From a virus (lineage: Duplodnaviria; Caudoviricetes), in IMG/VR virus record IMGVR_UViG_3300012665_000810, positions 1 through 55,310 of that record: a stretch of 55,310 nucleotides of DNA; one strand, 5' to 3'. Within the stretch, counting starts at the first letter, position 1; each line of letters starts with the position of its first letter. Positions 1-55,310 of the stretch are shown here, piece by piece. The notes under the pieces are model-generated. The model worked only from the letters and a program-made list of their open reading frames with translations, searched no databases and was not told where the DNA came from. The position numbers and the translations under genes are program-made.

Positions 1-3000
1 TGTATTCTTCAAAGCTTTCTAATTTTTGTTTTAATCTCCAATCAGGAGTTGTTAAGCTAACAGTATTAAAGTAATACACCGCTCCTTGATTTTGTAAATT
101 AATATCAGCCATCGGGCTGCTCACTACAATATTTTTTCCAGAATCGTCTATGTCGACAGCATATCCAAACTTATCCCCAACAAACAACTGTTCAATAAAT
201 CCAGTATCATTAATAACATCTAACGACTGAGCCGTGAACGTTTGTTTTAATTGATAAACTTGTGAGCTGTCTCGCTGATAAACATAGACTTTACCGGTGG
301 AGCTAAACACACTGTCACCTATAGAGACCCAAGGGTCGCCATTTTCTGGACGTTGGTTGACACTGGTATAAGCAAGACTAGAATCATACTGTGTATCGTC
401 AGTCCAACTGCGTGGATCGATTAATTTATAATATCCAGTAGAGATATCGTTTTCAATAAACTTAATAACATCCCCTACTTGGTATTCTTGATATCGACTC
501 CACTCGCCTTTATAATTTTCGTAGTATGCACCATCGCTGTCAGGAGCGCCAACTACTAACACCGATCCGTCTTTGCTCATAACTATGCTAGAACCAAATT
601 GATCTCCTTGCTTAGTTAATTCTGCTTTTTGTGTGGGCGATAATAGTCCAATTCCTAATGTTGACCCGTCGTCGACTAAAGCAATATTGGTTGGCAACGA
701 ACTTTGCGTCGACACTTGATCGATTTGCTTCCATTCGGCCGCAATCGAAATATCATTACTTTCGATTGCAATAGTACTGTCGCTGGCGCTGTCTTCATTT
801 ATGTCAACTTGTGCTTGCCACAGTCTGTCATCCCACCATACAATCGATCCTGCATGATATCTTGCACCAGACTCGTATATTCCTTGATAGTTGGAGTTTT
901 CGTGGTGTATCCATTCTGTACCGTTAAATTTATATAGATAAACTCTACCGCGATTCTTTAAAGCCCCTGGCGCAGAAACTGCCATCCAGTATTCATTACC
1001 ATCGAATCCTACAGTTGTTTTACTACCAAATAGTTCATCCTCTGCAGGACGAGGACTTAATATATTTTTAAATAATTGCCAGTTGTTATTAGTCCATTTA
1101 TAAACGCTAACCATTCCTTGTCTGCTAGGGCCAACGCCACGAGCAAAAGAATCACCCAATGTATGAGTTGTAGCAGGAGCCCAGTCTTTAGATCCTAAAT
1201 CTATACCGGCAGATGTGCTGCCGTCAGGTTGTACACTTTCTAATGCTTTCCATAACTTACCATGGAACAAAACAATATCATCTTTGTTGTAAGAAGCATT
1301 TTTATTAAATTCTCCCATGAAATAACTTACTGCTTGCGACATGTTTGGAATACCGATCATCAACCAAGTGTTATCCGAACTTGTTGATAAAGAAGAACCA
1401 AACGAATCACCAATTAACGGCAGTAAATCTGTTTCAGGAATTATTATTTGTTTAATCTGTAATAAATCGCCTTCGAGGTAAGTTGTTACTAACGAACTTT
1501 CAGGCATACTCATAATTGTTTGTTTTAATACGTCGGCATGTATTACGGCCGAACCTGCGCCAAGCGGAGTGGTCGTTCCGTAGTTGTCTATTTGAGTATA
1601 TGTGAATATTTTATTTTTTTCTAATACTTGCCAACCAGCATCGTTAACGTTATCAATCCATAGTTTAGAACCAGTGGCCAATGCTGCAACTGCCGATGAC
1701 GATAATGTTTCTTTGTCAGTGAAACGAGCGTCAGTAAATCCATAAATTCCAATTGTAGTACTTTGATCTACTTCGGGATCTAACCCGCCAGCATCAACTT
1801 CTACAAATATTGTTTTTTGAGTTACTGTGACAATTTTAAAGAATCCAGTAAGATTTGGAACATTTTGAATTCCAATAATATCTCCTACTGATAAATTGTG
1901 TATCCTATTAAAAAATATTTCAACCGATCCGCTATTTTTTGTTGCATCTAAAATTGCCAGTAATGGTTTTTTATTCAGACGTAACACAGTCCACGAGTAA
2001 TCGTCGAATGTAATCCAAAAATGATCATTCTCTTTTATTTCAGAAATATTAACATTTAATATTTCATCTCTATTTTTTAAAATATAATCAACTTGATCTA
2101 ATTTTACATACCCAGCTGTTTGTAGTTCGTCAAAGTCTGTCTTAGGAAGCATGTTAATATCAAAGGGCGTTGCAGACTTTGTAAACTTTGAAGGAGGCAG
2201 ACGCAGATACTGATCCATTATCCCTGCATTAGGTTCAGTAGTAGTAAACAGTATTGGCTGTGGATTTATTTTTAGATCAGCCTTATCTATAGTGAATTCA
2301 ATTTCTTTAAGCTGATCAACACCACCAAATGTTCCAACATTAAATGCCCACTCTTCGTTTAATACAATACTGTCTTCTGTAGTCTTACTCAACTTATCAA
2401 ATACTTTTACAGCGGCATTTATGGTGCCCTTATCTCTAATAAATCCTTGATAAAGTTGAAATTGTGTAACATTGTCTTCTGCAAGACCTTGTAAATATTC
2501 TCGTGTTTGATAGCCAACTGAGTGACGTCCTAAATCTCGTTGACTTGACTCTAGTCCGTCAGAGTCTAAATCATAATAATCTGTAAATTGATTAATTCTA
2601 TAATCAAAATTTGGAATCAATGCTTTTGACGGAGTCGAATCAAGTATCGACCACTTAGTATTATCAAAGGATTCTAAACCTTGTTGATTTGTTTGACTAA
2701 CCCAACTATATGCTTTATAGGCAACAATGTCACCTAGTTTATAATCAACATACGGTTGCCATGGTTGAATGTTTACATTGTCATATAGGAATCCAGGGCT
2801 AGTGTAATCTCCATCCCAGTCAACTGTGCGGAAGCCTCTTGATTTAATTCTTTCTTGGCGATATCCGGTTGTCTTGTCGTAGATAACATCATTGAATACT
2901 GTTCGATCTGAAAAAATTGCAACGTGTTCTTTTAATACTAAGAAACCTTTAAAGAAATATATACCATCACTAGTATTAGTTGTTTCAATTGAAACTGTTT

Positions 3001-6000
3001 GGTAGTCTCGTTTAATATTAAGATAGTTAGGAGTTAACGGTGTTCCATCCCCTCTATATATTTGATAATCATAAAAACTATCGAGTATGTTATCAGGCAC
3101 ACCTATATTAAAAGATATTTCTAACTTTTCACCAGCTGGACTTAGTGTAATTAAAGAACCAATCGCCCAGTTATGACTTGTCCAGTACATAAATTCTTTT
3201 GCACTAGTCAGCCAGTTTTGTGTTACTTTGTTTTCGCTATCGTATCGATTAAAAGTAAATCCTTTTGATAGCAAGTATTTTTCATAGCCAAATATAAAAT
3301 CAATTACTGATTGAATTGTTGGTAAGATTGTTCCGTAGTTTAATTTGGATATTGAATTAGTATTAAACGTTCTTCGACTCAGTGCTTCAACAGCATTCTT
3401 TTTAGGTAAAGATGGTAATTTTTTCCAGACCGCTAAAGAAAAAACATCTGCCGAAGTATGACTAGATAAACTTCTGTAAAATTCATTTTTGTATTGGGCA
3501 ATAATTCCGTTACCATAAAACTGATTTGAAGACCATGTTACGAATTCTTCACTAATGCCGCCTACAGAAATTGTACCGTCAGATTGACTTGTTACTGGTT
3601 CATAATAATAAAAGAATGGCTCAAGACTGTCATACCCTTTAATCTTCCATCCTCTATCTGTTTTCTCGACAATTACGCCACTGTAAACAATTGTTTCGAT
3701 TGGTGCGCTAACATTAAAGAAAATTTCTTGATTTTCGTTTGGAATGAAAATACTGCTTGAAGTTGATTTAGGGTTCTTACTATCTAGAATAAATTTTTGT
3801 TGAGTTTGATCAACAAACCCGCTCATTCTATACGTTAGCGCAACATCGATAGATTCCAAATAGGTTGTTAATTCAGTTGTTGATAAGTTTTGACTTTTTA
3901 AATAATCAACAATATACGATACCAATCCTGAAGTTTCCGATCCGCCTAACGATGATGTTAACAAATCTTCAACTCGAATAAAAAGATCAGTGTTAGCGTT
4001 TACTGTCTGCCCTAATTTATTAGTTTTTACTTTTGATCTATCAAGACTTTGTCCAATAAAATCAAGTGGTCTTAACAAACATAATGCTATAATTTGTGCA
4101 AAAGGAAATTCGCTACTAATATACCAAGTGTGTTCAACTGGGCCTTGATCGCCTAATTTAAAATCTCCTTCATTATTAATTAAAGAAAAATTTTGTGCTA
4201 GGTTTGAATCAAGCGGGCTTAATAATTTTCCGTCACCGTCAACAGGAATGTGAGACATTAAACTAGGGCGTTGATATCTAGAAGAAATACCTGCTCTAGC
4301 ACCTTGTCTAATTATTCCATTTGTTAGATCTTCCCATAAAATTAAATTATTAGAAGTATACGGCGCAGGACCATACTCACTTTCCCACCATGTTGGCTTT
4401 TCACTAAATCCTAACATTTCCCAAGGACATGTGTGCGGACGATCAGTGTCATAAAACCATTTATAAACTCCGCGCCACCAACCAGGTAAGTTTTCCAATC
4501 CGGTCGGATCTGCCATTTTAGAATAGGTATATGTGAATGAATTTTCAGTATCAAAATAATCATTAGCAATGTAATCAATATTTGTATCCGAAATCCATTT
4601 TAAAAATTCTTGATTAATAATGTTTGTAAGTTGTTCTCTTCTGCCAAACACTCCGGTGTTATAATAGCCACCAAGAATACGATCGTTATCGTGCAGTTCT
4701 TCGTTGTATTCAACTTTAATATTATTATAAATTCTTAATTCAAGTTCAAGAATAGCATCATCACGATAGTCTCCAAATGCAGAAATAATACTGCCGTCGT
4801 GGCCTTGAATAACTTCTTTAGGCTCTATGTAGGTATCATCAAGAAACTTCCTAGGTAGATATTTTTTATACAGTCCTAGTTTAGTTGGAGTTTGTGGAAT
4901 ATGATTAAATGCTGTTGATGTGTATTCTCTAATTTCTAAATTATCACCTTCAACAAGGTCAATGGTTAAGTTGACAAAAGAAAATGTTGAATTAAATTCA
5001 TAATCTGTAGTATTGATTAATTGTCTATCATTAAGATATAGATATACAGCTTTGCTACTTAACGTATTAAGATCAAATTGTTGAGACAATGAAAATGTTT
5101 TTATTCCAGGATCTTCAACAGTATAGTATACAGCAGTAAATGCTCCGCTACCGATCATATCAGAATCAGAGAAAGGATTATTAATATTCTTAGCTTTGGT
5201 AATTTCTATGATTGCTTCATCAACAAAATTTGCAATATTACTAGTATAGTTTAAATTTGCAACTGTGTTTAAAAATTTATTTTTAAAATCTGAATAAGAT
5301 TTTTTAGCGTACCGAATAGACTTAATAAGATTGATTTTTTTATCAACCAACAACATTGTTGCAACCGGGCTTAAATTTTCATGTTTTAAAAATCGTTTAG
5401 TGTGCGACTGGTACCCAGAGATGTCTCTTAAGTTACTAGACGATCCTAATACATTTCCTGTAAATCCTTCAAAAAATTCTAATCCAGTAGTTACATGATC
5501 AGCTGCTTGGCCAAATGTAAAAGATTCTAAATTTTGGTTTAGTGGATTTTTTTCTAAGCCGACAGGAATTTCATAGTATCCTGTATCTGGCGGTTGATCG
5601 CAAAATACCTTAATAACAATAACATCGTCAATTGCAAAGGTTGTATTAAATGTAAATGTGTTTGAGATTCGTGTGTATGTTGCTGATAATTTTTCTCCGT
5701 TTAGGTAAAAAAAGATTTTATCATTGGCAGTTAACAAGTCCCAATTAACTGTTGTAAGCTCAAGTGTTGATGTTGCTGAATTAATTTTTTGATAATCAAT
5801 TATCGGCTGCAAATAAGTTTGAGCTGTTTCAAGCCAACCGTTGCCATATTCTTCAGTCACATTGAATTTATAAAAACCGGTCGCTAATTTAATTGTTGGA
5901 CTTGTTTGATCTGATTTATAAGTGAATGTGTCAGTGTCCCAATTATTAGTGAATAAAATATCTCCTACATTGTCGATATTCAAATAACTGATTGCAAATC

Positions 6001-7921
6001 CTAAATGTTTATCAGCAACTCCTGTAGGATTAGTTGTATAACTAATAAGTTTTGTTCCGGTGAACGTTGATACAGGGTAAGTTTCAATATCAGAAAAGCT
6101 AACACCGTTTTTATCAAAGACATCAAATAATGGTGCTTGATTGACTTGCGTTTTTTGTTGGCTCAGATTCCAAGACGTTCCATCAAAGTAATACATCTCT
6201 CCTTGATTGGCTTTTCCTCTTCGGATCAGAACTGTTTCCCCGGATATCGACACTGTATCGTCGATTGTTTTTAATGTTATCTGTTTTTGTCCCTGGAAAA
6301 CAATAAAGCTAACTTCGTAAATTTGATTGTTAACTTGATTATCAGTATCAGCAACAACTAATATTCGGGCACCGTCAAATACATCTTCTCCGTCAATATT
6401 GTATCCTGTACTACCTTCAATTTTAGAAAAAACGTCTGTAGTAAATGTGTCAATGTAATCGACTGTTTTTTTAGAGTAGCTACCGTGTTGATATAATTTT
6501 AAATCAGGAAGGAACTCTATAATAGGACGTTTTGCTCGTGTAGTTTCCGTTGATTCAAATGTTGAACCCGATATGGTATGAGCATACTCTAATACACTTC
6601 TGTGGAACCATCGATTATAACGACTCCACGGATTTGCGTCTCGACTGCTTTTTGCAATGGTAAGATAATCAAGAGCACCAGGATAAGACGATGCATCATC
6701 AAACGGTAACGAATCAAAACCTTCATTATCAAATAATACATCTGGAAAATTTTTATTTAAGACAGGAATAACTAACTCGTCAAACGCAGTTAAGGTAATG
6801 CTCGATCCTACGCCTTCGACTAACCAGTTACCTTTAGCATATTTTGTTGGCAATACTGTTCCACCAAATGATACAATAAGACCGTTAGTCAATACTATTC
6901 CATTACCGCTGGTGTATTCAACTTTGCCTACAATATCCTTTTCGATATCAAGTTTAGTATTTGAAATAATATCCTCAATTAAAAAGCGGCCGAATCTATT
7001 CGGATCTGTTCTGCTTTGATAATAAAGAACATCAGGAGCATCGTACGGTATTTCAAAAGTAACAGTTCCAACTTCAATGCCGTTGTTAGTAACTCCGTTG
7101 TCGTAATCTAACGCCTTTGGACTATTTGAAGATTCTAGGAATTCCCAATCCTGAGAATCAAGAGTAATCGTACTGCCATCGCCCGGATTAATTGGAGCCG
7201 TTGCCCTCCATAGCCCGCCATCGAATACTACTACTGAACCGGCAGGATATGCAAAGTCTGGATCGTAAAGTAATGATCCTGTGTCGTAAGCTGTTCTAAT
7301 TACAAATCCGTTTCCTGGAGCATTAACAACAAATTTATATTTTTGACCTCTATATAAGGTAATAGTTGGGTTATTTGTATACCCGTCTGGGAAGAAAATA
7401 AACGAACTTTGTTCAGACATTTTTACTCTGTATGAACTAGTTACTGTAGAATTTAATCCGTATACCCTAACCGGTGGCGGACCACTTGGAACCCAATAGT
7501 ACTCTCGATAATTAATAAACTTATCCCAATCAATTGGCGGATTCCATGAATAGTGCTTTTGGCTAGTAACTAGATCATCGCGTTCGTCAAGGTTACCAAA
7601 GAAAGTTAAAATATTTTTTAAATCTAGATAATCATAAAAATTTGTAGTCTTGCCATTAGTTTTTGTAACTACTCCTGGCTCTAACTGGTAGCGACTTCGC
7701 AATGTATTATCAGTATCTAAGTAAACATCTGTTCCATTAAATGTTTTTCCGTATCTACGGCCAACATACCCAACTGTTTTTTCTAAAACACCTGGTTGAA
7801 TTAATGGATCAAAGATTCCATTTAGAAATTTATCATTAGTGTCCGTTTGAAAAACCTGTGGTAAGAAATCAACAGTTCGTCTTATAGGAAGCTGACTTTT
7901 AGGAAATACTTTATTTGCCAT
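1..7921 (-). CDS. Giant baseplate wedge protein (T4 gp7-like position), >2640 aa, C-terminus outside the window
   Basis: Not in the ORF track because it has no stop in the window. ATG at 7921, 2 nt after the gp6-like stop; begins MANKVFPKSQLPIRRTVDFLPQVFQTDTNDKFL. The same frame reads SLTTPDWRLKQKLESFEEY at the left edge. The distal part has FG-GAP-like propeller repeats (e.g. GDQFGSSIVMSKDGSVLVVGAP near 540-610). Confidence 0.8.
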   Translation of the reverse strand, partial: MANKVFPKSQLPIRRTVDFLPQVFQTDTNDKFLNGIFDPLIQPGVLEKTVGYVGRRYGKTFNGTDVYLDTDNTLRSRYQLEPGVVTKTNGKTTNFYDYLDLKNILTFFGNLDERDDLVTSQKHYSWNPPIDWDKFINYREYYWVPSGPPPVRVYGLNSTVTSSYRVKMSEQSSFIFFPDGYTNNPTITLYRGQKYKFVVNAPGNGFVIRTAYDTGSLLYDPDFAYPAGSVVVFDGGLWRATAPINPGDGSTITLDSQDWEFLESSNSPKALDYDNGVTNNGIEVGTVTFEIPYDAPDVLYYQSRTDPNRFGRFLIEDIISNTKLDIEKDIVGKVEYTSGNGIVLTNGLIVSFGGTVLPTKYAKGNWLVEGVGSSITLTAFDELVIPVLNKNFPDVLFDNEGFDSLPFDDASSYPGALDYLTIAKSSRDANPWSRYNRWFHRSVLEYAHTISGSTFESTETTRAKRPIIEFLPDLKLYQHGSYSKKTVDYIDTFTTDVFSKIEGSTGYNIDGEDVFDGARILVVADTDNQVNNQIYEVSFIVFQGQKQITLKTIDDTVSISGETVLIRRGKANQGEMYYFDGTSWNLSQQKTQVNQAPLFDVFDKNGVSFSDIETYPVSTFTGTKLISYTTNPTGVADKHLGFAISYLNIDNVGDILFTNNWDTDTFTYKSDQTSPTIKLATGFYKFNVTEEYGNGWLETAQTYLQPIIDYQKINSATSTLELTTVNWDLLTANDKIFFYLNGEKLSATYTRISNTFTFNTTFAIDDVIVIKVFCDQPPDTGYYEIPVGLEKNPLNQNLESFTFGQAADHVTTGLEFFEGFTGNVLGSSSNLRDISGYQSHTKRFLKHENLSPVATMLLVDKKINLIKSIRYAKKSYSDFKNKFLNTVANLNYTSNIANFVDEAIIEITKAKNINNPFSDSDMIGSGAFTAVYYTVEDPGIKTFSLSQQFDLNTLSSKAVYLYLNDRQLINTTDYEFNSTFSFVNLTIDLVEGDNLEIREYTSTAFNHIPQTPTKLGLYKKYLPRKFLDDTYIEPKEVIQGHDGSIISAFGDYRDDAILELELRIYNNIKVEYNEELHDNDRILGGYYNTGVFGRREQLTNIINQEFLKWISDTNIDYIANDYFDTENSFTYTYSKMADPTGLENLPGWWRGVYKWFYDTDRPHTCPWEMLGFSEKPTWWESEYGPAPYTSNNLILWEDLTNGIIRQGARAGISSRYQRPSLMSHIPVDGDGKLLSPLDSNLAQNFSLINNEGDFKLGDQGPVEHTWYISSEFPFAQIIALCLLRPLDFIGQSLDRSKVKTNKLGQTVNANTDLFIRVEDLLTSSLGGSETSGLVSYIVDYLKSQNLSTTELTTYLESIDVALTYRMSGFVDQTQQKFILDSKNPKSTSSSIFIPNENQEIFFNVSAPIETIVYSGVIVEKTDRGWKIKGYDSLEPFFYYYEPVTSQSDGTISVGGISEEFVTWSSNQFYGNGIIAQYKNEFYRSLSSHTSADVFSLAVWKKLPSLPKKNAVEALSRRTFNTNSISKLNYGTILPTIQSVIDFIFGYEKYLLSKGFTFNRYDSENKVTQNWLTSAKEFMYWTSHNWAIGSLITLSPAGEKLEISFNIGVPDNILDSFYDYQIYRGDGTPLTPNYLNIKRDYQTVSIETTNTSDGIYFFKGFLVLKEHVAIFSDRTVFNDVIYDKTTGYRQERIKSRGFRTVDWDGDYTSPGFLYDNVNIQPWQPYVDYKLGDIVAYKAYSWVSQTNQQGLESFDNTKWSILDSTPSKALIPNFDYRINQFTDYYDLDSDGLESSQRDLGRHSVGYQTREYLQGLAEDNVTQFQLYQGFIRDKGTINAAVKVFDKLSKTTEDSIVLNEEWAFNVGTFGGVDQLKEIEFTIDKADLKINPQPILFTTTEPNAGIMDQYLRLPPSKFTKSATPFDINMLPKTDFDELQTAGYVKLDQVDYILKNRDEILNVNISEIKENDHFWITFDDYSWTVLRLNKKPLLAILDATKNSGSVEIFFNRIHNLSVGDIIGIQNVPNLTGFFKIVTVTQKTIFVEVDAGGLDPEVDQSTTIGIYGFTDARFTDKETLSSSAVAALATGSKLWIDNVNDAGWQVLEKNKIFTYTQIDNYGTTTPLGAGSAVIHADVLKQTIMSMPESSLVTTYLEGDLLQIKQIIIPETDLLPLIGDSFGSSLSTSSDNTWLMIGIPNMSQAVSYFMGEFNKNASYNKDDIVLFHGKLWKALESVQPDGSTSAGIDLGSKDWAPATTHTLGDSFARGVGPSRQGMVSVYKWTNNNWQLFKNILSPRPAEDELFGSKTTVGFDGNEYWMAVSAPGALKNRGRVYLYKFNGTEWIHHENSNYQGIYESGARYHAGSIVWWDDRLWQAQVDINEDSASDSTIAIESNDISIAAEWKQIDQVSTQSSLPTNIALVDDGSTLGIGLLSPTQKAELTKQGDQFGSSIVMSKDGSVLVVGAPDSDGAYYENYKGEWSRYQEYQVGDVIKFIENDISTGYYKLIDPRSWTDDTQYDSSLAYTSVNQRPENGDPWVSIGDSVFSSTGKVYVYQRDSSQVYQLKQTFTAQSLDVINDTGFIEQLFVGDKFGYAVDIDDSGKNIVVSSPMADINLQNQGAVYYFNTVSLTTPDWRLKQKLESFEEY

Positions 7922-7923
7922 AA

Positions 7924-10900
7924 TTAAATGTTACTCGTTGTAGTCACTATTGTGCCTGAGATTGCACCAATCTCGGCTGCATTGATTGCTGATACAATTT
8001 CAATATTATCAACTGTTGCTCCGCTGACAAAAATTTCATCAGCTTTGCTTTGTATTTCAAACAAACTTCCAAACGCTTGATTAGCTTGTTTTGGAACAAT
8101 GGTCATGTTAGATACGTCAGGGGCTGTAGAATTTAATATGTAAGTTATCAATTCTGAAAGATAAAATTTATCTCCAAAATCCCAATTAGACACATCAAAA
8201 AATGTATTAATTGCTGTAACTATTCTAACTTTTAAATCGTTATCGTTTAATGTTCTAGATGGATTTTTTACTACTTTAAATTGGGCCTGAAGCTTTGCAT
8301 CTGCTTGTGGACCAAACAATACTTTGTAGGTTACTGGATGATATATTACTTCATCACTGATTGATTTAATAGAATTTAAATTTGCTCCAAAACTTATTCT
8401 TAAGTTATCAGAATTTGGCGGAGTAGGTTCTACTGTTAGACCCATTAGATAATTTCTATAACTTGTATCGTAAGATCTAGTTAATAAGTATACGTCAATA
8501 ATATTACTAACGCTCGGGTTGATTCTTCTATCCACATTAGCATTGTGAATATATTGGAATTTTAATCCTGCACGACCTAAATTGCCTCTGTATGTATTGT
8601 CAATTATTAATGTGCCGGTTGTTCTATCAATACGTTTAATAACATTTTCTGTACTATCATAAAAATAAAATAATTGTCCATCAACATAAGGATCGTTGAT
8701 GTTAATCATACTTTCTCTTAATACAGGAATGATTGTATCGTTTGAATTATCTAAGTACTGGAAAGTTTTAGCGCCAGTGCTATCAATAATCTGCTGGAAG
8801 AAGATGAACGGCGACGGAACTGTAGATTCTGTACCTACGATTCTCTCAAACTCGTCTGGATCATCGATTACTCCATCGTTGTTGCTATCGTAAAATCCTA
8901 ATTTAATTTCTCGAGTACTTTGGTATCCATCTTCAAATCTAATGCTATCGCTTATTTCAAAAGGCATGTCTTGCACTAACTGTGTTATAAGATTACTGTT
9001 AGTATTAATTCCTAATACCTTGACCTGATCCTTAATTACTGTACCATTTAAACTATCGTATATTTTTTGACTAGGGTCAAAATAAAATCTGTTTTTTTGT
9101 AAGCTACCAAAGATATATTCCATACCTCGAATTTTAACAATGTATCGATCTGGTTGCTTAACAAATGCAATAACCCAGGATGCATCTAAATTTGAATTAG
9201 AAATATCTCCAGCTTTACCCAAGGTAAAGTCGTCTACTAAATTTAAATTAGCAGGGGTAATAATTTTCCAAGTAGTTGTTGCAACATCATATCGTAGACC
9301 AAAATTAATGTTTGTAAACGCTAGGTTAACAATTTCTGCTTCCAGCGCCGATGGAATATTAGACACAAACTTTGGAATAATTCTGGATGCTATTGCATTA
9401 TTAGGGATAACATTGCTGAATGTAATTGGACCTAATCCTGATGGCAATACACCTCGTCCAGTGTTTGTACCGTCTCCTACAACACTAATAACTTTAGTCC
9501 ATATATACGGAGTTTGTGTTGGATCTGTTGGATTAGCTGTGACAATTTTTCCTTTCTTAAAGGCTTTTCCTTCTCCTGGCAAGAATTTAATCAATGCATC
9601 TGGAGTAAGATATTTTAATGTGTTATTAGTATAAACACCTGTTTTTAATTTTGATTCATCAACAGAATTTTTAAAATATCCTGTACTGCTTCCGTTTATT
9701 GATGTTACACTTGTCCATAAAGATGTGTCATCAACAAAGATAATTTTTGTAAACTTTGTAAGATAAAAATTGTAAGAATCTGTTTTAGCTATTTCAGTTT
9801 CTAGATATTGTCTGATAAAATTATAAATGTCAACCTTATTTGCATATTTAAAACTCAAAACTGTTTCAACTGGGTTTCTATAAAGGTACCCGTCGTCTGC
9901 AAATACATCAACACTAGAGTACTTTCCGCTAGCATCAATTAAATCAAAATTTCTAGAAATTCCACTTGACGTTCTATTAATTGCTTTTACTTTTAAAATA
10001 TCCTGACTGCTAGACAACGGAGCAAGATTATAATCTTCACCAGTAATCATTCTATTTTGTGTATAGTATGTTGCAGGAGCATTAGCTCTAATAGAATCTA
10101 TCGTTTCTGCAGGGGTAGAAGAAGTTACAGTATATTTTAAACTCATACTAATTGTTAATGTATGAGCAACACCAGTGCTATTAATATACGGAATCGAAAT
10201 AGTAATGCCGCGCATATCTGATGGCGCAATTGCATATGACAGTCCATTGCTTACACGGTAATATACTCTAAAGTTACCTTGAGGTAAATTACCGTACACA
10301 CCATCAGAAAACAATAAGTCTACTTTGTCATTTTCTTTGGTGTTAACAGCATATACATTTTTAATCTGATTTGTTAGGCTGTTATAGGCAATGTTGTTAC
10401 CAACTAATGCAGGAACTTGTGTCCATTTTGTTGTTTGAGCTCCAGTAGATGATAGAGAATATAACCATAAGTCATTGTTATTAATTCCCTGGGCATCAAC
10501 TGATACTTTTTCATTAGTTGTTGGAACTGAGATACTGAAGTTAGCAACTTCTAGACTTCCTTGTTTGAATAGTAAGAAAAATCCGTTGTTGGCGCTTGCT
10601 GGACCTTTACTGTCGTTTTTATATATAAATCCTAATTGATTTGCTGGAAATGGTTCTTCTTCGTAAATTTCTTCTTTACCAAGGAAGGATGTGCTGACTA
10701 ACTCAAATGCCATTCTGCGACTAGCAACTGTTTTAGTAAATGCATAAATTGGTACATCTGCTGACGAAGTTCTAAATCGATACTGATCTGTTTGAATCCC
10801 TTGAATAAATTCAGTACCTTGACTACGACCGAATTCTGTGTTATCTGCCATTGCGGCGTTTAATATTAATAGAAATTGTTCATTCCAGCTAGCATTAGTA

Positions 10901-11340
10901 GGATCATTCCAGATGATAACTTGTTGAGCTAAATTCTTTCCGTTTCCGTCAAGGATACTTTCTGTGGTGCTAATTGTGTCAAATTTTAAAAGCCCTTTAG
11001 CTGGGATATTACGTTTAGCATTGTATCCTAGCATCCGAGCAAGACGTAGTATGTTTTCTTTACGCTCTGCAAGTTCAATAAAATTTTCGCGGCTAGCAAG
11101 ATCGATACGGAAGGACAGGCTTTGGCCTAGGAAGGCAATAGCATCAATTAACGCAAGGTATTCACTACTTTCAATATAGTCATTGAAATCTTCTGGGTAG
11201 TTTTCTCTAATATAGTCAATAATAACTCGACGAAGGTTTTCAAAGTCGTAGCTTTTGAAATCAGCGTTCTTAAATGTCTGGTAGATTCTCTTCCAGTCTT
11301 CGTTTAGAATTAAATTATTTTGTCTTGTGGTTGCTGTCAT
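7924..11340 (-). CDS. gp6: Baseplate wedge subunit, T4 gp6-like (1138 aa)
   Basis: N-terminal DFKSYDFENLRR...F.DY.ESS...LIDAIAF...ENFIELAERKENILRLARMLGY and internal ETIDSIRANAPATYYTQNRMITGEDY are gp6/baseplate-J family motifs; follows gp25. Confidence 0.9.
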   Translation of the reverse strand: MTATTRQNNLILNEDWKRIYQTFKNADFKSYDFENLRRVIIDYIRENYPEDFNDYIESSEYLALIDAIAFLGQSLSFRIDLASRENFIELAERKENILRLARMLGYNAKRNIPAKGLLKFDTISTTESILDGNGKNLAQQVIIWNDPTNASWNEQFLLILNAAMADNTEFGRSQGTEFIQGIQTDQYRFRTSSADVPIYAFTKTVASRRMAFELVSTSFLGKEEIYEEEPFPANQLGFIYKNDSKGPASANNGFFLLFKQGSLEVANFSISVPTTNEKVSVDAQGINNNDLWLYSLSSTGAQTTKWTQVPALVGNNIAYNSLTNQIKNVYAVNTKENDKVDLLFSDGVYGNLPQGNFRVYYRVSNGLSYAIAPSDMRGITISIPYINSTGVAHTLTISMSLKYTVTSSTPAETIDSIRANAPATYYTQNRMITGEDYNLAPLSSSQDILKVKAINRTSSGISRNFDLIDASGKYSSVDVFADDGYLYRNPVETVLSFKYANKVDIYNFIRQYLETEIAKTDSYNFYLTKFTKIIFVDDTSLWTSVTSINGSSTGYFKNSVDESKLKTGVYTNNTLKYLTPDALIKFLPGEGKAFKKGKIVTANPTDPTQTPYIWTKVISVVGDGTNTGRGVLPSGLGPITFSNVIPNNAIASRIIPKFVSNIPSALEAEIVNLAFTNINFGLRYDVATTTWKIITPANLNLVDDFTLGKAGDISNSNLDASWVIAFVKQPDRYIVKIRGMEYIFGSLQKNRFYFDPSQKIYDSLNGTVIKDQVKVLGINTNSNLITQLVQDMPFEISDSIRFEDGYQSTREIKLGFYDSNNDGVIDDPDEFERIVGTESTVPSPFIFFQQIIDSTGAKTFQYLDNSNDTIIPVLRESMININDPYVDGQLFYFYDSTENVIKRIDRTTGTLIIDNTYRGNLGRAGLKFQYIHNANVDRRINPSVSNIIDVYLLTRSYDTSYRNYLMGLTVEPTPPNSDNLRISFGANLNSIKSISDEVIYHPVTYKVLFGPQADAKLQAQFKVVKNPSRTLNDNDLKVRIVTAINTFFDVSNWDFGDKFYLSELITYILNSTAPDVSNMTIVPKQANQAFGSLFEIQSKADEIFVSGATVDNIEIVSAINAAEIGAISGTIVTTTSNI

Positions 11341-11357
11341 TTTACCTTCCTATCCTA

Positions 11358-11365
11358 TATTTATC
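11358..11365 (-). promoter_or_regulatory. T4-type late promoter (GATAAATA)
   Basis: TAAATA core in the short gap between the gp25 stop and the gp6 start. Confidence 0.65.
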
Positions 11366-11381
11366 GTGGAAAATAAACTGC

Positions 11382-11819
11382 TCAGATAATAGTTCGATTA
11401 CTTCTATCAAAATCAAACGTTAGCCTTTCATTTAAATTAAAAGGCAAATATATCAGCTCAGCTTCTATTCTTATTCCTTGATCTGTACTGTCTACTATTA
11501 CAGAATTCACCGCAATTCTTGGATCATAATTGATTATAGTTTGAACATCATCAGAAATCATTTTTTTAACGTCTTCAGTAAATGGCTCAAACAGCAGATC
11601 CCAAATTACTGTCCCAAAGTCGGGATTTTCTAATTTTTCGCCTTTGCGAATATAAAAATGATTCAACAAATCTTGCTTAACTAGATCAATGTCAAACAGC
11701 TTAAATCCTTTTTTTGTTTCATTACTGCTAAACCCTTTGTAGGTAAAAGCCGATATACTTTGATTTCCAACAGAAGCGGTATTAGATGCTACTGTTTTTT
11801 GATTATATAATTTTGCCAT
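11382..11819 (-). CDS. gp25: Baseplate wedge subunit / sheath initiator, gp25-like
   Basis: DIDLVKQDLLNHFYIRKGEKLENPDFGTVIWDLLFEP...YDPRI matches the GPW/gp25 pattern; start overlaps the gp5-like stop (TAATG). Confidence 0.9.
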   Translation of the reverse strand: MAKLYNQKTVASNTASVGNQSISAFTYKGFSSNETKKGFKLFDIDLVKQDLLNHFYIRKGEKLENPDFGTVIWDLLFEPFTEDVKKMISDDVQTIINYDPRIAVNSVIVDSTDQGIRIEAELIYLPFNLNERLTFDFDRSNRTII

Positions 11820-13450
11820 TATGTTACATCCCTATCTGTATTGTCTGGAGTATAAAACGACGGAGCAAAGTTTTCATGTAGTGGCCAGGGTTCGTGCATT
11901 GGCAACCGCTTCATAATGCTTTCTAACGGCTCTGCTTTTAGGTATTTGGTTTTTGCCCAGTCTTGTGTACCGTCGGTTACAATATTTTCATGCAACGGTA
12001 GTACTTCTACTTTTGTTGCATCTGTTGCCTTTGTTGCTGTCGGAGCTGCAGGACCATTTAAATTAATTTTTCCACCAGTCATCACAATATTTGCTCCGCC
12101 AAGACTTGCATCACCAGTTGACGTCATCTTCATGGTTCCTGCAATGCTGATATCGGCTGCGGCTCCAGACGTAATTTTTGTTTCTTTTCCGCTTTTAATG
12201 TCTAATGTACCAGTGGATGTAATTTTATTATTTCCCTTGGTGTTTATATCAACATTCCCTACCGTAGTAATAAGTCCGTCTTTTCCTATCACTATTTCTA
12301 AATTTGTCGCAACGTCTGCATGAAGTCTGCCTTCTACTGATCTAAGATTTATATTTCTTCCGGCTTCTATATTAACGTCTCTATCTGCACGGAAATTTAA
12401 ATCATTTTCTGTATGGATACTTACACTGTCTTGTGCATAGATATCTAATTTTCCGTTACTGGTCATTTCAATCCACGTTGTTCCTCGAGCATTACCGATG
12501 TAAATTAAATCTTCGCTATTATGCAAAAGTATTTGATGTCCAGTTCTAGTACGGACTCTAAAATATTCATTGTAAGGAATGTTAGGGTCGCCCTTTTCTC
12601 CAGCTAGAATATCTGCGTATTCGACGCCGCCTTCGCTTGCTGATTTTTTACGTTGATACTGATCGTCACCGTCGTCCATTACTAGCTGTGTGCCGCCTAA
12701 TCGGCTAACTGGAACTGGAGTAGGGCTATGAGAGTCTTTTCTTCCAACGTAAGATTTTTTGGCGCCTGCACGTTTATCTAGTGGGCCAGGAGTACTAATC
12801 CCAAACACCATATTAGGAATATCTCGACGAACTGAAGAATTTGTTACACCTCGAATGTCATCTTCGAGTGTTCCTTGCTCTAAAAATCTATCTGCAATAG
12901 GATGCACTGGTCTCTTAATTTTGTCAACGCTTGCCCCTTTAGTAAGATCGTTCGCTTTTCTGTTAACTTCAGCAACTGGTAATTGAGCAGTGGTTCCGTA
13001 CTTGGATTTGTCTGCAGGACTTATATCAACTTGACTTGATCCGCCAATTGCAGGTATCATGTTGTTTGCAAATTTAGACGGAATGCAACCTATCCAATAT
13101 CCTTCCGACGGATTTCCATCAACAAACATAACCATAACTGTTACACCAACATCGGGCGGAACAAACCACATACCATAACTTTTTTGCGTATCATTATAGG
13201 CATCGGAATTTCCTGTATTTGTGCCCATGAATTCGTATGAGGTACTTCCAAAGAACGGAGTCATGTATTTGACCACATATGTTTGGCCGTCAGCACCTAC
13301 TGAGTTTCCTTGGTCGCGAAGTAGTGTTACCTCTAAACTTGACATAAATGACGGGTCAAGATGACTCACTACCTTTGCTAGGTAGGGACCTGTTCCAATG
13401 CCTGCTTTAGCTTGGGCAAGTTGTTCCGAACTTCTTCCTTCTATTGCCAT
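11819..13450 (-). CDS. gp5: Baseplate central spike, gp5/VgrG-like, with no lysozyme domain
   Basis: OB-fold motif SYGMWFVPPDVGVTVMVMFVDGNPSEGYWIGC, RTRTGHQILLHNSED, beta-helix repeats, His-containing tip PMHEPWPLHE. Confidence 0.8.
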   Translation of the reverse strand: MAIEGRSSEQLAQAKAGIGTGPYLAKVVSHLDPSFMSSLEVTLLRDQGNSVGADGQTYVVKYMTPFFGSTSYEFMGTNTGNSDAYNDTQKSYGMWFVPPDVGVTVMVMFVDGNPSEGYWIGCIPSKFANNMIPAIGGSSQVDISPADKSKYGTTAQLPVAEVNRKANDLTKGASVDKIKRPVHPIADRFLEQGTLEDDIRGVTNSSVRRDIPNMVFGISTPGPLDKRAGAKKSYVGRKDSHSPTPVPVSRLGGTQLVMDDGDDQYQRKKSASEGGVEYADILAGEKGDPNIPYNEYFRVRTRTGHQILLHNSEDLIYIGNARGTTWIEMTSNGKLDIYAQDSVSIHTENDLNFRADRDVNIEAGRNINLRSVEGRLHADVATNLEIVIGKDGLITTVGNVDINTKGNNKITSTGTLDIKSGKETKITSGAAADISIAGTMKMTSTGDASLGGANIVMTGGKINLNGPAAPTATKATDATKVEVLPLHENIVTDGTQDWAKTKYLKAEPLESIMKRLPMHEPWPLHENFAPSFYTPDNTDRDVT

Positions 13451-13453
13451 ATT

Positions 13454-15808
13454 TTATCCGTAAAAATCGTTAAGATCATCTGGTGGTGTGAATCCTTCGT
13501 CGGCCAATACTGTATCATCAATTGGGGATGTTGGTTCTTTTTGTACACCGTCGATTGCTTTCAATGCCGATGTAGTAACATTTGTCGGTACTTTGCCTTG
13601 GAAGTCGCTAGCTTGTAACGGCATTCTGATTGCTTTAAGACTCTGTTTGAATACACCATCGTTCACTATGTGATCTACTTTGATCACTTTATAAATTCCG
13701 CTGAACGGACTATCTGCATTATCAACAAACAAATAATCACCGTTATCTTCTTTTGGCTCAATTGGACTTCTAAATCTTAGATACACAAAAGAATCACCTG
13801 CTTCATAATTAACCGCGCCATCGGCGGTTGATAAAGATGTAGGATCTGCACCAGCAATATAACCGCCAACTCCGCTGTCGGACAACCAATAAGAATCGCC
13901 CATAATATCAAAATTAATAGAAATTAAATCAATAGTATTAGATAAAAATGCTTTATGAAATTGGGTTGCAATATCAGTAGCTGTTGTGATGTTTCCTGAA
14001 CCGCCCATTAGTTTTTTGGCGGCTGCAGGATCTGGTTTAGCCGAAGGGGTACCTGTTGGCGAAAATTGAGTTTCTGCTCCGGCTGTACCTGTGTCGATTG
14101 TTGATTTTTCAATATCTTCATTTCCAGCACTATTGATATCTCGGTTAGTTGTTCTACCGCCAGTACCGTCTGACGTTGGAGCAATAGCAGTATAAAAGGC
14201 ATTGTTAATTTGTATATCAAATTTTATTAGATCATTATTCTGTCCAGTGTAGATATAATCATATTGTTTAACAATTTTATCAGTTAGCTCAGGATAGCCG
14301 ACTGGTGCCGATGTTGGGTTTGCAAACACTGAACTGTGTACACGATATGGCATTACTCGAATAATTAATTTTTTAGCTTTTTTATTTCTTGCAGTATCGT
14401 TTCCTAAAAATTGAACTTGCATATCAATTCTAAACCAATTAATAAACCCGTTATCCCAATTTTCTGGTTTTAAATTTTTCTTTCCGTAGTCGCTTTCTAT
14501 AATAATATTTGTTATAATTTGTGTTATAGAAGTATTTTGAGAATACTGAAATGTTCGTTTTTTAGCATCAACTGACACTTTATTAAGATCAACTTTGCCT
14601 GAAATTTCATCATAAACTTGTGAAGCTTTCGGTGCTACGTAATTGCCGGCGGAATCAATTTGAAAGTTAAACGATGCGTTACCGATTGTATTTTCTGTGA
14701 ATGACTCTTCAGTTAAAACATTTTTTACCGACTTGGCTGTAACTGTTCCAACAGATCCAATATTAACAACAGCACCACCTGTTTCTTCATCGTCCACTCC
14801 AGGAATTGGATCTGCCGATGTAGTTGGAAAATGTATTTCGTATTTGTCAGGTAGTGCCCCTGGAATTTCACTTGCTGTTTTTATTTGAAAAGCGTTAAGC
14901 ACAGATACAAGACTTCGTTCACTGGTTACTAATGCTTCCTTTACAGTATCACCTACTAAGGAAACATCGCTATAGACCTTGTTTGCAATGTCACTAAATG
15001 CTGCATGGTTTAATGGGATTGCTTCAAATTTGTAAGTGCTTCCGCCTTCGGTAACTGTAAAGTTTGATCTTTTTAACTGCACTGTATAAAATCTAGGAAT
15101 AACGTCAATATAAGAGTTTCCTTGATCATCAAATCCCACAAATTCTATTTTTATACAAAAAGGTGCGTCAAGATAATTAGCGACTCCTGCTTGTATTGAA
15201 GCATATTGAAGACTTTGTAAAAATAGACCCATGCTATATGGTTCATATACATCAAATGACATGTTAACTCCTGTTGAAGAGCCAGTGTCTGGAGACCCAG
15301 TTAACACTTGTGTCATTTGAAAATTGTTAATAAAATATTCAGGCGTACCCGATGCTGTCCTAGCACGAGACTCGTCGTACCTTCCTGCAGAACTTATTAC
15401 TACTTGACCTTCACTAAACCCAGTATTTCTATATAAGAATGGGTTATTGCATTCGTCTGCTGATAGTGCTGCTAATGTAAACAAGGTATTGTACGTGGCA
15501 AATTTTTCTAGAGGATTTGATTCAACTGACCCTAACCCACGCAATCCGTTAAGCGAGGATCCACTTCCTAAGGCATTAACAGTAGCAGAATTTACAACTT
15601 CAGTTGCTGCGGTAGATACCGAACCTAATGTTAAATTTGTTGGAGAAAAATTTGTTAATGATCTGGCAACTGGTGTGCCGTCTGGTTTTGTTACTGCAAG
15701 GCCGCCACCTGTATCTCTAGATAACATGGTACCATCTGAATAAGTTGTTAACTTGCTTCCGTCATCAAATATTTGTGTGACACCAGTGAGATCGTATGTA
15801 ACTGCCAC
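13454..15808 (-). CDS. Baseplate hub protein (gp27-like), 784 aa, GTG start
   Basis: Lies between the gp53-like and gp5-like genes; C-terminal FSGIYKVIKVDHIVNDGVFKQSLKAIR is typical of hub proteins. Confidence 0.65.
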   Translation of the reverse strand: MAVTYDLTGVTQIFDDGSKLTTYSDGTMLSRDTGGGLAVTKPDGTPVARSLTNFSPTNLTLGSVSTAATEVVNSATVNALGSGSSLNGLRGLGSVESNPLEKFATYNTLFTLAALSADECNNPFLYRNTGFSEGQVVISSAGRYDESRARTASGTPEYFINNFQMTQVLTGSPDTGSSTGVNMSFDVYEPYSMGLFLQSLQYASIQAGVANYLDAPFCIKIEFVGFDDQGNSYIDVIPRFYTVQLKRSNFTVTEGGSTYKFEAIPLNHAAFSDIANKVYSDVSLVGDTVKEALVTSERSLVSVLNAFQIKTASEIPGALPDKYEIHFPTTSADPIPGVDDEETGGAVVNIGSVGTVTAKSVKNVLTEESFTENTIGNASFNFQIDSAGNYVAPKASQVYDEISGKVDLNKVSVDAKKRTFQYSQNTSITQIITNIIIESDYGKKNLKPENWDNGFINWFRIDMQVQFLGNDTARNKKAKKLIIRVMPYRVHSSVFANPTSAPVGYPELTDKIVKQYDYIYTGQNNDLIKFDIQINNAFYTAIAPTSDGTGGRTTNRDINSAGNEDIEKSTIDTGTAGAETQFSPTGTPSAKPDPAAAKKLMGGSGNITTATDIATQFHKAFLSNTIDLISINFDIMGDSYWLSDSGVGGYIAGADPTSLSTADGAVNYEAGDSFVYLRFRSPIEPKEDNGDYLFVDNADSPFSGIYKVIKVDHIVNDGVFKQSLKAIRMPLQASDFQGKVPTNVTTSALKAIDGVQKEPTSPIDDTVLADEGFTPPDDLNDFYG

Positions 15809-15809
15809 G

Positions 15810-16109
15810 TTATACTCCTAGGTACTTTTGTAGATTAGCTTTTTTAGGTATATAAATTTGTGCGCCAGGGACAAAGTCAAATATTGGATCTTTTAATACA
15901 TCCATGTTTCGTTGAATGAATACCCACCAAAGTTTTGGGGTTCCGTATAGATCAAATGATAATAAGTCCGGGCGATGATTATATTGATTTTCTATTTTGT
16001 ATAAAAAATCATCTGGTTCTGCAGGCACGGGACGTATTACTAAAGTTTCTAAATATAAATTATTTTGTTTAGATAAAAAATAAGGAGAACTTTTTCGATA
16101 GTTTGCCAT
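15810..16109 (-). CDS. Baseplate wedge protein, gp53/LysM-like
   Basis: RPDLLSFDLYGTPKLWWVF...N...DPIFDF..G..IYIP motif. Confidence 0.8.
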   Translation of the reverse strand: MANYRKSSPYFLSKQNNLYLETLVIRPVPAEPDDFLYKIENQYNHRPDLLSFDLYGTPKLWWVFIQRNMDVLKDPIFDFVPGAQIYIPKKANLQKYLGV

Positions 16110-16110
16110 G

Positions 16111-17241
16111 TTATAGGTATCCTACTGTGCTTACTGTATTGCCGCTGGCAAAATCTTCTAAGCTGAATTGGCGTAGTTTTGATCTATTGTATATTGGTGT
16201 TACTGTAATAGATATTGTACTCATAATAGGTACCCAAGACGGTTGTGTCATAGTTCCCATTTGGCATTTGATATATTGCACATCATCCTTCATATCAAAG
16301 GACGCTGCTTTAACAACAACCGGGACTGAATTAAAAATGTTGCTGCCATACCCGTTAAGTTTACATACGATTGGTGGATTTCCTACATTGGTTCCTGTGC
16401 CGTAAAACATTTTAGTTGCAGTTCTTAAGAATGTTGTAGCTGCAATCCAGTAATATGCATCTTGTTCATCTTCACAACTAAATTCTCCGCTAATAGTAAT
16501 ATCATCAACTTGACTATTTTTATATGCTTGGAAGGGAAAGTTATTGTGTACTGGATCAATTGATGTATAGTTTGCTTTTGTGCTTACTGTAATTTGTGGA
16601 AGATATGGCCAGACTAGACCGCCAGTCTCTTTTAGTGTAGCATTAAAAAGATCAGATTCAAATAATTCCCAATTACAATTTAATCGTACACGCCAGTCGT
16701 TTCCTGGAACTGGGGACATTGAAACTAACGCACCCCTAGACTGAAATAATTGCCCGTTGGCTGGGAGATTTGCGCCGCGTCTTACACTTAGTAAATTATT
16801 AAGCATGCCAGCAGCTTTTGATATATTACCAGCAACTCCTAATAATCCTCCTGCAATATTTCCGCCTGTTAACTTATTAACAGATGCTGCAACATCAGCG
16901 GTTAAATTACTAATTGATCCAGCAGTTCCGCCAATACTTGATACAAGATTATTTGCTTGATTAGCAATACCGCCTAGGGTTCCGCCATTTACACCAAGTG
17001 ACGAAGTTAAACCTTGTATAGATTTTTGGCCTGCATCAATTGCATTACCAATACTTGCGGTTGCTCCGTTGAGCCCGGATCCAATTTCTCCAGCCAATCT
17101 AGACACAGTATTACCTAAATTTACGCCAGACATTGTGCTGGCCATAGAACTTAATGACGCTCCAGACTGCGACATTGCCTTCGATATAGATGACGATAAG
17201 CTAGAAACCAGTGCTGCTTGAGGATTTGTGGGCAAACTCAT
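16111..17241 (-). CDS. Baseplate/tail-tube initiator (gp48/gp54-like) with low-complexity Gly/Ser/Ala N-terminus
   Basis: C-terminal tube-like domain (WPYLPQI...YKNSQVDDITISGEF...GNPPIVCKLNGYG...VPVVV); first gene of the baseplate operon. Confidence 0.6.
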   Translation of the reverse strand: MSLPTNPQAALVSSLSSSISKAMSQSGASLSSMASTMSGVNLGNTVSRLAGEIGSGLNGATASIGNAIDAGQKSIQGLTSSLGVNGGTLGGIANQANNLVSSIGGTAGSISNLTADVAASVNKLTGGNIAGGLLGVAGNISKAAGMLNNLLSVRRGANLPANGQLFQSRGALVSMSPVPGNDWRVRLNCNWELFESDLFNATLKETGGLVWPYLPQITVSTKANYTSIDPVHNNFPFQAYKNSQVDDITISGEFSCEDEQDAYYWIAATTFLRTATKMFYGTGTNVGNPPIVCKLNGYGSNIFNSVPVVVKAASFDMKDDVQYIKCQMGTMTQPSWVPIMSTISITVTPIYNRSKLRQFSLEDFASGNTVSTVGYL

Positions 17242-17263
17242 TGTAATTTTTCTCCCTTTAGTC

Positions 17264-17271
17264 TATTTATT
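17264..17271 (-). promoter_or_regulatory. T4-type late promoter (AATAAATA) for the baseplate operon
   Basis: TAAATA core about 23 nt upstream of ATG 17241, followed by an AAGGGAG Shine-Dalgarno. Confidence 0.65.
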
Positions 17272-17283
17272 TCTTTAAAAATG

Positions 17284-17292
17284 TGCTATTAT
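17284..17292 (+). promoter_or_regulatory. Possible extended -10 host-RNAP promoter for gp55
   Basis: TGcTATTAT upstream of SD AGGAG and ATG 17318; no clear -35. Confidence 0.4.
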
Positions 17293-17317
17293 ATAAGTAA
17301 TAGGAGAATCTAAACTA

Positions 17318-18199
17318 ATGACTATAACTACTGTACCGAAGATAAAGTACTTGACAAACAAGGATCTATTAAAAGAGATCCATCTCAGCAAAAACACATA
17401 TTGTTCCTTTACTGACAAAGCATTTGCTGATTATGATATGATTGTCCCCAATTTGGCAAAGATTAATATTAGAACAATTGCCGAAGCTAAAAGAAACCGT
17501 GCAAGTCGATTGGCAAAACTAGCACATGAAGCTGCTGTACTAGCAACCGGTAAGAAACAAAGTGCCAAAGATTTTGAAATTGATTATAAGAAAATTGCTA
17601 AAACAGATGTAGTGTTTCGTGTAATGACATTTGAGCATGTTCCATTAGCACCGGGTCGCAAAAAGACTTTAAAGAATACTGCCGATAGTCATGAAAAAGT
17701 AAATTTTCCTCCATTCCAACATTGGAAATTTGACGACAACGACAATTTAATTTTAGTAGGCAAAAGTCACTGGAAGGGAGATTTTACTACAGGGACTTTT
17801 AATAAAGAGCACGGCATGATGACTAATAATCTAGCCCGTATGTTTATTAAACTTTGTGAGCGATATGCAACTAGAGGAAACGTCCGTGGATATACTTACA
17901 ACGATGAAATGCGTGGGCAAGCAATTTTACAGCTTACTCAAATTGGTCTACAGTTCGATGAAAGCAAATCTGATAATCCTTTTGCTTATTATACTGCTGC
18001 TGTTACAAATTCATTTGTTAGAATCATCAACATTGAAAAACGCAATCAAAATATCCGAGACGACATACTCGAAATGAATGGAATGAATCCAAGTTGGACT
18101 AGACAGAACAGTGGTGGCGGAGCAAATACCGCTGCCGGACCAACAACTATCACTACAGGTGGAGCAAGTATCGACGGCGGTGGAGGAGATTGGGATTGA
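17318..18199 (+). CDS. gp55: Late-transcription sigma factor, gp55-like
   Basis: YLTNKDLLKEI at the N-terminus and GYTYNDEMRGQAI...FDESKSDNPFAYYTAAVTNSFVRIINIEKR resemble T4 gp55; upstream of gp47/gp46 as in T4. Confidence 0.85.
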   Translation: MTITTVPKIKYLTNKDLLKEIHLSKNTYCSFTDKAFADYDMIVPNLAKINIRTIAEAKRNRASRLAKLAHEAAVLATGKKQSAKDFEIDYKKIAKTDVVFRVMTFEHVPLAPGRKKTLKNTADSHEKVNFPPFQHWKFDDNDNLILVGKSHWKGDFTTGTFNKEHGMMTNNLARMFIKLCERYATRGNVRGYTYNDEMRGQAILQLTQIGLQFDESKSDNPFAYYTAAVTNSFVRIINIEKRNQNIRDDILEMNGMNPSWTRQNSGGGANTAAGPTTITTGGASIDGGGGDWD

Positions 18200-18224
18200 C
18201 CTAGTGTTGTAAGTGTGTTACAAT
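18196..18224 (+). promoter_or_regulatory. Sigma70-type promoter for the gp47-gp46-GIY-YIG operon
   Basis: TTGACC (18196-18201), 17 nt spacer, TACAAT (18219-18224) with a TG extension; SD AAGGAG follows. Confidence 0.7.
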
Positions 18225-18240
18225 AATAAAGGAGATCACA

Positions 18241-19251
18241 ATGTCATTATTCAAAAAAGTAGCTTGTTTTACCGATATACATTTCGGACTCAAATCTGGT
18301 AGTAGAACTCATAATCAAGATTGCGAAGATTTTGTTTCTTGGTTCTGTGAAACTGCCAAAGCACAAGGTTGCGAAACTGCAATCTTCCTAGGTGACTGGC
18401 ATCATAATCGTAGTACTACAGACGTAAGTACTATGAACTATACGGTGTCAAACTTAGAACGTCTAAGCCAATCTTTCGAAAAAGTATATTTCATTCTAGG
18501 CAATCACGATTTATTCTATAAAGACAAGCGAGAAATTAACTCTATTGAGTTTATGCGCCTGTTTCCAAACGTTATTCCTATCAAGGAAACACTAGTAGAG
18601 GGCGATGTTACTATCATGCCTTGGCTAGTAGGCGACGAATGGAAGGATGTTCCTAAGATGAAGAGCCGTTATATCTTTGGACATTTAGAATTACCCTTGT
18701 TCTATATGAATGCTATGGTACAAATGCCAGATCATGGACAATTACAAGCAGGACATTTTGGTAATCAGGAATATGTGTTTAGTGGTCACTTCCATAAACG
18801 TCAAAGCAAGGGTAATGTAACCTATATTGGCAACGCATTCCCACACAACTACGCAGACGCCGGCGACGACGATCGCGGTATGATGATATTAGAGTGGGGT
18901 GGTAAGCCGGAATATCATACATGGCCTGATCAACCCACATTTAGAACATACAAGTTAAGTCAGATTATTGATGCTCCGGATGCATTGTTACGTAAAAAGA
19001 TGCATTGTCGAGTAACTATTGACCTTCCTATTAGTTTCGAAGAAGCAAACTTTATTCGTGAAACATTTATACCACAGTATAATTTACGTGAACTAATGTT
19101 AATTCCTGAAAAAGTAGAAGTTGAATCAAATTCAACGCCCGTCGACATTACATTTGAAAGTGTAGATACAATTGTTATGAACCAAATTAATGCTATCGAT
19201 AGTTCAGCATACGACAAAAATCTATTATTGGATATCTATAAAGATCTATGA
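18241..19251 (+). CDS. gp47: Recombination endonuclease subunit (Mre11/SbcD-like)
   Basis: Metallophosphoesterase motifs DIHFG, GDWHH, GNHD, GHLE, SGHFH. Confidence 0.95.
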   Translation: MSLFKKVACFTDIHFGLKSGSRTHNQDCEDFVSWFCETAKAQGCETAIFLGDWHHNRSTTDVSTMNYTVSNLERLSQSFEKVYFILGNHDLFYKDKREINSIEFMRLFPNVIPIKETLVEGDVTIMPWLVGDEWKDVPKMKSRYIFGHLELPLFYMNAMVQMPDHGQLQAGHFGNQEYVFSGHFHKRQSKGNVTYIGNAFPHNYADAGDDDRGMMILEWGGKPEYHTWPDQPTFRTYKLSQIIDAPDALLRKKMHCRVTIDLPISFEEANFIRETFIPQYNLRELMLIPEKVEVESNSTPVDITFESVDTIVMNQINAIDSSAYDKNLLLDIYKDL

Positions 19252-21026
19252 TTAAAATTAAAAACCTAACTGTTCGTAATTTTATGAGCGTGGGCAATCA
19301 GACCCAAGCCATCGACTTTGACAAAGGACAACTCACTTTAGTCTTAGGTGAAAACCTAGATCTAGGTGGTGATGATAGTGGAGCTCGCAATGGCACTGGT
19401 AAGACTACTATTATTAACGGACTTAGCTATGCTATATATGGTCAAGCTCTAACAAATATCAAACGTGATAACCTTATTAACAAGATCAACAGCAAAGGCA
19501 TGTTGGTAACTGTTACTTTTGAAAAAGATGGCGTTGAATATCACATCGAACGAGGTCGAAAACCTAACGTCTTAAAATTTAGTATTAACGGTCAAGAACA
19601 ACAATTGAGTGATCTAGATGAAAGTCAAGGCGACAGCCGCGAAACTCAAAAGTCTATCGAAGAAATGATTAACATGAGTCACGAGATGTTTAAACATCTT
19701 GTGGCGTTGAACACCTATACTGAACCGTTTCTAGCTATGAAGGCGGGTGATCAACGTAGTATTATTGAGCAGTTGCTAGGTATTACTTTGCTATCAGAAA
19801 AAGCAGAAGCTCTTAAAGAACAAATTCGTTTAAGTAAAGATCATATTCAGACTGAAAACACAAGAATTGAAACTGTTAAGGCTAGCAATGCACGTATTCA
19901 ACAGAGTATTGATGCATTAGAAAGAAAACAAAGTATTTGGGATGATACTAAAGAAAAAAATATTGAGAATCTATTAAAAAGTATCGATGTATTAAGCCAT
20001 ATTGATGCAGAAGCTGAAATTGCAGCACATAAAGAACTTGCTGCATTTAACCAAAAGCGTAAAGACATCGACGATTTAACTAAGGCTATCAGTCGTGCAG
20101 AGTTAGACGAAGCACGAGAGACAAAACAAATTGAAAAACTTAAAAAAGAAATTAAAGATTTAGAAGATCATAAATGTTATGCATGCGGTCAAGACCTTCA
20201 CGACAGTAAACATGAAGAAGTACTAGAATCTAAAAAGAAAGCTCTGCAAGAATCTGCATTGCAAGCATTGAGTACAAACACACAATGGATAGAACTAACT
20301 GACGCTCTTAAAGAATTAGGAGAACTAGGCAATTGTCCTAAAGTGCAGTATGATACATTAGAAGAAGCACTTAATCATAAAAACACAGTTATTAGTTTAG
20401 AAAAAGACCTAGTGTTAAAAGAAGCTGAAACTAATCCGTACTTAGAACAAATTGAAGAGTTGCGTAAAACTGCTGTACAAGAAATTGACTGGGAAGCTGT
20501 TAACGAATTAACAAGGATTAAAGATCACCAAGAGTTCCTATACAAACTATTAACAAATAAAGATAGTTTTGTTCGCAAACGAATCATTGATCAAAATCTA
20601 GCATTCTTAAATCAGCGATTAACCTATTATCTTGATAGAATTGGACTTCCGCACATTGTTGAGTTTCAGAATGATCTAAGTGTTATTATTACACAGTTAG
20701 GTCAAGATCTTGATTTTGATAATCTTTCACGTGGAGAGCGTAATAGATTAATCTTATCTATGAGCTGGGCTTTCCGAGATGTATGGGAGAATCTGTATCA
20801 TCCTATTAATTTACTGTTCATCGACGAATTAGTAGATTCGGGCATGGATGCAAGCGGGGTAGAATCTAGTATTGCTGTGCTTAAGAAAATGACTCGTGAG
20901 CGTAACAAGAATGTATTCTTAATTTCACATAGAGATGATCTAACTAGTCGTGTTAATCATGTTCTTAAAGTTATTAAGGAGAACGGATTCACTAGTTATA
21001 GCAACGATGTGGAGATTGTTGCTTGA
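19248..21026 (+). CDS. gp46: Recombination ATPase subunit (Rad50/SbcC-like)
   Basis: Walker A NGTGKTT, coiled coil with zinc hook CYACG, signature LSRGE, Walker B LLFIDE, H-loop ISHR. Confidence 0.95.
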   Translation: MIKIKNLTVRNFMSVGNQTQAIDFDKGQLTLVLGENLDLGGDDSGARNGTGKTTIINGLSYAIYGQALTNIKRDNLINKINSKGMLVTVTFEKDGVEYHIERGRKPNVLKFSINGQEQQLSDLDESQGDSRETQKSIEEMINMSHEMFKHLVALNTYTEPFLAMKAGDQRSIIEQLLGITLLSEKAEALKEQIRLSKDHIQTENTRIETVKASNARIQQSIDALERKQSIWDDTKEKNIENLLKSIDVLSHIDAEAEIAAHKELAAFNQKRKDIDDLTKAISRAELDEARETKQIEKLKKEIKDLEDHKCYACGQDLHDSKHEEVLESKKKALQESALQALSTNTQWIELTDALKELGELGNCPKVQYDTLEEALNHKNTVISLEKDLVLKEAETNPYLEQIEELRKTAVQEIDWEAVNELTRIKDHQEFLYKLLTNKDSFVRKRIIDQNLAFLNQRLTYYLDRIGLPHIVEFQNDLSVIITQLGQDLDFDNLSRGERNRLILSMSWAFRDVWENLYHPINLLFIDELVDSGMDASGVESSIAVLKKMTRERNKNVFLISHRDDLTSRVNHVLKVIKENGFTSYSNDVEIVA

Positions 21027-21253
21027 CAACCGAAGCTCACGATAAAATGATTGCTGCTTTTCAGGAATATTTTAAGTGGCAAGAACGATTTGAATACAAA
21101 GGCTCAGACGAAGCAGGCATTAAGGCACGATATTGGCTATCAGAAATACGCAATGAAGCAAGTACCCGCAGAATAGAAATACAGGCAAAGCGTGAAGAAC
21201 GCAAAAAATCCAGAAAAGGCATGATAGGCAGACCGCCCAAGGTAACTAAATGA
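21023..21253 (+). CDS. Small basic protein, Hc1 (histone H1-like) family-like, with an AT-hook-like tail
   Basis: F..KG...AG.KAR..LSEI......RR.EIQ pattern; C-terminal KKSRKGMIGRPPK; TTG start overlapping the gp46 stop. Confidence 0.55.
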   Translation: MTTEAHDKMIAAFQEYFKWQERFEYKGSDEAGIKARYWLSEIRNEASTRRIEIQAKREERKKSRKGMIGRPPKVTK

Positions 21254-21688
21254 GTGCAATGGACGTATCAAAATCAACCCGTAAATGAAATACCAGAAGG
21301 CTATATTGGCTTTGTTTACATAATCACGAATACCGTAACCGGACAGAAGTACATAGGCAAGAAATTAGCACAATTCAAACGTACTAAACCCCCACTCAAA
21401 GGCAAAAAACTTAAAAGAAGAAGCACAGTAGAAAGCGATTGGCGCGAATACTGGGGTTCATCTGATAGGTTAAACGCAGACGTCCAAGCATTAGGTCCGG
21501 AAAACTTCACAAGAGAAATACTTTACCTTTGCAAATCCAAGGCAGAACTAAGTTATTTAGAGGCTAGAGAGCAGTTTGAACGCAGAGTTTTAGAAACAGA
21601 TGACTATTATAATGGCATTATAAACGTCAGAGTTGGCGGTTCAAACATACTTAGACAACGTCTTTTAGAACAATCTCAGGCAAAATAA
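21254..21688 (+). CDS. Stand-alone minimal GIY-YIG endonuclease (144 aa, GTG start)
   Basis: GFVYIITN...KYIGKK, YWGSS, a candidate catalytic Glu in SYLEAREQF and YYN; Lys/Arg-rich insert KRTKPPLKGKKLKRRS; no separate DNA-binding domain. Confidence 0.85.
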   Translation: MQWTYQNQPVNEIPEGYIGFVYIITNTVTGQKYIGKKLAQFKRTKPPLKGKKLKRRSTVESDWREYWGSSDRLNADVQALGPENFTREILYLCKSKAELSYLEAREQFERRVLETDDYYNGIINVRVGGSNILRQRLLEQSQAK

Positions 21689-21699
21689 AGCGGTATTTT

Positions 21700-22062
21700 C
21701 AGCTAGCGCAGGCTTAATTTCGTGCGCTCTATACCTGGATCTCGGATCACAGGGACGGAAAACCTTGCCGCAAAGGTGCTTAACCACTACCCGAAAGGAT
21801 GACGATCGCTACTAAGACCTGCGATTTGGTTATTTGAATAGAAAAACAAGGCAAAAAGAAGGGAGAGAAACCCTTAGGTTAATGCGTATGTTAGCGTATA
21901 TGTATTAATCCACCGTCATATTGACTGAGCTCGAGGTACCGGATGACCGCCTCTGTAACTGCTTTAACGCTAAGTGTACTGTGCAACTCGCATAATGCTT
22001 CTTGACCCGTAACAGGGTTAAGTGTGACTGAACAATCTGCATAATACTTAATGCTTCGCATT
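21700..22062 (+). ncRNA. Candidate large structured non-coding RNA, family not recognised
   Basis: 485 nt intergenic gap in a gene-dense genome. About ten nested helices, a GAAA tetraloop, G-U pairs that work only on the + strand, and a 7-bp loop pseudoknot (see findings). Boundaries approximate. Confidence 0.7.
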
Positions 22063-22118
22063 TATAACTTCGATATTGTTCTAAGAAAGAAAAATGCGTT
22101 GAGCGTAAGCGAAAACGC

Positions 22119-22141
22119 AAATGAGCTTTAGCTCATTTTTT
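22119..22141 (+). terminator. Intrinsic terminator-like hairpin
   Basis: AAATGAGC-TTTA-GCTCATTT running into a T tract; closes the gp47-GIY-YIG-RNA unit. Confidence 0.6.
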
Positions 22142-22143
22142 AC

Positions 22144-22151
22144 AATAAATA
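22144..22151 (+). promoter_or_regulatory. Late promoter (AATAAATA)
   Basis: TAAATA core 22 nt upstream of ATG 22174. Confidence 0.55.
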
Positions 22152-22173
22152 AAAAACAATCGGAATTCATCAA

Positions 22174-23295
22174 ATGCGTATAAATGATATTTTAATCGAA
22201 AACAAACAAGTAACTGAAGCTCCTTTAGGTATGCTCAGTAAGTTAGGGCATGGAGTTAAGAGTGCTTTTGGTAGTGGTAAATCAAAAGGCGTTCTAGATA
22301 CAGGCAATGCTTCAAATCAATTAAAACAAGATTATATGAAGATGCTTGGTGCAACTGGACAAGAAGCTGAATCCGATAATCTGATTGCTTTCCTACAAAA
22401 AGCAGGATATCCTGTTGATAGAGTTAAAAAATCATTAGGTGGTGCGCAAGCTAATCCTGTTGAACCTACTATGGATCCTGAACCAGGCACAGCACCAGCT
22501 ACTGGTCGCCCACAAGGAGGTGGTAAAGTAGCTGGACAACAAAGTCAAACTCCTAGTGCTGTTAAAAAACGTGATGCACGTAGCGGCAAACCTACTGCTC
22601 CTCCGTCAAATGCTGGCGCAAACGCATTTGGTCAAATGGCAAAACAGCTTACAACACCTAATGATGCTGCTGCAAAAGTAACAACTAAACCTACTCCTGT
22701 TACAACAACTCCTGGTTCTACTAATCCGGGCGGTGCTGTTGATAATTTCAAACAGCAAATGGCCAATAACACTGAACTTGATCGTCAAAGAAAGCAAAAA
22801 GAAATAGACCAGGGCAACTCCACTTCAACTAAAAGCAAGGCGTTAGGTCCAAAGGGCCGTGAAACACTAGCACGTTTAGGTAAACAAAGCCAAGTTAGAT
22901 CTAGCGGTAAACAAGGTTCATTGGACCTTAACAGTCGCAAGAACGCAGGCAATAGTATCCTTGAAGCACTTAGTGATAAACAAATTGATGCAGCATTCTT
23001 AATGGCTGTTCAAGATAAGGCCAAAGCAGGCGGTAGCAGTCAACCAAGCAGTCAGTCTGCTCCTGCGGATAGCGGAGATAGCAGTGGTGGGTCAAGTGCA
23101 TTAGGCACATTAGCTAGATCAGCAATGGGATTACGTTCAAGATCTTCATCTTCGGGCAGAGATTCTGATAGTAGTAGTCCGCTAGATGGGATTGATTTAG
23201 CTGCACTAAAGATGGGATTGACTAACGTAGTTAATGACAGACCTATAGATAACTCTGCCAAACGAGAAATTCAAAAACTTATCAAGAAACTTTAA
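22174..23295 (+). CDS. Low-complexity late protein, probable internal head protein
   Basis: Own late promoter; N-terminus MRINDILIE...VTE resembles T4 capsid-targeting/gp21-cleaved leaders; Pro/Gly/Ser-rich body. Confidence 0.5.
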   Translation: MRINDILIENKQVTEAPLGMLSKLGHGVKSAFGSGKSKGVLDTGNASNQLKQDYMKMLGATGQEAESDNLIAFLQKAGYPVDRVKKSLGGAQANPVEPTMDPEPGTAPATGRPQGGGKVAGQQSQTPSAVKKRDARSGKPTAPPSNAGANAFGQMAKQLTTPNDAAAKVTTKPTPVTTTPGSTNPGGAVDNFKQQMANNTELDRQRKQKEIDQGNSTSTKSKALGPKGRETLARLGKQSQVRSSGKQGSLDLNSRKNAGNSILEALSDKQIDAAFLMAVQDKAKAGGSSQPSSQSAPADSGDSSGGSSALGTLARSAMGLRSRSSSSGRDSDSSSPLDGIDLAALKMGLTNVVNDRPIDNSAKREIQKLIKKL

Positions 23296-23528
23296 AAGAA
23301 AGGTAGTCCTGATTTCTTAGTTGTTTCTAAATTTTCTTTAATGATTTCCCCGATGATCATGCGTTCATCGTGCGTTAAGTTAAGGACATCTTGGTAACTC
23401 ATGCCGCGCATGTACCAGCACATCTTCAAGAGATCTTTCTTGAGCTCCTGTCCTTCTTTTTCTAATGATTTAACATACTGTAGGATCTCCGGACGGGAGA
23501 GGGTTAAGATCCTACTCCGAAAAAATTT
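23292..23528 (-). CDS. Frameshift-accessed C-terminal extension of the gp26-like chaperone (gp51/gpGT-like)
   Basis: Not in the ORF track. The -1 frame is open from the slippery site: KFFRSRILTLSRPEILQYVKSLEKEGQELKKDLLKMCWYMRGMSYQDVLNLTHDERMIIGEIIKENLETTKKSGLPFF*. Its stop overlaps the convergent stop at 23293-23295. Confidence 0.75.
   Translation of the reverse strand, partial: KFFRSRILTLSRPEILQYVKSLEKEGQELKKDLLKMCWYMRGMSYQDVLNLTHDERMIIGEIIKENLETTKKSGLPFF
23480..23528 (-). promoter_or_regulatory. Programmed -1 ribosomal frameshift signal
   Basis: In-frame slippery heptamers A_AAT_TTT (23528-23522) and T_TTT_TTC (23525-23519), then a perfect 9-bp stem GTAGGATCT/AGATCCTAC starting 6 nt after the first heptamer. 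Confidence 0.75.
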
Positions 23529-24373
23529 GTTTGATCCATTGTCAATTCGACATCAAAAGTAGTTTCACATTCTTGGCAACTAACTGTTTGAGCTTTTAGA
23601 GCAATCTCATCTTTCAATTTAGTAATGTGATCATTAATGCCATTGAACACTTCTGTTGGACTGTTATTAACAAATTCTTGAATTTGCTCTTGATCAGTTA
23701 CAAGATCAGTCGGTGTTTGGATACTGGTAATGCACCCTGTAACAATATCAACAGTAAGCTCAGTTAGTTTGACAAAACTTTCTCCAAACCGTTCAATTTT
23801 TTCTTCATCTGATAACGACTCGTCATTGACAATAGAAATAATTTTTTGTTGTTCAAGACTTCTAATTGCTGTTTTAGTAATTTCTTTATAGTTGTATGGT
23901 CGAATACTGATTACCAACGGACCAACAGGGATTTCTTTTACATAATGGAAATGAGAAGCTTTGTCTAGATAATGAACTAGATTAATTTGATAGTCGTTGG
24001 TGTGGTCACAGCTAGGACATATCGATGATACTTCCATCTCCTCACCATATGTAGCAATTCGTATTGCAATTAGCACAGCATCTAGATCGATACTAGGCAT
24101 TAGCCAAGGATCTTTAATCGAAGGTACACAACTCTTAATGACTTCGACAGTGGCCTGACCGTTCATTAAAGCATCAGGAGATTTAAAAATTAACTCGTCC
24201 TTGGCTGTCATAGCATAAACTGCATATTCGTCAATTTGGCTGTGATCTAGTGTACCATTGGGATAAAACTCACCGTTACTGGGCAATTTCAAATACAACT
24301 TAGGCTGTCTGAAATATCCGGCAAGCGGATTAACAGGCTTAGCCGTTGGCTGCGGAATTGTTTGTTCTGGCAT
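23504..24373 (-). CDS. Baseplate hub assembly chaperone, gp26-like
   Basis: YLKLPS...MTAKDE...DLDAVLIAIRIATYGE...CPSC...CQEC (two CxxC motifs); adjacent to the tape-measure gene. Confidence 0.75.
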   Translation of the reverse strand: MPEQTIPQPTAKPVNPLAGYFRQPKLYLKLPSNGEFYPNGTLDHSQIDEYAVYAMTAKDELIFKSPDALMNGQATVEVIKSCVPSIKDPWLMPSIDLDAVLIAIRIATYGEEMEVSSICPSCDHTNDYQINLVHYLDKASHFHYVKEIPVGPLVISIRPYNYKEITKTAIRSLEQQKIISIVNDESLSDEEKIERFGESFVKLTELTVDIVTGCITSIQTPTDLVTDQEQIQEFVNNSPTEVFNGINDHITKLKDEIALKAQTVSCQECETTFDVELTMDQTNFFGVGS

Positions 24374-24384
24374 TTTTTTACTCC

Positions 24385-24414
24385 GATAAATAAATGTGTA
24401 TAACTCTATTTATA
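24385..24414. promoter_or_regulatory. Pair of face-to-face late promoters
   Basis: GATAAATA on + (24385-24392) and TATAAATA on - (24414-24407). Confidence 0.65.
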
Positions 24415-24442
24415 TGCGCATTTTTTGGGGTCTAAATTAATT

Positions 24443-27400
24443 ATGGCAGATGTATATGGCGCTATTGGTGATCAACCAGTAGAACTAAACAACGCAGCAA
24501 CCGAAGCAACGATGAAAGCTCTGCTGGCCACTATGACGGCTATGCTGAATAGCCAGTCAAAAGGTACCAAAAAAGACAAAAAAATACAAACAGACCTTGA
24601 AGCCGAGTTACGTAGATTAGCCAAGGCCAGTAAAGACTCAGCTAGAGCTAGAGAAAAAGAAACAGACGCAGTTAAAGACAACACTGAAGAGCAGGTAAAA
24701 AACACCGCGGCACAGAAAAAAGCTGCCGATGCCCAAAAAAAATACATCAATGAATTAGAAGATTCGATTGTTATCCTAGAAAAACTAGCAAATGGATTAG
24801 AGCAAGCCGTTACTGGATTATCTGGTATGATGAGCAGTTTTTCTACCTTAGGCAATAGTGTAACTTCGGCTGCGGCAACGCTTAACCATATTCCAATAGC
24901 AGGCAGAATGCTATCTAGTGTGTTTGGTACCGTTGCTCAAGCGGCCGATCGAAGTATGAAATCCTTTCAGCAATCAGCTAGTGTTGGTGCAAACTTTGGT
25001 GGCAGCATTACTGACATGATTGATTCGGCCACCGGTGCTGGACTAACATTTGATGCTTTTAGTTCTATCATTGCAAAGAATGGCGAAAGTGTAGCTTTAC
25101 TTGGCGGTGGTTCTGCAGATGGTGCAAAACGATTAGGTGAACTAGGTAAACAAATTCGTAAAAGCGGAGTAGCCGATGAACTGTATCGCATGGGATACTC
25201 CACTGAAGATATCAATAACGGGTTAGCAACGTTTGGTGGTAGACTTGCTAAAGGCGGCGCCCTACAAAAAATGACCACTGAACAGATTGCATCTGTTACT
25301 GGTAACTATCTTAAAGAATTAAATGCAGTAGCAACGCTTACAGGACAAAGTAAAGAAGCATTGCAAGAACAAGAAAATGCTCGCATGGCCGATGCGCAAT
25401 ATTTAAATTTAAAAAATAAACTAGATGCAGACGGCCAAAAGAATTTAGAATTGTTAATGGCTAGCATTCCAAAAGAAATGCAACAAGGTGCCAAAGAAGT
25501 TTTGGCTACAGGAACAGCTACTACAGAAGCAGGACAACAATTTTTAGTCTTTATGAAAAATTCTGGTAGAAGTTTGCAATCTTTAGGAAAGACTGCTGAA
25601 AGAACCGGAACTATCACTACAGATGCTGTAATTCAAAATGCAAATCTTATACAATCTGAAGGAAAGGCATTATCAAAATCTAGTTTAGGAGGCGTTGCTG
25701 CAAAGTTTATTCCAGAACTAAACGGAATGATGGTAGCATCAAATACACTTGCATCACGTCAAACAGATTTAGGTACAGAGATAAAAGGACAGATTGCAGC
25801 AGCAGCAGAGCGCAAGAGACAAGAACAAGAATTAAAAGATAAAGGACTAGATCCTGCATCGATGGAAAAGTTTAAACAACAGATTGCAGAAACTAGTAAT
25901 CAATTTACAAAAATTATTAAAGACAACATGCCAATGTTAATGAGTGCGTTTACTAGTCTTGCAAACTTTACTCAAACATTCCTTCTTCCAGTGTTTTCGT
26001 TTTTAGCTGAAAATATTAAAACAGTTGTTGCTACTTTTATTGCTCTTAAGGTTGCTCAGTTAGCATATAAAGCATCTCTTGCAATTGAAAAAGCTAAATC
26101 AGCCAAGTACAATGGATCACCTGGAAATCCAATGCACGTAACAACTGACGGCAAAGGCGGCTTAGGCGACGGGCCTGACGGTAAGGGCAAAAAAGGATCT
26201 AAAGGTTTAAAGTCGCTTGGCCGAATTGGCGGAGGAGTTGCTGCGGTAACTGCAATTGCAGGTATGGCTATGGAACTAAGTGAAGTTAACGATCAATTAA
26301 AGGAAGGCAAAATATCTGAAGATGAAGCCAAACAGAAAAAATCAGAAGCAGTCGGCGGCGGAGTAGGCGGAGCTGCAGGTGGCGCGGGTGGCGCAATGGC
26401 AGGTGCAGCTATTGGTACATTAATATTGCCTGGTGTTGGTACAGTACTTGGTGGAATTATTGGTGGTGCAGTAGGCAGCATGGGTGGTGAATACGTTGGC
26501 CGAAAAGCTGCTGGCAAATACACTGAACCAAAATCGGATATAAAAGGTTTAGGAAAAGTTGCAGCCCAGTTTGAATCTGGCGGGAACGCTGGAACGGTAT
26601 CAAGTGGCCACGGCGACTTTGGAGGTAAGAGTTATGGCGCATTTCAGTTATCGAGCAAGACAGGTGACGTTGACAAGTTCTTACAAAAATCTGGGTATGC
26701 AAATCAATTCCAAGGTATGCAAGTTGGCTCAGCAGCATTTGACGCCCAATGGAAAAAACTTGCAAAGGAAGATACTAAATTTGGTGAAGCTCAGTCAGCA
26801 CATGCTAAAACAACTCACTATGATCCGCAAATGGCAAAATTACAAAATAGCGGAATTGATTTGTCTAAAAAAGGATTTGGCGTACAAGAAGCAATCATGT
26901 CAACTGCCAATCAATATGGTGCAAACACTGAAACTATAATCAAAGCTCTTAAGGGTAAAGATACCAATAAGATGACTGATGAAGAAATCATCAACTCTAT
27001 TCAAGATTATAAAAAAGAAAACGTCAAAACAAACTTTAAGAGCAGTTCAGAAGCAGTTAAAGCAGGTGTTGAAAAACGTATCAATCAAGAACGAGAAGCA
27101 CTACTTGCTGCAAATAAGAGTGGTGGTGTAGTAGCAGGAACTGAAACAGCTAAGAAAGAAGACAAGCCAACAGCTTCAACGACCCAAACAGCATTAGCTA
27201 AACCAAAAACACCAGAAACTGCAACAGCCACAGCAGTAAACACTCCAACAGCTTCGGCTGTCCAAACAGCATTAGCTAAACCAAAAACACCAGAAGTTGC
27301 TTCAACAGCCGGCCTAGCAGCTAATCCATTAGAAGCATTAAAACAAGGGCTAGCAGGCAATCAACAAACATCATTGGGAGGTCCTGCTACAGGTCCCGCA

Positions 27401-27562
27401 GGTTCTCAAGAATCGCCGGCTGTACTACTTTCTAACTTAAATAGTAAGATGGAAACATTGATTCAAATTCAACTTGGTGCAAAAGAAACTGGAGAAAAAC
27501 AATTGAGAAAACCTACAGGTGGCGCAAATATGGATATGTTCACTAACGTAGCTATTGCTTAA
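24443..27562 (+). CDS. Tape-measure protein with a glycine-zipper segment and a C-terminal muramidase domain
   Basis: Long Ala/Gly/Lys-rich helical protein; hydrophobic GGAAGGAGGAMAGAAIGTLILPGVGTVLGGIIGG; FESGG...GDFGGKSYGAFQL lysozyme-like motif. Likely start is ATG 24443 (MADVYG) rather than TTG 24425. Confidence 0.8.
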   Translation: MADVYGAIGDQPVELNNAATEATMKALLATMTAMLNSQSKGTKKDKKIQTDLEAELRRLAKASKDSARAREKETDAVKDNTEEQVKNTAAQKKAADAQKKYINELEDSIVILEKLANGLEQAVTGLSGMMSSFSTLGNSVTSAAATLNHIPIAGRMLSSVFGTVAQAADRSMKSFQQSASVGANFGGSITDMIDSATGAGLTFDAFSSIIAKNGESVALLGGGSADGAKRLGELGKQIRKSGVADELYRMGYSTEDINNGLATFGGRLAKGGALQKMTTEQIASVTGNYLKELNAVATLTGQSKEALQEQENARMADAQYLNLKNKLDADGQKNLELLMASIPKEMQQGAKEVLATGTATTEAGQQFLVFMKNSGRSLQSLGKTAERTGTITTDAVIQNANLIQSEGKALSKSSLGGVAAKFIPELNGMMVASNTLASRQTDLGTEIKGQIAAAAERKRQEQELKDKGLDPASMEKFKQQIAETSNQFTKIIKDNMPMLMSAFTSLANFTQTFLLPVFSFLAENIKTVVATFIALKVAQLAYKASLAIEKAKSAKYNGSPGNPMHVTTDGKGGLGDGPDGKGKKGSKGLKSLGRIGGGVAAVTAIAGMAMELSEVNDQLKEGKISEDEAKQKKSEAVGGGVGGAAGGAGGAMAGAAIGTLILPGVGTVLGGIIGGAVGSMGGEYVGRKAAGKYTEPKSDIKGLGKVAAQFESGGNAGTVSSGHGDFGGKSYGAFQLSSKTGDVDKFLQKSGYANQFQGMQVGSAAFDAQWKKLAKEDTKFGEAQSAHAKTTHYDPQMAKLQNSGIDLSKKGFGVQEAIMSTANQYGANTETIIKALKGKDTNKMTDEEIINSIQDYKKENVKTNFKSSSEAVKAGVEKRINQEREALLAANKSGGVVAGTETAKKEDKPTASTTQTALAKPKTPETATATAVNTPTASAVQTALAKPKTPEVASTAGLAANPLEALKQGLAGNQQTSLGGPATGPAGSQESPAVLLSNLNSKMETLIQIQLGAKETGEKQLRKPTGGANMDMFTNVAIA
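27167..27295 (+). repeat. Intragenic direct repeat, 78-nt period
   Basis: 34-bp exact copies at 27184-27217 and 27262-27295 (QTALAKPKTPE twice), each preceded by ccaacagcttc. Confidence 0.9.
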
Positions 27563-27576
27563 TTGGATAAAAAAAT

Positions 27577-29286
27577 ATGAGTTGGAAAAAATACTTTACC
27601 CCTGTAAACGTTGATAATCAAGGCGGCGGCTTTAGCCCAATTAGTGGTGGAGGTCGTCCCGGGCCAGCACGTACAAACTACAGTTCTTACTTGCCTGATG
27701 TATATGCAGGTAGCCCAAACCGAGTTGAACGATATATTCAATATGATACAATGGACATGGACAGTGAAGTAAACGCTGCCCTTGATATCCTTGCAGAATT
27801 TTGTACCCAGAAAGATAAAGAAAATAATACACCTTTTCAAATTTCTTTTAGAGGCAAGCCCACAGCAACTGAAGTTAAATTGTTAAAAGAAAGTCTGCAG
27901 AAATGGGTCAAACAACAACAATTTGATATTAGAACTTTCCGTGTTGTTCGCAATACATTCAAGTACGGTGACTGTTTTTTCTTAAGAGATCCAGAAACCA
28001 AAAAGTTATTGTACATCGATCCAGTAAAAGTTACTAAAGTTATTGTTAACGAGTCCGAAGGTAAAACTCCAGAGCAATATGTATTAAAAGATATTAATTT
28101 TAACTTTGTATCATTAGTAGCTACACAACCACATAACACAACAAATACAAGTCCAAGCGGAACTAGCTCATATACTAGTGGAGGTGGCTTTGGCAGAGGT
28201 ATGGTAGGTGATGCAGCTCGCCCACCGGGTACACGTTTTCAAAATGCATCAAACGAAATTACTGTTGATGCAAAACACATTGTACACATTAGTTTAAGTG
28301 AAGGTTTAGATCAAAACTTTCCGTTTGGTAACAGCTTATTAGAGAGCGTGTTTAAAGTATACAAGCAGAAAGAATTGCTTGAAGATGCTATTATTATCTA
28401 TCGTATACAACGTGCTCCAGAGCGTAGAATTTTCTATGTTGACGTAGGTAATATGCCAGCACACATGGCTATGGCATTCGTTGAACGTGTTAAAAACGAA
28501 ATTCAACAACGTCGTATTCCTAGCTCAACAGGCGGCGGTAACAACATGATTGATGCTAGTTACAACCCACTTTCTGTTAACGAAGATTATTTCTTTCCAC
28601 AGACAGCAGAAGGTCGTGGATCTAAAGTTGAAACATTACCCGGTGGTACTAACCTAGGCGAAATCACAGATTTACGTTATTTTACTAATAAATTATTCCG
28701 TGCTTTAAGAATCCCAGCAAGTTATTTGCCAACAGCAATTGACGAACAACCTAACACCATGGCAGACGGCAAAGTAGGAACAGCCTACATTCAAGAGCTG
28801 CGCTTCAATGAATATTGCAAACGTTTACAAAACCTAATCACTCCAACTCTAGACTTAGAATTTAAGATTTGGATGGAGTCAAACGGAGTAAACATTGACA
28901 ACAGTTTATTTGAGTTAAGATTTAATCAACCACAGAACTTTGCAGCCTATCGTCAGAGTGAGCTTGATACAGCTCGTGCAGCAACTTACAGCACAGTTGC
29001 AGAGATTCCGCATTTAAGCAAACGATTTGCACTAAAACGATTCTTAGGATTATCAGAAGAAGAGATCAAAGAAAACGAATTACTATGGCGCGAAGAAAAT
29101 GGTAATAAATTAAAATCTGTTGGAGATGCTGCTGCTGAAATGAGAGGCATTGGTATAACTCCGTCAACTATTGGTGCAGAAGCCGGCGCAGCAGATGCAG
29201 AAGCACCGGACGATCTAGCTGCTGAGGCTCCTGTAGAAGGTGGAGAAACAGCACAAGCTACGACCCCTCCTCCAGCTGGACAATAA
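27577..29286 (+). CDS. gp20: Portal vertex protein
   Basis: LLEDAIIIYRIQRAPERRIFYVDVGNMP, EDYFFP...GRGSKVETLPGG.NLGEI.D..YF..KL.RAL.IP.S are T4 gp20 hallmarks. Confidence 0.97.
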   Translation: MSWKKYFTPVNVDNQGGGFSPISGGGRPGPARTNYSSYLPDVYAGSPNRVERYIQYDTMDMDSEVNAALDILAEFCTQKDKENNTPFQISFRGKPTATEVKLLKESLQKWVKQQQFDIRTFRVVRNTFKYGDCFFLRDPETKKLLYIDPVKVTKVIVNESEGKTPEQYVLKDINFNFVSLVATQPHNTTNTSPSGTSSYTSGGGFGRGMVGDAARPPGTRFQNASNEITVDAKHIVHISLSEGLDQNFPFGNSLLESVFKVYKQKELLEDAIIIYRIQRAPERRIFYVDVGNMPAHMAMAFVERVKNEIQQRRIPSSTGGGNNMIDASYNPLSVNEDYFFPQTAEGRGSKVETLPGGTNLGEITDLRYFTNKLFRALRIPASYLPTAIDEQPNTMADGKVGTAYIQELRFNEYCKRLQNLITPTLDLEFKIWMESNGVNIDNSLFELRFNQPQNFAAYRQSELDTARAATYSTVAEIPHLSKRFALKRFLGLSEEEIKENELLWREENGNKLKSVGDAAAEMRGIGITPSTIGAEAGAADAEAPDDLAAEAPVEGGETAQATTPPPAGQ

Positions 29287-29292
29287 TAAATA
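29285..29292 (+). promoter_or_regulatory. Late promoter (AATAAATA)
   Basis: Overlaps the portal stop, 4 nt upstream of ATG 29297. Confidence 0.55.
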
Positions 29293-29296
29293 CATT

Positions 29297-29545
29297 ATGC
29301 TCCTACGTGAATTTTTTTATTTTAATGACAATACAAATGACTTTTCAGTCGATCAACGATATGAAAACTCTAGAGATAGTTCTGTGGTTAAAAAATCAGA
29401 TACACGCAAACTACGTTTAACTCTTAAACAAATTAACCAGCTGCGAATACAAAGCGAAGCTCATGATTTTGAAGAAGAATCAGAAAGAGCTTTTATACAA
29501 CAAATGTACGGTACCCCAGTTGAAGCAGAACAACCCGCAGAATGA
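29297..29545 (+). CDS. Small head-module protein (82 aa), unknown function
   Basis: Likely start is ATG 29297 (MLLREFFYF) rather than 29240; DTRKLRLTLKQINQLR...MYG. Confidence 0.65.
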   Translation: MLLREFFYFNDNTNDFSVDQRYENSRDSSVVKKSDTRKLRLTLKQINQLRIQSEAHDFEEESERAFIQQMYGTPVEAEQPAE

Positions 29546-30155
29546 ACCCGCTTTCGTATTAGGTAATGGTAGAAGTAGACTGCAAATAGATGCTCCTTCA
29601 CTACTAATACATGGCACAGTATATGCCTGTAACGCAGTTTACAGAGAATTCGATCCAGACTTTTTAATAGCAGTTGACGTTAAAATGGTCAACGAGATTA
29701 TTTCAGCTGGCTATCATAAGACTCATAGCGTGTGGTCAAATCCAAATAAAGGAATTAATGCAAAAAGCGGCATTAATTATTTTCATCCTCACAAAGGATG
29801 GAGCTCAGGCCCAACGGCATTGCACTTTGCTTGCGATCGAGGACATAAAGAAATATACATTTTTGGCTTTGACTACCAAGGTATTAATGGAAAATTTAAC
29901 AATGTATACGCTAATACATTTAATTACAAACGCAGCGAGGATGTTGCAACCTACCACGGAAATTGGCTGAGCCAGACTGAAAAAACAATTAGAGATCACA
30001 GACATACTCAATTTTTTAGAGTTATTGGGTCGGACGCATTTATCCCGGATAAACTAACGCATTCAAATTTAACACATATATCGTTTGATGAATTTGCAGG
30101 AAAGTTCCCGGGTACTATATATACAGATGAAAACATTCAAAAAACTACCATTTAA
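29463..30155 (+). CDS. Sialyltransferase/Maf-like glycosyltransferase-fold protein (start uncertain)
   Basis: AFVLGNGRSR, YACNAVYR..PDFLIAVD, WSSGPTAL..A...HKEIYIFGFD resemble GT42/GT29/MptE-like Rossmann motifs. Confidence 0.6.
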   Translation: MILKKNQKELLYNKCTVPQLKQNNPQNEPAFVLGNGRSRLQIDAPSLLIHGTVYACNAVYREFDPDFLIAVDVKMVNEIISAGYHKTHSVWSNPNKGINAKSGINYFHPHKGWSSGPTALHFACDRGHKEIYIFGFDYQGINGKFNNVYANTFNYKRSEDVATYHGNWLSQTEKTIRDHRHTQFFRVIGSDAFIPDKLTHSNLTHISFDEFAGKFPGTIYTDENIQKTTI

Positions 30156-30175
30156 CGCTTATTTGTAATCATTGT

Positions 30176-30183
30176 GTTAAATA
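30176..30183 (+). promoter_or_regulatory. Late promoter (GTTAAATA) for the core-protease-scaffold-capsid operon
   Basis: TAAATA core upstream of SD AAGGAG and ATG 30224. Confidence 0.55.
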
Positions 30184-30223
30184 AAATGTATGACAGCCTA
30201 CCCATCTTTAAGGAGAATATAAC

Positions 30224-31096
30224 ATGGCAGATAAAAATTTACTAGCACAGATGCTAGAGAACTTGGTCAACAACGACCAAGCTAAAGCAGAAGAATTATT
30301 CCACGAGTATGTAGTTGCAAAATCTCGTGAAATCTACGAAGATCTTATCGAATCTGAAATCGAAGATGAAGACGATACAGAAGTAGACGAAGCAGCAGCA
30401 GACGAAGAAGCTGAAGAAGATAAAGTTGATGAAGCAGCAGACGACGAAGAGTCTGAAGAAGATAAAATGGACGAAAATTTCGAAGATATCGCCTACGAAG
30501 GTGACGACGAAATGGCCGGCGACGATATGGGTGCTGATGCAACTGACGACCTAGCTGGCGAGTTAGATGGCGAAGAAGAAGAAGAAAAGTCTGAAGAAGA
30601 GCTTTTCCAAGACTTAGAGTCTATCGTTGACGAACTACAAGCTAAGTTTGACGAATTAAAAGGTCACGAAGAAGGTGAAGATGAAATGGGTGGCGAAGAA
30701 ATGCCTGAAGAAGGTTTTGGTGAGCCATCGCTAGCAACTGTTCGTGAGTATGTAGAAAAAGTTCCAGCAGGGCACGGCGCTGAAAAGAAAGGCGCAGCTG
30801 AAAAAGCTGATAACACAAAATCTACTATTGATAACATGAAGAATGATATGGGCGGTACAACTGCTAATATTCTTTCTTCTAAAGAAGATGCAGGTACAAT
30901 GGCAGGCCAAGGTCAATTAAAAGGCAACGGTCTACTAAAGGGCACTGCAAAACAAGATAACGCTGGTAATATCAATGTTCCAGGTGCTAAGAACGGTAAT
31001 GCGTTTAACAAAAAAGAACCTGGTCATGGCGCTGAAAAGAAAGGCGCAGCTGAAACAGCTGATAACAAGCAAAGCCTTTTCCGTGGTCGTAGATAA
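30224..31096 (+). CDS. Highly acidic prohead core protein (gp67/gp68 position)
   Basis: Asp/Glu-rich; lies between portal and protease; strong SD. Confidence 0.7.
   Translation: MADKNLLAQMLENLVNNDQAKAEELFHEYVVAKSREIYEDLIESEIEDEDDTEVDEAAADEEAEEDKVDEAADDEESEEDKMDENFEDIAYEGDDEMAGDDMGADATDDLAGELDGEEEEEKSEEELFQDLESIVDELQAKFDELKGHEEGEDEMGGEEMPEEGFGEPSLATVREYVEKVPAGHGAEKKGAAEKADNTKSTIDNMKNDMGGTTANILSSKEDAGTMAGQGQLKGNGLLKGTAKQDNAGNINVPGAKNGNAFNKKEPGHGAEKKGAAETADNKQSLFRGRR
30776..31067 (+). repeat. Intragenic 40-bp direct repeat
   Basis: 30776-30815 and 31028-31067 differ at one base; encode GAEKKGAAE(K/T)ADN twice. Confidence 0.85.
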
Positions 31097-31109
31097 TTAG
31101 GAAAAAACG

Positions 31110-31742
31110 GTGAAAAAACTTACTCTAGCAGAACATTTGAGTTACGATCAGGCTAAGATTGTCTTGGAGAGCGAGGAAGGCAGCGATGGTAAAAAGTCGC
31201 TGCATTTAAACGGCATTTGCATTCAGGGTGATATCCGAAATGCAAACCAGCGTGTTTATTCTTCTCAAGAAATTGGCAGGGCTGTCAAAACGCTCAACGA
31301 ACAGATCGCTGGTGGTTACTCAGTACTAGGTGAAGTTGATCATCCGGAAGATTTACGCATTAACTTGGATCGCGTCAGTCACATGATTACAAAAATGTGG
31401 ATGGACGGTCCAAACGGCTACGGAAAACTTAAAATACTTCCAACTCCAATGGGACAGTTAATTCAGTCTATGTTGGAAGCGGGAGTGAAGTTGGGAGTAT
31501 CGAGTAGAGGTTCAGGCGAAGTAGATGGCCAAGGTAATGTTCAAGGTTTTGAAATTATCACGGTTGATGTAGTAGCACAACCAAGCGCCCCGGGAGCCTA
31601 CCCAACTCCAGTTTATGAACACTTGATGAATAATACAGGTGGATATCAGGCATTTAAAATAGCAAAAGAAGTCCAAGGCGACCCAAAGGCACAGCAGTAC
31701 ATAGCAGAGAGTTTGGTGAAAATCATCAAACGTCTCAGATAA
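31110..31742 (+). CDS. gp21: Prohead protease
   Basis: N.N.RVY, LGEVDHP, INLDRVSH, LGVSSRGSG, DVVAQPSAPGAY. Confidence 0.95.
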   Translation: MKKLTLAEHLSYDQAKIVLESEEGSDGKKSLHLNGICIQGDIRNANQRVYSSQEIGRAVKTLNEQIAGGYSVLGEVDHPEDLRINLDRVSHMITKMWMDGPNGYGKLKILPTPMGQLIQSMLEAGVKLGVSSRGSGEVDGQGNVQGFEIITVDVVAQPSAPGAYPTPVYEHLMNNTGGYQAFKIAKEVQGDPKAQQYIAESLVKIIKRLR

Positions 31743-31759
31743 CCAAGTAGGAGAATCAC

Positions 31760-32854
31760 ATGCTAGATATCGTAAAACAATTGTTTGAGAACAATGTGAT
31801 TTCCGAAGAAATCAAATCGGAAATTGAATCAGCCTGGGAAGGTAGAATTCAAGAAAACCGTGAACAAGTCACTGCAACATTACGTGAAGAATTTGCTCAG
31901 AAATATGAGCACGATAAATCCGCAATGGTAGAAGCTGTAGAAGGCATGTTAACAGACCGCTTACAAGCAGAGTTAGCAGAATTCGCAGAAGATCGCCAAG
32001 GATTGATCGAAGCAAAAGCAAAATACGCAGCTAAAATGACACAGGATTCTAAAGCATTAGAATCTTTTGTTATGAATAATTTGGGTAAAGAGCTTGCTGA
32101 ATTACATGAAGATCGTAAAGCAGTTGCAGGCAACGTAGCAAAATTAGAATCTTTTATTGTGGACACTCTAGCGAAAGAAATCGCAGAATTCCATGCTGAT
32201 AAAAAGGACCTAGCAGAAACTAAAGTACGTTTAGTACGTGAAAGCAAAGCTAAGTTTGAACAAGTTAGAAAAGATTTCATCAATCAGTCAGCTAAAATCA
32301 TCGAAGAAACAGTCTCAAAAGGCTTGCGTTCTGAAATGACTCAGTTGAAAGAAGATATTAATGCTGCTCGTAAAAATGACTTTGGTCGCAGAATTTTTGA
32401 ATCTTTCGCAAGCGAATTCGCTGCAAGTCATCTAAATGAAAAATCTGAAACAGCAAAACTATTAAAAGTAGTTGCGCAGAAAGAAATGGAATTAGAAGAA
32501 GCAGCAAAAATTGTTGCTGAAACAGAAAAATTAGTAGAAAGCAAAAACGCTGAACTACGCATTGCTCGTGATATGAGCCAACGCAAGGAAGTTATGAACG
32601 AATTGCTAGGACCATTGACAGGCGACAAGCGTTCAGTAATGGGCGAGCTACTAGAATCAGTACAAACAGACAAGCTACGTGCAGCTTTTGACAAGTACAT
32701 CCCATCAGTAATGAATGGTGGTGCTCCTGTTAAGAAAGCACTAACAGAGGCTAAAGAAATAACAGGCGACAAAAAACAGGCACAATCTATCAGTGGTGAG
32801 GAAAGAACCGCTGAGATTTTTGACATCCGCAGGCTTGCGGGACTAAAAGTTTAA
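31760..32854 (+). CDS. gp22: Prohead scaffold/core protein
   Basis: Coiled-coil Glu/Lys/Ala-rich protein between protease and major capsid. Confidence 0.8.
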   Translation: MLDIVKQLFENNVISEEIKSEIESAWEGRIQENREQVTATLREEFAQKYEHDKSAMVEAVEGMLTDRLQAELAEFAEDRQGLIEAKAKYAAKMTQDSKALESFVMNNLGKELAELHEDRKAVAGNVAKLESFIVDTLAKEIAEFHADKKDLAETKVRLVRESKAKFEQVRKDFINQSAKIIEETVSKGLRSEMTQLKEDINAARKNDFGRRIFESFASEFAASHLNEKSETAKLLKVVAQKEMELEEAAKIVAETEKLVESKNAELRIARDMSQRKEVMNELLGPLTGDKRSVMGELLESVQTDKLRAAFDKYIPSVMNGGAPVKKALTEAKEITGDKKQAQSISGEERTAEIFDIRRLAGLKV

Positions 32855-32865
32855 GGAGAACTATA

Positions 32866-34026
32866 ATGTCACAATTACTCGAGTCACGCTGGTCGGAAAC
32901 CAAAGAAGCTCTTTTAGAAGGTCTTCAAGGTCACAAGCGCACAGTAATGGCAACAACTCTCGAAAATACCCGCAAGTATTTGTCTGAGTCTGCTACTGCT
33001 GGTGCTACATCCGCTGGCAACGTTGCAACCCTAAATCGTGTGATCCTTCCAGTGATCAGACGTGTAATGCCTACCGTTATTGCTAACGAGTTAGTAGGTG
33101 TACAACCAATGACTGGCCCAGTTGGTCAAATCCACACTCTACGTGTTCGCTACAGCGACGCAAGTGAATTTGCTGCTGGTACAGAAGCATTGAGCCCATT
33201 CCAAATCGCTCAAGGTTATTCTGCTAACTCATCTAGCTCAACTGCTAGAGCTGCTTCAACAGCCGCTCTTGAAGGTGTTGCTGGTAACAAGTTAAGCATT
33301 CAAATCTTGAAGCAAACAGTTGAAGCTAAGACACGTAAATTGTCAGCTCGCTGGACATTTGAAGCTGCTCAAGATGCACAAGCCCAACAAGGTATTGACA
33401 TCGAAGCAGAAATCATGGCTGCTCTTGCACAAGAGATCACAGCTGAGATCGACCAAGAAGTTATTGGTAGCTTGAATAGCTTGGCTGGAACTGTATTGAC
33501 TTATGATCAAAACACAGTTTCTGGTACAGCTACTTTCGTTGGTGATGAGCATGCTGCTTTAGCTGTTCAAATCAATCGCGCTTCTAACTTGATCGCTCAA
33601 CGTACACGTCGTGGTGCTGGTAACTATGCAGTTCTAAGCCCAACAACATTGACAATTCTTCAGTCTGCTACTACTAGCGCATTTGCTCGTACAACAGAAG
33701 GTACATTCGAAGCTCCTACAAACACTAAGTTTGTTGGTACATTGAACGGTGCTATGAAGGTGTATGTAAACAGCTACGCATCTAGCGATGACGTATTGAT
33801 CGGATACAAAGGTTCTAGCGAATCTGATGCTCCTGCATTCTACTGCCCATACATCCCATTGATGTCAAGCGGTGTTGTATTAGATCCATCAACTTTCGAA
33901 CCAGTCGTATCATTCATGACACGTTATGGTTATGTTGAGTTGACAAATACAGCGTCTTCTCTAGGTAACGCTGCTGACTACCTAGCTAAAGTTGCTGTTA
34001 CAACAGCTAACTTGAAGTTTGCTTAA
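32866..34026 (+). CDS. gp23: Major capsid protein (compact, 386 aa)
   Basis: RRVMPTVIANELVGVQPMTGPVGQI, VEAKTRKLSARWTFEAAQD, AFYCPYIPL, FMTRYG. Confidence 0.97.
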   Translation: MSQLLESRWSETKEALLEGLQGHKRTVMATTLENTRKYLSESATAGATSAGNVATLNRVILPVIRRVMPTVIANELVGVQPMTGPVGQIHTLRVRYSDASEFAAGTEALSPFQIAQGYSANSSSSTARAASTAALEGVAGNKLSIQILKQTVEAKTRKLSARWTFEAAQDAQAQQGIDIEAEIMAALAQEITAEIDQEVIGSLNSLAGTVLTYDQNTVSGTATFVGDEHAALAVQINRASNLIAQRTRRGAGNYAVLSPTTLTILQSATTSAFARTTEGTFEAPTNTKFVGTLNGAMKVYVNSYASSDDVLIGYKGSSESDAPAFYCPYIPLMSSGVVLDPSTFEPVVSFMTRYGYVELTNTASSLGNAADYLAKVAVTTANLKFA

Positions 34027-34052
34027 TCAGTAGAGTTCATAGTAACGAAACT

Positions 34053-34078
34053 CAAAAAGGCTCTTCGGAGCCTTTTTG
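34053..34078 (+). terminator. Intrinsic terminator after the capsid gene (bidirectional form)
   Basis: CAAAAAGGCTC-TTCG-GAGCCTTTTTG with a C(UUCG)G tetraloop. Confidence 0.9.
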
Positions 34079-34096
34079 TTTGACTTAAATATCAGT

Positions 34097-34363
34097 ATGG
34101 AAATAGATTTTGATCAGGATTTTTCTGAACTACGCAAACAGTTTAGTGCGTGGCGAAAACGCTTTCCTATGTTTACTCATGATGTAAGCCAAATAGAACA
34201 CATCATTGAACAGCATATACAAAATTTTGCTATTGCTGGAATCCACTACAGACAAACGCACAGTAAGTCTTATTTAGAAAAAGCCCAGCATGAACTAGAC
34301 GAAATTAAGAGGGTAGTTGCTATGGTTGAAAAAATTGAACTTATGGCAATGTTAGCACGTTGA
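34097..34363 (+). CDS. Hypothetical helical protein (88 aa)
   Basis: Likely start ATG 34097 (MEIDFDQ), 5 nt after CTTAAATA (34084-34091). Confidence 0.6.
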   Translation: MEIDFDQDFSELRKQFSAWRKRFPMFTHDVSQIEHIIEQHIQNFAIAGIHYRQTHSKSYLEKAQHELDEIKRVVAMVEKIELMAMLAR

Positions 34364-34456
34364 TAAATACAATGTCTATTAAAGAACTTGCATACGGCAA
34401 GACTTATGGGGTAACCATCCTCGTAGACCTAAAACGTCATATTAAGGAGAAACAAA
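34362..34456 (+). promoter_or_regulatory. Late promoter GATAAATA plus structured 5' leader
   Basis: Promoter 34362-34369; hairpins at 34387-34401 and 34405-34425; SD AAGGAG at 34444. Confidence 0.55.
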
Positions 34457-35098
34457 ATGGGACGTCCATTAAAGAAAGATGTGCGAGGTACAGACGTACT
34501 TGGCCTAAACAATCTTGGTAACACAGGTATCACAGTAAGCGGCTATTTTGATGGTGCGCTTTCTACAGCATATTCTATTATCAAACAACGCGGTGCTAAC
34601 ACATTCGTTGTAGCTAAAAAAGAAACATTCACAGCAACTACATCAAACGGTGCTTATACGCTAACAAGTATGAGTGATCAAATTGAAGTAACAATTGGCG
34701 ACGAAATTTCTGGTGCAGGTATTCCAACAGGTGCTAGAGTTGCTAGCATTGACAGCGCAACACAAGTAACAATGACTTTAGCTGCGACAGCATCTGCTAG
34801 CGTTACAGTTACACACTTTGGTGTATTTAAAACTGGTAAACTAGTTGACACAACTCCAAATGCTGAAGGTGAAATCCTAATGCAAGGCTCAACAGCTGGT
34901 ACAACAGATCAAAGTTTAGTTCCTATTGCTAAACTATCACGAAGAATTGCTTACGGATTCCCAACAGTTCCAGTACTAAGTGGCGGATTTAATCGAGGTG
35001 AAGATAGTAATACTTCTACTAACCACGATGCTACTCGTTATACTTGGTTTTTAGAAAACGATTCAACAGCTGATTATATTGTTTTAACAGCAATCTAA
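34457..35098 (+). CDS. Virion structural protein (possible head decoration)
   Basis: Late promoter, strong SD, Thr/Gly-rich beta composition, MGRPLKK start. Confidence 0.55.
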   Translation: MGRPLKKDVRGTDVLGLNNLGNTGITVSGYFDGALSTAYSIIKQRGANTFVVAKKETFTATTSNGAYTLTSMSDQIEVTIGDEISGAGIPTGARVASIDSATQVTMTLAATASASVTVTHFGVFKTGKLVDTTPNAEGEILMQGSTAGTTDQSLVPIAKLSRRIAYGFPTVPVLSGGFNRGEDSNTSTNHDATRYTWFLENDSTADYIVLTAI

Positions 35099-35112
35099 TT
35101 TAAGGAAAAAGT

Positions 35113-36231
35113 ATGGGACAGGTTGTACAAGTTAACGGCGATTATACGATTAAGGCCAAACAAGGTTCTAACATCATTCTTGATGTTGGAACTGGTCCCG
35201 AAGCCGGTGACGTTAAGATAACTGGCAACCTGACCGTTGTTGGCGAAACATTAATTGTTCAGACAACAGATTTAGCTGTAGAAGATAATATCATTACCCT
35301 TAACAAGGGTGAAGAAGGTTCTGGAGTTACTAAAATACTTTCGGGTATTGAAATTGATCGAGGACTACTAGCTAACACTTCTTTCATATACGACGAATCT
35401 ACACAAAGCTGGCAAATTGCTGAAGGCTCGACTGAACTAGGATTTATTAATTTTTCTAATAGTGCGTTACGATTAAAAACATTGTTAACATCTATGGACG
35501 AGGACGAAGGCGATTTAACTTTATTTGCCGAAGCCGGAAATACCGGAGTTTTAAAAGTTGGAGGAGCATCATTATATAATGAGCGAGTCACCGACGATAA
35601 TGATATTCCTAATAAAAGATATGTTGACCTTGCAATTCAAACCAACCCAACATTCCAAATTCGTTCCCCCGGAGCACTAGTTGGAGTACCGGAATCTCAA
35701 GTAAAAGGCGATACACGAGTAGTAGCATTTGATAGGTCGTCAACCTATGATGTTGCACTGTTTCCAATTGGTCCGTTTACTGAGCCAGAAGACTTACCAC
35801 TTGAAAGTTTTGTTGCACTTCTAGTTGATAATCAACTAGTAGGATCTATGTTTGTTAATAGATTTAATGTAGCAGGAATGACTTTTTTGCAAGAAGAGTC
35901 GACCAAACAAGGCTTATTAAATAATCCCCCAATCACACAAGCGCCTGCTTCTGTAATTCAAACAACAGGAACTGACGGAAATTTAAAATTAGAAACAAAC
36001 GGCCCTGGAAAAGTTGAGATAACTAATGCTATACAGTTTAACGACAATCAAGGCTACAATGAAGATGATGGCCCAACGGCATACCCGTCACAAAGTGTAA
36101 TTTATGGCGGAGCAATTGGCTCTGGTAACACTGGAGTATATGTGTCGGCACAGAATTTTAACGGTACAAACATACAACGAAGTGAGCTAATCAGTAAACA
36201 AAAAGCTCTATTGTTCAGTATGTTATTTTAA
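35113..36231 (+). CDS. Virion structural/fibre protein
   Basis: VKITGNLTVVG...VEDNIITLNKGE...SGIEIDRG and DNDIPNKRYVD fibre motifs; hydrophobic C-terminus KALLFSMLF. Confidence 0.6.
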   Translation: MGQVVQVNGDYTIKAKQGSNIILDVGTGPEAGDVKITGNLTVVGETLIVQTTDLAVEDNIITLNKGEEGSGVTKILSGIEIDRGLLANTSFIYDESTQSWQIAEGSTELGFINFSNSALRLKTLLTSMDEDEGDLTLFAEAGNTGVLKVGGASLYNERVTDDNDIPNKRYVDLAIQTNPTFQIRSPGALVGVPESQVKGDTRVVAFDRSSTYDVALFPIGPFTEPEDLPLESFVALLVDNQLVGSMFVNRFNVAGMTFLQEESTKQGLLNNPPITQAPASVIQTTGTDGNLKLETNGPGKVEITNAIQFNDNQGYNEDDGPTAYPSQSVIYGGAIGSGNTGVYVSAQNFNGTNIQRSELISKQKALLFSMLF

Positions 36232-36240
36232 GAGATAACC

Positions 36241-36639
36241 ATGATATATAGCACACGAATAACTAATGCAGCAACCAATACAACGGTTTGGACTAGCACA
36301 ACTACTGGAGCACCAGTTGGTGGTTCAGTAACTCCAGTAGATACCGCAATTACTAACATTATTCTTTGTAATACAGGAACACCTGATAATACAGACGAAA
36401 ATGTAAACACAGCTTCGGTAACTATATATCTGCTTAATGCTGATGTTAGTCTTACTCCGTCGGATTCTAATACAATTGTAAGTAATTTAATTGTTCCGGC
36501 CGGCGAAACAATATTTTTTAGTGATGAGCGAATTGTATTAAGAGGAACTACTTTAGATTCAAGAGGCAGTGATAAAATTGTTGTTAAGTCCAGTGCTGCA
36601 AACTTAGTTACTGTAACAGTGAGTGCATTGCTAGTATGA
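36241..36639 (+). CDS. Small beta-sandwich virion protein, paralog of 40940..41275
   Basis: IILCN...VTIY...L.VPAGET....ERIVL...DKIVV.S......V.VS pattern shared with the 40940 protein. Confidence 0.6.
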   Translation: MIYSTRITNAATNTTVWTSTTTGAPVGGSVTPVDTAITNIILCNTGTPDNTDENVNTASVTIYLLNADVSLTPSDSNTIVSNLIVPAGETIFFSDERIVLRGTTLDSRGSDKIVVKSSAANLVTVTVSALLV

Positions 36640-37139
36640 GATTTCTTAAATCAAAAACTCTTTCAAAGTATAGTCCAACAGATCAAAGTTTGTTTAGTAA
36701 CTCTGCTGGTCGTGCAGTGATGAATATTCACGGGGCACTACGCTTACCTAAAGGAACAACAGCTGAGCAACCTGATCTAACTGGTGTTCGTGTACAAGGC
36801 GGCCCATATGGTTATATTCGTTACAATACTGATATAAATGCTATTGAAGCATATTTCAGCACAGGTTGGGAAGTTGTTAGAGCTGCCGGCGGTGCATCAA
36901 TTACAAGACAAAAAATTGAAACAGCAGACGGTATTGAAACAACATTTGGACCTTTAGATAATAGACCCGATGAAGCAAAAGATATCGTAGTCTACGTAGA
37001 AAACGTATTTCAACATGCTGGCGAAAACTATACGCTAGCATATGACTACCTAGGCACACTAGGCGACACTAGAATAGTCTTTACTAGCCCTGTTCCTATG
37101 GGCAAACCTGTTTGGATATACTACGGCTTCAGTAACTAA
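36636..37139 (+). CDS. Virion structural protein
   Basis: LRLPKGTTAEQP...YIRYNTDINAIEAY module shared with the 38617 and 39883 proteins, plus a small beta domain (IVVYVENVFQ). Confidence 0.6.
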   Translation: MRFLKSKTLSKYSPTDQSLFSNSAGRAVMNIHGALRLPKGTTAEQPDLTGVRVQGGPYGYIRYNTDINAIEAYFSTGWEVVRAAGGASITRQKIETADGIETTFGPLDNRPDEAKDIVVYVENVFQHAGENYTLAYDYLGTLGDTRIVFTSPVPMGKPVWIYYGFSN

Positions 37140-37150
37140 CAACCAAAACA

Positions 37151-37158
37151 GGTAAATA
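37151..37158 (+). promoter_or_regulatory. Late promoter (GGTAAATA)
   Basis: TAAATA core upstream of SD GGAG and start 37183/37186. Confidence 0.5.
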
Positions 37159-37182
37159 TACGTATCAAAGAATTGGAGATAC

Positions 37183-38610
37183 GTGATGGCCCTGGTATTA
37201 GTAGATAGAGTCAAAGTAAGAACACAAACTGCCGGAACTGGCACATTAACCTTAGGGCCTGCTGTTGAAGGCTTCCAAACATTTGCATCAGTAGGTAACG
37301 GCAATACTACCTACTATGCCATCGTTGACAATAGAGGAAACTGGGAAATTGGACTAGGAACATATAGTTCAGTTACAGTTGGTCCAACTACCACCGAATA
37401 CCTAGCCAGAACAACAGTTTACAGTTCTTCCAATAGTGGCGCAGCAATTGATTTTCCAACAGGTGCAAAAAATGTATTTGCTACCTACCCAGCTGCGGCA
37501 GCAACTACATTATTTGGTGGGCCGGGTGCAGCGCCATCGGCAGTATATGCAAATACTATTTCAATACTTGCAGACAACGCCACAAATGCAACTAACTATC
37601 CTTTGTTTGTAAACAATACCACAGGAAACTTAGTAACAAAAGTATCTACTGGATTTACATACAACCCTTCAACAAATTCTTTAACAGCTTCTTCCTTTTT
37701 AGGAAACCTAACAGGTAATGTAACAGGCAATGTAACAGGCAATGTAACAGGCAATACTAGTGGTACGGCATCTAGATTAGCAACTCCTAGAAATATTAAT
37801 GGCATAGCATTTGACGGCAGTGCTAACATTACTGTAACAGCCGCAGCCGATACGTTAACTGGTACAACATTAAAATCAACAATTTTATCAAGTAGTTTAA
37901 CTAGTGTTGGCACATTAACTGATTTAACAGTTACTAATAAAATTACAGGTAGAATACAATTTAGCGATTCTGCAGATGCTGTTCAAACAAGTTCTACTAT
38001 TAACGATGCTTCGTATTATCTATTGTTTGCATCATCAGCTAGCGGAGCGCAAGAACTTAATACAACGTCCAGCTTAAGGTATAATCCTTCAACTGGAGAT
38101 TTTGCAACAACTAAATTTGTTGGCCCTCTTGAAGGAAATGCCAATACTGCTACAACATTACAAACAAGTAGAACAATTAACGGTGTTAGTTTTAATGGTT
38201 CTTCAGACATTACAATAGGCATGCCTGTTAGATCATATCAAAAAACTTCAGATGTAACTGGGTCGGGCACTGTAACATTTTCATCTACTGCTACAATATC
38301 AATTGGCGCATCGTTTGGATCTATGGCAAATTCTGGAATTTTTACATTTACAAGAGCCGGAACATATCAAGTTATTGTAAATTATAATGTTAGCGCAGAC
38401 CCAGATGCGTGGGGCGGCATTAATGGCACTACAGGCACAAGATATAATCAGTTTAAGAAAAATTCAACAGGTGCAGCAATTGGTGGTGTTTCAGATATTA
38501 TTACGGTTAATGTTAATGACACCTACGAGTGGAAAACTAATAACCTAGTAGTAGTACTTGGAAATACCGCATCAACTGCTACTAAGATACAATTTATACA
38601 GATAGGATAA
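37183..38610 (+). CDS. Tail-fibre-like protein
   Basis: GNVT repeats, two A..L.T.R.ING..F.GS..IT fibre repeats, and a C1q/BclA-like C-terminus (GIFTFTRAGTYQV). Start is GTG 37183 or ATG 37186. Confidence 0.7.
   Translation: MMALVLVDRVKVRTQTAGTGTLTLGPAVEGFQTFASVGNGNTTYYAIVDNRGNWEIGLGTYSSVTVGPTTTEYLARTTVYSSSNSGAAIDFPTGAKNVFATYPAAAATTLFGGPGAAPSAVYANTISILADNATNATNYPLFVNNTTGNLVTKVSTGFTYNPSTNSLTASSFLGNLTGNVTGNVTGNVTGNTSGTASRLATPRNINGIAFDGSANITVTAAADTLTGTTLKSTILSSSLTSVGTLTDLTVTNKITGRIQFSDSADAVQTSSTINDASYYLLFASSASGAQELNTTSSLRYNPSTGDFATTKFVGPLEGNANTATTLQTSRTINGVSFNGSSDITIGMPVRSYQKTSDVTGSGTVTFSSTATISIGASFGSMANSGIFTFTRAGTYQVIVNYNVSADPDAWGGINGTTGTRYNQFKKNSTGAAIGGVSDIITVNVNDTYEWKTNNLVVVLGNTASTATKIQFIQIG
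37711..37758 (+). repeat. 12-bp tandem repeat x4 encoding (TGNV)n
   Basis: acaggtaatgta acaggcaatgta acaggcaatgta acaggcaatact. Confidence 0.85.
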
Positions 38611-38616
38611 CACACT

Positions 38617-39762
38617 ATGTCAGGAACTATTTCAGATGACGACCTTGGGTTTGGTGGGACTAGCCAAGGAACCGAACCGAATTATCTTGCAGCTCTAGGA
38701 AGAATAAGCGGAAAAGCACTAGCTGATAATCTAGAAAGAAACGGTGTTAACTTAACATTTAGAAACGGAGAAGTTGATCCTGATTTATTATTCCTTGACG
38801 TCACAAACAAACGCATTGGTATAAATCGTGAAGATCCAAACTTAACTTTAGAAATTGTAGGAACTTCAAAAGTTAGTGAAAATATGAATGTTACTGGCAC
38901 GTCGGCTAAACTATCTAATATTATATTTGGAACTAACGGAACTATATCAACACAGGTTGGTCCTATTAATATTATTCCAGCAGGTTCTGATCCTTACATT
39001 CAGTACGGTAAAGTATTAACAGACGATTTAGAAATCAACGATAATTATATCAGATCAAAAGTAACCAACGAGCCTATCGAAATGTTTGCTCACGGCACAG
39101 GAATTGTAGACATTATGTCAACAACTGTGGTGACTGGTAATTTAGAAGTTACACAAAATATCCAAGCCGACGGAGATGTACGGTTTGACGGACAATTTAT
39201 TATCGGCGACAGTCCTTTAGATACTGTAGCTGTACAGACTGATTTTACTCAATCAATTGTTCCTGGCACAAATGCAGCTTATGATTTAGGAACACTAACA
39301 AAACGCTGGGGAAACATAAATCTTACATCAATCCAGCAAGTTTCAACTATTAATATTAATAATGCATATGTAGGGCAAGCTCTAATTTCAGGAAATCAAA
39401 TATCAAATGTTTTAAACAATCAAAACATAGTGTTTGATACTAACGGCGCAGGCAAAATATCGTTAGAAAGTTTTGATATTACAGATTCAGAAATTGTTAA
39501 TACATCGTTATCGACCACACTATTAACATCGACAGGAATTGGATATTTTAGAGTCGACGATACAAACGCAATTGTTATTCCAGTAGGTTCGGATAGGCAA
39601 CGAGAATTTACTGAAATTGGAGAAACTCGATGGAATAGAGATCGAGGATACTTAGAGTGCTTTGACGGCAACATTTATCAAGTAGCATCGGGAGGCGGAG
39701 CCGTTGTAACTCCAAGCCTCATGGAAGAATTTGGCGACCTATACGCCCTCATGCTGGGCTAA
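38617..39762 (+). CDS. Virion fibre/appendage protein, paralog of 39883..40935
   Basis: LGRISGKALADNLERNGVNLTF...LLFLDV.N.RIGIN; ends YALMLG. Confidence 0.65.
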   Translation: MSGTISDDDLGFGGTSQGTEPNYLAALGRISGKALADNLERNGVNLTFRNGEVDPDLLFLDVTNKRIGINREDPNLTLEIVGTSKVSENMNVTGTSAKLSNIIFGTNGTISTQVGPINIIPAGSDPYIQYGKVLTDDLEINDNYIRSKVTNEPIEMFAHGTGIVDIMSTTVVTGNLEVTQNIQADGDVRFDGQFIIGDSPLDTVAVQTDFTQSIVPGTNAAYDLGTLTKRWGNINLTSIQQVSTININNAYVGQALISGNQISNVLNNQNIVFDTNGAGKISLESFDITDSEIVNTSLSTTLLTSTGIGYFRVDDTNAIVIPVGSDRQREFTEIGETRWNRDRGYLECFDGNIYQVASGGGAVVTPSLMEEFGDLYALMLG

Positions 39763-39763
39763 A

Positions 39764-39882
39764 TTTCCATTAGACATAAATACTATTACTGTAAAGACTG
39801 ACCAAGTTTTTACGATATTCAACTGTGGTAAACCCGCAATGTAAGGTGGTTATCCGTGTAACACGGTGTCTAAGGAGAGAGC
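39764..39882 (+). promoter_or_regulatory. Late promoter CATAAATA inside an anti-SD arm, plus structured leader
   Basis: Promoter 39775-39782; hairpins 39791-39813, 39824-39838, 39854-39866; 39764-39776 is complementary to 39867-39878, which contains the SD. Confidence 0.6.
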
Positions 39883-40935
39883 ATGGCTATTGGTCGTATT
39901 AGCGGTCCGCTCTTAAAGCAGAATCTCATCAGAGACGGTGTGAATCTAGCCTTTGAGACCGACCTTTTATATCTTGATGTTGTAAACAGCCGAATCGGTG
40001 TTAATTCCACATCACCACAACACGCCTTAGACATTGTTGGTACTGCACGTACAACAAATTTACAAGTAACAAATCAACTAAATGTTGGTAACTTTACAGT
40101 TACCGGCAACACTATTTCTAGTACCCTTCCAACAATTAGTTTTGTTGCATCGGGCGATGAAACAACAGCATATCATTCTCGACTAACAATTGACGATATT
40201 GATATCAGAGCTAATACTATTTCAACAACTGTTTCTAACTCAAATCTTGAATTGAGAGCGAATGGAACAGGGATTGTTGATATTCAAAGCAGTGCCAAAG
40301 TTACTGGGAACTTAACAGTTACAGGTAACATTACTGCCAACGGCAATATTACAATCGGCGGCAACTTAGTTATTGGTAATGCGCTTACCGATACCATTAC
40401 AATCAATGCCAGCCTTAACAGCAGTTTGATTCCCGAAACATCTAATTTATACGATCTTGGATCTTCAACTTTCAAATGGCGTAATATATACGCTAACAAT
40501 TTAACTTCAGAGAATTTAACTTTAAATTCTTTTCAAATTGGCGACATTTCGATTGCTGATAATAGAATCAGTACTGTAACTAATCAAGACTTAATTTTAA
40601 GTGCTAGCGGAACAGGTAACATTGTTATTGGAAATTTTGCCATTAGAGGAAACACAATTACAAATACTGTAAACAATGCAGTTTCTGTAATTTCTCATAC
40701 AGGTACCGGTTATCTTAAAATTAACGGTACAAACGGATTTGTATTACCGCGTGGCGGATCTGGTGAAAGACCAACACTATATGCTGTTGAAGGTATGACA
40801 CGATACAACACAGATTCGAAAGCCATCGAAATTTGGGACGGCGACACATGGGCAAGCCCATCAGGTACATCAGGAGCGGTATCGGAAGGTAGCGCCAATG
40901 ATATTTCAGCAGCATTTGCATTAATGTTAGGATAA
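39883..40935 (+). CDS. Virion fibre/appendage protein
   Basis: MAIGRISGPLLKQNLIRDGVNLAFETDLLYLDV.N.RIGVN; ends FALMLG. Confidence 0.65.
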   Translation: MAIGRISGPLLKQNLIRDGVNLAFETDLLYLDVVNSRIGVNSTSPQHALDIVGTARTTNLQVTNQLNVGNFTVTGNTISSTLPTISFVASGDETTAYHSRLTIDDIDIRANTISTTVSNSNLELRANGTGIVDIQSSAKVTGNLTVTGNITANGNITIGGNLVIGNALTDTITINASLNSSLIPETSNLYDLGSSTFKWRNIYANNLTSENLTLNSFQIGDISIADNRISTVTNQDLILSASGTGNIVIGNFAIRGNTITNTVNNAVSVISHTGTGYLKINGTNGFVLPRGGSGERPTLYAVEGMTRYNTDSKAIEIWDGDTWASPSGTSGAVSEGSANDISAAFALMLG

Positions 40936-40939
40936 GAAC

Positions 40940-41275
40940 ATGCCAACCGTATTTAAACACGCACTTGAATCACAAATAGGAACAGTTCCTACAGAAATTT
41001 ATACAGTGCCTATCGGATTTAGAGCAACCGTTATTGGTTGTAATCTTGCCAATGTTACCGAATATGACACAATTGTTATTGATGTCTATATCACAGAAGC
41101 AGAAACTAGTACAGCAGCATCGTATATTAAAGGATTAGTCATTCCACCAAGCACAGCAGTGAAGCTGATTACCAATGGTGAAAAATTAATTCTTACACAA
41201 AACACAGGCATTAAAATTGTTAGCAATACAGCAGACAGTTTAGACGTTGTATTAAGTTACGTTGAGATATCATAA
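40940..41275 (+). CDS. Small beta-sandwich virion protein
   Basis: MPTVFK...IYTVP...VIGCNLAN...GEKLIL...LDVVLSYVEIS. Confidence 0.6.
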   Translation: MPTVFKHALESQIGTVPTEIYTVPIGFRATVIGCNLANVTEYDTIVIDVYITEAETSTAASYIKGLVIPPSTAVKLITNGEKLILTQNTGIKIVSNTADSLDVVLSYVEIS

Positions 41276-41285
41276 GGAATAAATC

Positions 41286-41657
41286 ATGGCAGCAGGCAGC
41301 TATTACTTTGGTGAAGATCCAGATAAACGATTAGGTGACAGTCCTAGATATTTCTACGGTCTTAGAAAAAATGCAAACGGTAGTCTTTTTATGATCCGTA
41401 CTGATCAATCAAAAGATAAAGAAACTGTTCAGATTAATAATTTAGGGTTAGACGAAGATAACTTTAATGATTTTGAAGTAGCGGTAGATTTTACCGAGGG
41501 TGTTGATGTAAATCATAACCCAGTTTATCCAAACTTGCGATATCCGCAATATCGCTGGGATGATAGATCTATTTTTTATTATGTTAACGACGATGGCGAA
41601 CTTGTTGCCCGAGTAAATAACGGCTACGCTTATCCAAGCGGAACGTCAGAGGATTGA
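41286..41657 (+). CDS. Hypothetical virion-associated protein
   Basis: SD AAGGA; RYFYGLR...QYRWD...YYVNDDGELVARVN; embedded in the fibre cluster. Confidence 0.6.
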   Translation: MAAGSYYFGEDPDKRLGDSPRYFYGLRKNANGSLFMIRTDQSKDKETVQINNLGLDEDNFNDFEVAVDFTEGVDVNHNPVYPNLRYPQYRWDDRSIFYYVNDDGELVARVNNGYAYPSGTSED

Positions 41658-41665
41658 AATAGAAC

Positions 41666-44600
41666 ATGGCAGAATTTAAATTAAGTAGATTAAAATTTAC
41701 ATGGCTAGGAGCATGGAGTGCTTACGCCAGATATAATCCAGACGACATTGTCAGTTTTGGTGGGCAATCGTATGTTTGTTTAGAAAGTCATGTTGCATCG
41801 GCAGACTTTTATGGTGATCTAAATTATTATAATAACGATACTCCACCGTTGTTGGTTCCTAAGTGGGAACTAGTTGCCAATGGTAATGCTTGGGTAGGCG
41901 ACTGGACTGCAAATACATATTATCGCACTGGCGACATTATGAGGAGAGGCGGTGCATTGTACATTTGTACGTTTGCTCACACATCACCTGCAACAGATGC
42001 TGCTGGCGGAGATCCTTTAGGTGAAAAAGCATTTTCAGTATCTGGGTTAACTTCACAAAATAATCCTGTACAACTATGGGCTGTGTATTTTTCTGGCCAA
42101 TCATGGATGAGAGATTGGGCTGTTAGTACCTATTACAAAATTAATGACATAGTTCGATATGGTGGGCGGATATTTAAATGTATCGGATCTCACACATCGT
42201 CTGGGGATCTAACTGGCGGATTAGAAGCCAGTCTATCAGACTGGGTTACTATTTCAATTGTTGACGATTGGCAAGGTGATTGGGCCATTGATACAAAATA
42301 TAGATTAAACGATCTAGTAAAAGATGGCGGTAACATTTATCAGTGTATCGAATCGCATGTATCGGCAACAGATATTGCAGTAGGTCGCGATGGCGACAGC
42401 TCAAAATGGGCATTACTATACAGTGGTGTACAATATACCGGTCCGTGGGTAGGCGGTCTTACAACATATAAAATAAACGACGTTGTAAAATACGGATCTT
42501 ATCTATACCAATGTACTAGTTTCCACACAGCAGGAACAACCTTTGATTTACAATATTGGTCAATATATTGCCCTGGCGTACAATTTGATCAAGAATGGCA
42601 AGGCGCAGTATTAGATGGAGCCACAGTAATAATTCCGCCAACTGTTTATCAAACTGGCGACATTGTTCGATACGGTGGAAATTTATATGTTGCAGAATCT
42701 ACAAACATAAATCAAAATCCGTCAACAACTACTGCATGGCAAAAATTATTTGACTCGAGCAGAATAACCGGAGAGTGGGATCAATATCATCCTTACAAAC
42801 CGGGTGATGTTGTTCGTCGTGGCGGCAATCTTTATTCAGCATTTTTAGATAACATAAATCAAGACCCAGATTTCTTCAATGACGATACTACAACAAATTC
42901 AGTATATTGGAATTTGATCATTAGTGGTAGTAGATGGGCAGGTATTTGGGAAGCAGGCCGTACATATGTAGTTGGCGACGAAGTAGTTTGGGTGTCAAGC
43001 ACATATATTTGTCAAGACAAACATTTCTCAGATCAAGGCAATAGACCAGACGATGATTACTACGAAGACGGTAGTACTATTATTGGTCGATATTGGTTAA
43101 AAGTTACCGCTGGAAATAGAATAAATCGATTAAAGCAACGCGGCGACTTGCGAACATACGGGCCTACTCAAGATGGTAGTACTGTAGGGTATACAACTTT
43201 AGAAATAGGCACAGAAGGGCACGTTGCACAAACAATCAACGGAGCAGTCACTTGGCGCCCAATGTTTGAAACTCCAAAGGTCTACTATGTGGCAGTTACT
43301 GGTACAGACGATCCATTGGCCGGAACATCACCGAATGCCCCATGGCGTACATTGCGTTATGCATTAGACAACGTTACCGGATATGCTACTATTAACGTTA
43401 GAACTGGGGTGTTTGAAGAAGTATTACCGTTACGTGTGCCAGCATTTGTTGCTGTCCAAGGAGACGAATTACGATCAACCGTAATCAAACCAGCGAACGG
43501 TATAATTGACGAATCCTATTTCAATCAAATTATTGCAGCCGCAGATTATATTGGAAATATTTCTAAATTTATTATAAGAAATATTCCAATTGGCGCAGAC
43601 GATCCTGTTGAACCAACAACGTTATTATACGGAGAGGTCCCACAAGATTTCTCCGAAGGCGCAGCAACATCAGATGAAGCATTAATTATTACTAGTTTGA
43701 CTACACAGTTCCTTAATAGACTAGAAACATTTTCTCCTGGATCGATCTCAGGTTCTAATACACTAACTGGCAATGCTAATCGCCTAACAGCATATGCCAC
43801 AATGACAAACAACAAAGAATTTATTAAGAACGAAGCCACACTATACATCGAAAATGTTTTTAATGATTCTACCGCAGCCGCACTTCCTGAAAGATGGAGC
43901 GGCGATATGGATCGAATTATTGATAGTATAACCTATGATATTGGTTATGTTGGTAATTATAAGACCATTGAAGCATCGACTTATTTTATTAATGCATATG
44001 ATTATGCTTCAAATAAGACCGAAAACATGTTCTTGTTACGAGACGGTACAGGCTTAAGAAACATGACATTAGTTGGTCTAGAAGGAACACTAGGCGAGTT
44101 AAACATTTATCTAACACGTAGACCAAGCGCTGGTGCTTTTGTAAGTTTAGATCCAGGATGGGGACCAAGCGATACCACTACTTGGGTAGGAACTAAATCG
44201 CCTTATATACAAAACGTCACGAACTTTGGTACAGGCTGCGTTGGTCTTAAAGTTGACGGCGACATCCACGGCGGTGGCAATCAAACTATTGTGTCAAACG
44301 ACTTTACACAGATTTTATCAGACGGTATTGGCGTGTGGTGTAACGGTGCAGGTAAGACTGAAGCAGTTTCTGTGTTTACCTATTATAACTACATCAGTTA
44401 TCTATGCACCGCTGGCGGAAAAATTCGTGGAACAAATGGCAATTCGTCATATGGTACATATGGTGCAGTATCTGAAGGATACAGTACAACAGAAACACCA
44501 ATTGCTGCAACAGTTAATAACCGCTACTACCAAGCAGACGTTGCTCAAACACTAATTGGGCCTAACGGAGATATTCTAAAAGTATTTTATAGTGATGCTG

Positions 44601-47230
44601 GAGTAAATTATACATCCGCTACATATAATCTAGTAGGTGCAGGAAATGATGCTGTAATTGTCGGCGATGATTTCCGTGATGGAGCAGTACACGAAGTTAG
44701 AATTGTAACAGCAATGGACTCAACAATCCCAGGCGGATCGAGTTATATGTTTAATACAAATACTTCACAAGGCGGTGATGCTATTTCTATTACACTTGCT
44801 GGATCAAATGAAAATACTGCTGCCGAATATCGTACACTAAGATTAATAATCACAAGTGGTACTGGTACAGGTCAATACGGATATATTGCTGAATACGACG
44901 ATGTTGGCAAGGTTGCTTATATTGGTAAAGAATCAAAATCTTCATTGTCTGTTGTTTCAAGTACTACTGGATTAGCCGGAAGTTTATATACATTAACATC
45001 AGTCAGTGGCCTAGCAATTAACGATAGAGTAATCTTTACTGGAACTAAGTTTGGTAACATCCAAGATTTTACCACATACTATGTAAAAACTATCGATACC
45101 GGTACAAATAAAATCACGCTAAGTCTTACTCAAGGTGGCGCCACATATAGCAGTGCGCTAGGTACAGGTACAATGACATTACATCATGTTGGCTGGGAAC
45201 ATGTTGTACCCGGAACTACTATATTGTCAGCACTAGATAAGAGTTCTAATTACAGTATTGAACCAAGAGTAACTTTTAGTTCTCCGGGATTTGCTGCCGC
45301 TGCTGGTGGTCCGCTTCCGTCAGAAAGCCAATGGCTAAGTGTAGCATCAAACGATACTGTTTATGTAGCAGTTGGATTGGCATTGAACACTGTTGCATAC
45401 TCTACAAACGCTCAAGATTGGCTAACTGCTAATTTGCCGTATACAGGATTATGGACTAGAGTTAGATATCTCAACGGACAATTTATTGCATTTGCTGAAC
45501 TAGGAAAAGCAGCTCGATCTACAGACGGTCTAAATTGGTCAGCATTAACGATGCCAAATACCAGTGTAGACTGGAGAGATGTTACCTATGGCGGTGGAAA
45601 ATATGTAGCTGTTGCTAACGGCGGAACTTCTGCTGCAACATCTACAGACGGTATTACATGGACACTACAAACACTACCAGAAGGTGCAGAATGGAATTCT
45701 ATTCGTTACGGTAAAGGTACATTTGTAGTAGCTGCACAAAGTGATTCAACAATTACTAACCTAGCATACAGTACTACCGGATTAACAGGATCGTGGACTA
45801 TTGGTTCTGTGCCAAGCGGTATTATAGGATTGGCATACGGTAATAATCGATTTGTTGCAATTTCCGGAGGCTACATTGGTGCCAACAGTGCTTATACTAG
45901 CGTTGATGGCATATCATGGAGTAGCGCAGTAACAATACCAACAGCAAATTGGCAAGACATTACATACGGTCAAGGGTTGTTTATGGCTGTAGCTACCGGA
46001 ACAAATACTGTTATTACATCACAAGATGGAATTATATGGACTACACAATCTATTCCAAGTTCAGGCACATGGTCGGCAGTTGGTTTTTCTAATATCAGCA
46101 AGCCTGGCAAGTTTATTATTTTAGCAGGCGGTACTGGTAACAGTACAGCTACTATGTTAGTAACAACAGGTGTAACAGCACAGGCTCGTGCTTATGTAAT
46201 AGGCAACAAAATAACTCAAATTAGATTATGGGATACAGGTAGTGGCTACACTAACACCCCGGCAATCACGCTCACGGATCCAAATAACATTAACGATGTT
46301 TCGTTAGAAGTTAGAAAAGGAAACGGAGTATTAGGTGTGCCTACTATTACGAATGGCGGAACTGGATATGCACAAACTAGTACAGTAATTACAATCACTG
46401 GAAATGGTTACAAAGATCAATATCAGATTGGCTCATTTTTAGTAGTTGACGGGTTAACTCGTATTCCTGGACCAGGCGATAACGTTTCTATTGGTGGAAT
46501 CAATGACTACACTTATAAATTATTAAATGTTTTAATTCTAGGTGGCACACTTGGTAATTATACAGCACGATTAAACATTGGTAAAGAGTTAAACATTGAA
46601 GAATCACCAGAACACGGAATACCAGTATCGATTAGACAGTTTTATAGTCAGTGTCGTTTAACAGGACATGACTTTTTAGATGTTGGACTGGGTAATTTTA
46701 CACAGACTAACTATCCATTAACATTGTATCCTAATGGCACAGTACTTTCGCCCGAAGATGAAGTTCAAGAATCTGATGGCGGACGAGTATTCTATACAAC
46801 AACTGACCAAGATGGTAACTTTAGAGTTGGTGAGCTATTTGCTGTTGAACAATCAACAGGTATTGTTACGCTAAACGCACAATTCTTTGAACTACAAGGT
46901 CTAGAAGAATTGAGATTAGGTGGTATTGTTGTTGGCGGAACTGGAGTCGTTGTTCGTGAGTTTTCAACAGATGTAACATTTACTGCTGATTCAAATAATG
47001 TTGTTCCAACACAAAAAGCAATCAAAGCCTACATTCAACGTAGGGTGTCAGGCGGTGGTGCAGATGCAATTACTGGCGGAGTAACTGCTGGTGTGGTACA
47101 GGTTGGTTTGCCTGATAGATTATCAACAACAGACGGATCAGCTTTAATCTTTAGAAATAAAGTAAACATAACAGGCGGTATCGATGGCGATATGTTAGTT
47201 TTAGCATATTTTACATCGAGTGGGGCGTAA
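41666..47230 (+). CDS. Giant multi-domain fibre protein A (1854 aa)
   Basis: 8 N-terminal CBM5/12-like repeats (W.....Y..DDIV.YGG..Y.C...H), a beta-helix entry motif (VYYVAVTGTD...PWRTLRYAL), and S.DG..W propeller repeats. Confidence 0.8.
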   Translation: MAEFKLSRLKFTWLGAWSAYARYNPDDIVSFGGQSYVCLESHVASADFYGDLNYYNNDTPPLLVPKWELVANGNAWVGDWTANTYYRTGDIMRRGGALYICTFAHTSPATDAAGGDPLGEKAFSVSGLTSQNNPVQLWAVYFSGQSWMRDWAVSTYYKINDIVRYGGRIFKCIGSHTSSGDLTGGLEASLSDWVTISIVDDWQGDWAIDTKYRLNDLVKDGGNIYQCIESHVSATDIAVGRDGDSSKWALLYSGVQYTGPWVGGLTTYKINDVVKYGSYLYQCTSFHTAGTTFDLQYWSIYCPGVQFDQEWQGAVLDGATVIIPPTVYQTGDIVRYGGNLYVAESTNINQNPSTTTAWQKLFDSSRITGEWDQYHPYKPGDVVRRGGNLYSAFLDNINQDPDFFNDDTTTNSVYWNLIISGSRWAGIWEAGRTYVVGDEVVWVSSTYICQDKHFSDQGNRPDDDYYEDGSTIIGRYWLKVTAGNRINRLKQRGDLRTYGPTQDGSTVGYTTLEIGTEGHVAQTINGAVTWRPMFETPKVYYVAVTGTDDPLAGTSPNAPWRTLRYALDNVTGYATINVRTGVFEEVLPLRVPAFVAVQGDELRSTVIKPANGIIDESYFNQIIAAADYIGNISKFIIRNIPIGADDPVEPTTLLYGEVPQDFSEGAATSDEALIITSLTTQFLNRLETFSPGSISGSNTLTGNANRLTAYATMTNNKEFIKNEATLYIENVFNDSTAAALPERWSGDMDRIIDSITYDIGYVGNYKTIEASTYFINAYDYASNKTENMFLLRDGTGLRNMTLVGLEGTLGELNIYLTRRPSAGAFVSLDPGWGPSDTTTWVGTKSPYIQNVTNFGTGCVGLKVDGDIHGGGNQTIVSNDFTQILSDGIGVWCNGAGKTEAVSVFTYYNYISYLCTAGGKIRGTNGNSSYGTYGAVSEGYSTTETPIAATVNNRYYQADVAQTLIGPNGDILKVFYSDAGVNYTSATYNLVGAGNDAVIVGDDFRDGAVHEVRIVTAMDSTIPGGSSYMFNTNTSQGGDAISITLAGSNENTAAEYRTLRLIITSGTGTGQYGYIAEYDDVGKVAYIGKESKSSLSVVSSTTGLAGSLYTLTSVSGLAINDRVIFTGTKFGNIQDFTTYYVKTIDTGTNKITLSLTQGGATYSSALGTGTMTLHHVGWEHVVPGTTILSALDKSSNYSIEPRVTFSSPGFAAAAGGPLPSESQWLSVASNDTVYVAVGLALNTVAYSTNAQDWLTANLPYTGLWTRVRYLNGQFIAFAELGKAARSTDGLNWSALTMPNTSVDWRDVTYGGGKYVAVANGGTSAATSTDGITWTLQTLPEGAEWNSIRYGKGTFVVAAQSDSTITNLAYSTTGLTGSWTIGSVPSGIIGLAYGNNRFVAISGGYIGANSAYTSVDGISWSSAVTIPTANWQDITYGQGLFMAVATGTNTVITSQDGIIWTTQSIPSSGTWSAVGFSNISKPGKFIILAGGTGNSTATMLVTTGVTAQARAYVIGNKITQIRLWDTGSGYTNTPAITLTDPNNINDVSLEVRKGNGVLGVPTITNGGTGYAQTSTVITITGNGYKDQYQIGSFLVVDGLTRIPGPGDNVSIGGINDYTYKLLNVLILGGTLGNYTARLNIGKELNIEESPEHGIPVSIRQFYSQCRLTGHDFLDVGLGNFTQTNYPLTLYPNGTVLSPEDEVQESDGGRVFYTTTDQDGNFRVGELFAVEQSTGIVTLNAQFFELQGLEELRLGGIVVGGTGVVVREFSTDVTFTADSNNVVPTQKAIKAYIQRRVSGGGADAITGGVTAGVVQVGLPDRLSTTDGSALIFRNKVNITGGIDGDMLVLAYFTSSGA

Positions 47231-47251
47231 GTATAGCACTTACAAAAGTTT

Positions 47252-47259
47252 GATAAATA
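47252..47259 (+). promoter_or_regulatory. Late promoter (GATAAATA), preceded by a small hairpin at 47227-47243
   Basis: TAAATA core upstream of SD GGAG and ATG 47288; GTAAGT-ATAGC-ACTTAC hairpin over the upstream stop. Confidence 0.6.
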
Positions 47260-47287
47260 TCATATAAGAGTATAAACGGAGCTTTAA

Positions 47288-50200
47288 ATGGCTGAATTTA
47301 AATTAGGTAGAATTAGATTTGTATGGAAAGCAGACTGGGCAACCAGCACACCATATTATAAAGACGATATCGTCCACTATGGCGGTAAAACATTCCTCTG
47401 CGTAGTAGGGCATACCGCTGCTGCAGATTTCTATACAGATTTAGAAAATATTCCAACAAAATGGAATCAATTTTCAGATGGTCAAGTGTGGAAAGGAAAT
47501 TGGACTGCAACTGGCACATTATATAAAATTGGCGATATTGTAAAATACGGCGGCCTAGTTTATATTTGTAATGAAGGACATACTAGCCAAGCTACATTAG
47601 AAGCTGATCAGGGTAATTGGGACACGTTTGCCGAAGCATTTGATTGGAAAGGTAACTGGGCAATCAACACTACTTACAAAGTCAATGACGTTGTTAAGTA
47701 CGGTGGATATGTATACCTATGTAATGCTGCACACACATCGGCAGCAAATACAACATTAGGCCTTGAGGCAAATATCGCCAGCTGGGACGTATACTCTCAA
47801 GGTACAGAATGGAAAGGCGATTGGGCAACTAGCACTCGCTATAAACTTGGCGACTTAATAAAATACGGCGGAACAACCTACGTATGTAATACATCTCACA
47901 CATCTAACGCTTCCGCTGCTAGTGGATTAGAAGCAGATCAAAGTAAGTGGGATTATTTCAACCAAGGCATTGATTATAAAGGTGCTTGGAGTGGCTTAAC
48001 AGTTCGTTATAAAGTTAACGATGTAGTTAAGAACGGTGGCGGCACATGGATCTGTGTGACAAATCACACAAGTACAAGTAACTTTGTAACTGATCAAACT
48101 AACTGGAATAAATTTGTTGAAGGTGTACAATATCGTGTAGACTGGACATCTGGACAAACATATCAACCAGGCGATTTTGTTCGCTATGGTGGTAATAATT
48201 ATATCTCTAAAACAGCACATGTTGCATCAGGAGGATCTCCTCCATCAACAAACACCACAGACTGGTCATTGTTTGCAACAGGATTTAGTCTTGTAGGCGA
48301 CTGGAGCACTGGTACTGCGTATCGTGTCGGTGAAGTTGTTCGCAACAACGGTTATACATATGTTGCGCTATCAGACAGCCAAGCACAAAAGCCACCAAAT
48401 GCCACATACTGGTCAAAATTAAATGAAGGTATTAAATGGAGAAGCAATTGGTTAACTAGCACAACATACGAGCTAGGCGATGCAGTCAAAGATGGTGCCA
48501 ATAGTTATATCTGTATACTTTCTCACACTTCAGGTGCTCCAAGCAAACCAACTACTGATGTAGCTGGTACATATTGGAATTTACTAACAGGCGGTAACGA
48601 AGAAAGCGTCTTAACTACAACCGGCGACTTAGTTTACTATGGCGGCGCAGGAGCAACACGCTTACCTGTCGGCGATGCTGGACAAGTACTTGCTGTCGAA
48701 AACGGTTTACCAGCGTGGACATACTTTGGCCGTGTTGCAAAAGTATTTTATGTTGGCCCTAATGGTGTAAACAGCCCATCACCAACATATGGTTTAACCA
48801 TCGATCAGCCATTTGCTAGCGTACGATACGCTCTTGAGCAAATTGAAAAAGGTTATCAAAATGCTAATGCTGGATATCTATTAAAAAATAATAGACAATT
48901 TATTCAGAAAGAAATTGTTGAATATATTGATTACAACATTACAAACTCAGTTAGTCCATTTACTGGATTGAGCTACGATAAAACAACATGTCAACGTGAC
49001 ATGGGATTATTGATAGATGCAATTATTCATGACCTAACACATAGCGGAAATGTAAAAGTTCTTGAAGCCGCTCGTGCATACTACAATACACTAGGTACTG
49101 GATATATTACAACACCGTTTGGCACACAAGTTGCACAAACAGTTGCCGCTATCAATTACGGATTGACATTAATTGGAAATGTATTAGCAAATACTGCTCC
49201 GGTTGCTAACTATCAAACATTAAATGGTATTAGTGTTGGTAGTAGAATCAAACAATATATCGATACTAACTACACAGCTGAAAGCGGCACTACTACTTTA
49301 GCTACATCGTTGACAGCAGTGGTCACTGATGCGTTGACTGCTGGTAACACTAACAGCTTACCAATAGCAGATACTCCAAATTATACAGTTTTTGTAAAAA
49401 CTGGCCAATTCTACGAAGTATTGCCAATGCGTGTGCCAGCGAATACAGCCATTGTCGGTGATGAACTACGTTCGGCACGAATCAGTCCAGCTGGAAAGAT
49501 TACTGCAACTAATGATAAAGCAAAATCTGTCGCAGCGATTGCACGTATTCGTTCTATTACAGATGAAATTATTACTAATGTAACAGTTACTCCTACTTCT
49601 GGTAACACAGCAACACAAGTTACCACAGCACAAATTGCTGGTAGTACTGGTAGTTCAACCGCAGTAACATCTGTACAAAATAATACCGCTGAAATTAAAG
49701 ATATCCTAACTAACGGTCTCGGAGCAGTCAGTGCTTACGTTTATCCAGATCCATCTGGATATAGTGCAAACTGGAGTAATGCTCGTAGATTAATTCTTGC
49801 TAACAAAGCATTCTTGCAAGACGAAGTTAGCGAATGGATTCTTGCACAAATTGCTGGTAACATTAGCCCGTTTGTAGGATTTACCTACACAGGAACACGT
49901 AGAACTAAATGCGAACGTGACGTTGGCTACATTGTTGATGCACTTGTTTACGACTTAACCTACGGCGAAACAAGCGGATGCAACCTAGCTACACAAATAG
50001 TAGCTCGTTCATATTATTCATACGGTGTATTTGTTGAGCCAACAGTTGAAAAAGCACCAGCGTTGGCTGTGCAAAATCGTATTAAAGATATTATTGATAA
50101 TATTGCTACTGGTAACACAGCTGGCTGGACAAAAACAACAGCACTAGTACAAGATGTTAGCGGTACACCAGGTGGCGGTACTGCACCTGCATTTGCTCAA

Positions 50201-53200
50201 GCACGTATCCAAGAAGTATACGATACTATCAATACTGGAACAACACCAACAACTATTGCACCAAGTACAGCGTGGGTAGCAACAGCACTAGTAACTGCTG
50301 GTGCAGCAGTAGCAGCAGCAAAAGCAGATATTCAAACTCATGCAACTGATTATGTTGATGTAAATTACCCAACATTGAAATACACTAAAGAGACATGTGC
50401 TCGCGATGTTGGCTACATGGTTGATGCATTGATGTACGATTTAATGTTTGGATCAAATTTCTTATCAATCCAAGCCGGTATGTCATATTACAGAGGAACA
50501 TCTAGCGCACAAGTAGTAATTGCAAACCAATTGGCTGCAACTAACTCAATTATTGATTTTGTTTCTAAGAAAACATCATTAATTGCTGCATCTGGCGCAG
50601 CAGTTCTTGCAGATAATTTGTGGGCAGATATTAGCAGTTATATTAATACAGGCACACGACCAATAGTGACTGGCTCTGTAAAACCAACTGTTGACCTAAC
50701 AGTACTCAACGGTGCAGAAAATTTAAGATTAAATGCATCATTCTTAGCAGCAGAAGCTACAGCTTATGTTATTAACACAAATAAATCAACTGTAACCGCT
50801 ACAACTGGCAGTACTACAGATACATTAACAGGTGACACATCCTGGATGGTAGCTGGCGATACGATTAGATTTACAGGTACAGTATTCGGCGGAGTTTCTC
50901 TTAATACAACCTACTATGTTCACACAGTAGTAGGCGGAACAACATTTAAAATTAGTGACACATTAGGTGGTGCAGTTAAAGACTTAACTACCGCATCTGG
51001 CTCAATGACTGTAACTTATTATTTCAGTGAAGCAAGATGCCAGAATGATGTTATTAATTATGTAAATGCTATTGCTGATGACTTAGTATATACAGGCAAC
51101 TACAATTCTGTAATGGCTGCACGTTATTACAGAAGTGCATTGACAGGTTCTAAACTTGAAGACATGTTCTATGTTGTTAACGGTTGCGGATTACGCAATT
51201 GTACACTTACAGGATTAGATGGAAGTTCCGACGGTAATACCACTGGAGTCCAGTCACCATTAACTGCTGAACCAAACGAGTACGGCACTAAGCGTCCAAA
51301 TGCAGGTGCGTATGTTTCTCTTAACCCAGGTTGGGGTCCAAGCGATCAACGAGCATGGATTTCTACTAAGTCTACCTACGTACAAAACGTAACAACATTT
51401 GGTATTGGCTGTGTAGGACAAAAGATCGACGGCTCATTGCATGCAGGCGGTAACGATTCTATCGTATCAAACGACTTTACACAAGTATTGTCAGACGGTA
51501 TTGGTGCGTGGGTTACTAACTTAGGTCGTGCAGAACTTGTTTCTGTGTTCTCATACTACAACTACATCGGCTATCTAGCTGAAAACGGTGGTAAAATCCG
51601 TGCTACTAACGGTAACAACTCCTACGGTACCTTTGGTTCTGTTGCTGAATACATTGATATCAGTGAGCAAGAAGTTATCGGTAATGTAACTAATAGACTA
51701 GCAGGAGCAGGTGTTGCTAACGTGATGCTAAGTGGCGAAGAAGTTTTTGCATTAGAATATTCTAATGCAGGATCTGAATATACATCTGCAACTTATAGCT
51801 TCTCTGGTTCTGGATCGGGCGTGGCTGCAACAGGCGACGAGTTCCGCGACGGTGCAGTATTCCAAGTACGCTTAGTTGATCCGGGCGATTCAACAGGCGG
51901 TGGTGGTGCAAACTATCTAACATCGTCTAATACCGCGCAAGGCGGCACAGCTACTCAAATTACTCTTGCAGCAGCAGATAATCAAGCAAGTGCGGCATAC
52001 GTTGGTATGTTCATTTACTTGACAGCAGGTACAGGTGCAGGACAATTTGGATACATTACATCATACAATGCAGCAAGCAAAGTAGCTTTGGTTTCTAAAG
52101 AATCTACAGGTACAGCAGGTTGGGATCATGTTGTTCCAGGAACAGCTATCGAAAGTGCTCTTGCTGTAACAACAACGTATACAATTACTCCAAGACTAAC
52201 ATTTACAGCACCTCCATTTACAACATCAACATCAACATTACCTAGTTCTCAAAACTGGACAGATGTTGCCTACGGCGATGGTACTGGTTCATATACTAGT
52301 CTATCAGCAACAGGCGGCAGCGGCTCTTTAGCAACATTTGATGTTACTCGCAGAGAAGGTGTTTACACCGTTGCCGTTAATGTGCCTGGTGTACTTTACA
52401 CAGCTGGAAACACTTTAACAATTTTAGGTACAAGTCTAGGCGGTACAAGTCCAGCAAACGACCTTACAATTACAGTAGCTACAGTAGCCACTGGTAGTAA
52501 TGGAGTAGCTACAGTAACAGCTAGCGGAACAGCAGTGACACAGAAATATGTAGCTGTTGCCTACGGAACAACCGCAGCAGCAGTATCAACAAACGGAACA
52601 ACTTGGTCAGCAATGGCTATGCCGGCTGCATTGAACTGGACTGCTATCGATTACGGTACTGTAGCAGGCGTAGGATATTATGTAGCAGTAGCTACCGGTG
52701 CGTCTGTAGCTTATTATTCCACAGACGGTGTAAACTGGTCTAGTGGTTCTGTTGGATTAGGCGCATGGTCAGATATTGCCTACGGTAACGGAACATTTAT
52801 TGCTATTGCTCAAGCATCAACTTCGCAAACAACTTATGCAAAATCGTCAAACGGTGGTGTAACTTGGACATCAAGTACATTTGCTGCTGGTTCAACAGCA
52901 ATTGCCTACGGCGGCGGCAAGTTTGTTACAGTACAAGGCGGCGGTAGCAGAAACTCTGCATACTCGTCTAATTTAGGTGGCGCATGGACTGTAGTTCAGT
53001 TGCCAACCAATAACGATTCGTCTAATTCTAATTGGTTAGATATTGCCTACGGTAACGGTAGATTTGTTGCTATTGCTGACAATGCAGCACAAGCAGCTTA
53101 CTCATTAAACGGCACTACATGGACTAAGAGTGTATTACCACAGATCTACGAGTGGTCTTCAATACAATACGGACAAGGTGTGTTCTATGTAACATCATAC

Positions 53201-55310
53201 GGATCAGAAGCAGTAAGTTCTCCAGACGGAGTTACTTGGACTGAGCGTGATGGCAAATACACAAGTGTAACAGTAACATCAACATCCAAGGACACAACAG
53301 CATCAACATACACCGCAAGAACATTGCCAAGCACTAGCTACTGGACTGATGTAATTTGGACTGGTGCAAAATTTGTTGCAATCGGTCATGATAACTCAGC
53401 AGCGATTGTTGGAGCAACCTCAACAGACGGCGAAGTATGGGCTAATTTAACTATGCCATCGGTTAGTGCATATACAGCATCTGCATTAGCATACAATGGT
53501 TCTAATAAGTATGTTGGGTTAATTCAAGATTCTCGTAACATTGTTTACTCAGCAGACGGCACAACATGGTTGTCAACACTAAATGCTATTCCTACAACTG
53601 GCGGTTGGTCAGACATGGTATACGGCGACAAGTTTGTAGGTATCAGTGGTTCTCAAAATAGAACAGCTTATTCCTCAGATGGAGTAACATGGTTAAACGG
53701 TACAATTAGCCCTAGCTCAACAGAATACACAAGTATTGCCTACGGTAACGTTGGTGCTAACACATATTATGTTGTAGTTTCTGGTTCATCTGGTACTAGC
53801 CAAGTTAGTGCTTACTCAGCAGACGGTATTACATGGACAGCCGGTAATACAATGCCTAGTGCAGATGTATGGAGTTCTGTAGCTTATGGCGGCAGTCGCT
53901 TTGTTGCAGTTGCAGGTAACACAACTGGCACAACTACAACTAAAGCCGCTTACTCAACTAACGGTACAACCTGGGCAGCAGCAACAATGCCTGGCGCAGC
54001 AGCAGCCTGGAATAAAGTTATCTACGGTGGCGGCGCATTTACAGCATTTGCATATGGCAGCACAAGAACAGCATATTCTACAAACGGTGTAACATGGGTA
54101 GAAGGTCCTGCAAGTTCATCTACTAGCACATGGATCGCAGGAGCATACGGCAATTCTAGAAATGTAGCATTGTCAGGCTCGGGCAGTAACAAGGCAGAAA
54201 GTTTAAACTTTGTGTTAGATACAAATTACCTAACATTAACAACACCATCGTCGTTACTCAAAGTCAATCAACGAGTTAGATTCTCTGGCACAGTGATTGG
54301 CGGATTACGAAATGATACTCCTTATTGGATCACTTCAGTTAATGGCACTACACAGTTTACAGTTTCTACTAGCAAAGGCGGCAGCGCCGTAGTAGTAAGT
54401 ACTGCATCTGGTTCAATGACTGGTACAGTTAGTGCTAGTTATCAAGCATCTGTATTAGGAAATCCAGGTGGCACACCAACATGGGCAGTGATTAGTGACG
54501 GCACCGACGGAGTCTTGAATATTAGACAAGGTGCTAAAACAATGGCTAGGGCCTATGTTAGCAATAATAGAATTGCTGAAATTTGGGTTAGAGAGCCAGG
54601 ATCAGGTTATGTATCTGCTCCAACAATGACTATCACTGATCCAAATAATACAGGGTCAGATGCTCCGGTATCTGTAAGAATTGGAAACGGTGCTCTTGCA
54701 CAACCAACATTTACTAATAGAGGAACAGGTTATGCTGCTGCTACATCTAGTATTATTGGAAATGGTTATTCTGATAACTATCAATTAGGTAGCTATGTTG
54801 GCTTTACTAACTTAACAAGTATTCCTGTAGCAGGTTCTAACGTGCAGATTGCAGGTATCGACGACATTTGGTACAGATTAGTTAACGTAACTGGTGTTGC
54901 GCAAGATGCAAACACTGGATTATATTCAGCTACCTTGCAGATTAGCCCACCGATTAACAATGCAGAAGCACCTGAGCATCTAACTGTAACAACAATTAGA
55001 CGCAGATATAGTCAAGTTCGACTAACAGGACATGACTTCTTAAGCATTGGTACTGGGAATCAAACAACTACTAACTATCCAGGTCTACCATTATACGACG
55101 CTATTCCAGCGAACGAAACTGTAGACTCCGGAGGCGGTCGTGTATTCTACACAAGTACTGACCAAGATGGTAACTTTAGAGTAGGTGGATTGTTTAACGT
55201 TGAACAATCGACCGGTGTTGCAACATTGAATGCTGATGCATTTAATATTGCAGGTTTGAACGAATTGAGCTTGGGATCAGTAGCACTTGGCGGTACAGGT
55301 GCTATTATTC
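47288..55310 (+). CDS. Giant multi-domain fibre protein B (>2670 aa), paralog of fibre A, truncated by the window end
   Basis: Not in the ORF track (no stop in window). Begins MAEFKLGRIRFVWKADW (fibre A: MAEFKLSRLKFTWLGAW). The window ends in GNFRVGGLFNVEQSTGVATLNADAFNIAGLNELSLG, matching the near-C-terminal region of fibre A. Confidence 0.85.
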   Translation, partial: MAEFKLGRIRFVWKADWATSTPYYKDDIVHYGGKTFLCVVGHTAAADFYTDLENIPTKWNQFSDGQVWKGNWTATGTLYKIGDIVKYGGLVYICNEGHTSQATLEADQGNWDTFAEAFDWKGNWAINTTYKVNDVVKYGGYVYLCNAAHTSAANTTLGLEANIASWDVYSQGTEWKGDWATSTRYKLGDLIKYGGTTYVCNTSHTSNASAASGLEADQSKWDYFNQGIDYKGAWSGLTVRYKVNDVVKNGGGTWICVTNHTSTSNFVTDQTNWNKFVEGVQYRVDWTSGQTYQPGDFVRYGGNNYISKTAHVASGGSPPSTNTTDWSLFATGFSLVGDWSTGTAYRVGEVVRNNGYTYVALSDSQAQKPPNATYWSKLNEGIKWRSNWLTSTTYELGDAVKDGANSYICILSHTSGAPSKPTTDVAGTYWNLLTGGNEESVLTTTGDLVYYGGAGATRLPVGDAGQVLAVENGLPAWTYFGRVAKVFYVGPNGVNSPSPTYGLTIDQPFASVRYALEQIEKGYQNANAGYLLKNNRQFIQKEIVEYIDYNITNSVSPFTGLSYDKTTCQRDMGLLIDAIIHDLTHSGNVKVLEAARAYYNTLGTGYITTPFGTQVAQTVAAINYGLTLIGNVLANTAPVANYQTLNGISVGSRIKQYIDTNYTAESGTTTLATSLTAVVTDALTAGNTNSLPIADTPNYTVFVKTGQFYEVLPMRVPANTAIVGDELRSARISPAGKITATNDKAKSVAAIARIRSITDEIITNVTVTPTSGNTATQVTTAQIAGSTGSSTAVTSVQNNTAEIKDILTNGLGAVSAYVYPDPSGYSANWSNARRLILANKAFLQDEVSEWILAQIAGNISPFVGFTYTGTRRTKCERDVGYIVDALVYDLTYGETSGCNLATQIVARSYYSYGVFVEPTVEKAPALAVQNRIKDIIDNIATGNTAGWTKTTALVQDVSGTPGGGTAPAFAQARIQEVYDTINTGTTPTTIAPSTAWVATALVTAGAAVAAAKADIQTHATDYVDVNYPTLKYTKETCARDVGYMVDALMYDLMFGSNFLSIQAGMSYYRGTSSAQVVIANQLAATNSIIDFVSKKTSLIAASGAAVLADNLWADISSYINTGTRPIVTGSVKPTVDLTVLNGAENLRLNASFLAAEATAYVINTNKSTVTATTGSTTDTLTGDTSWMVAGDTIRFTGTVFGGVSLNTTYYVHTVVGGTTFKISDTLGGAVKDLTTASGSMTVTYYFSEARCQNDVINYVNAIADDLVYTGNYNSVMAARYYRSALTGSKLEDMFYVVNGCGLRNCTLTGLDGSSDGNTTGVQSPLTAEPNEYGTKRPNAGAYVSLNPGWGPSDQRAWISTKSTYVQNVTTFGIGCVGQKIDGSLHAGGNDSIVSNDFTQVLSDGIGAWVTNLGRAELVSVFSYYNYIGYLAENGGKIRATNGNNSYGTFGSVAEYIDISEQEVIGNVTNRLAGAGVANVMLSGEEVFALEYSNAGSEYTSATYSFSGSGSGVAATGDEFRDGAVFQVRLVDPGDSTGGGGANYLTSSNTAQGGTATQITLAAADNQASAAYVGMFIYLTAGTGAGQFGYITSYNAASKVALVSKESTGTAGWDHVVPGTAIESALAVTTTYTITPRLTFTAPPFTTSTSTLPSSQNWTDVAYGDGTGSYTSLSATGGSGSLATFDVTRREGVYTVAVNVPGVLYTAGNTLTILGTSLGGTSPANDLTITVATVATGSNGVATVTASGTAVTQKYVAVAYGTTAAAVSTNGTTWSAMAMPAALNWTAIDYGTVAGVGYYVAVATGASVAYYSTDGVNWSSGSVGLGAWSDIAYGNGTFIAIAQASTSQTTYAKSSNGGVTWTSSTFAAGSTAIAYGGGKFVTVQGGGSRNSAYSSNLGGAWTVVQLPTNNDSSNSNWLDIAYGNGRFVAIADNAAQAAYSLNGTTWTKSVLPQIYEWSSIQYGQGVFYVTSYGSEAVSSPDGVTWTERDGKYTSVTVTSTSKDTTASTYTARTLPSTSYWTDVIWTGAKFVAIGHDNSAAIVGATSTDGEVWANLTMPSVSAYTASALAYNGSNKYVGLIQDSRNIVYSADGTTWLSTLNAIPTTGGWSDMVYGDKFVGISGSQNRTAYSSDGVTWLNGTISPSSTEYTSIAYGNVGANTYYVVVSGSSGTSQVSAYSADGITWTAGNTMPSADVWSSVAYGGSRFVAVAGNTTGTTTTKAAYSTNGTTWAAATMPGAAAAWNKVIYGGGAFTAFAYGSTRTAYSTNGVTWVEGPASSSTSTWIAGAYGNSRNVALSGSGSNKAESLNFVLDTNYLTLTTPSSLLKVNQRVRFSGTVIGGLRNDTPYWITSVNGTTQFTVSTSKGGSAVVVSTASGSMTGTVSASYQASVLGNPGGTPTWAVISDGTDGVLNIRQGAKTMARAYVSNNRIAEIWVREPGSGYVSAPTMTITDPNNTGSDAPVSVRIGNGALAQPTFTNRGTGYAAATSSIIGNGYSDNYQLGSYVGFTNLTSIPVAGSNVQIAGIDDIWYRLVNVTGVAQDANTGLYSATLQISPPINNAEAPEHLTVTTIRRRYSQVRLTGHDFLSIGTGNQTTTNYPGLPLYDAIPANETVDSGGGRVFYTSTDQDGNFRVGGLFNVEQSTGVATLNADAFNIAGLNELSLGSVALGGTGAII

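What the first reader, a model, noticed from the sequence alone, without database searches (positions are those of the whole stretch)
21254..22141. Minimal GIY-YIG nuclease followed directly by a large, ornate ncRNA: candidate new nuclease-RNA system
Seen in sequence: the largest intergenic gap in the window starts at the GIY-YIG stop and folds on the + strand into nested helices. These are AGCGCA/TGCGCT (21705-28); CCTG-GATC/GATC-A-CAGG (21734-53); and a long-range GACGG/CCGTC (21754-58 with 21913-17). That helix encloses ACCTT/AAGGT, a three-way junction (TAACCA/TGGTTA closing CC-GAAA-GG and GATCGC/GCGATT), AAGGG/CCCTT and a ~14-bp G-U-rich hairpin (21877-21911). The apical TTAGCGT of that hairpin (21891-97) is perfectly complementary to ACGCTAA (21967-73), a pseudoknot. 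GAGG/CCTC with an inner CGG-ATGA-CCG and a terminator-like hairpin follow. Established: GIY-YIG homing endonucleases such as I-TevI rely on an appended DNA-binding domain, and nuclease-plus-structured-RNA loci (IscB/HEARO, TnpB) turned out to be RNA-guided. Inference: this 144-aa enzyme has only a Lys/Arg-rich insert, so the co-transcribed RNA may scaffold, guide or inhibit it. Alternatively the RNA could be an R-loop replication primer working with gp46/47.
Basis: partly seen in the sequence, partly recalled or inferred. Interest (0 to 1): 0.9.

Follow-up and report, generated by a model that had tools for sequence, protein, structure and literature searches.

The report
Large pseudoknotted phage RNA after GIY-YIG
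A conserved, intricately folded RNA of about 450 bases follows a small nuclease gene in many freshwater T4-like phages; its first third is an already catalogued RNA motif of unknown function, and no test here shows that it guides the nuclease.

Summary
The RNA is real. The 485-nt gap after the GIY-YIG gene (21689-22173) is non-coding. It folds better than all 100 shuffles (z -3.9). It is conserved in more than 130 distinct viral loci. The long-range GACGG/CCGTC helix is not supported.

The 5' third (21701-21835) is Rfam RF01718, Polynucleobacter-1 (106 bits, cut-off 37). That motif has no known function. New here are:
- a pseudoknot that starts 2 nt after the stop codon;
- a second pseudoknot in the middle domain;
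- a 3' domain with no Rfam relative, holding two 14-nt boxes that change in parallel.

All 100 loci found through the 3' domain that could be scored carry the GIY-YIG gene directly upstream. The link is not obligate:
- two complete cultured phages have the nuclease, with the same basic insert, but not the RNA;
- two bacterial genomes have the 5' motif without the nuclease.

I read it as a modular, stable RNA made from the nuclease transcript's 3' end, whose partner is unknown. The guide reading is kept at about 0.1.

The parts
21023..21253 (+). orf76, a small basic protein. It ends where the GIY-YIG gene begins.
   Evidence: No Pfam or PHROG family. Conserved at 35-95% identity in relatives. 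No counterpart next to the Melnitz or C48C1 GIY-YIG genes.
21254..21688 (+). GIY-YIG nuclease domain alone, 144 aa, with a Lys/Arg-rich insert between the YIG motif and the conserved Arg.
   Evidence: PF19835 SegE_GIY-YIG 2.2e-36, residues 3-123. phrog_447. Core residues invariant in 29 sequences. AlphaFold2 mean pLDDT 75. Best Foldseek match is the I-TevI catalytic domain 1ln0, probability 0.99.
21690..21693 (+). PK0 5' strand (GCGG), 2 nt after the stop codon. It pairs with 21768-21771 in the P3 loop.
   Evidence: 4 of 4 pairs change on both sides, 96.4% of cells paired. Variants are readable. This element lies outside the Rfam model.
21701..21835 (+). 5' domain = Rfam RF01718 Polynucleobacter-1. 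It comprises P1 21705-28, P2 21734-53, P3 21762-77 and the junction P4 21781-21832 with P4a 21791-98 and P4b 21804-26.
   Evidence: 106.1 bits, cut-off 37, model positions 1-141 of 141. 15 of 15 relatives score 81-120 bits. Covariation.
21859..21875 (+). P5 hairpin (AAGGG/CCCTT).
   Evidence: 4 of 4 pairs change on both sides.
21877..21911 (+). P6 long hairpin. Its loop, 21891-97, is the 5' strand of PK1.
   Evidence: 12 of 12 pairs change on both sides, 96% paired, many G-U pairs.
21967..21973 (+). PK1 3' strand (ACGCTAA), pairing with 21891-97.
   Evidence: 6 of 7 pairs change on both sides, 97.5% paired. Mutual information.
21916..21919 (+). PK2 5' strand (TCAT), pairing with the ATGA loop at 21943-46.
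   Evidence: 21917/45 TA 51, CG 49. 21918/44 GC 55, AT 41. 21919/43 TA 74, GC 12. 3 of 4 pairs change on both sides.
21926..21965 (+). P9: outer helix 21926-30/21961-65, GAGG/CCTC 21933-36/21950-53, inner GG/CC around the ATGA loop.
   Evidence: helices 5-7. Some relatives carry an extra hairpin inserted after 21958.
21984..21997 (+). Box A (CAACTCGCATAATG).
   Evidence: Positions 21985, 21990 and 21991 change together with 22034, 22039 and 22040.
22001..22022 (+). P10 hairpin between the boxes.
   Evidence: helix 1. 93.7% Watson-Crick pairs in 101 sequences. The base before the AAG of its 3' strand tracks the linker base at 21920.
22033..22046 (+). Box B (CAATCTGCATAATA), 49 nt after box A.
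22050..22062 (+). P11 hairpin with a TTC loop.
   Evidence: helices 2-3. Stem variants are visible.
22063..22094 (+). A/T-rich linker, variable in length and sequence.
22096..22138 (+). P12 (22096-22118, with the conserved GAGCG-NAAG-CGAA core) and the terminal hairpin P13 (22119-22138).
   Evidence: helices 4-7. In P13, 7 of 8 pairs change on both sides. A T-rich tail follows in only 5 of 96 relatives.
22144..22151 (+). AATAAATA, which resembles a T4 late promoter (consensus recalled, not from a call). It marks the start of the next transcription unit.
   Evidence: ATAAATA present in 83 of 105 representatives, median 21 nt before the next ATG. Nearly invariant.
22174..23295 (+). Downstream gene p373. 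It is not part of the RNA and marks its outer limit.
   Evidence: No family. Only the N-terminus is conserved among relatives.

Best explanation
What it is. The gap encodes one plus-strand, non-coding RNA region of about 450 nt (21689 to about 22140), built from three tandem folded modules:
(1) A 5' domain that is the Rfam motif Polynucleobacter-1. Here it is extended by a pseudoknot (PK0) between the 4 nt that follow the GIY-YIG stop codon and the P3 loop.
(2) A middle domain with two pseudoknots (PK1 and PK2). It faintly resembles the Rfam motif cow-rumen-2.
(3) A 3' domain with no catalogued relative. Two near-identical 14-nt boxes each precede a hairpin, followed by a variable A/T linker and two closing hairpins.

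Shown:
- the fold, the strand and the lack of coding capacity;
- the domain limits;
- wide conservation in freshwater T4-like phages, always directly after the GIY-YIG gene and before a late-promoter-like AATAAATA.

Inferred mechanism:
- The RNA is transcribed as the 3' continuation of the gp46-orf76-GIY-YIG message. No room is left for a promoter after the stop codon.
- It folds as it is made. PK0 at its 5' edge and the hairpins at its 3' edge protect it, so it persists as a stable RNA.
- It acts through conserved unpaired nucleotides on a partner that is not the neighbouring nuclease.
- The two boxes most likely present the same recognition sequence twice to one kind of partner, a nucleic acid or a protein.
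- The modules can be separated. The 5' module works alone in bacterial mobile DNA, and some phages lack the 5' module or the 5' and middle modules.
For: Fold and strand:
- (see the observation check).
- In the helices G-U cells outnumber A-C cells 806 to 283. The contrast is sharper in the well-aligned helices: 28.2 vs 0.5% in P4b, 18.0 vs 2.7% in P6, 11.7 vs 0.2% in P9a.

Non-coding:
- The longest stop-free stretch has a median of 69 aa, against 67 aa when shuffled.
- The length of the stretch aligned to the window's minus-strand ORF (21905-22120) is spread evenly over the three classes modulo 3.

Identity of the 5' domain.

Spread:
- Of 136 distinct loci, 123 have all four parts that were searched for.
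- GIY-YIG identity in these loci runs from 50 to 99%, while the RNA pattern still matches exactly.

Co-transcription:
- PK0 begins 2 nt after the stop codon, and in L039 and L277 it lies inside the ORF's end.
- RNA-library contigs cross the stop codon in X3 (21667-21874), X5 (21575-21738, continuing to 22033) and X6 (21604-21788).

3' limit: a conserved closing hairpin followed by ATAAATA in 83 of 105 representatives.

Modularity:
- Among the 53 distinct loci that were found through the GIY-YIG gene, 2 lack the 5' and middle domains and 2 lack the 5' domain.
- In L074 a 92-aa ORF takes their place.
- RF01718 stands alone in bacterial loci.

Two boxes, one partner:
- 21990/22039 are GG 52 and AA 48 of 101.
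- On a tree built from the other columns, 21 of 21-22 changes fall on the same branch. The figures are 16 of 16 changes at 22034 (21 at 21985) for 21985/22034, and 6 of 6 for 21991/22040.
- Control columns share only 1-3 branches with 21990. These controls include the P10 pair that lies between the boxes.

Not the nuclease.
Against: - No transcript ends were seen. Only assembled contigs were available, and DNA carried into RNA libraries cannot be excluded.
- No partner was found. No complementary stretch lies within -450 to +530 nt or on the same strand of the fetched loci.
- Strict adjacency to the GIY-YIG gene (100 of 100) fits a functional tie as well as it fits plain conserved gene order.
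- The window's record is only about 16% of a genome, so a partner encoded elsewhere could not be sought.
- The only signal that links two domains is the association of linker base 21920 with the P10 pair: 69 of 97 fit, 28 do not. Whether the three modules form one particle is open.
- Stability and persistence are inferred from structure alone.
Confidence: 0.45

Rival explanations
1. Nuclease partner. The RNA binds the GIY-YIG protein, which lacks a DNA-binding domain, and scaffolds, guides or inhibits it.
For: - 100 of 100 scorable loci found through the RNA have the GIY-YIG gene directly upstream.
- The RNA starts at the stop codon.
- The protein is only the catalytic domain plus a basic insert.
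- It is better conserved than gp46: 82-99% against 55-97% identity in the same loci.
- The boxes carry positions that vary between lineages under a constraint, as a specificity element would.
Against: - Melnitz (64% identical in the alignment) and C48C1 keep the nuclease and its basic insert. Their complete genomes have no RF01718 at E <= 1 and no B-box within 2 mismatches.
- RF01718 occurs in two bacterial genomes with no GIY-YIG gene within 1.5 kb.
- No column of the GIY-YIG ORF reached mutual information above 0.25 with the variable box positions.
- No hypervariable guide-like end was seen. The only hypervariable stretch is an internal A/T linker.
- No Rfam guide-RNA family matches.
Confidence: 0.12
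2. Cis-acting 3' element of the early message. The fold protects the gp46-orf76-GIY-YIG mRNA from 3' exonucleases, ends early transcription before the late gene, or couples termination of GIY-YIG translation to RNA folding through PK0.
For: - It lies at the boundary between a plus-strand replication-gene block (gp55, gp47, gp46) and a gene with its own late-promoter-like motif.
- PK0 lies within reach of a ribosome at the stop codon.
- Closing hairpins are conserved.
Against: - About 450 nt with three pseudoknots and long invariant unpaired stretches is far more than such tasks need.
- The T-rich tail expected of an intrinsic terminator is present in only 5 of 96 relatives.
- The parallel change of the two boxes has no place in this model.
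Confidence: 0.2
3. One or more modules are self-cleaving or ligand-sensing RNAs (ribozyme or riboswitch-like). They process or control the transcript. In bacteria the same 5' module would act as a leader of a small downstream ORF.
For: - Junctions, pseudoknots and invariant unpaired nucleotides are typical of such RNAs.
- Weinberg 2010, Table 1, rates the motif as probably cis-regulatory, with switch status unknown (passages seen).
- The bacterial copies lie in mobile DNA beside an integrase-family gene.
Against: - No known ribozyme or riboswitch family matches at E <= 10.
- In the phage the next gene has its own promoter motif behind two hairpins.
- Nothing here tests cleavage or ligand binding.
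Confidence: 0.12
4. Replication origin or R-loop primer working with gp46/47.
For: It lies next to gp46/gp47. An A/T-rich variable stretch sits at 22063-22094.
Against: - Selection preserves RNA helices with many G-U pairs on one strand. That points to a folded free RNA, not a hybrid with DNA.
- sigma-70-like promoter matches are not above chance: 16 found, 16.8 expected.
Confidence: 0.04

Closest known systems
Polynucleobacter-1 RNA motif (Rfam RF01718; Weinberg et al. 2010, PMC2864571, passages of Table 1 seen)
   Same: Positions 21701-21835 match the whole 141-position model at 106 bits. 15 of 15 relatives match at 81-120 bits. The habitat is fresh water in both cases.
   Different: - Here it is only the first third of a conserved structured region of about 450 nt.
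- It carries a 5' pseudoknot that the model does not include.
- It sits after a gene's stop codon in T4-like phages, not in a presumed 5' UTR of Burkholderiales genes.
- The paper's supplementary description could not be read, because supplements are closed.
cow-rumen-2 RNA motif (Rfam RF02947)
   Same: The middle domain aligns to the full model. It shares a hairpin with a UUAGC loop, the block CCG(C)CAU, a GGAUGACC hairpin and GUAA.
   Different: The scores are 15.4 and 22.6 bits against a cut-off of 66. The long outer stem of the model is missing. This is a resemblance, not membership.
Nuclease-plus-RNA loci such as IscB with HEARO/omega RNA and TnpB with its RNA (recalled)
   Same: A large structured RNA lies directly beside a small nuclease gene in mobile or viral DNA.
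   Different: - The nuclease fold differs: it is GIY-YIG.
- No match to those RNA families.
- No variable guide end was seen.
- RNA and nuclease each occur without the other.
Large ornate RNAs of phages and prophages, GOLLD and ROOL (recalled)
   Same: Several hundred nucleotides, many helices and pseudoknots, phage-borne, function unknown.
   Different: No Rfam match to them. This RNA is smaller and modular, and it is tied to one gene neighbourhood.
I-TevI / Seg-type GIY-YIG homing endonucleases
   Same: The catalytic domain matches: PF19835 at 2.2e-36, and the best fold match is the I-TevI catalytic domain.
   Different: There is no DNA-binding domain. The place in the genome is fixed and conservation is very high, rather than the patchy spread of a mobile gene.

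Membership tests
Rfam RF01718 Polynucleobacter-1 | Covariance-model score at or above the gathering score (37 bits) over the whole model | tested here: met
   106.1 bits, positions 1-141 of 141. 15 of 15 relatives score 81-120 bits.
Rfam RF01718 Polynucleobacter-1 | Model helices kept by compensatory change | tested here: met
   5' alignment: 85.1% paired, 25 of 38 pairs change on both sides, 0 of 500 shuffles as high.
Rfam RF01718 Polynucleobacter-1 | Position in a presumed 5' UTR (rated probably cis-regulatory in Weinberg 2010, Table 1). This is a described feature, not a defining one. | tested here: not met
   The RNA starts 2 nt after the upstream stop codon. The next gene lies behind two hairpins and an ATAAATA motif.
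Rfam RF02947 cow-rumen-2 | Score at or above the gathering score (66 bits) | tested here: not met
   15.4 bits for the window. 22.6 bits for L289.
RNA-guided nuclease locus (IscB/HEARO, TnpB type) | The RNA matches the family's model | tested here: not met
   No such family at E <= 10 in 21200-22300.
RNA-guided nuclease locus (IscB/HEARO, TnpB type) | RNA and nuclease always occur together | tested here: not met
   From RNA to nuclease: 100 of 100. But the nuclease occurs without the RNA in 2 of 2 complete cultured genomes checked. The 5' motif occurs without the nuclease at 4 places in 2 bacterial genomes.
RNA-guided nuclease locus (IscB/HEARO, TnpB type) | A hypervariable guide segment at one end of a conserved scaffold | tested here: inconclusive
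   Both ends are conserved and paired. The only hypervariable part is the internal A/T linker at 22063-22094. The boxes vary at just three linked positions.
RNA-guided nuclease locus (IscB/HEARO, TnpB type) | The protein binds the RNA | not testable with these tools
   No protein-RNA prediction or assay was available.
GIY-YIG homing endonuclease (I-TevI / Seg) | GIY-YIG catalytic core with conserved Tyr, Tyr, Arg, Glu and Asn | tested here: met
   PF19835 at 2.2e-36. G19 F20 Y22, Y33 G35, R56, E103 and N120 are invariant in 29 sequences; assigning them to the catalytic roles rests on recall. Fold match to 1ln0.
GIY-YIG homing endonuclease (I-TevI / Seg) | Appended DNA-binding domain | tested here: not met
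   The protein has 144 aa and the Pfam domain covers residues 3-123.
GIY-YIG homing endonuclease (I-TevI / Seg) | Patchy, mobile distribution | tested here: not met
   The gene has the same neighbours in the fetched loci: gp46 upstream in most, orf76 in most of the closer relatives. Identity is 82-99% in the best 80 of at least 597 matches.
Intrinsic terminator (for hairpin 22119-22138) | G+C-containing hairpin followed by a U run | tested here: not met
   The hairpin is conserved. A T-rich tail follows in only 5 of 96 relatives. The consensus scan did not report the site.

The most novel reading that the evidence does not exclude
The two boxes are two copies of a specificity element that base-pairs with a nucleic-acid target whose sequence differs between phage or host lineages. 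The RNA then directs the neighbouring GIY-YIG nuclease, or another factor, to that target. This would be a new kind of RNA-directed system built on a GIY-YIG enzyme. The parallel changes at 21985/22034, 21990/22039 and 21991/22040 would be re-targeting events.
Probability: 0.08. Interest if true: 0.95.

Novelty: new variant of a known kind. Interest (0 to 1): 0.6.

Why it matters
- Context for an orphan motif. Polynucleobacter-1 has sat in Rfam since 2010 with no function. Two full-text searches found it named in one paper only. Here it gains a gene context, a missed pseudoknot, and about 300 further structured nucleotides in a phage group that is abundant in lakes.
- Size and conservation. 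An RNA with three pseudoknots that is conserved better than the proteins around it is a candidate for the small class of large bacterial and phage RNAs whose jobs are unknown. It is a compact target for structure work.
- An unusual signal. The two boxes change in parallel, keeping identity rather than complementarity, at up to 21 independent points on the tree. This gives a concrete handle for finding the partner.
- A caution. Adjacency alone does not make an RNA-guided nuclease.

Tried and rejected
- Phage database searches. blastn of the gap, and megablast of 10 kb around it, against 50,697 phage records found no match.
- Bacterial genome scan. Two of the loci (L153, L154) later proved to lie in genomes with true RF01718 copies. 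So those two genomes are not an unbiased sample.
- Family sample. In 151 genomes of G001's family only G001 itself had the motif. It was not found in those searched, which does not show absence.
- Solved structures by sequence. Nothing for the protein alone, and nothing below E 0.1 for a 29-sequence profile.
- T4 endonuclease II. My recalled idea that the enzyme is a relative of this stand-alone GIY-YIG got no support. It is not among the listed Foldseek matches.
- orf76. It has no counterpart beside the Melnitz or C48C1 nuclease genes.
- Promoter-like sites. 16 found against 16.8 expected.
- Boxes as a repeated promoter. GCATAAT occurs only 5 times in the window, and only the two boxes share the wider context.
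- Cis partner for the boxes. None was found.
- Antiparallel pairing of box A with box B. It was considered and set aside. It would favour A at 21990 with G at 22039, a combination seen in none of 101 sequences.
- RNAalifold on the whole alignment gave a partly garbled structure. I used helices set by hand and by mutual information instead.
- In the 101-sequence alignment PK0, P3 and P12 are misaligned and score poorly. The 23-sequence alignments are the basis for those helices.
- RNA runs. 14 rows on record as RNA hold about 0.2 of the sampled words. In the four runs laid, 20600-21040 had little cover and 22154-22800 almost none. These flanks are less conserved, so this says nothing about expression.
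- No tRNA or tmRNA gene in the window.
Full report
Setting. The window is an IMG/VR virus record of 55,310 bases, rated about 16% complete. Around the finding the plus strand carries these genes:
- a late sigma factor of the gp55 type (17318-18199);
- gp47-like (18241-19251) and gp46-like (19248-21026) recombination nuclease subunits;
- a 76-aa ORF (21023-21253);
- a 144-aa protein that is a SegE-type GIY-YIG domain and nothing else (21254-21688; PF19835 at 2.2e-36, residues 3-123).
Then come the 485-nt gap, a 373-aa protein of no known family (22174-23295) and a baseplate hub gene on the other strand. This is a T4-like myovirus.

Noticed in passing
window 34386-34459 (+): A second Rfam motif, freshwater-2 (RF02980; 56.4 bits, cut-off 49.9). 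It lies between ORF 34076-34363 and ORF 34457-35098, and its end overlaps that ORF's start codon. It looks like a 5' leader.
   Followed up: partly
window 2-7921 (-), 41666-47230 (+), 47288-55309 (+): Three giant ORFs of 2640 aa (open-ended), 1854 aa and 2674 aa (open-ended). They were not examined.
   Followed up: no
L353 and L355 (genome G002, one contig, about 9 kb apart); L354 and L356 (genome G001): Bacterial copies of RF01718 (47.6-96.9 bits). The copies in L353 and L355 lie beside DUF6641 genes, and L353 also beside a phage-integrase-family gene. No GIY-YIG gene is present. The setting looks like an integrative element.
   Followed up: partly
L074 3450-3728 (also L085): In two phage loci a 92-aa ORF with a C-terminal Cys-rich motif, plus about 330 nt of other non-coding DNA, replaces the 5' and middle RNA domains. 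The 3' domain is kept.
   Followed up: partly
window 22174-23295 and relatives: The gene after the RNA keeps a conserved N-terminus (M-[KR]-[IV]-x-[DE]-[IL]-[IL]..., read by eye). The rest is replaced or diverges beyond recognition between relatives.
   Followed up: no
window 24425-27562 (+): A 1045-aa protein with a C-terminal domain like that of the type VI secretion spike protein VgrG3 (PF21277, 5.9e-62) and tape-measure-like PHROG matches. It is probably a tail-associated cell-wall enzyme.
   Followed up: no
window 21023-21253 (+): orf76 ends in a Lys/Arg-rich tail with a GRP motif, which resembles an AT-hook by eye. It abuts the GIY-YIG start codon, so it could be a separate DNA-binding partner of the nuclease. 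No family was found.
   Followed up: partly
window 21935-21940: The invariant GGTACC inside the middle domain is self-complementary and could mediate RNA-RNA contact. It was only seen in the alignment.
   Followed up: no

Follow-up and report, generated by a model that had tools for sequence, protein, structure and literature searches.

Box C/D guide RNAs carry the boxes RUGAUGA and CUGA in k-turns and hold their guides upstream of D and D', in TIGR-Tas a Nop-domain Tas protein is encoded beside a tandem array whose spacers A and B are independent, and the bridge RNA of IS110, which accompanies a recombinase gene, possesses two loops reading different DNAs, target and donor. Other RNAs stand beside compact nucleases, as the omega RNAs of TnpB and IscB, which are summarised as RNA-guided nucleases of mobile elements (PMC10690162; PMC13565253). 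Among GIY-YIG proteins, the Ssn enzymes are described in brief as single-domain ssDNA nucleases whose genes are flanked by cognate hairpin repeats, each homologue with its own variant; hundreds of copies of the NTS repeat are given for pathogenic Neisseria, and genomes holding more than 200 SRM repeats are reported (PMC11893778). In the bypass of T4 gene 60, according to the summaries of two studies, matched take-off and landing sites lie ~50 nt apart and a homing endonuclease is involved (bioRxiv 10.1101/2022.08.31.505936; 10.1101/2024.12.09.627546). The motif Polynucleobacter-1 (Rfam RF01718) was treated by Weinberg et al. (2010; PMC2864571), with a table entry that names Burkholderiales and fresh water/estuary and calls it possibly cis-regulatory.

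In the present study a stretch of 55,310 nucleotides of phage DNA (IMG/VR record IMGVR_UViG_3300012665_000810; hereafter the window) was analysed. A first-pass annotation had noticed an imperfect direct repeat, 21971-22000 and 22019-22049, in which 24 of 31 aligned positions indeed agree, and had regarded it as part of an RNA. The RNA-level reading was borne out: the region 21971-22049 forms the core of the 3' domain in a structured plus-strand RNA of ~440 nt (about 21690-22141), which extends from a GIY-YIG stop codon as far as a terminator and stands at the end of a gp47/gp46-like operon, directly 3' of that single-domain gene. The core lies outside the model of RF01718. The features of the locus are as follows:

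21023-21253, plus strand: 76-aa ORF abutting the GIY-YIG ORF, with basic C-terminus and GRP motif (ORF list, translation)
21254-21688, plus strand: gene of a single-domain GIY-YIG nuclease, 144 aa (Pfam PF19835, phrog_447)
21701-21835, plus strand: Polynucleobacter-1 motif of Rfam, forming the 5' domain of the RNA (RF01718, full model 1-141)
21859-21875, plus strand: small hairpin AAGGG-AGAGAAA-CCCUU (MFE fold of the whole gap)
21879-21908, plus strand: hairpin S1 with the pseudoknot loop UUAGCGU at 21891-21897 (covariation)
21967-21973, plus strand: 3' strand of the pseudoknot, ACGCUAA, partner of 21891-21897 (covariation)
21984-21999, plus strand: unit 1, CA-ACUC-GC-AUAAU-G-CU, in general NN-ACUC-NN-AUAAU-G-NN (conservation, concerted variation)
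22001-22022, plus strand: middle hairpin between the units, CTTGACCC-GTAACA-GGGTTAAG, 8 bp (pairing, covariation)
22033-22048, plus strand: unit 2, CA-AUCU-GC-AUAAU-A-CU, in general NN-AUCU-NN-AUAAU-A-NN (conservation, identity with unit 1)
22050-22062, plus strand: hairpin with UUC loop, 3' of unit 2 (pair types in homologues)
22063-22094, plus strand: spacer rich in A/U and purines, with very variable sequence and length (tails of 116 homologues)
22095-22119, plus strand: hairpin UGCGUU-GA-GC-GUAA-GC-GAA-AACGCA with GNRA loop and tandem G/A (homologue tails)
22121-22141, plus strand: terminator-like hairpin and U run, likely the 3' end of the RNA (sequence reading, MFE fold)
22144-22151, plus strand: AATAAATA, resembling a T4 late promoter, ahead of the downstream ORF 22174-23295 (sequence reading)

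The 5' domain reaches 106.1 bits with the covariance model of RF01718 against a gathering score of 37 (21701-21835) and is therefore a member of Polynucleobacter-1 over the full model, and the habitat in the table entry fits freshwater phages. However, the Rfam model comprises only 141 positions, without pseudoknot, twin units, 3' hairpins, terminator or link to a GIY-YIG gene, and whereas its table marks the motif as perhaps cis-regulatory, here a terminator and a promoter-like site separate the RNA from the next gene. At a relaxed E-value Rfam gave nothing above chance in 21836-22180. The promoter-like site AATAAATA was likened to what we take to be the T4 late consensus; ATAAATA precedes the start codon in most homologue tails, and to judge from its letters the site would mark the next transcription unit. 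Among example homologues the stem at 21859-21875 was seen by eye, uncounted, in the variants GGGG/CCCC, GGAG/CUCU and GUAG/CUAC. Also by eye, the spacer at 22063-22094 ranges from about 5 to about 60 nt, the hairpin at 22095-22119 has a conserved core and a covarying outer stem (uncounted), and the stem at 22121-22141 covaries; the latter feature was not listed by a simple scan. Contigs from four RNA libraries of four studies, in which carry-over of DNA is possible, cover both gene and RNA; in three of the four runs this cover ends at about 22128, which in contigs is no proof of a transcript end.

Conservation of the repeat in homologues is far beyond chance: it was found again in 154 of the 230 fetched loci, which represent 119 distinct sequences from T4-like freshwater phages. 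The loose pattern used on viral contigs drew chance matches as well, and nhmmer served to sift these out. In all of the 146 loci that could be judged (146/146) the module lies downstream of the GIY-YIG gene, eight others being too short upstream; each of five large records holds one copy, and the GIY-YIG gene is carried by at least 597 contigs. No match was obtained for the whole gap among cultured phages (blastn) nor for the exact middle hairpin among viral contigs, and the 120 matches listed for a loose pattern in genome contigs contained no true module (nhmmer E 4.7e-4 and 0.9). The cultured relatives of the nuclease in Melnitz (66% identity) and S-SRM01 are followed by a short gap with no module, and an empty-site allele was not found among weak relatives of the downstream protein (L007-L032).

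The fold of the 3' domain is well supported by covariation. Taken together, S1, pseudoknot, middle hairpin and UUC hairpin have 90.9% of cells paired in 109 sequences, as against 74.4% for the same four-helix model in shuffles, 0 of 500 of which reach the observed value, and 28-47% when the partner was slid. The pseudoknot helix shows compensatory change at 7/7 pairs with 97.5% of cells paired, its complement being present in 104 of 109 sequences, and S1 shows two-sided change in 10/11 pairs with 94.8% of cells paired. The hairpin at 22001-22022, already recognised in the first-pass annotation as joining the two copies, is both conserved and covarying: each of its eight pairs is formed in 114-118 of about 118 sequences, with pair 22004:22019 occurring as UA 59, AU 39, UG 7, GU 4, CG 4 and GC 2 and pair 22005:22018 as GC 106 and AU 10. 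In the UUC hairpin the pairs show four, three and one types, the inner ones being GC 83/UA 8/AU 4 and CG 94/UG 4/UA 3 and the next one UA 52/CG 17. RNAalifold, applied to a MAFFT alignment with many gaps, gave no useful information.

Along the strand the order is pseudoknot, unit 1, hairpin, unit 2, UUC hairpin, so that two 16-nt units of the shared form NN-AYYY-NN-AUAAU-R-NN are flanked by covariation-supported helices; the covariation model shows these units as single-stranded, twin copies of one motif. ACUC of unit 1 is invariant (119/119), as is AUCU of unit 2 (117/117), and AUAAU is kept in 116-119 sequences across both units (118-119/119 in unit 1), one sequence having AUGAU in both. Only about six positions per unit vary, and these vary together. 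N2a is the same in both units in 117/117 sequences against a shuffled mean of 60 and N2b in 116/116 against 75, followed by N1b (108/117, mean 61), N1a (102/112, mean 86), flank +1 (89/116, mean 57) and flank +2 (97/116, mean 86); discordant cells between units amount to 65 in all, and 28 unit haplotypes were counted among 111 sequences. For N2a and N2b the twin column yields as much mutual information as their entropy allows (0.97 and 0.79 bits), while the best other column in -1100..+130 attains 0.39 and 0.65 bits, respectively. On a flank-based tree N2a undergoes ~15 changes with zero discordant, a count to be read in the light of recombination, which inflates tree-based numbers, and of homologues that all belong to one syntenic phage lineage. 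The distance between the units assumes each length between 47 and 58 nt and open frames through the region show no conservation among homologues, hence the units are neither coding nor phased DNA sites. The four fixed differences between units 1 and 2 are all transitions, and both units could thus pair with one strand through G-U.

These results bear directly on the model proposed in the first-pass annotation, in which AAGUGU (21972-77) and AUACUU (22044-49) close one long hairpin with a symmetric internal loop, two different 8-nt guides lie between fixed ACUG and GCAUA boxes, and the whole serves a dimer of the GIY-YIG protein. The closing helix is possible in this sequence and appears, weakly, in the MFE fold of 21960-22060 (z -1.83; 9/200 shuffles fold as well), and 109-115 of 115 sequences would allow its inner three pairs, GUG/URY. 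Among homologues, however, it is not conserved: 66.8% of cells are paired, the last pair forms in 11/109, changes are almost only one-sided (two-sided at 1/6 pairs), and two of its bases (21972-73) are claimed by the covariation-proven pseudoknot helix with its 7/7 compensatory pairs. Nor are the proposed boxes the conserved parts, as ACUG of copy 1 and the GC of GCAUA vary, whereas the 3' halves of the supposedly variable 8-mers are the invariant ACUC and AUCU. What survives is two equivalent copies around a hairpin, with constant letters framing variable ones; independent guides they are not, for the variable letters are identical in both strands. The alternative pairing UGUGC/GCAUA that had been foreseen for copy 1 was partly seen, UGUKC/RSAUA pairs forming in 63-116 of about 118 sequences as a partial self-fold of unit 1. 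The complement of GAACAAU, AUUGUUC, is present in 2/113 homologues and is due to chance, as had been suspected. With the dimer being predicted (see below), a platform for a protein dimer stays conceivable, although not in the long-hairpin loop geometry; the long-hairpin model as such is largely refuted, and we now give it very little credence.

The likeness to box C/D RNAs, tigRNAs and bridge RNAs, drawn from two short specificity segments in a pseudo-dimeric layout around a hairpin, did not withstand comparison either. No RUGAUGA occurs in 21960-22065, and the one CUGA present, at 22028-31, persists in no more than about 86-95 of 118 homologues, which sets the RNA apart from box C/D; the eight neighbouring ORFs include no Nop-domain and no IS110-type gene; and identical unit letters are the opposite of independent spacers, so that the RNA belongs to neither TIGR nor IS110 systems.

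The nuclease matches Pfam PF19835 (SegE_GIY-YIG, E 2.2e-36) with residues 3-123 of its 144, leaving no second domain, as well as phrog_447 (E 5e-40), and the GIY...YIG, R, E and N motifs, at positions which we presume from the family, are visible by eye in the translation. The best fold match, a weak one, was to the catalytic domain of I-TevI (E 0.12, prob 0.92); Foldseek gave no match at E <= 0.001, and a sequence search of solved structures gave none. The PF19835 domain is shared with freestanding GIY-YIG homing endonucleases (T4 SegE), and the protein is of SegE type in this respect. In contrast to these, it has no C-terminal DNA-binding domain and is predicted to dimerise, and it occupies a fixed locus in all relatives sampled with 85-95% identity across unit haplotypes, as a sporadic selfish gene would not. 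Relatives of the nuclease were seen at other sites elsewhere, e.g. after nrdB in phage Melnitz. The predicted homodimer has an ipSAE of 0.78 (best of three controls 0.00), a mark which, by counts that are rough only as our own alignment was used, is reached by 20 of 30 proteins solved as one-chain pairs and 1 of 23 solved as single chains; runs agree on 100% of contacts, the partner pLDDT is >= 91, and the monomer model is poor at interface residues 110-137.

That letters change together in both copies suggests one common partner read by both. Our preferred reading, held tentatively and with rather more doubt than assurance, is that the twin units are equivalent recognition sites matched to one common nucleic-acid partner, perhaps as the specificity module of a GIY-YIG/RNA particle. 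Both would be obliged to match the same sequence-specific partner; the simplest means would be base pairing to a trans-acting nucleic acid, the units then being a tandem seed, guide or decoy. Since the middle hairpin folds the strand back, the direct copies come to lie antiparallel in space, and one copy may thus serve each subunit of the predicted nuclease homodimer. Several observations speak against parts of this reading, whose counts stem from a single phage lineage and whose dimer is a model only. If pairing alone counted, the three Y positions should drift, but they are invariant and differ between units, and the partner would need to change in step with both; about six variable positions are little information for a guide; and predicted accessibility is only moderate, with P(unpaired) of 0.46-0.50 for the units against 0.25-0.36 for the helices and unit 1 partly self-folding. 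Searches for the partner returned nothing above chance. No Watson-Crick partner was found in the cassette, the window (a match at 29531 has one mismatch and is at chance level) or a complete 355-kb relative at up to one mismatch, which also leaves the matching sites in phage DNA expected by the first-pass annotation unfound there; in homologous loci 13-mer complements of the units were not found, 8-mer complements with G-U allowed did not exceed chance, and 7- to 9-mer complements stood at chance level. The wobble match that 33-34 of 116 sequences show at about -130 falls on a site which is conserved but does not covary.

Identity of the units could also arise without a common partner. In concerted evolution, neutral letters would be made alike by very short conversion or repair patches, with selection preserving the four fixed differences, and the units would be two protein-binding or processing sites with no need for identity. 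T4-like phages recombine intensely, identity decays towards the unit edges (N1a 102/112, flank +1 89/116), and the 65 discordant cells fit as well. Yet three consecutive fixed mismatches between variable letters make a 16-bp heteroduplex poor, so conversion tracts would have to skip YYY each time, with 0 converted Y positions in 117 sequences, and the neighbouring flanks GUGUAC and GUGUGAC stay unhomogenised; we consider this explanation unlikely, if still worth bearing in mind. Matched units might instead be donor and acceptor of a joining reaction in which the 47-58 nt between them are lost by template switching of a polymerase, by recombination, or by cleavage through the GIY-YIG enzyme to 2-nt overhangs and religation. 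GIY-YIG enzymes leave 2-nt 3' overhangs. Joining would need an identical 7-nt NNAUAAU, which is what both units possess in all sequences; T4 gene 60, as summarised, offers an analogy with its matched codons 50 nt apart that travel with a homing endonuclease. Against joining, no homologue with one or three units exists among the 154 matches, few parts are better conserved than the intervening hairpin and GUGUGAC, and contigs of the four RNA runs, which drop rare forms, contain no joint of unit 1 and unit 2, all of which leaves it distinctly improbable. The likeness to gene 60 comprises, as far as the summaries go, matched short sequences, a hairpin after the first and an endonuclease neighbour in a T4-like phage; here, however, no reading frame passes and the region is a structured non-coding RNA. 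Ribosomal bypass itself was rejected: no ORF enters unit 1, UAA follows both copies, an in-frame stop lies at 21957-59, and the frames are unconserved.

Alternatively, the nuclease dimer might bind or cut the units as its own single-strand sites in RNA or ssDNA of the locus, for autoregulation, processing or sequestration of the nuclease, with specificity co-evolving in the protein. Here too the GIY-YIG protein is small and without DNA-binding domain, each unit is followed by a hairpin, the repeated motif lies beside the gene and a dimer is predicted, much as Ssn enzymes are summarised to cut ssDNA at hairpin repeats flanking their own genes (PMC11893778). Ssn is assigned to cd10448, though, and the present protein matches PF19835/phrog_447; where Ssn repeats are abundant, with hundreds of NTS in pathogenic Neisseria, only two copies occur per 355-kb genome, inside one large structured RNA that lies downstream in 146/146 loci. 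A co-varying protein residue was not found: no codon of GIY-YIG or 76-aa ORF tracks the variable letters (best 0.39-0.41 bits, against 0.8-1.0 for the twin column), in a protein 85-95% identical across haplotypes. Own sites of the nuclease thus seem to us no likelier than joining. A two-state switch, in which UGUKC (21980-84) pairs with RSAUA of unit 1 in a local hairpin or with that of unit 2 in a long-range helix, would force the units to stay alike; 98-116 of about 119 sequences do have its outer three pairs, and 21983:21991 occurs in four types (UG 47, GC 24, CG 7, UA 3). Nevertheless, the two pairs that contain variable letters hold in no more than 81/119 and 63/114 sequences although unit identity there is 100%, and the concerted N1 and flank positions go unexplained; a switch is quite improbable. 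Least probable of all is a DNA-level element made of two promoters, operators or iterons. NATAAT resembles what we take to be a -10 hexamer, but there is no -35 at proper distance, a promoter scan lists none, the range of unit spacings exceeds a helical turn, and the surrounding helices covary as plus-strand RNA.

Within the preferred reading, that of a common nucleic-acid partner, a more specific version would have the RNA programme the predicted homodimeric GIY-YIG nuclease with twin seeds, one per subunit; this we regard as unlikely. The target would be foreign DNA that is repeated or has two-fold symmetry, and the seeds would share their letters for that reason. Repeat elements of the host would be candidate targets, cut to start the breakdown of host DNA, in which the gp46/gp47-like exonuclease encoded just upstream might join, and unit letters would shift as hosts or competitors shift. 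In five unrelated bacterial genomes a palindromic-target pattern had counts no higher than the control. Literature searches on GIY-YIG and RNA-guided gave, among the matches listed and as far as their summaries go, no phage GIY-YIG RNA, and nothing relevant on GIY-YIG, RNA motif and phage. Should a nucleic acid be the reader and the nuclease be recruited, the system would represent a new class of RNA-programmed nuclease and, if programming is true, the first RNA-guided GIY-YIG system; otherwise the module would still be a clean natural test of two RNA sites forced to stay alike. In any case, an orphan 141-nt Rfam motif is now placed within a pseudoknotted RNA of ~440 nt whose partner gene is defined and encodes a conserved nuclease without DNA-binding domain; giant freshwater phages of a widespread lineage have RNA and gene in one copy per genome. 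The identity covariation of its twin units, perfect at N2, is a rare signal which pairing-based covariation tools overlook.

Omega RNAs, as far as they are characterised in the summaries cited above, resemble the present arrangement in that a compact nuclease gene adjoins a large structured RNA and in that, for some relatives, conservation of the cassette exceeds that of its flanks. They differ in nuclease fold (RuvC/HNH against GIY-YIG) and in a hypervariable end guide of fixed length, where the hypervariable stretch here measures about 5 to 60 nt; transposon ends were not seen at this cassette. The 76-aa ORF, without match in Pfam or PHROG, may belong to the cassette: the block around it shows 90-92% identity to those near relatives in which the gp46-like flank shows 75%.

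The conserved element at this locus proved to be an RNA module with two 16-nt units, whose variable letters are kept alike in both copies, in a cassette with a GIY-YIG nuclease gene (window ~21037-22181). The window, a 55-kb piece of a virus record, contains the following features:

18241-19251, metallophosphatase ORF (Pfam)
19248-21026, SMC_N/AAA_23 ORF (Pfam)
21254-21688, PF19835 SegE_GIY-YIG ORF (Pfam match spanning residues 3-123 of 144)
21701-21835, Polynucleobacter-1 (Rfam RF01718, 106 bits), within the gap 21689-22173
22121-22141, hairpin and U run closing the gap, followed by AATAAATA and the next ORF (read from the sequence)
23504-24373, minus strand, T4 baseplate protein ORF (Pfam)

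The first two ORFs are presumably the gp47/gp46 (SbcD/SbcC) pair of T4-like phages. No tRNA was found in the 485-nt gap 21689-22173, which folds more stably than 100 of 100 shuffles (z -3.94). A 76-aa ORF (21023-21253, plus strand), with a basic, AT-hook-like C-terminus containing GRP, abuts the GIY-YIG start codon; it matched no family, and its product may bind nucleic acid as a partner of the nuclease.

The nuclease falls in phrog_447, whose label 'NAD synthetase' is at odds with the protein's GIY-YIG nuclease domain; it has 6,473 relatives at E <= 1e-5 (85-95% identical among the 120 listed), and sequence search returned no solved relative. Modelled as a monomer (mean pLDDT 66, with residues 110-137 poorly predicted), it bears a weak resemblance to the catalytic domain of I-TevI (E 0.12). 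When two copies were modelled, a contact via residues 101-137 was predicted with an ipSAE of 0.78 versus 0.00 for the best of three controls, the runs sharing 100% of contacts and the partner pLDDT being at least 91. Among proteins of solved structure, 20 of 30 that are pairs of one chain reach this mark, as does one of 23 that are single chains, counts that hold only roughly, since a custom alignment was used here; the model favours a homodimer, as a prediction.

Relatives of the nuclease gene occur on at least 597 viral contigs (81-99% identity among the 80 kept), and the whole gap accompanies the gene (67-91% identity), the alignable part shrinking in the remotest loci to window 21965-22062, the repeat itself. 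With a profile of the core (nhmmer), the module was recovered from 154 of 230 loci (119 distinct sequences), so that the absence of the repeat from homologues, which the first-pass annotation had considered damaging to its reading, does not apply. The module lies 3' of the GIY-YIG gene in all 146 cases with enough upstream sequence (eight more were too short to judge), and every GIY-YIG locus without it is truncated within 260 nt of the stop codon. A gp46-like gene upstream is common to all loci, and five large records, including a complete 354,680-bp genome, hold one module copy each. Identity of the cassette (21037-22181) is 90-92% in four loci (L036, L037, L038, L043), against 75% for the flank. 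Neither blastn of the whole gap nor the downstream gaps of nuclease relatives revealed the RNA in cultured phages; the closest cultured nuclease, of Methylophilales phage Melnitz (66% identity), is encoded at a different place in the genome and followed by a gap of 148 nt. Metatranscriptome contigs from four runs of four studies cover the gene and extend into the RNA as far as the units; carry-over of DNA is possible.

At the left cassette border (window 21021-21037), ~560-630 additional bases stand between the gp46-like gene and the cassette in L036, L038, L043, L047, L075, L077-L080 and L097-L101, which suggests, from these alignments, a recombination or insertion hot spot. The late gene 3' of the cassette (ORF 22174-23295, plus strand) and its relatives diverge sharply exactly at the border, similarity being limited to the first residues, M-K/R-I/V-x-D/E-I-I/L.

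Over an alignment of 109 sequences, a model of four helices, namely S1 (21879-21908), a pseudoknot, the middle hairpin (22001-22022) and the UUC hairpin (22050-22062), was paired in 90.9% of cells, versus 74.4% in shuffles (0/500 reaching the observed value) and 28-47% when the partner was slid. Changes on both sides were seen in ten of eleven S1 pairs and in all seven of the pseudoknot, in which the S1 loop (21891-97) pairs with 21967-73 (97.5% of cells). The direct repeat noticed earlier (21971-22000 and 22019-22049, 24/31 aligned positions identical) and its joining hairpin (8 bp, 22001-22022) were confirmed. The long hairpin with a symmetric internal loop is not the conserved fold, because its closing helix is paired in 66.8% of cells and its first two bases are taken by the pseudoknot; one pair shows a double change (three cells) and the last forms in 11/109 sequences. 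The AAGUGU/AUACUU pairing behind it is possible in the window and used in the minimum free energy fold of 21960-22060, but is not kept as a helix. That fold hardly beats shuffles (z -1.83; 9/200 equally stable), and the minus strand folds no better. The proposed self-folding of unit 1 is partly possible, but of its pairs the two that use the variable letters fit in only 81/119 and 63/114 sequences, and the GAACAAU/AUUGUUC complement is present in 2/113 homologues.

Column counts show variation in the supposedly fixed ACUG (copy 1) and in the GC of GCAUA, and the repeat was redefined as NN-AYYY-NN-AUAAU-R-NN, with ACUC (119/119), AUCU (117/117) and AUAAU constant; a single sequence reads AUGAU in each of its units. 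The four fixed differences between units (C/U, U/C, C/U, G/A) are all transitions.

Agreement of unit 1 (21984-21999) with unit 2 (22033-22048) at variable positions (N1, N2, variable dinucleotides)
N2a: 117/117 (shuffled mean 60, maximum 77)
N2b: 116/116 (shuffled mean 75, maximum 87)
N1b: 108/117 (shuffled mean 61)
N1a: 102/112 (shuffled mean 86)
Flank +1: 89/116 (shuffled mean 57)
Flank +2: 97/116 (shuffled mean 86)

N2 occurs as GC, AG, GG, GA and AC, and 111 sequences, of which 70 are fully concordant, hold 28 unit haplotypes. For N2a and N2b, mutual information with the twin column is as high as the column's own entropy, a level that none of the remaining columns between -1100 and +130, both upstream ORFs included, approaches. 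On a flank tree with the module masked, N2a changed ~15 times and N2b ~4 times, always jointly, numbers that recombination may inflate; from the state counts alone, some ten or more concerted double changes must have occurred.

Neither a protein that ignores them nor one that reads them would account for letters that may change but must match in both copies; a shared reader that itself varies, or a copying or joining process, is needed. Coding was rejected, as the spacing of the units covers all values of 47-58 nt and the frame that is open differs among homologues; the same spacing speaks against phased DNA sites, and a promoter scan lists none here. Pairing in cis was likewise discarded, with no consistent complement and no covarying column in homologous loci, and neither a complement nor further unit copies were found in the window or the complete relative. 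A common nucleic-acid partner of both units is tentatively judged the most likely reading, because the region involved is a contiguous 16 nt around a 7-nt core that is strictly identical, wobble pairing would tolerate the fixed differences, and no partner was found in cis or in phage DNA (the window and the complete relative). The middle hairpin would fold the strand back and so place the two direct copies antiparallel, an arrangement that would suit a two-fold symmetric dimer. Against such a partner stand the Y positions, invariant rather than drifting, the little varying information, and the failure of the searches to turn one up.

Among copying or joining processes, micro gene conversion between the units, or units serving as donor and acceptor sites of a joining reaction, compete with the nucleic-acid partner, as do a two-state RNA switch and sites acting at the DNA level. 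Cognate sites of the Ssn kind are a further rival: Ssn proteins are described as GIY-YIG nucleases of a single domain that act on ssDNA and whose genes have cognate repeats next to them, and from that description the family is the closest functional analogue of the cassette (PMC11893778). That the RNA programs the GIY-YIG nuclease is improbable. The defining features of box C/D, TIGR and bridge RNAs were looked for in the RNA and the neighbouring ORFs and are lacking. The 5' domain, Polynucleobacter-1, is described as an orphan motif (PMC2864571); literature searches returned no account of a GIY-YIG-linked phage RNA or of the twin-unit module.

L075 (~3950-4260) and L086 (~3900-4190) retain both units, the tail and an inter-unit hairpin of the GGGACC/GGUUCC type, with a different 5' scaffold and the pseudoknot strand missing, and the Polynucleobacter-1 domain is absent from L081; no part of the RNA is thus as persistent as the twin units. 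The middle domain (21923-21958, plus strand) shows, by eye, more covarying pairings (e.g., GAGG/CCUC to GUGG/CCAC, GUCA/UGAC to GUUG/CAAC) and a second small direct repeat, ACCGCC; its fold is probably multiply pseudoknotted. By eye, the 3' tail runs from the UUC hairpin through an A/U-rich spacer (~5-60 nt) and a conserved GNRA/tandem-GA hairpin to the terminator. That hairpin (22095-22119, plus strand; UGCGUU-GA-GC-GNRA-GC-GAA-AACGCA), directly 5' of the terminator with tandem G/A flanks, is a possible protein-binding or tertiary-contact motif. One clade (L055, L074, L077, L082, L088, L089, L091, L097, L108, L201, L203) has an extra hairpin in the spacer whose loop, CAUCU or AUCU, displays AUCU a third time, the letters 3' of it not tracking N2 (both by eye). 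Elsewhere, a one-mismatch near-copy of the unit, CAACCCGCAGAAT, lies in a coding region (29531-29543, plus strand), its count being at chance level and without counterpart in the complete relative, and a freshwater-2 RNA (Rfam RF02980, 34386-34459, plus strand; 56.4 bits, gathering score 49.9) ends at the start of ORF 34457-35098.
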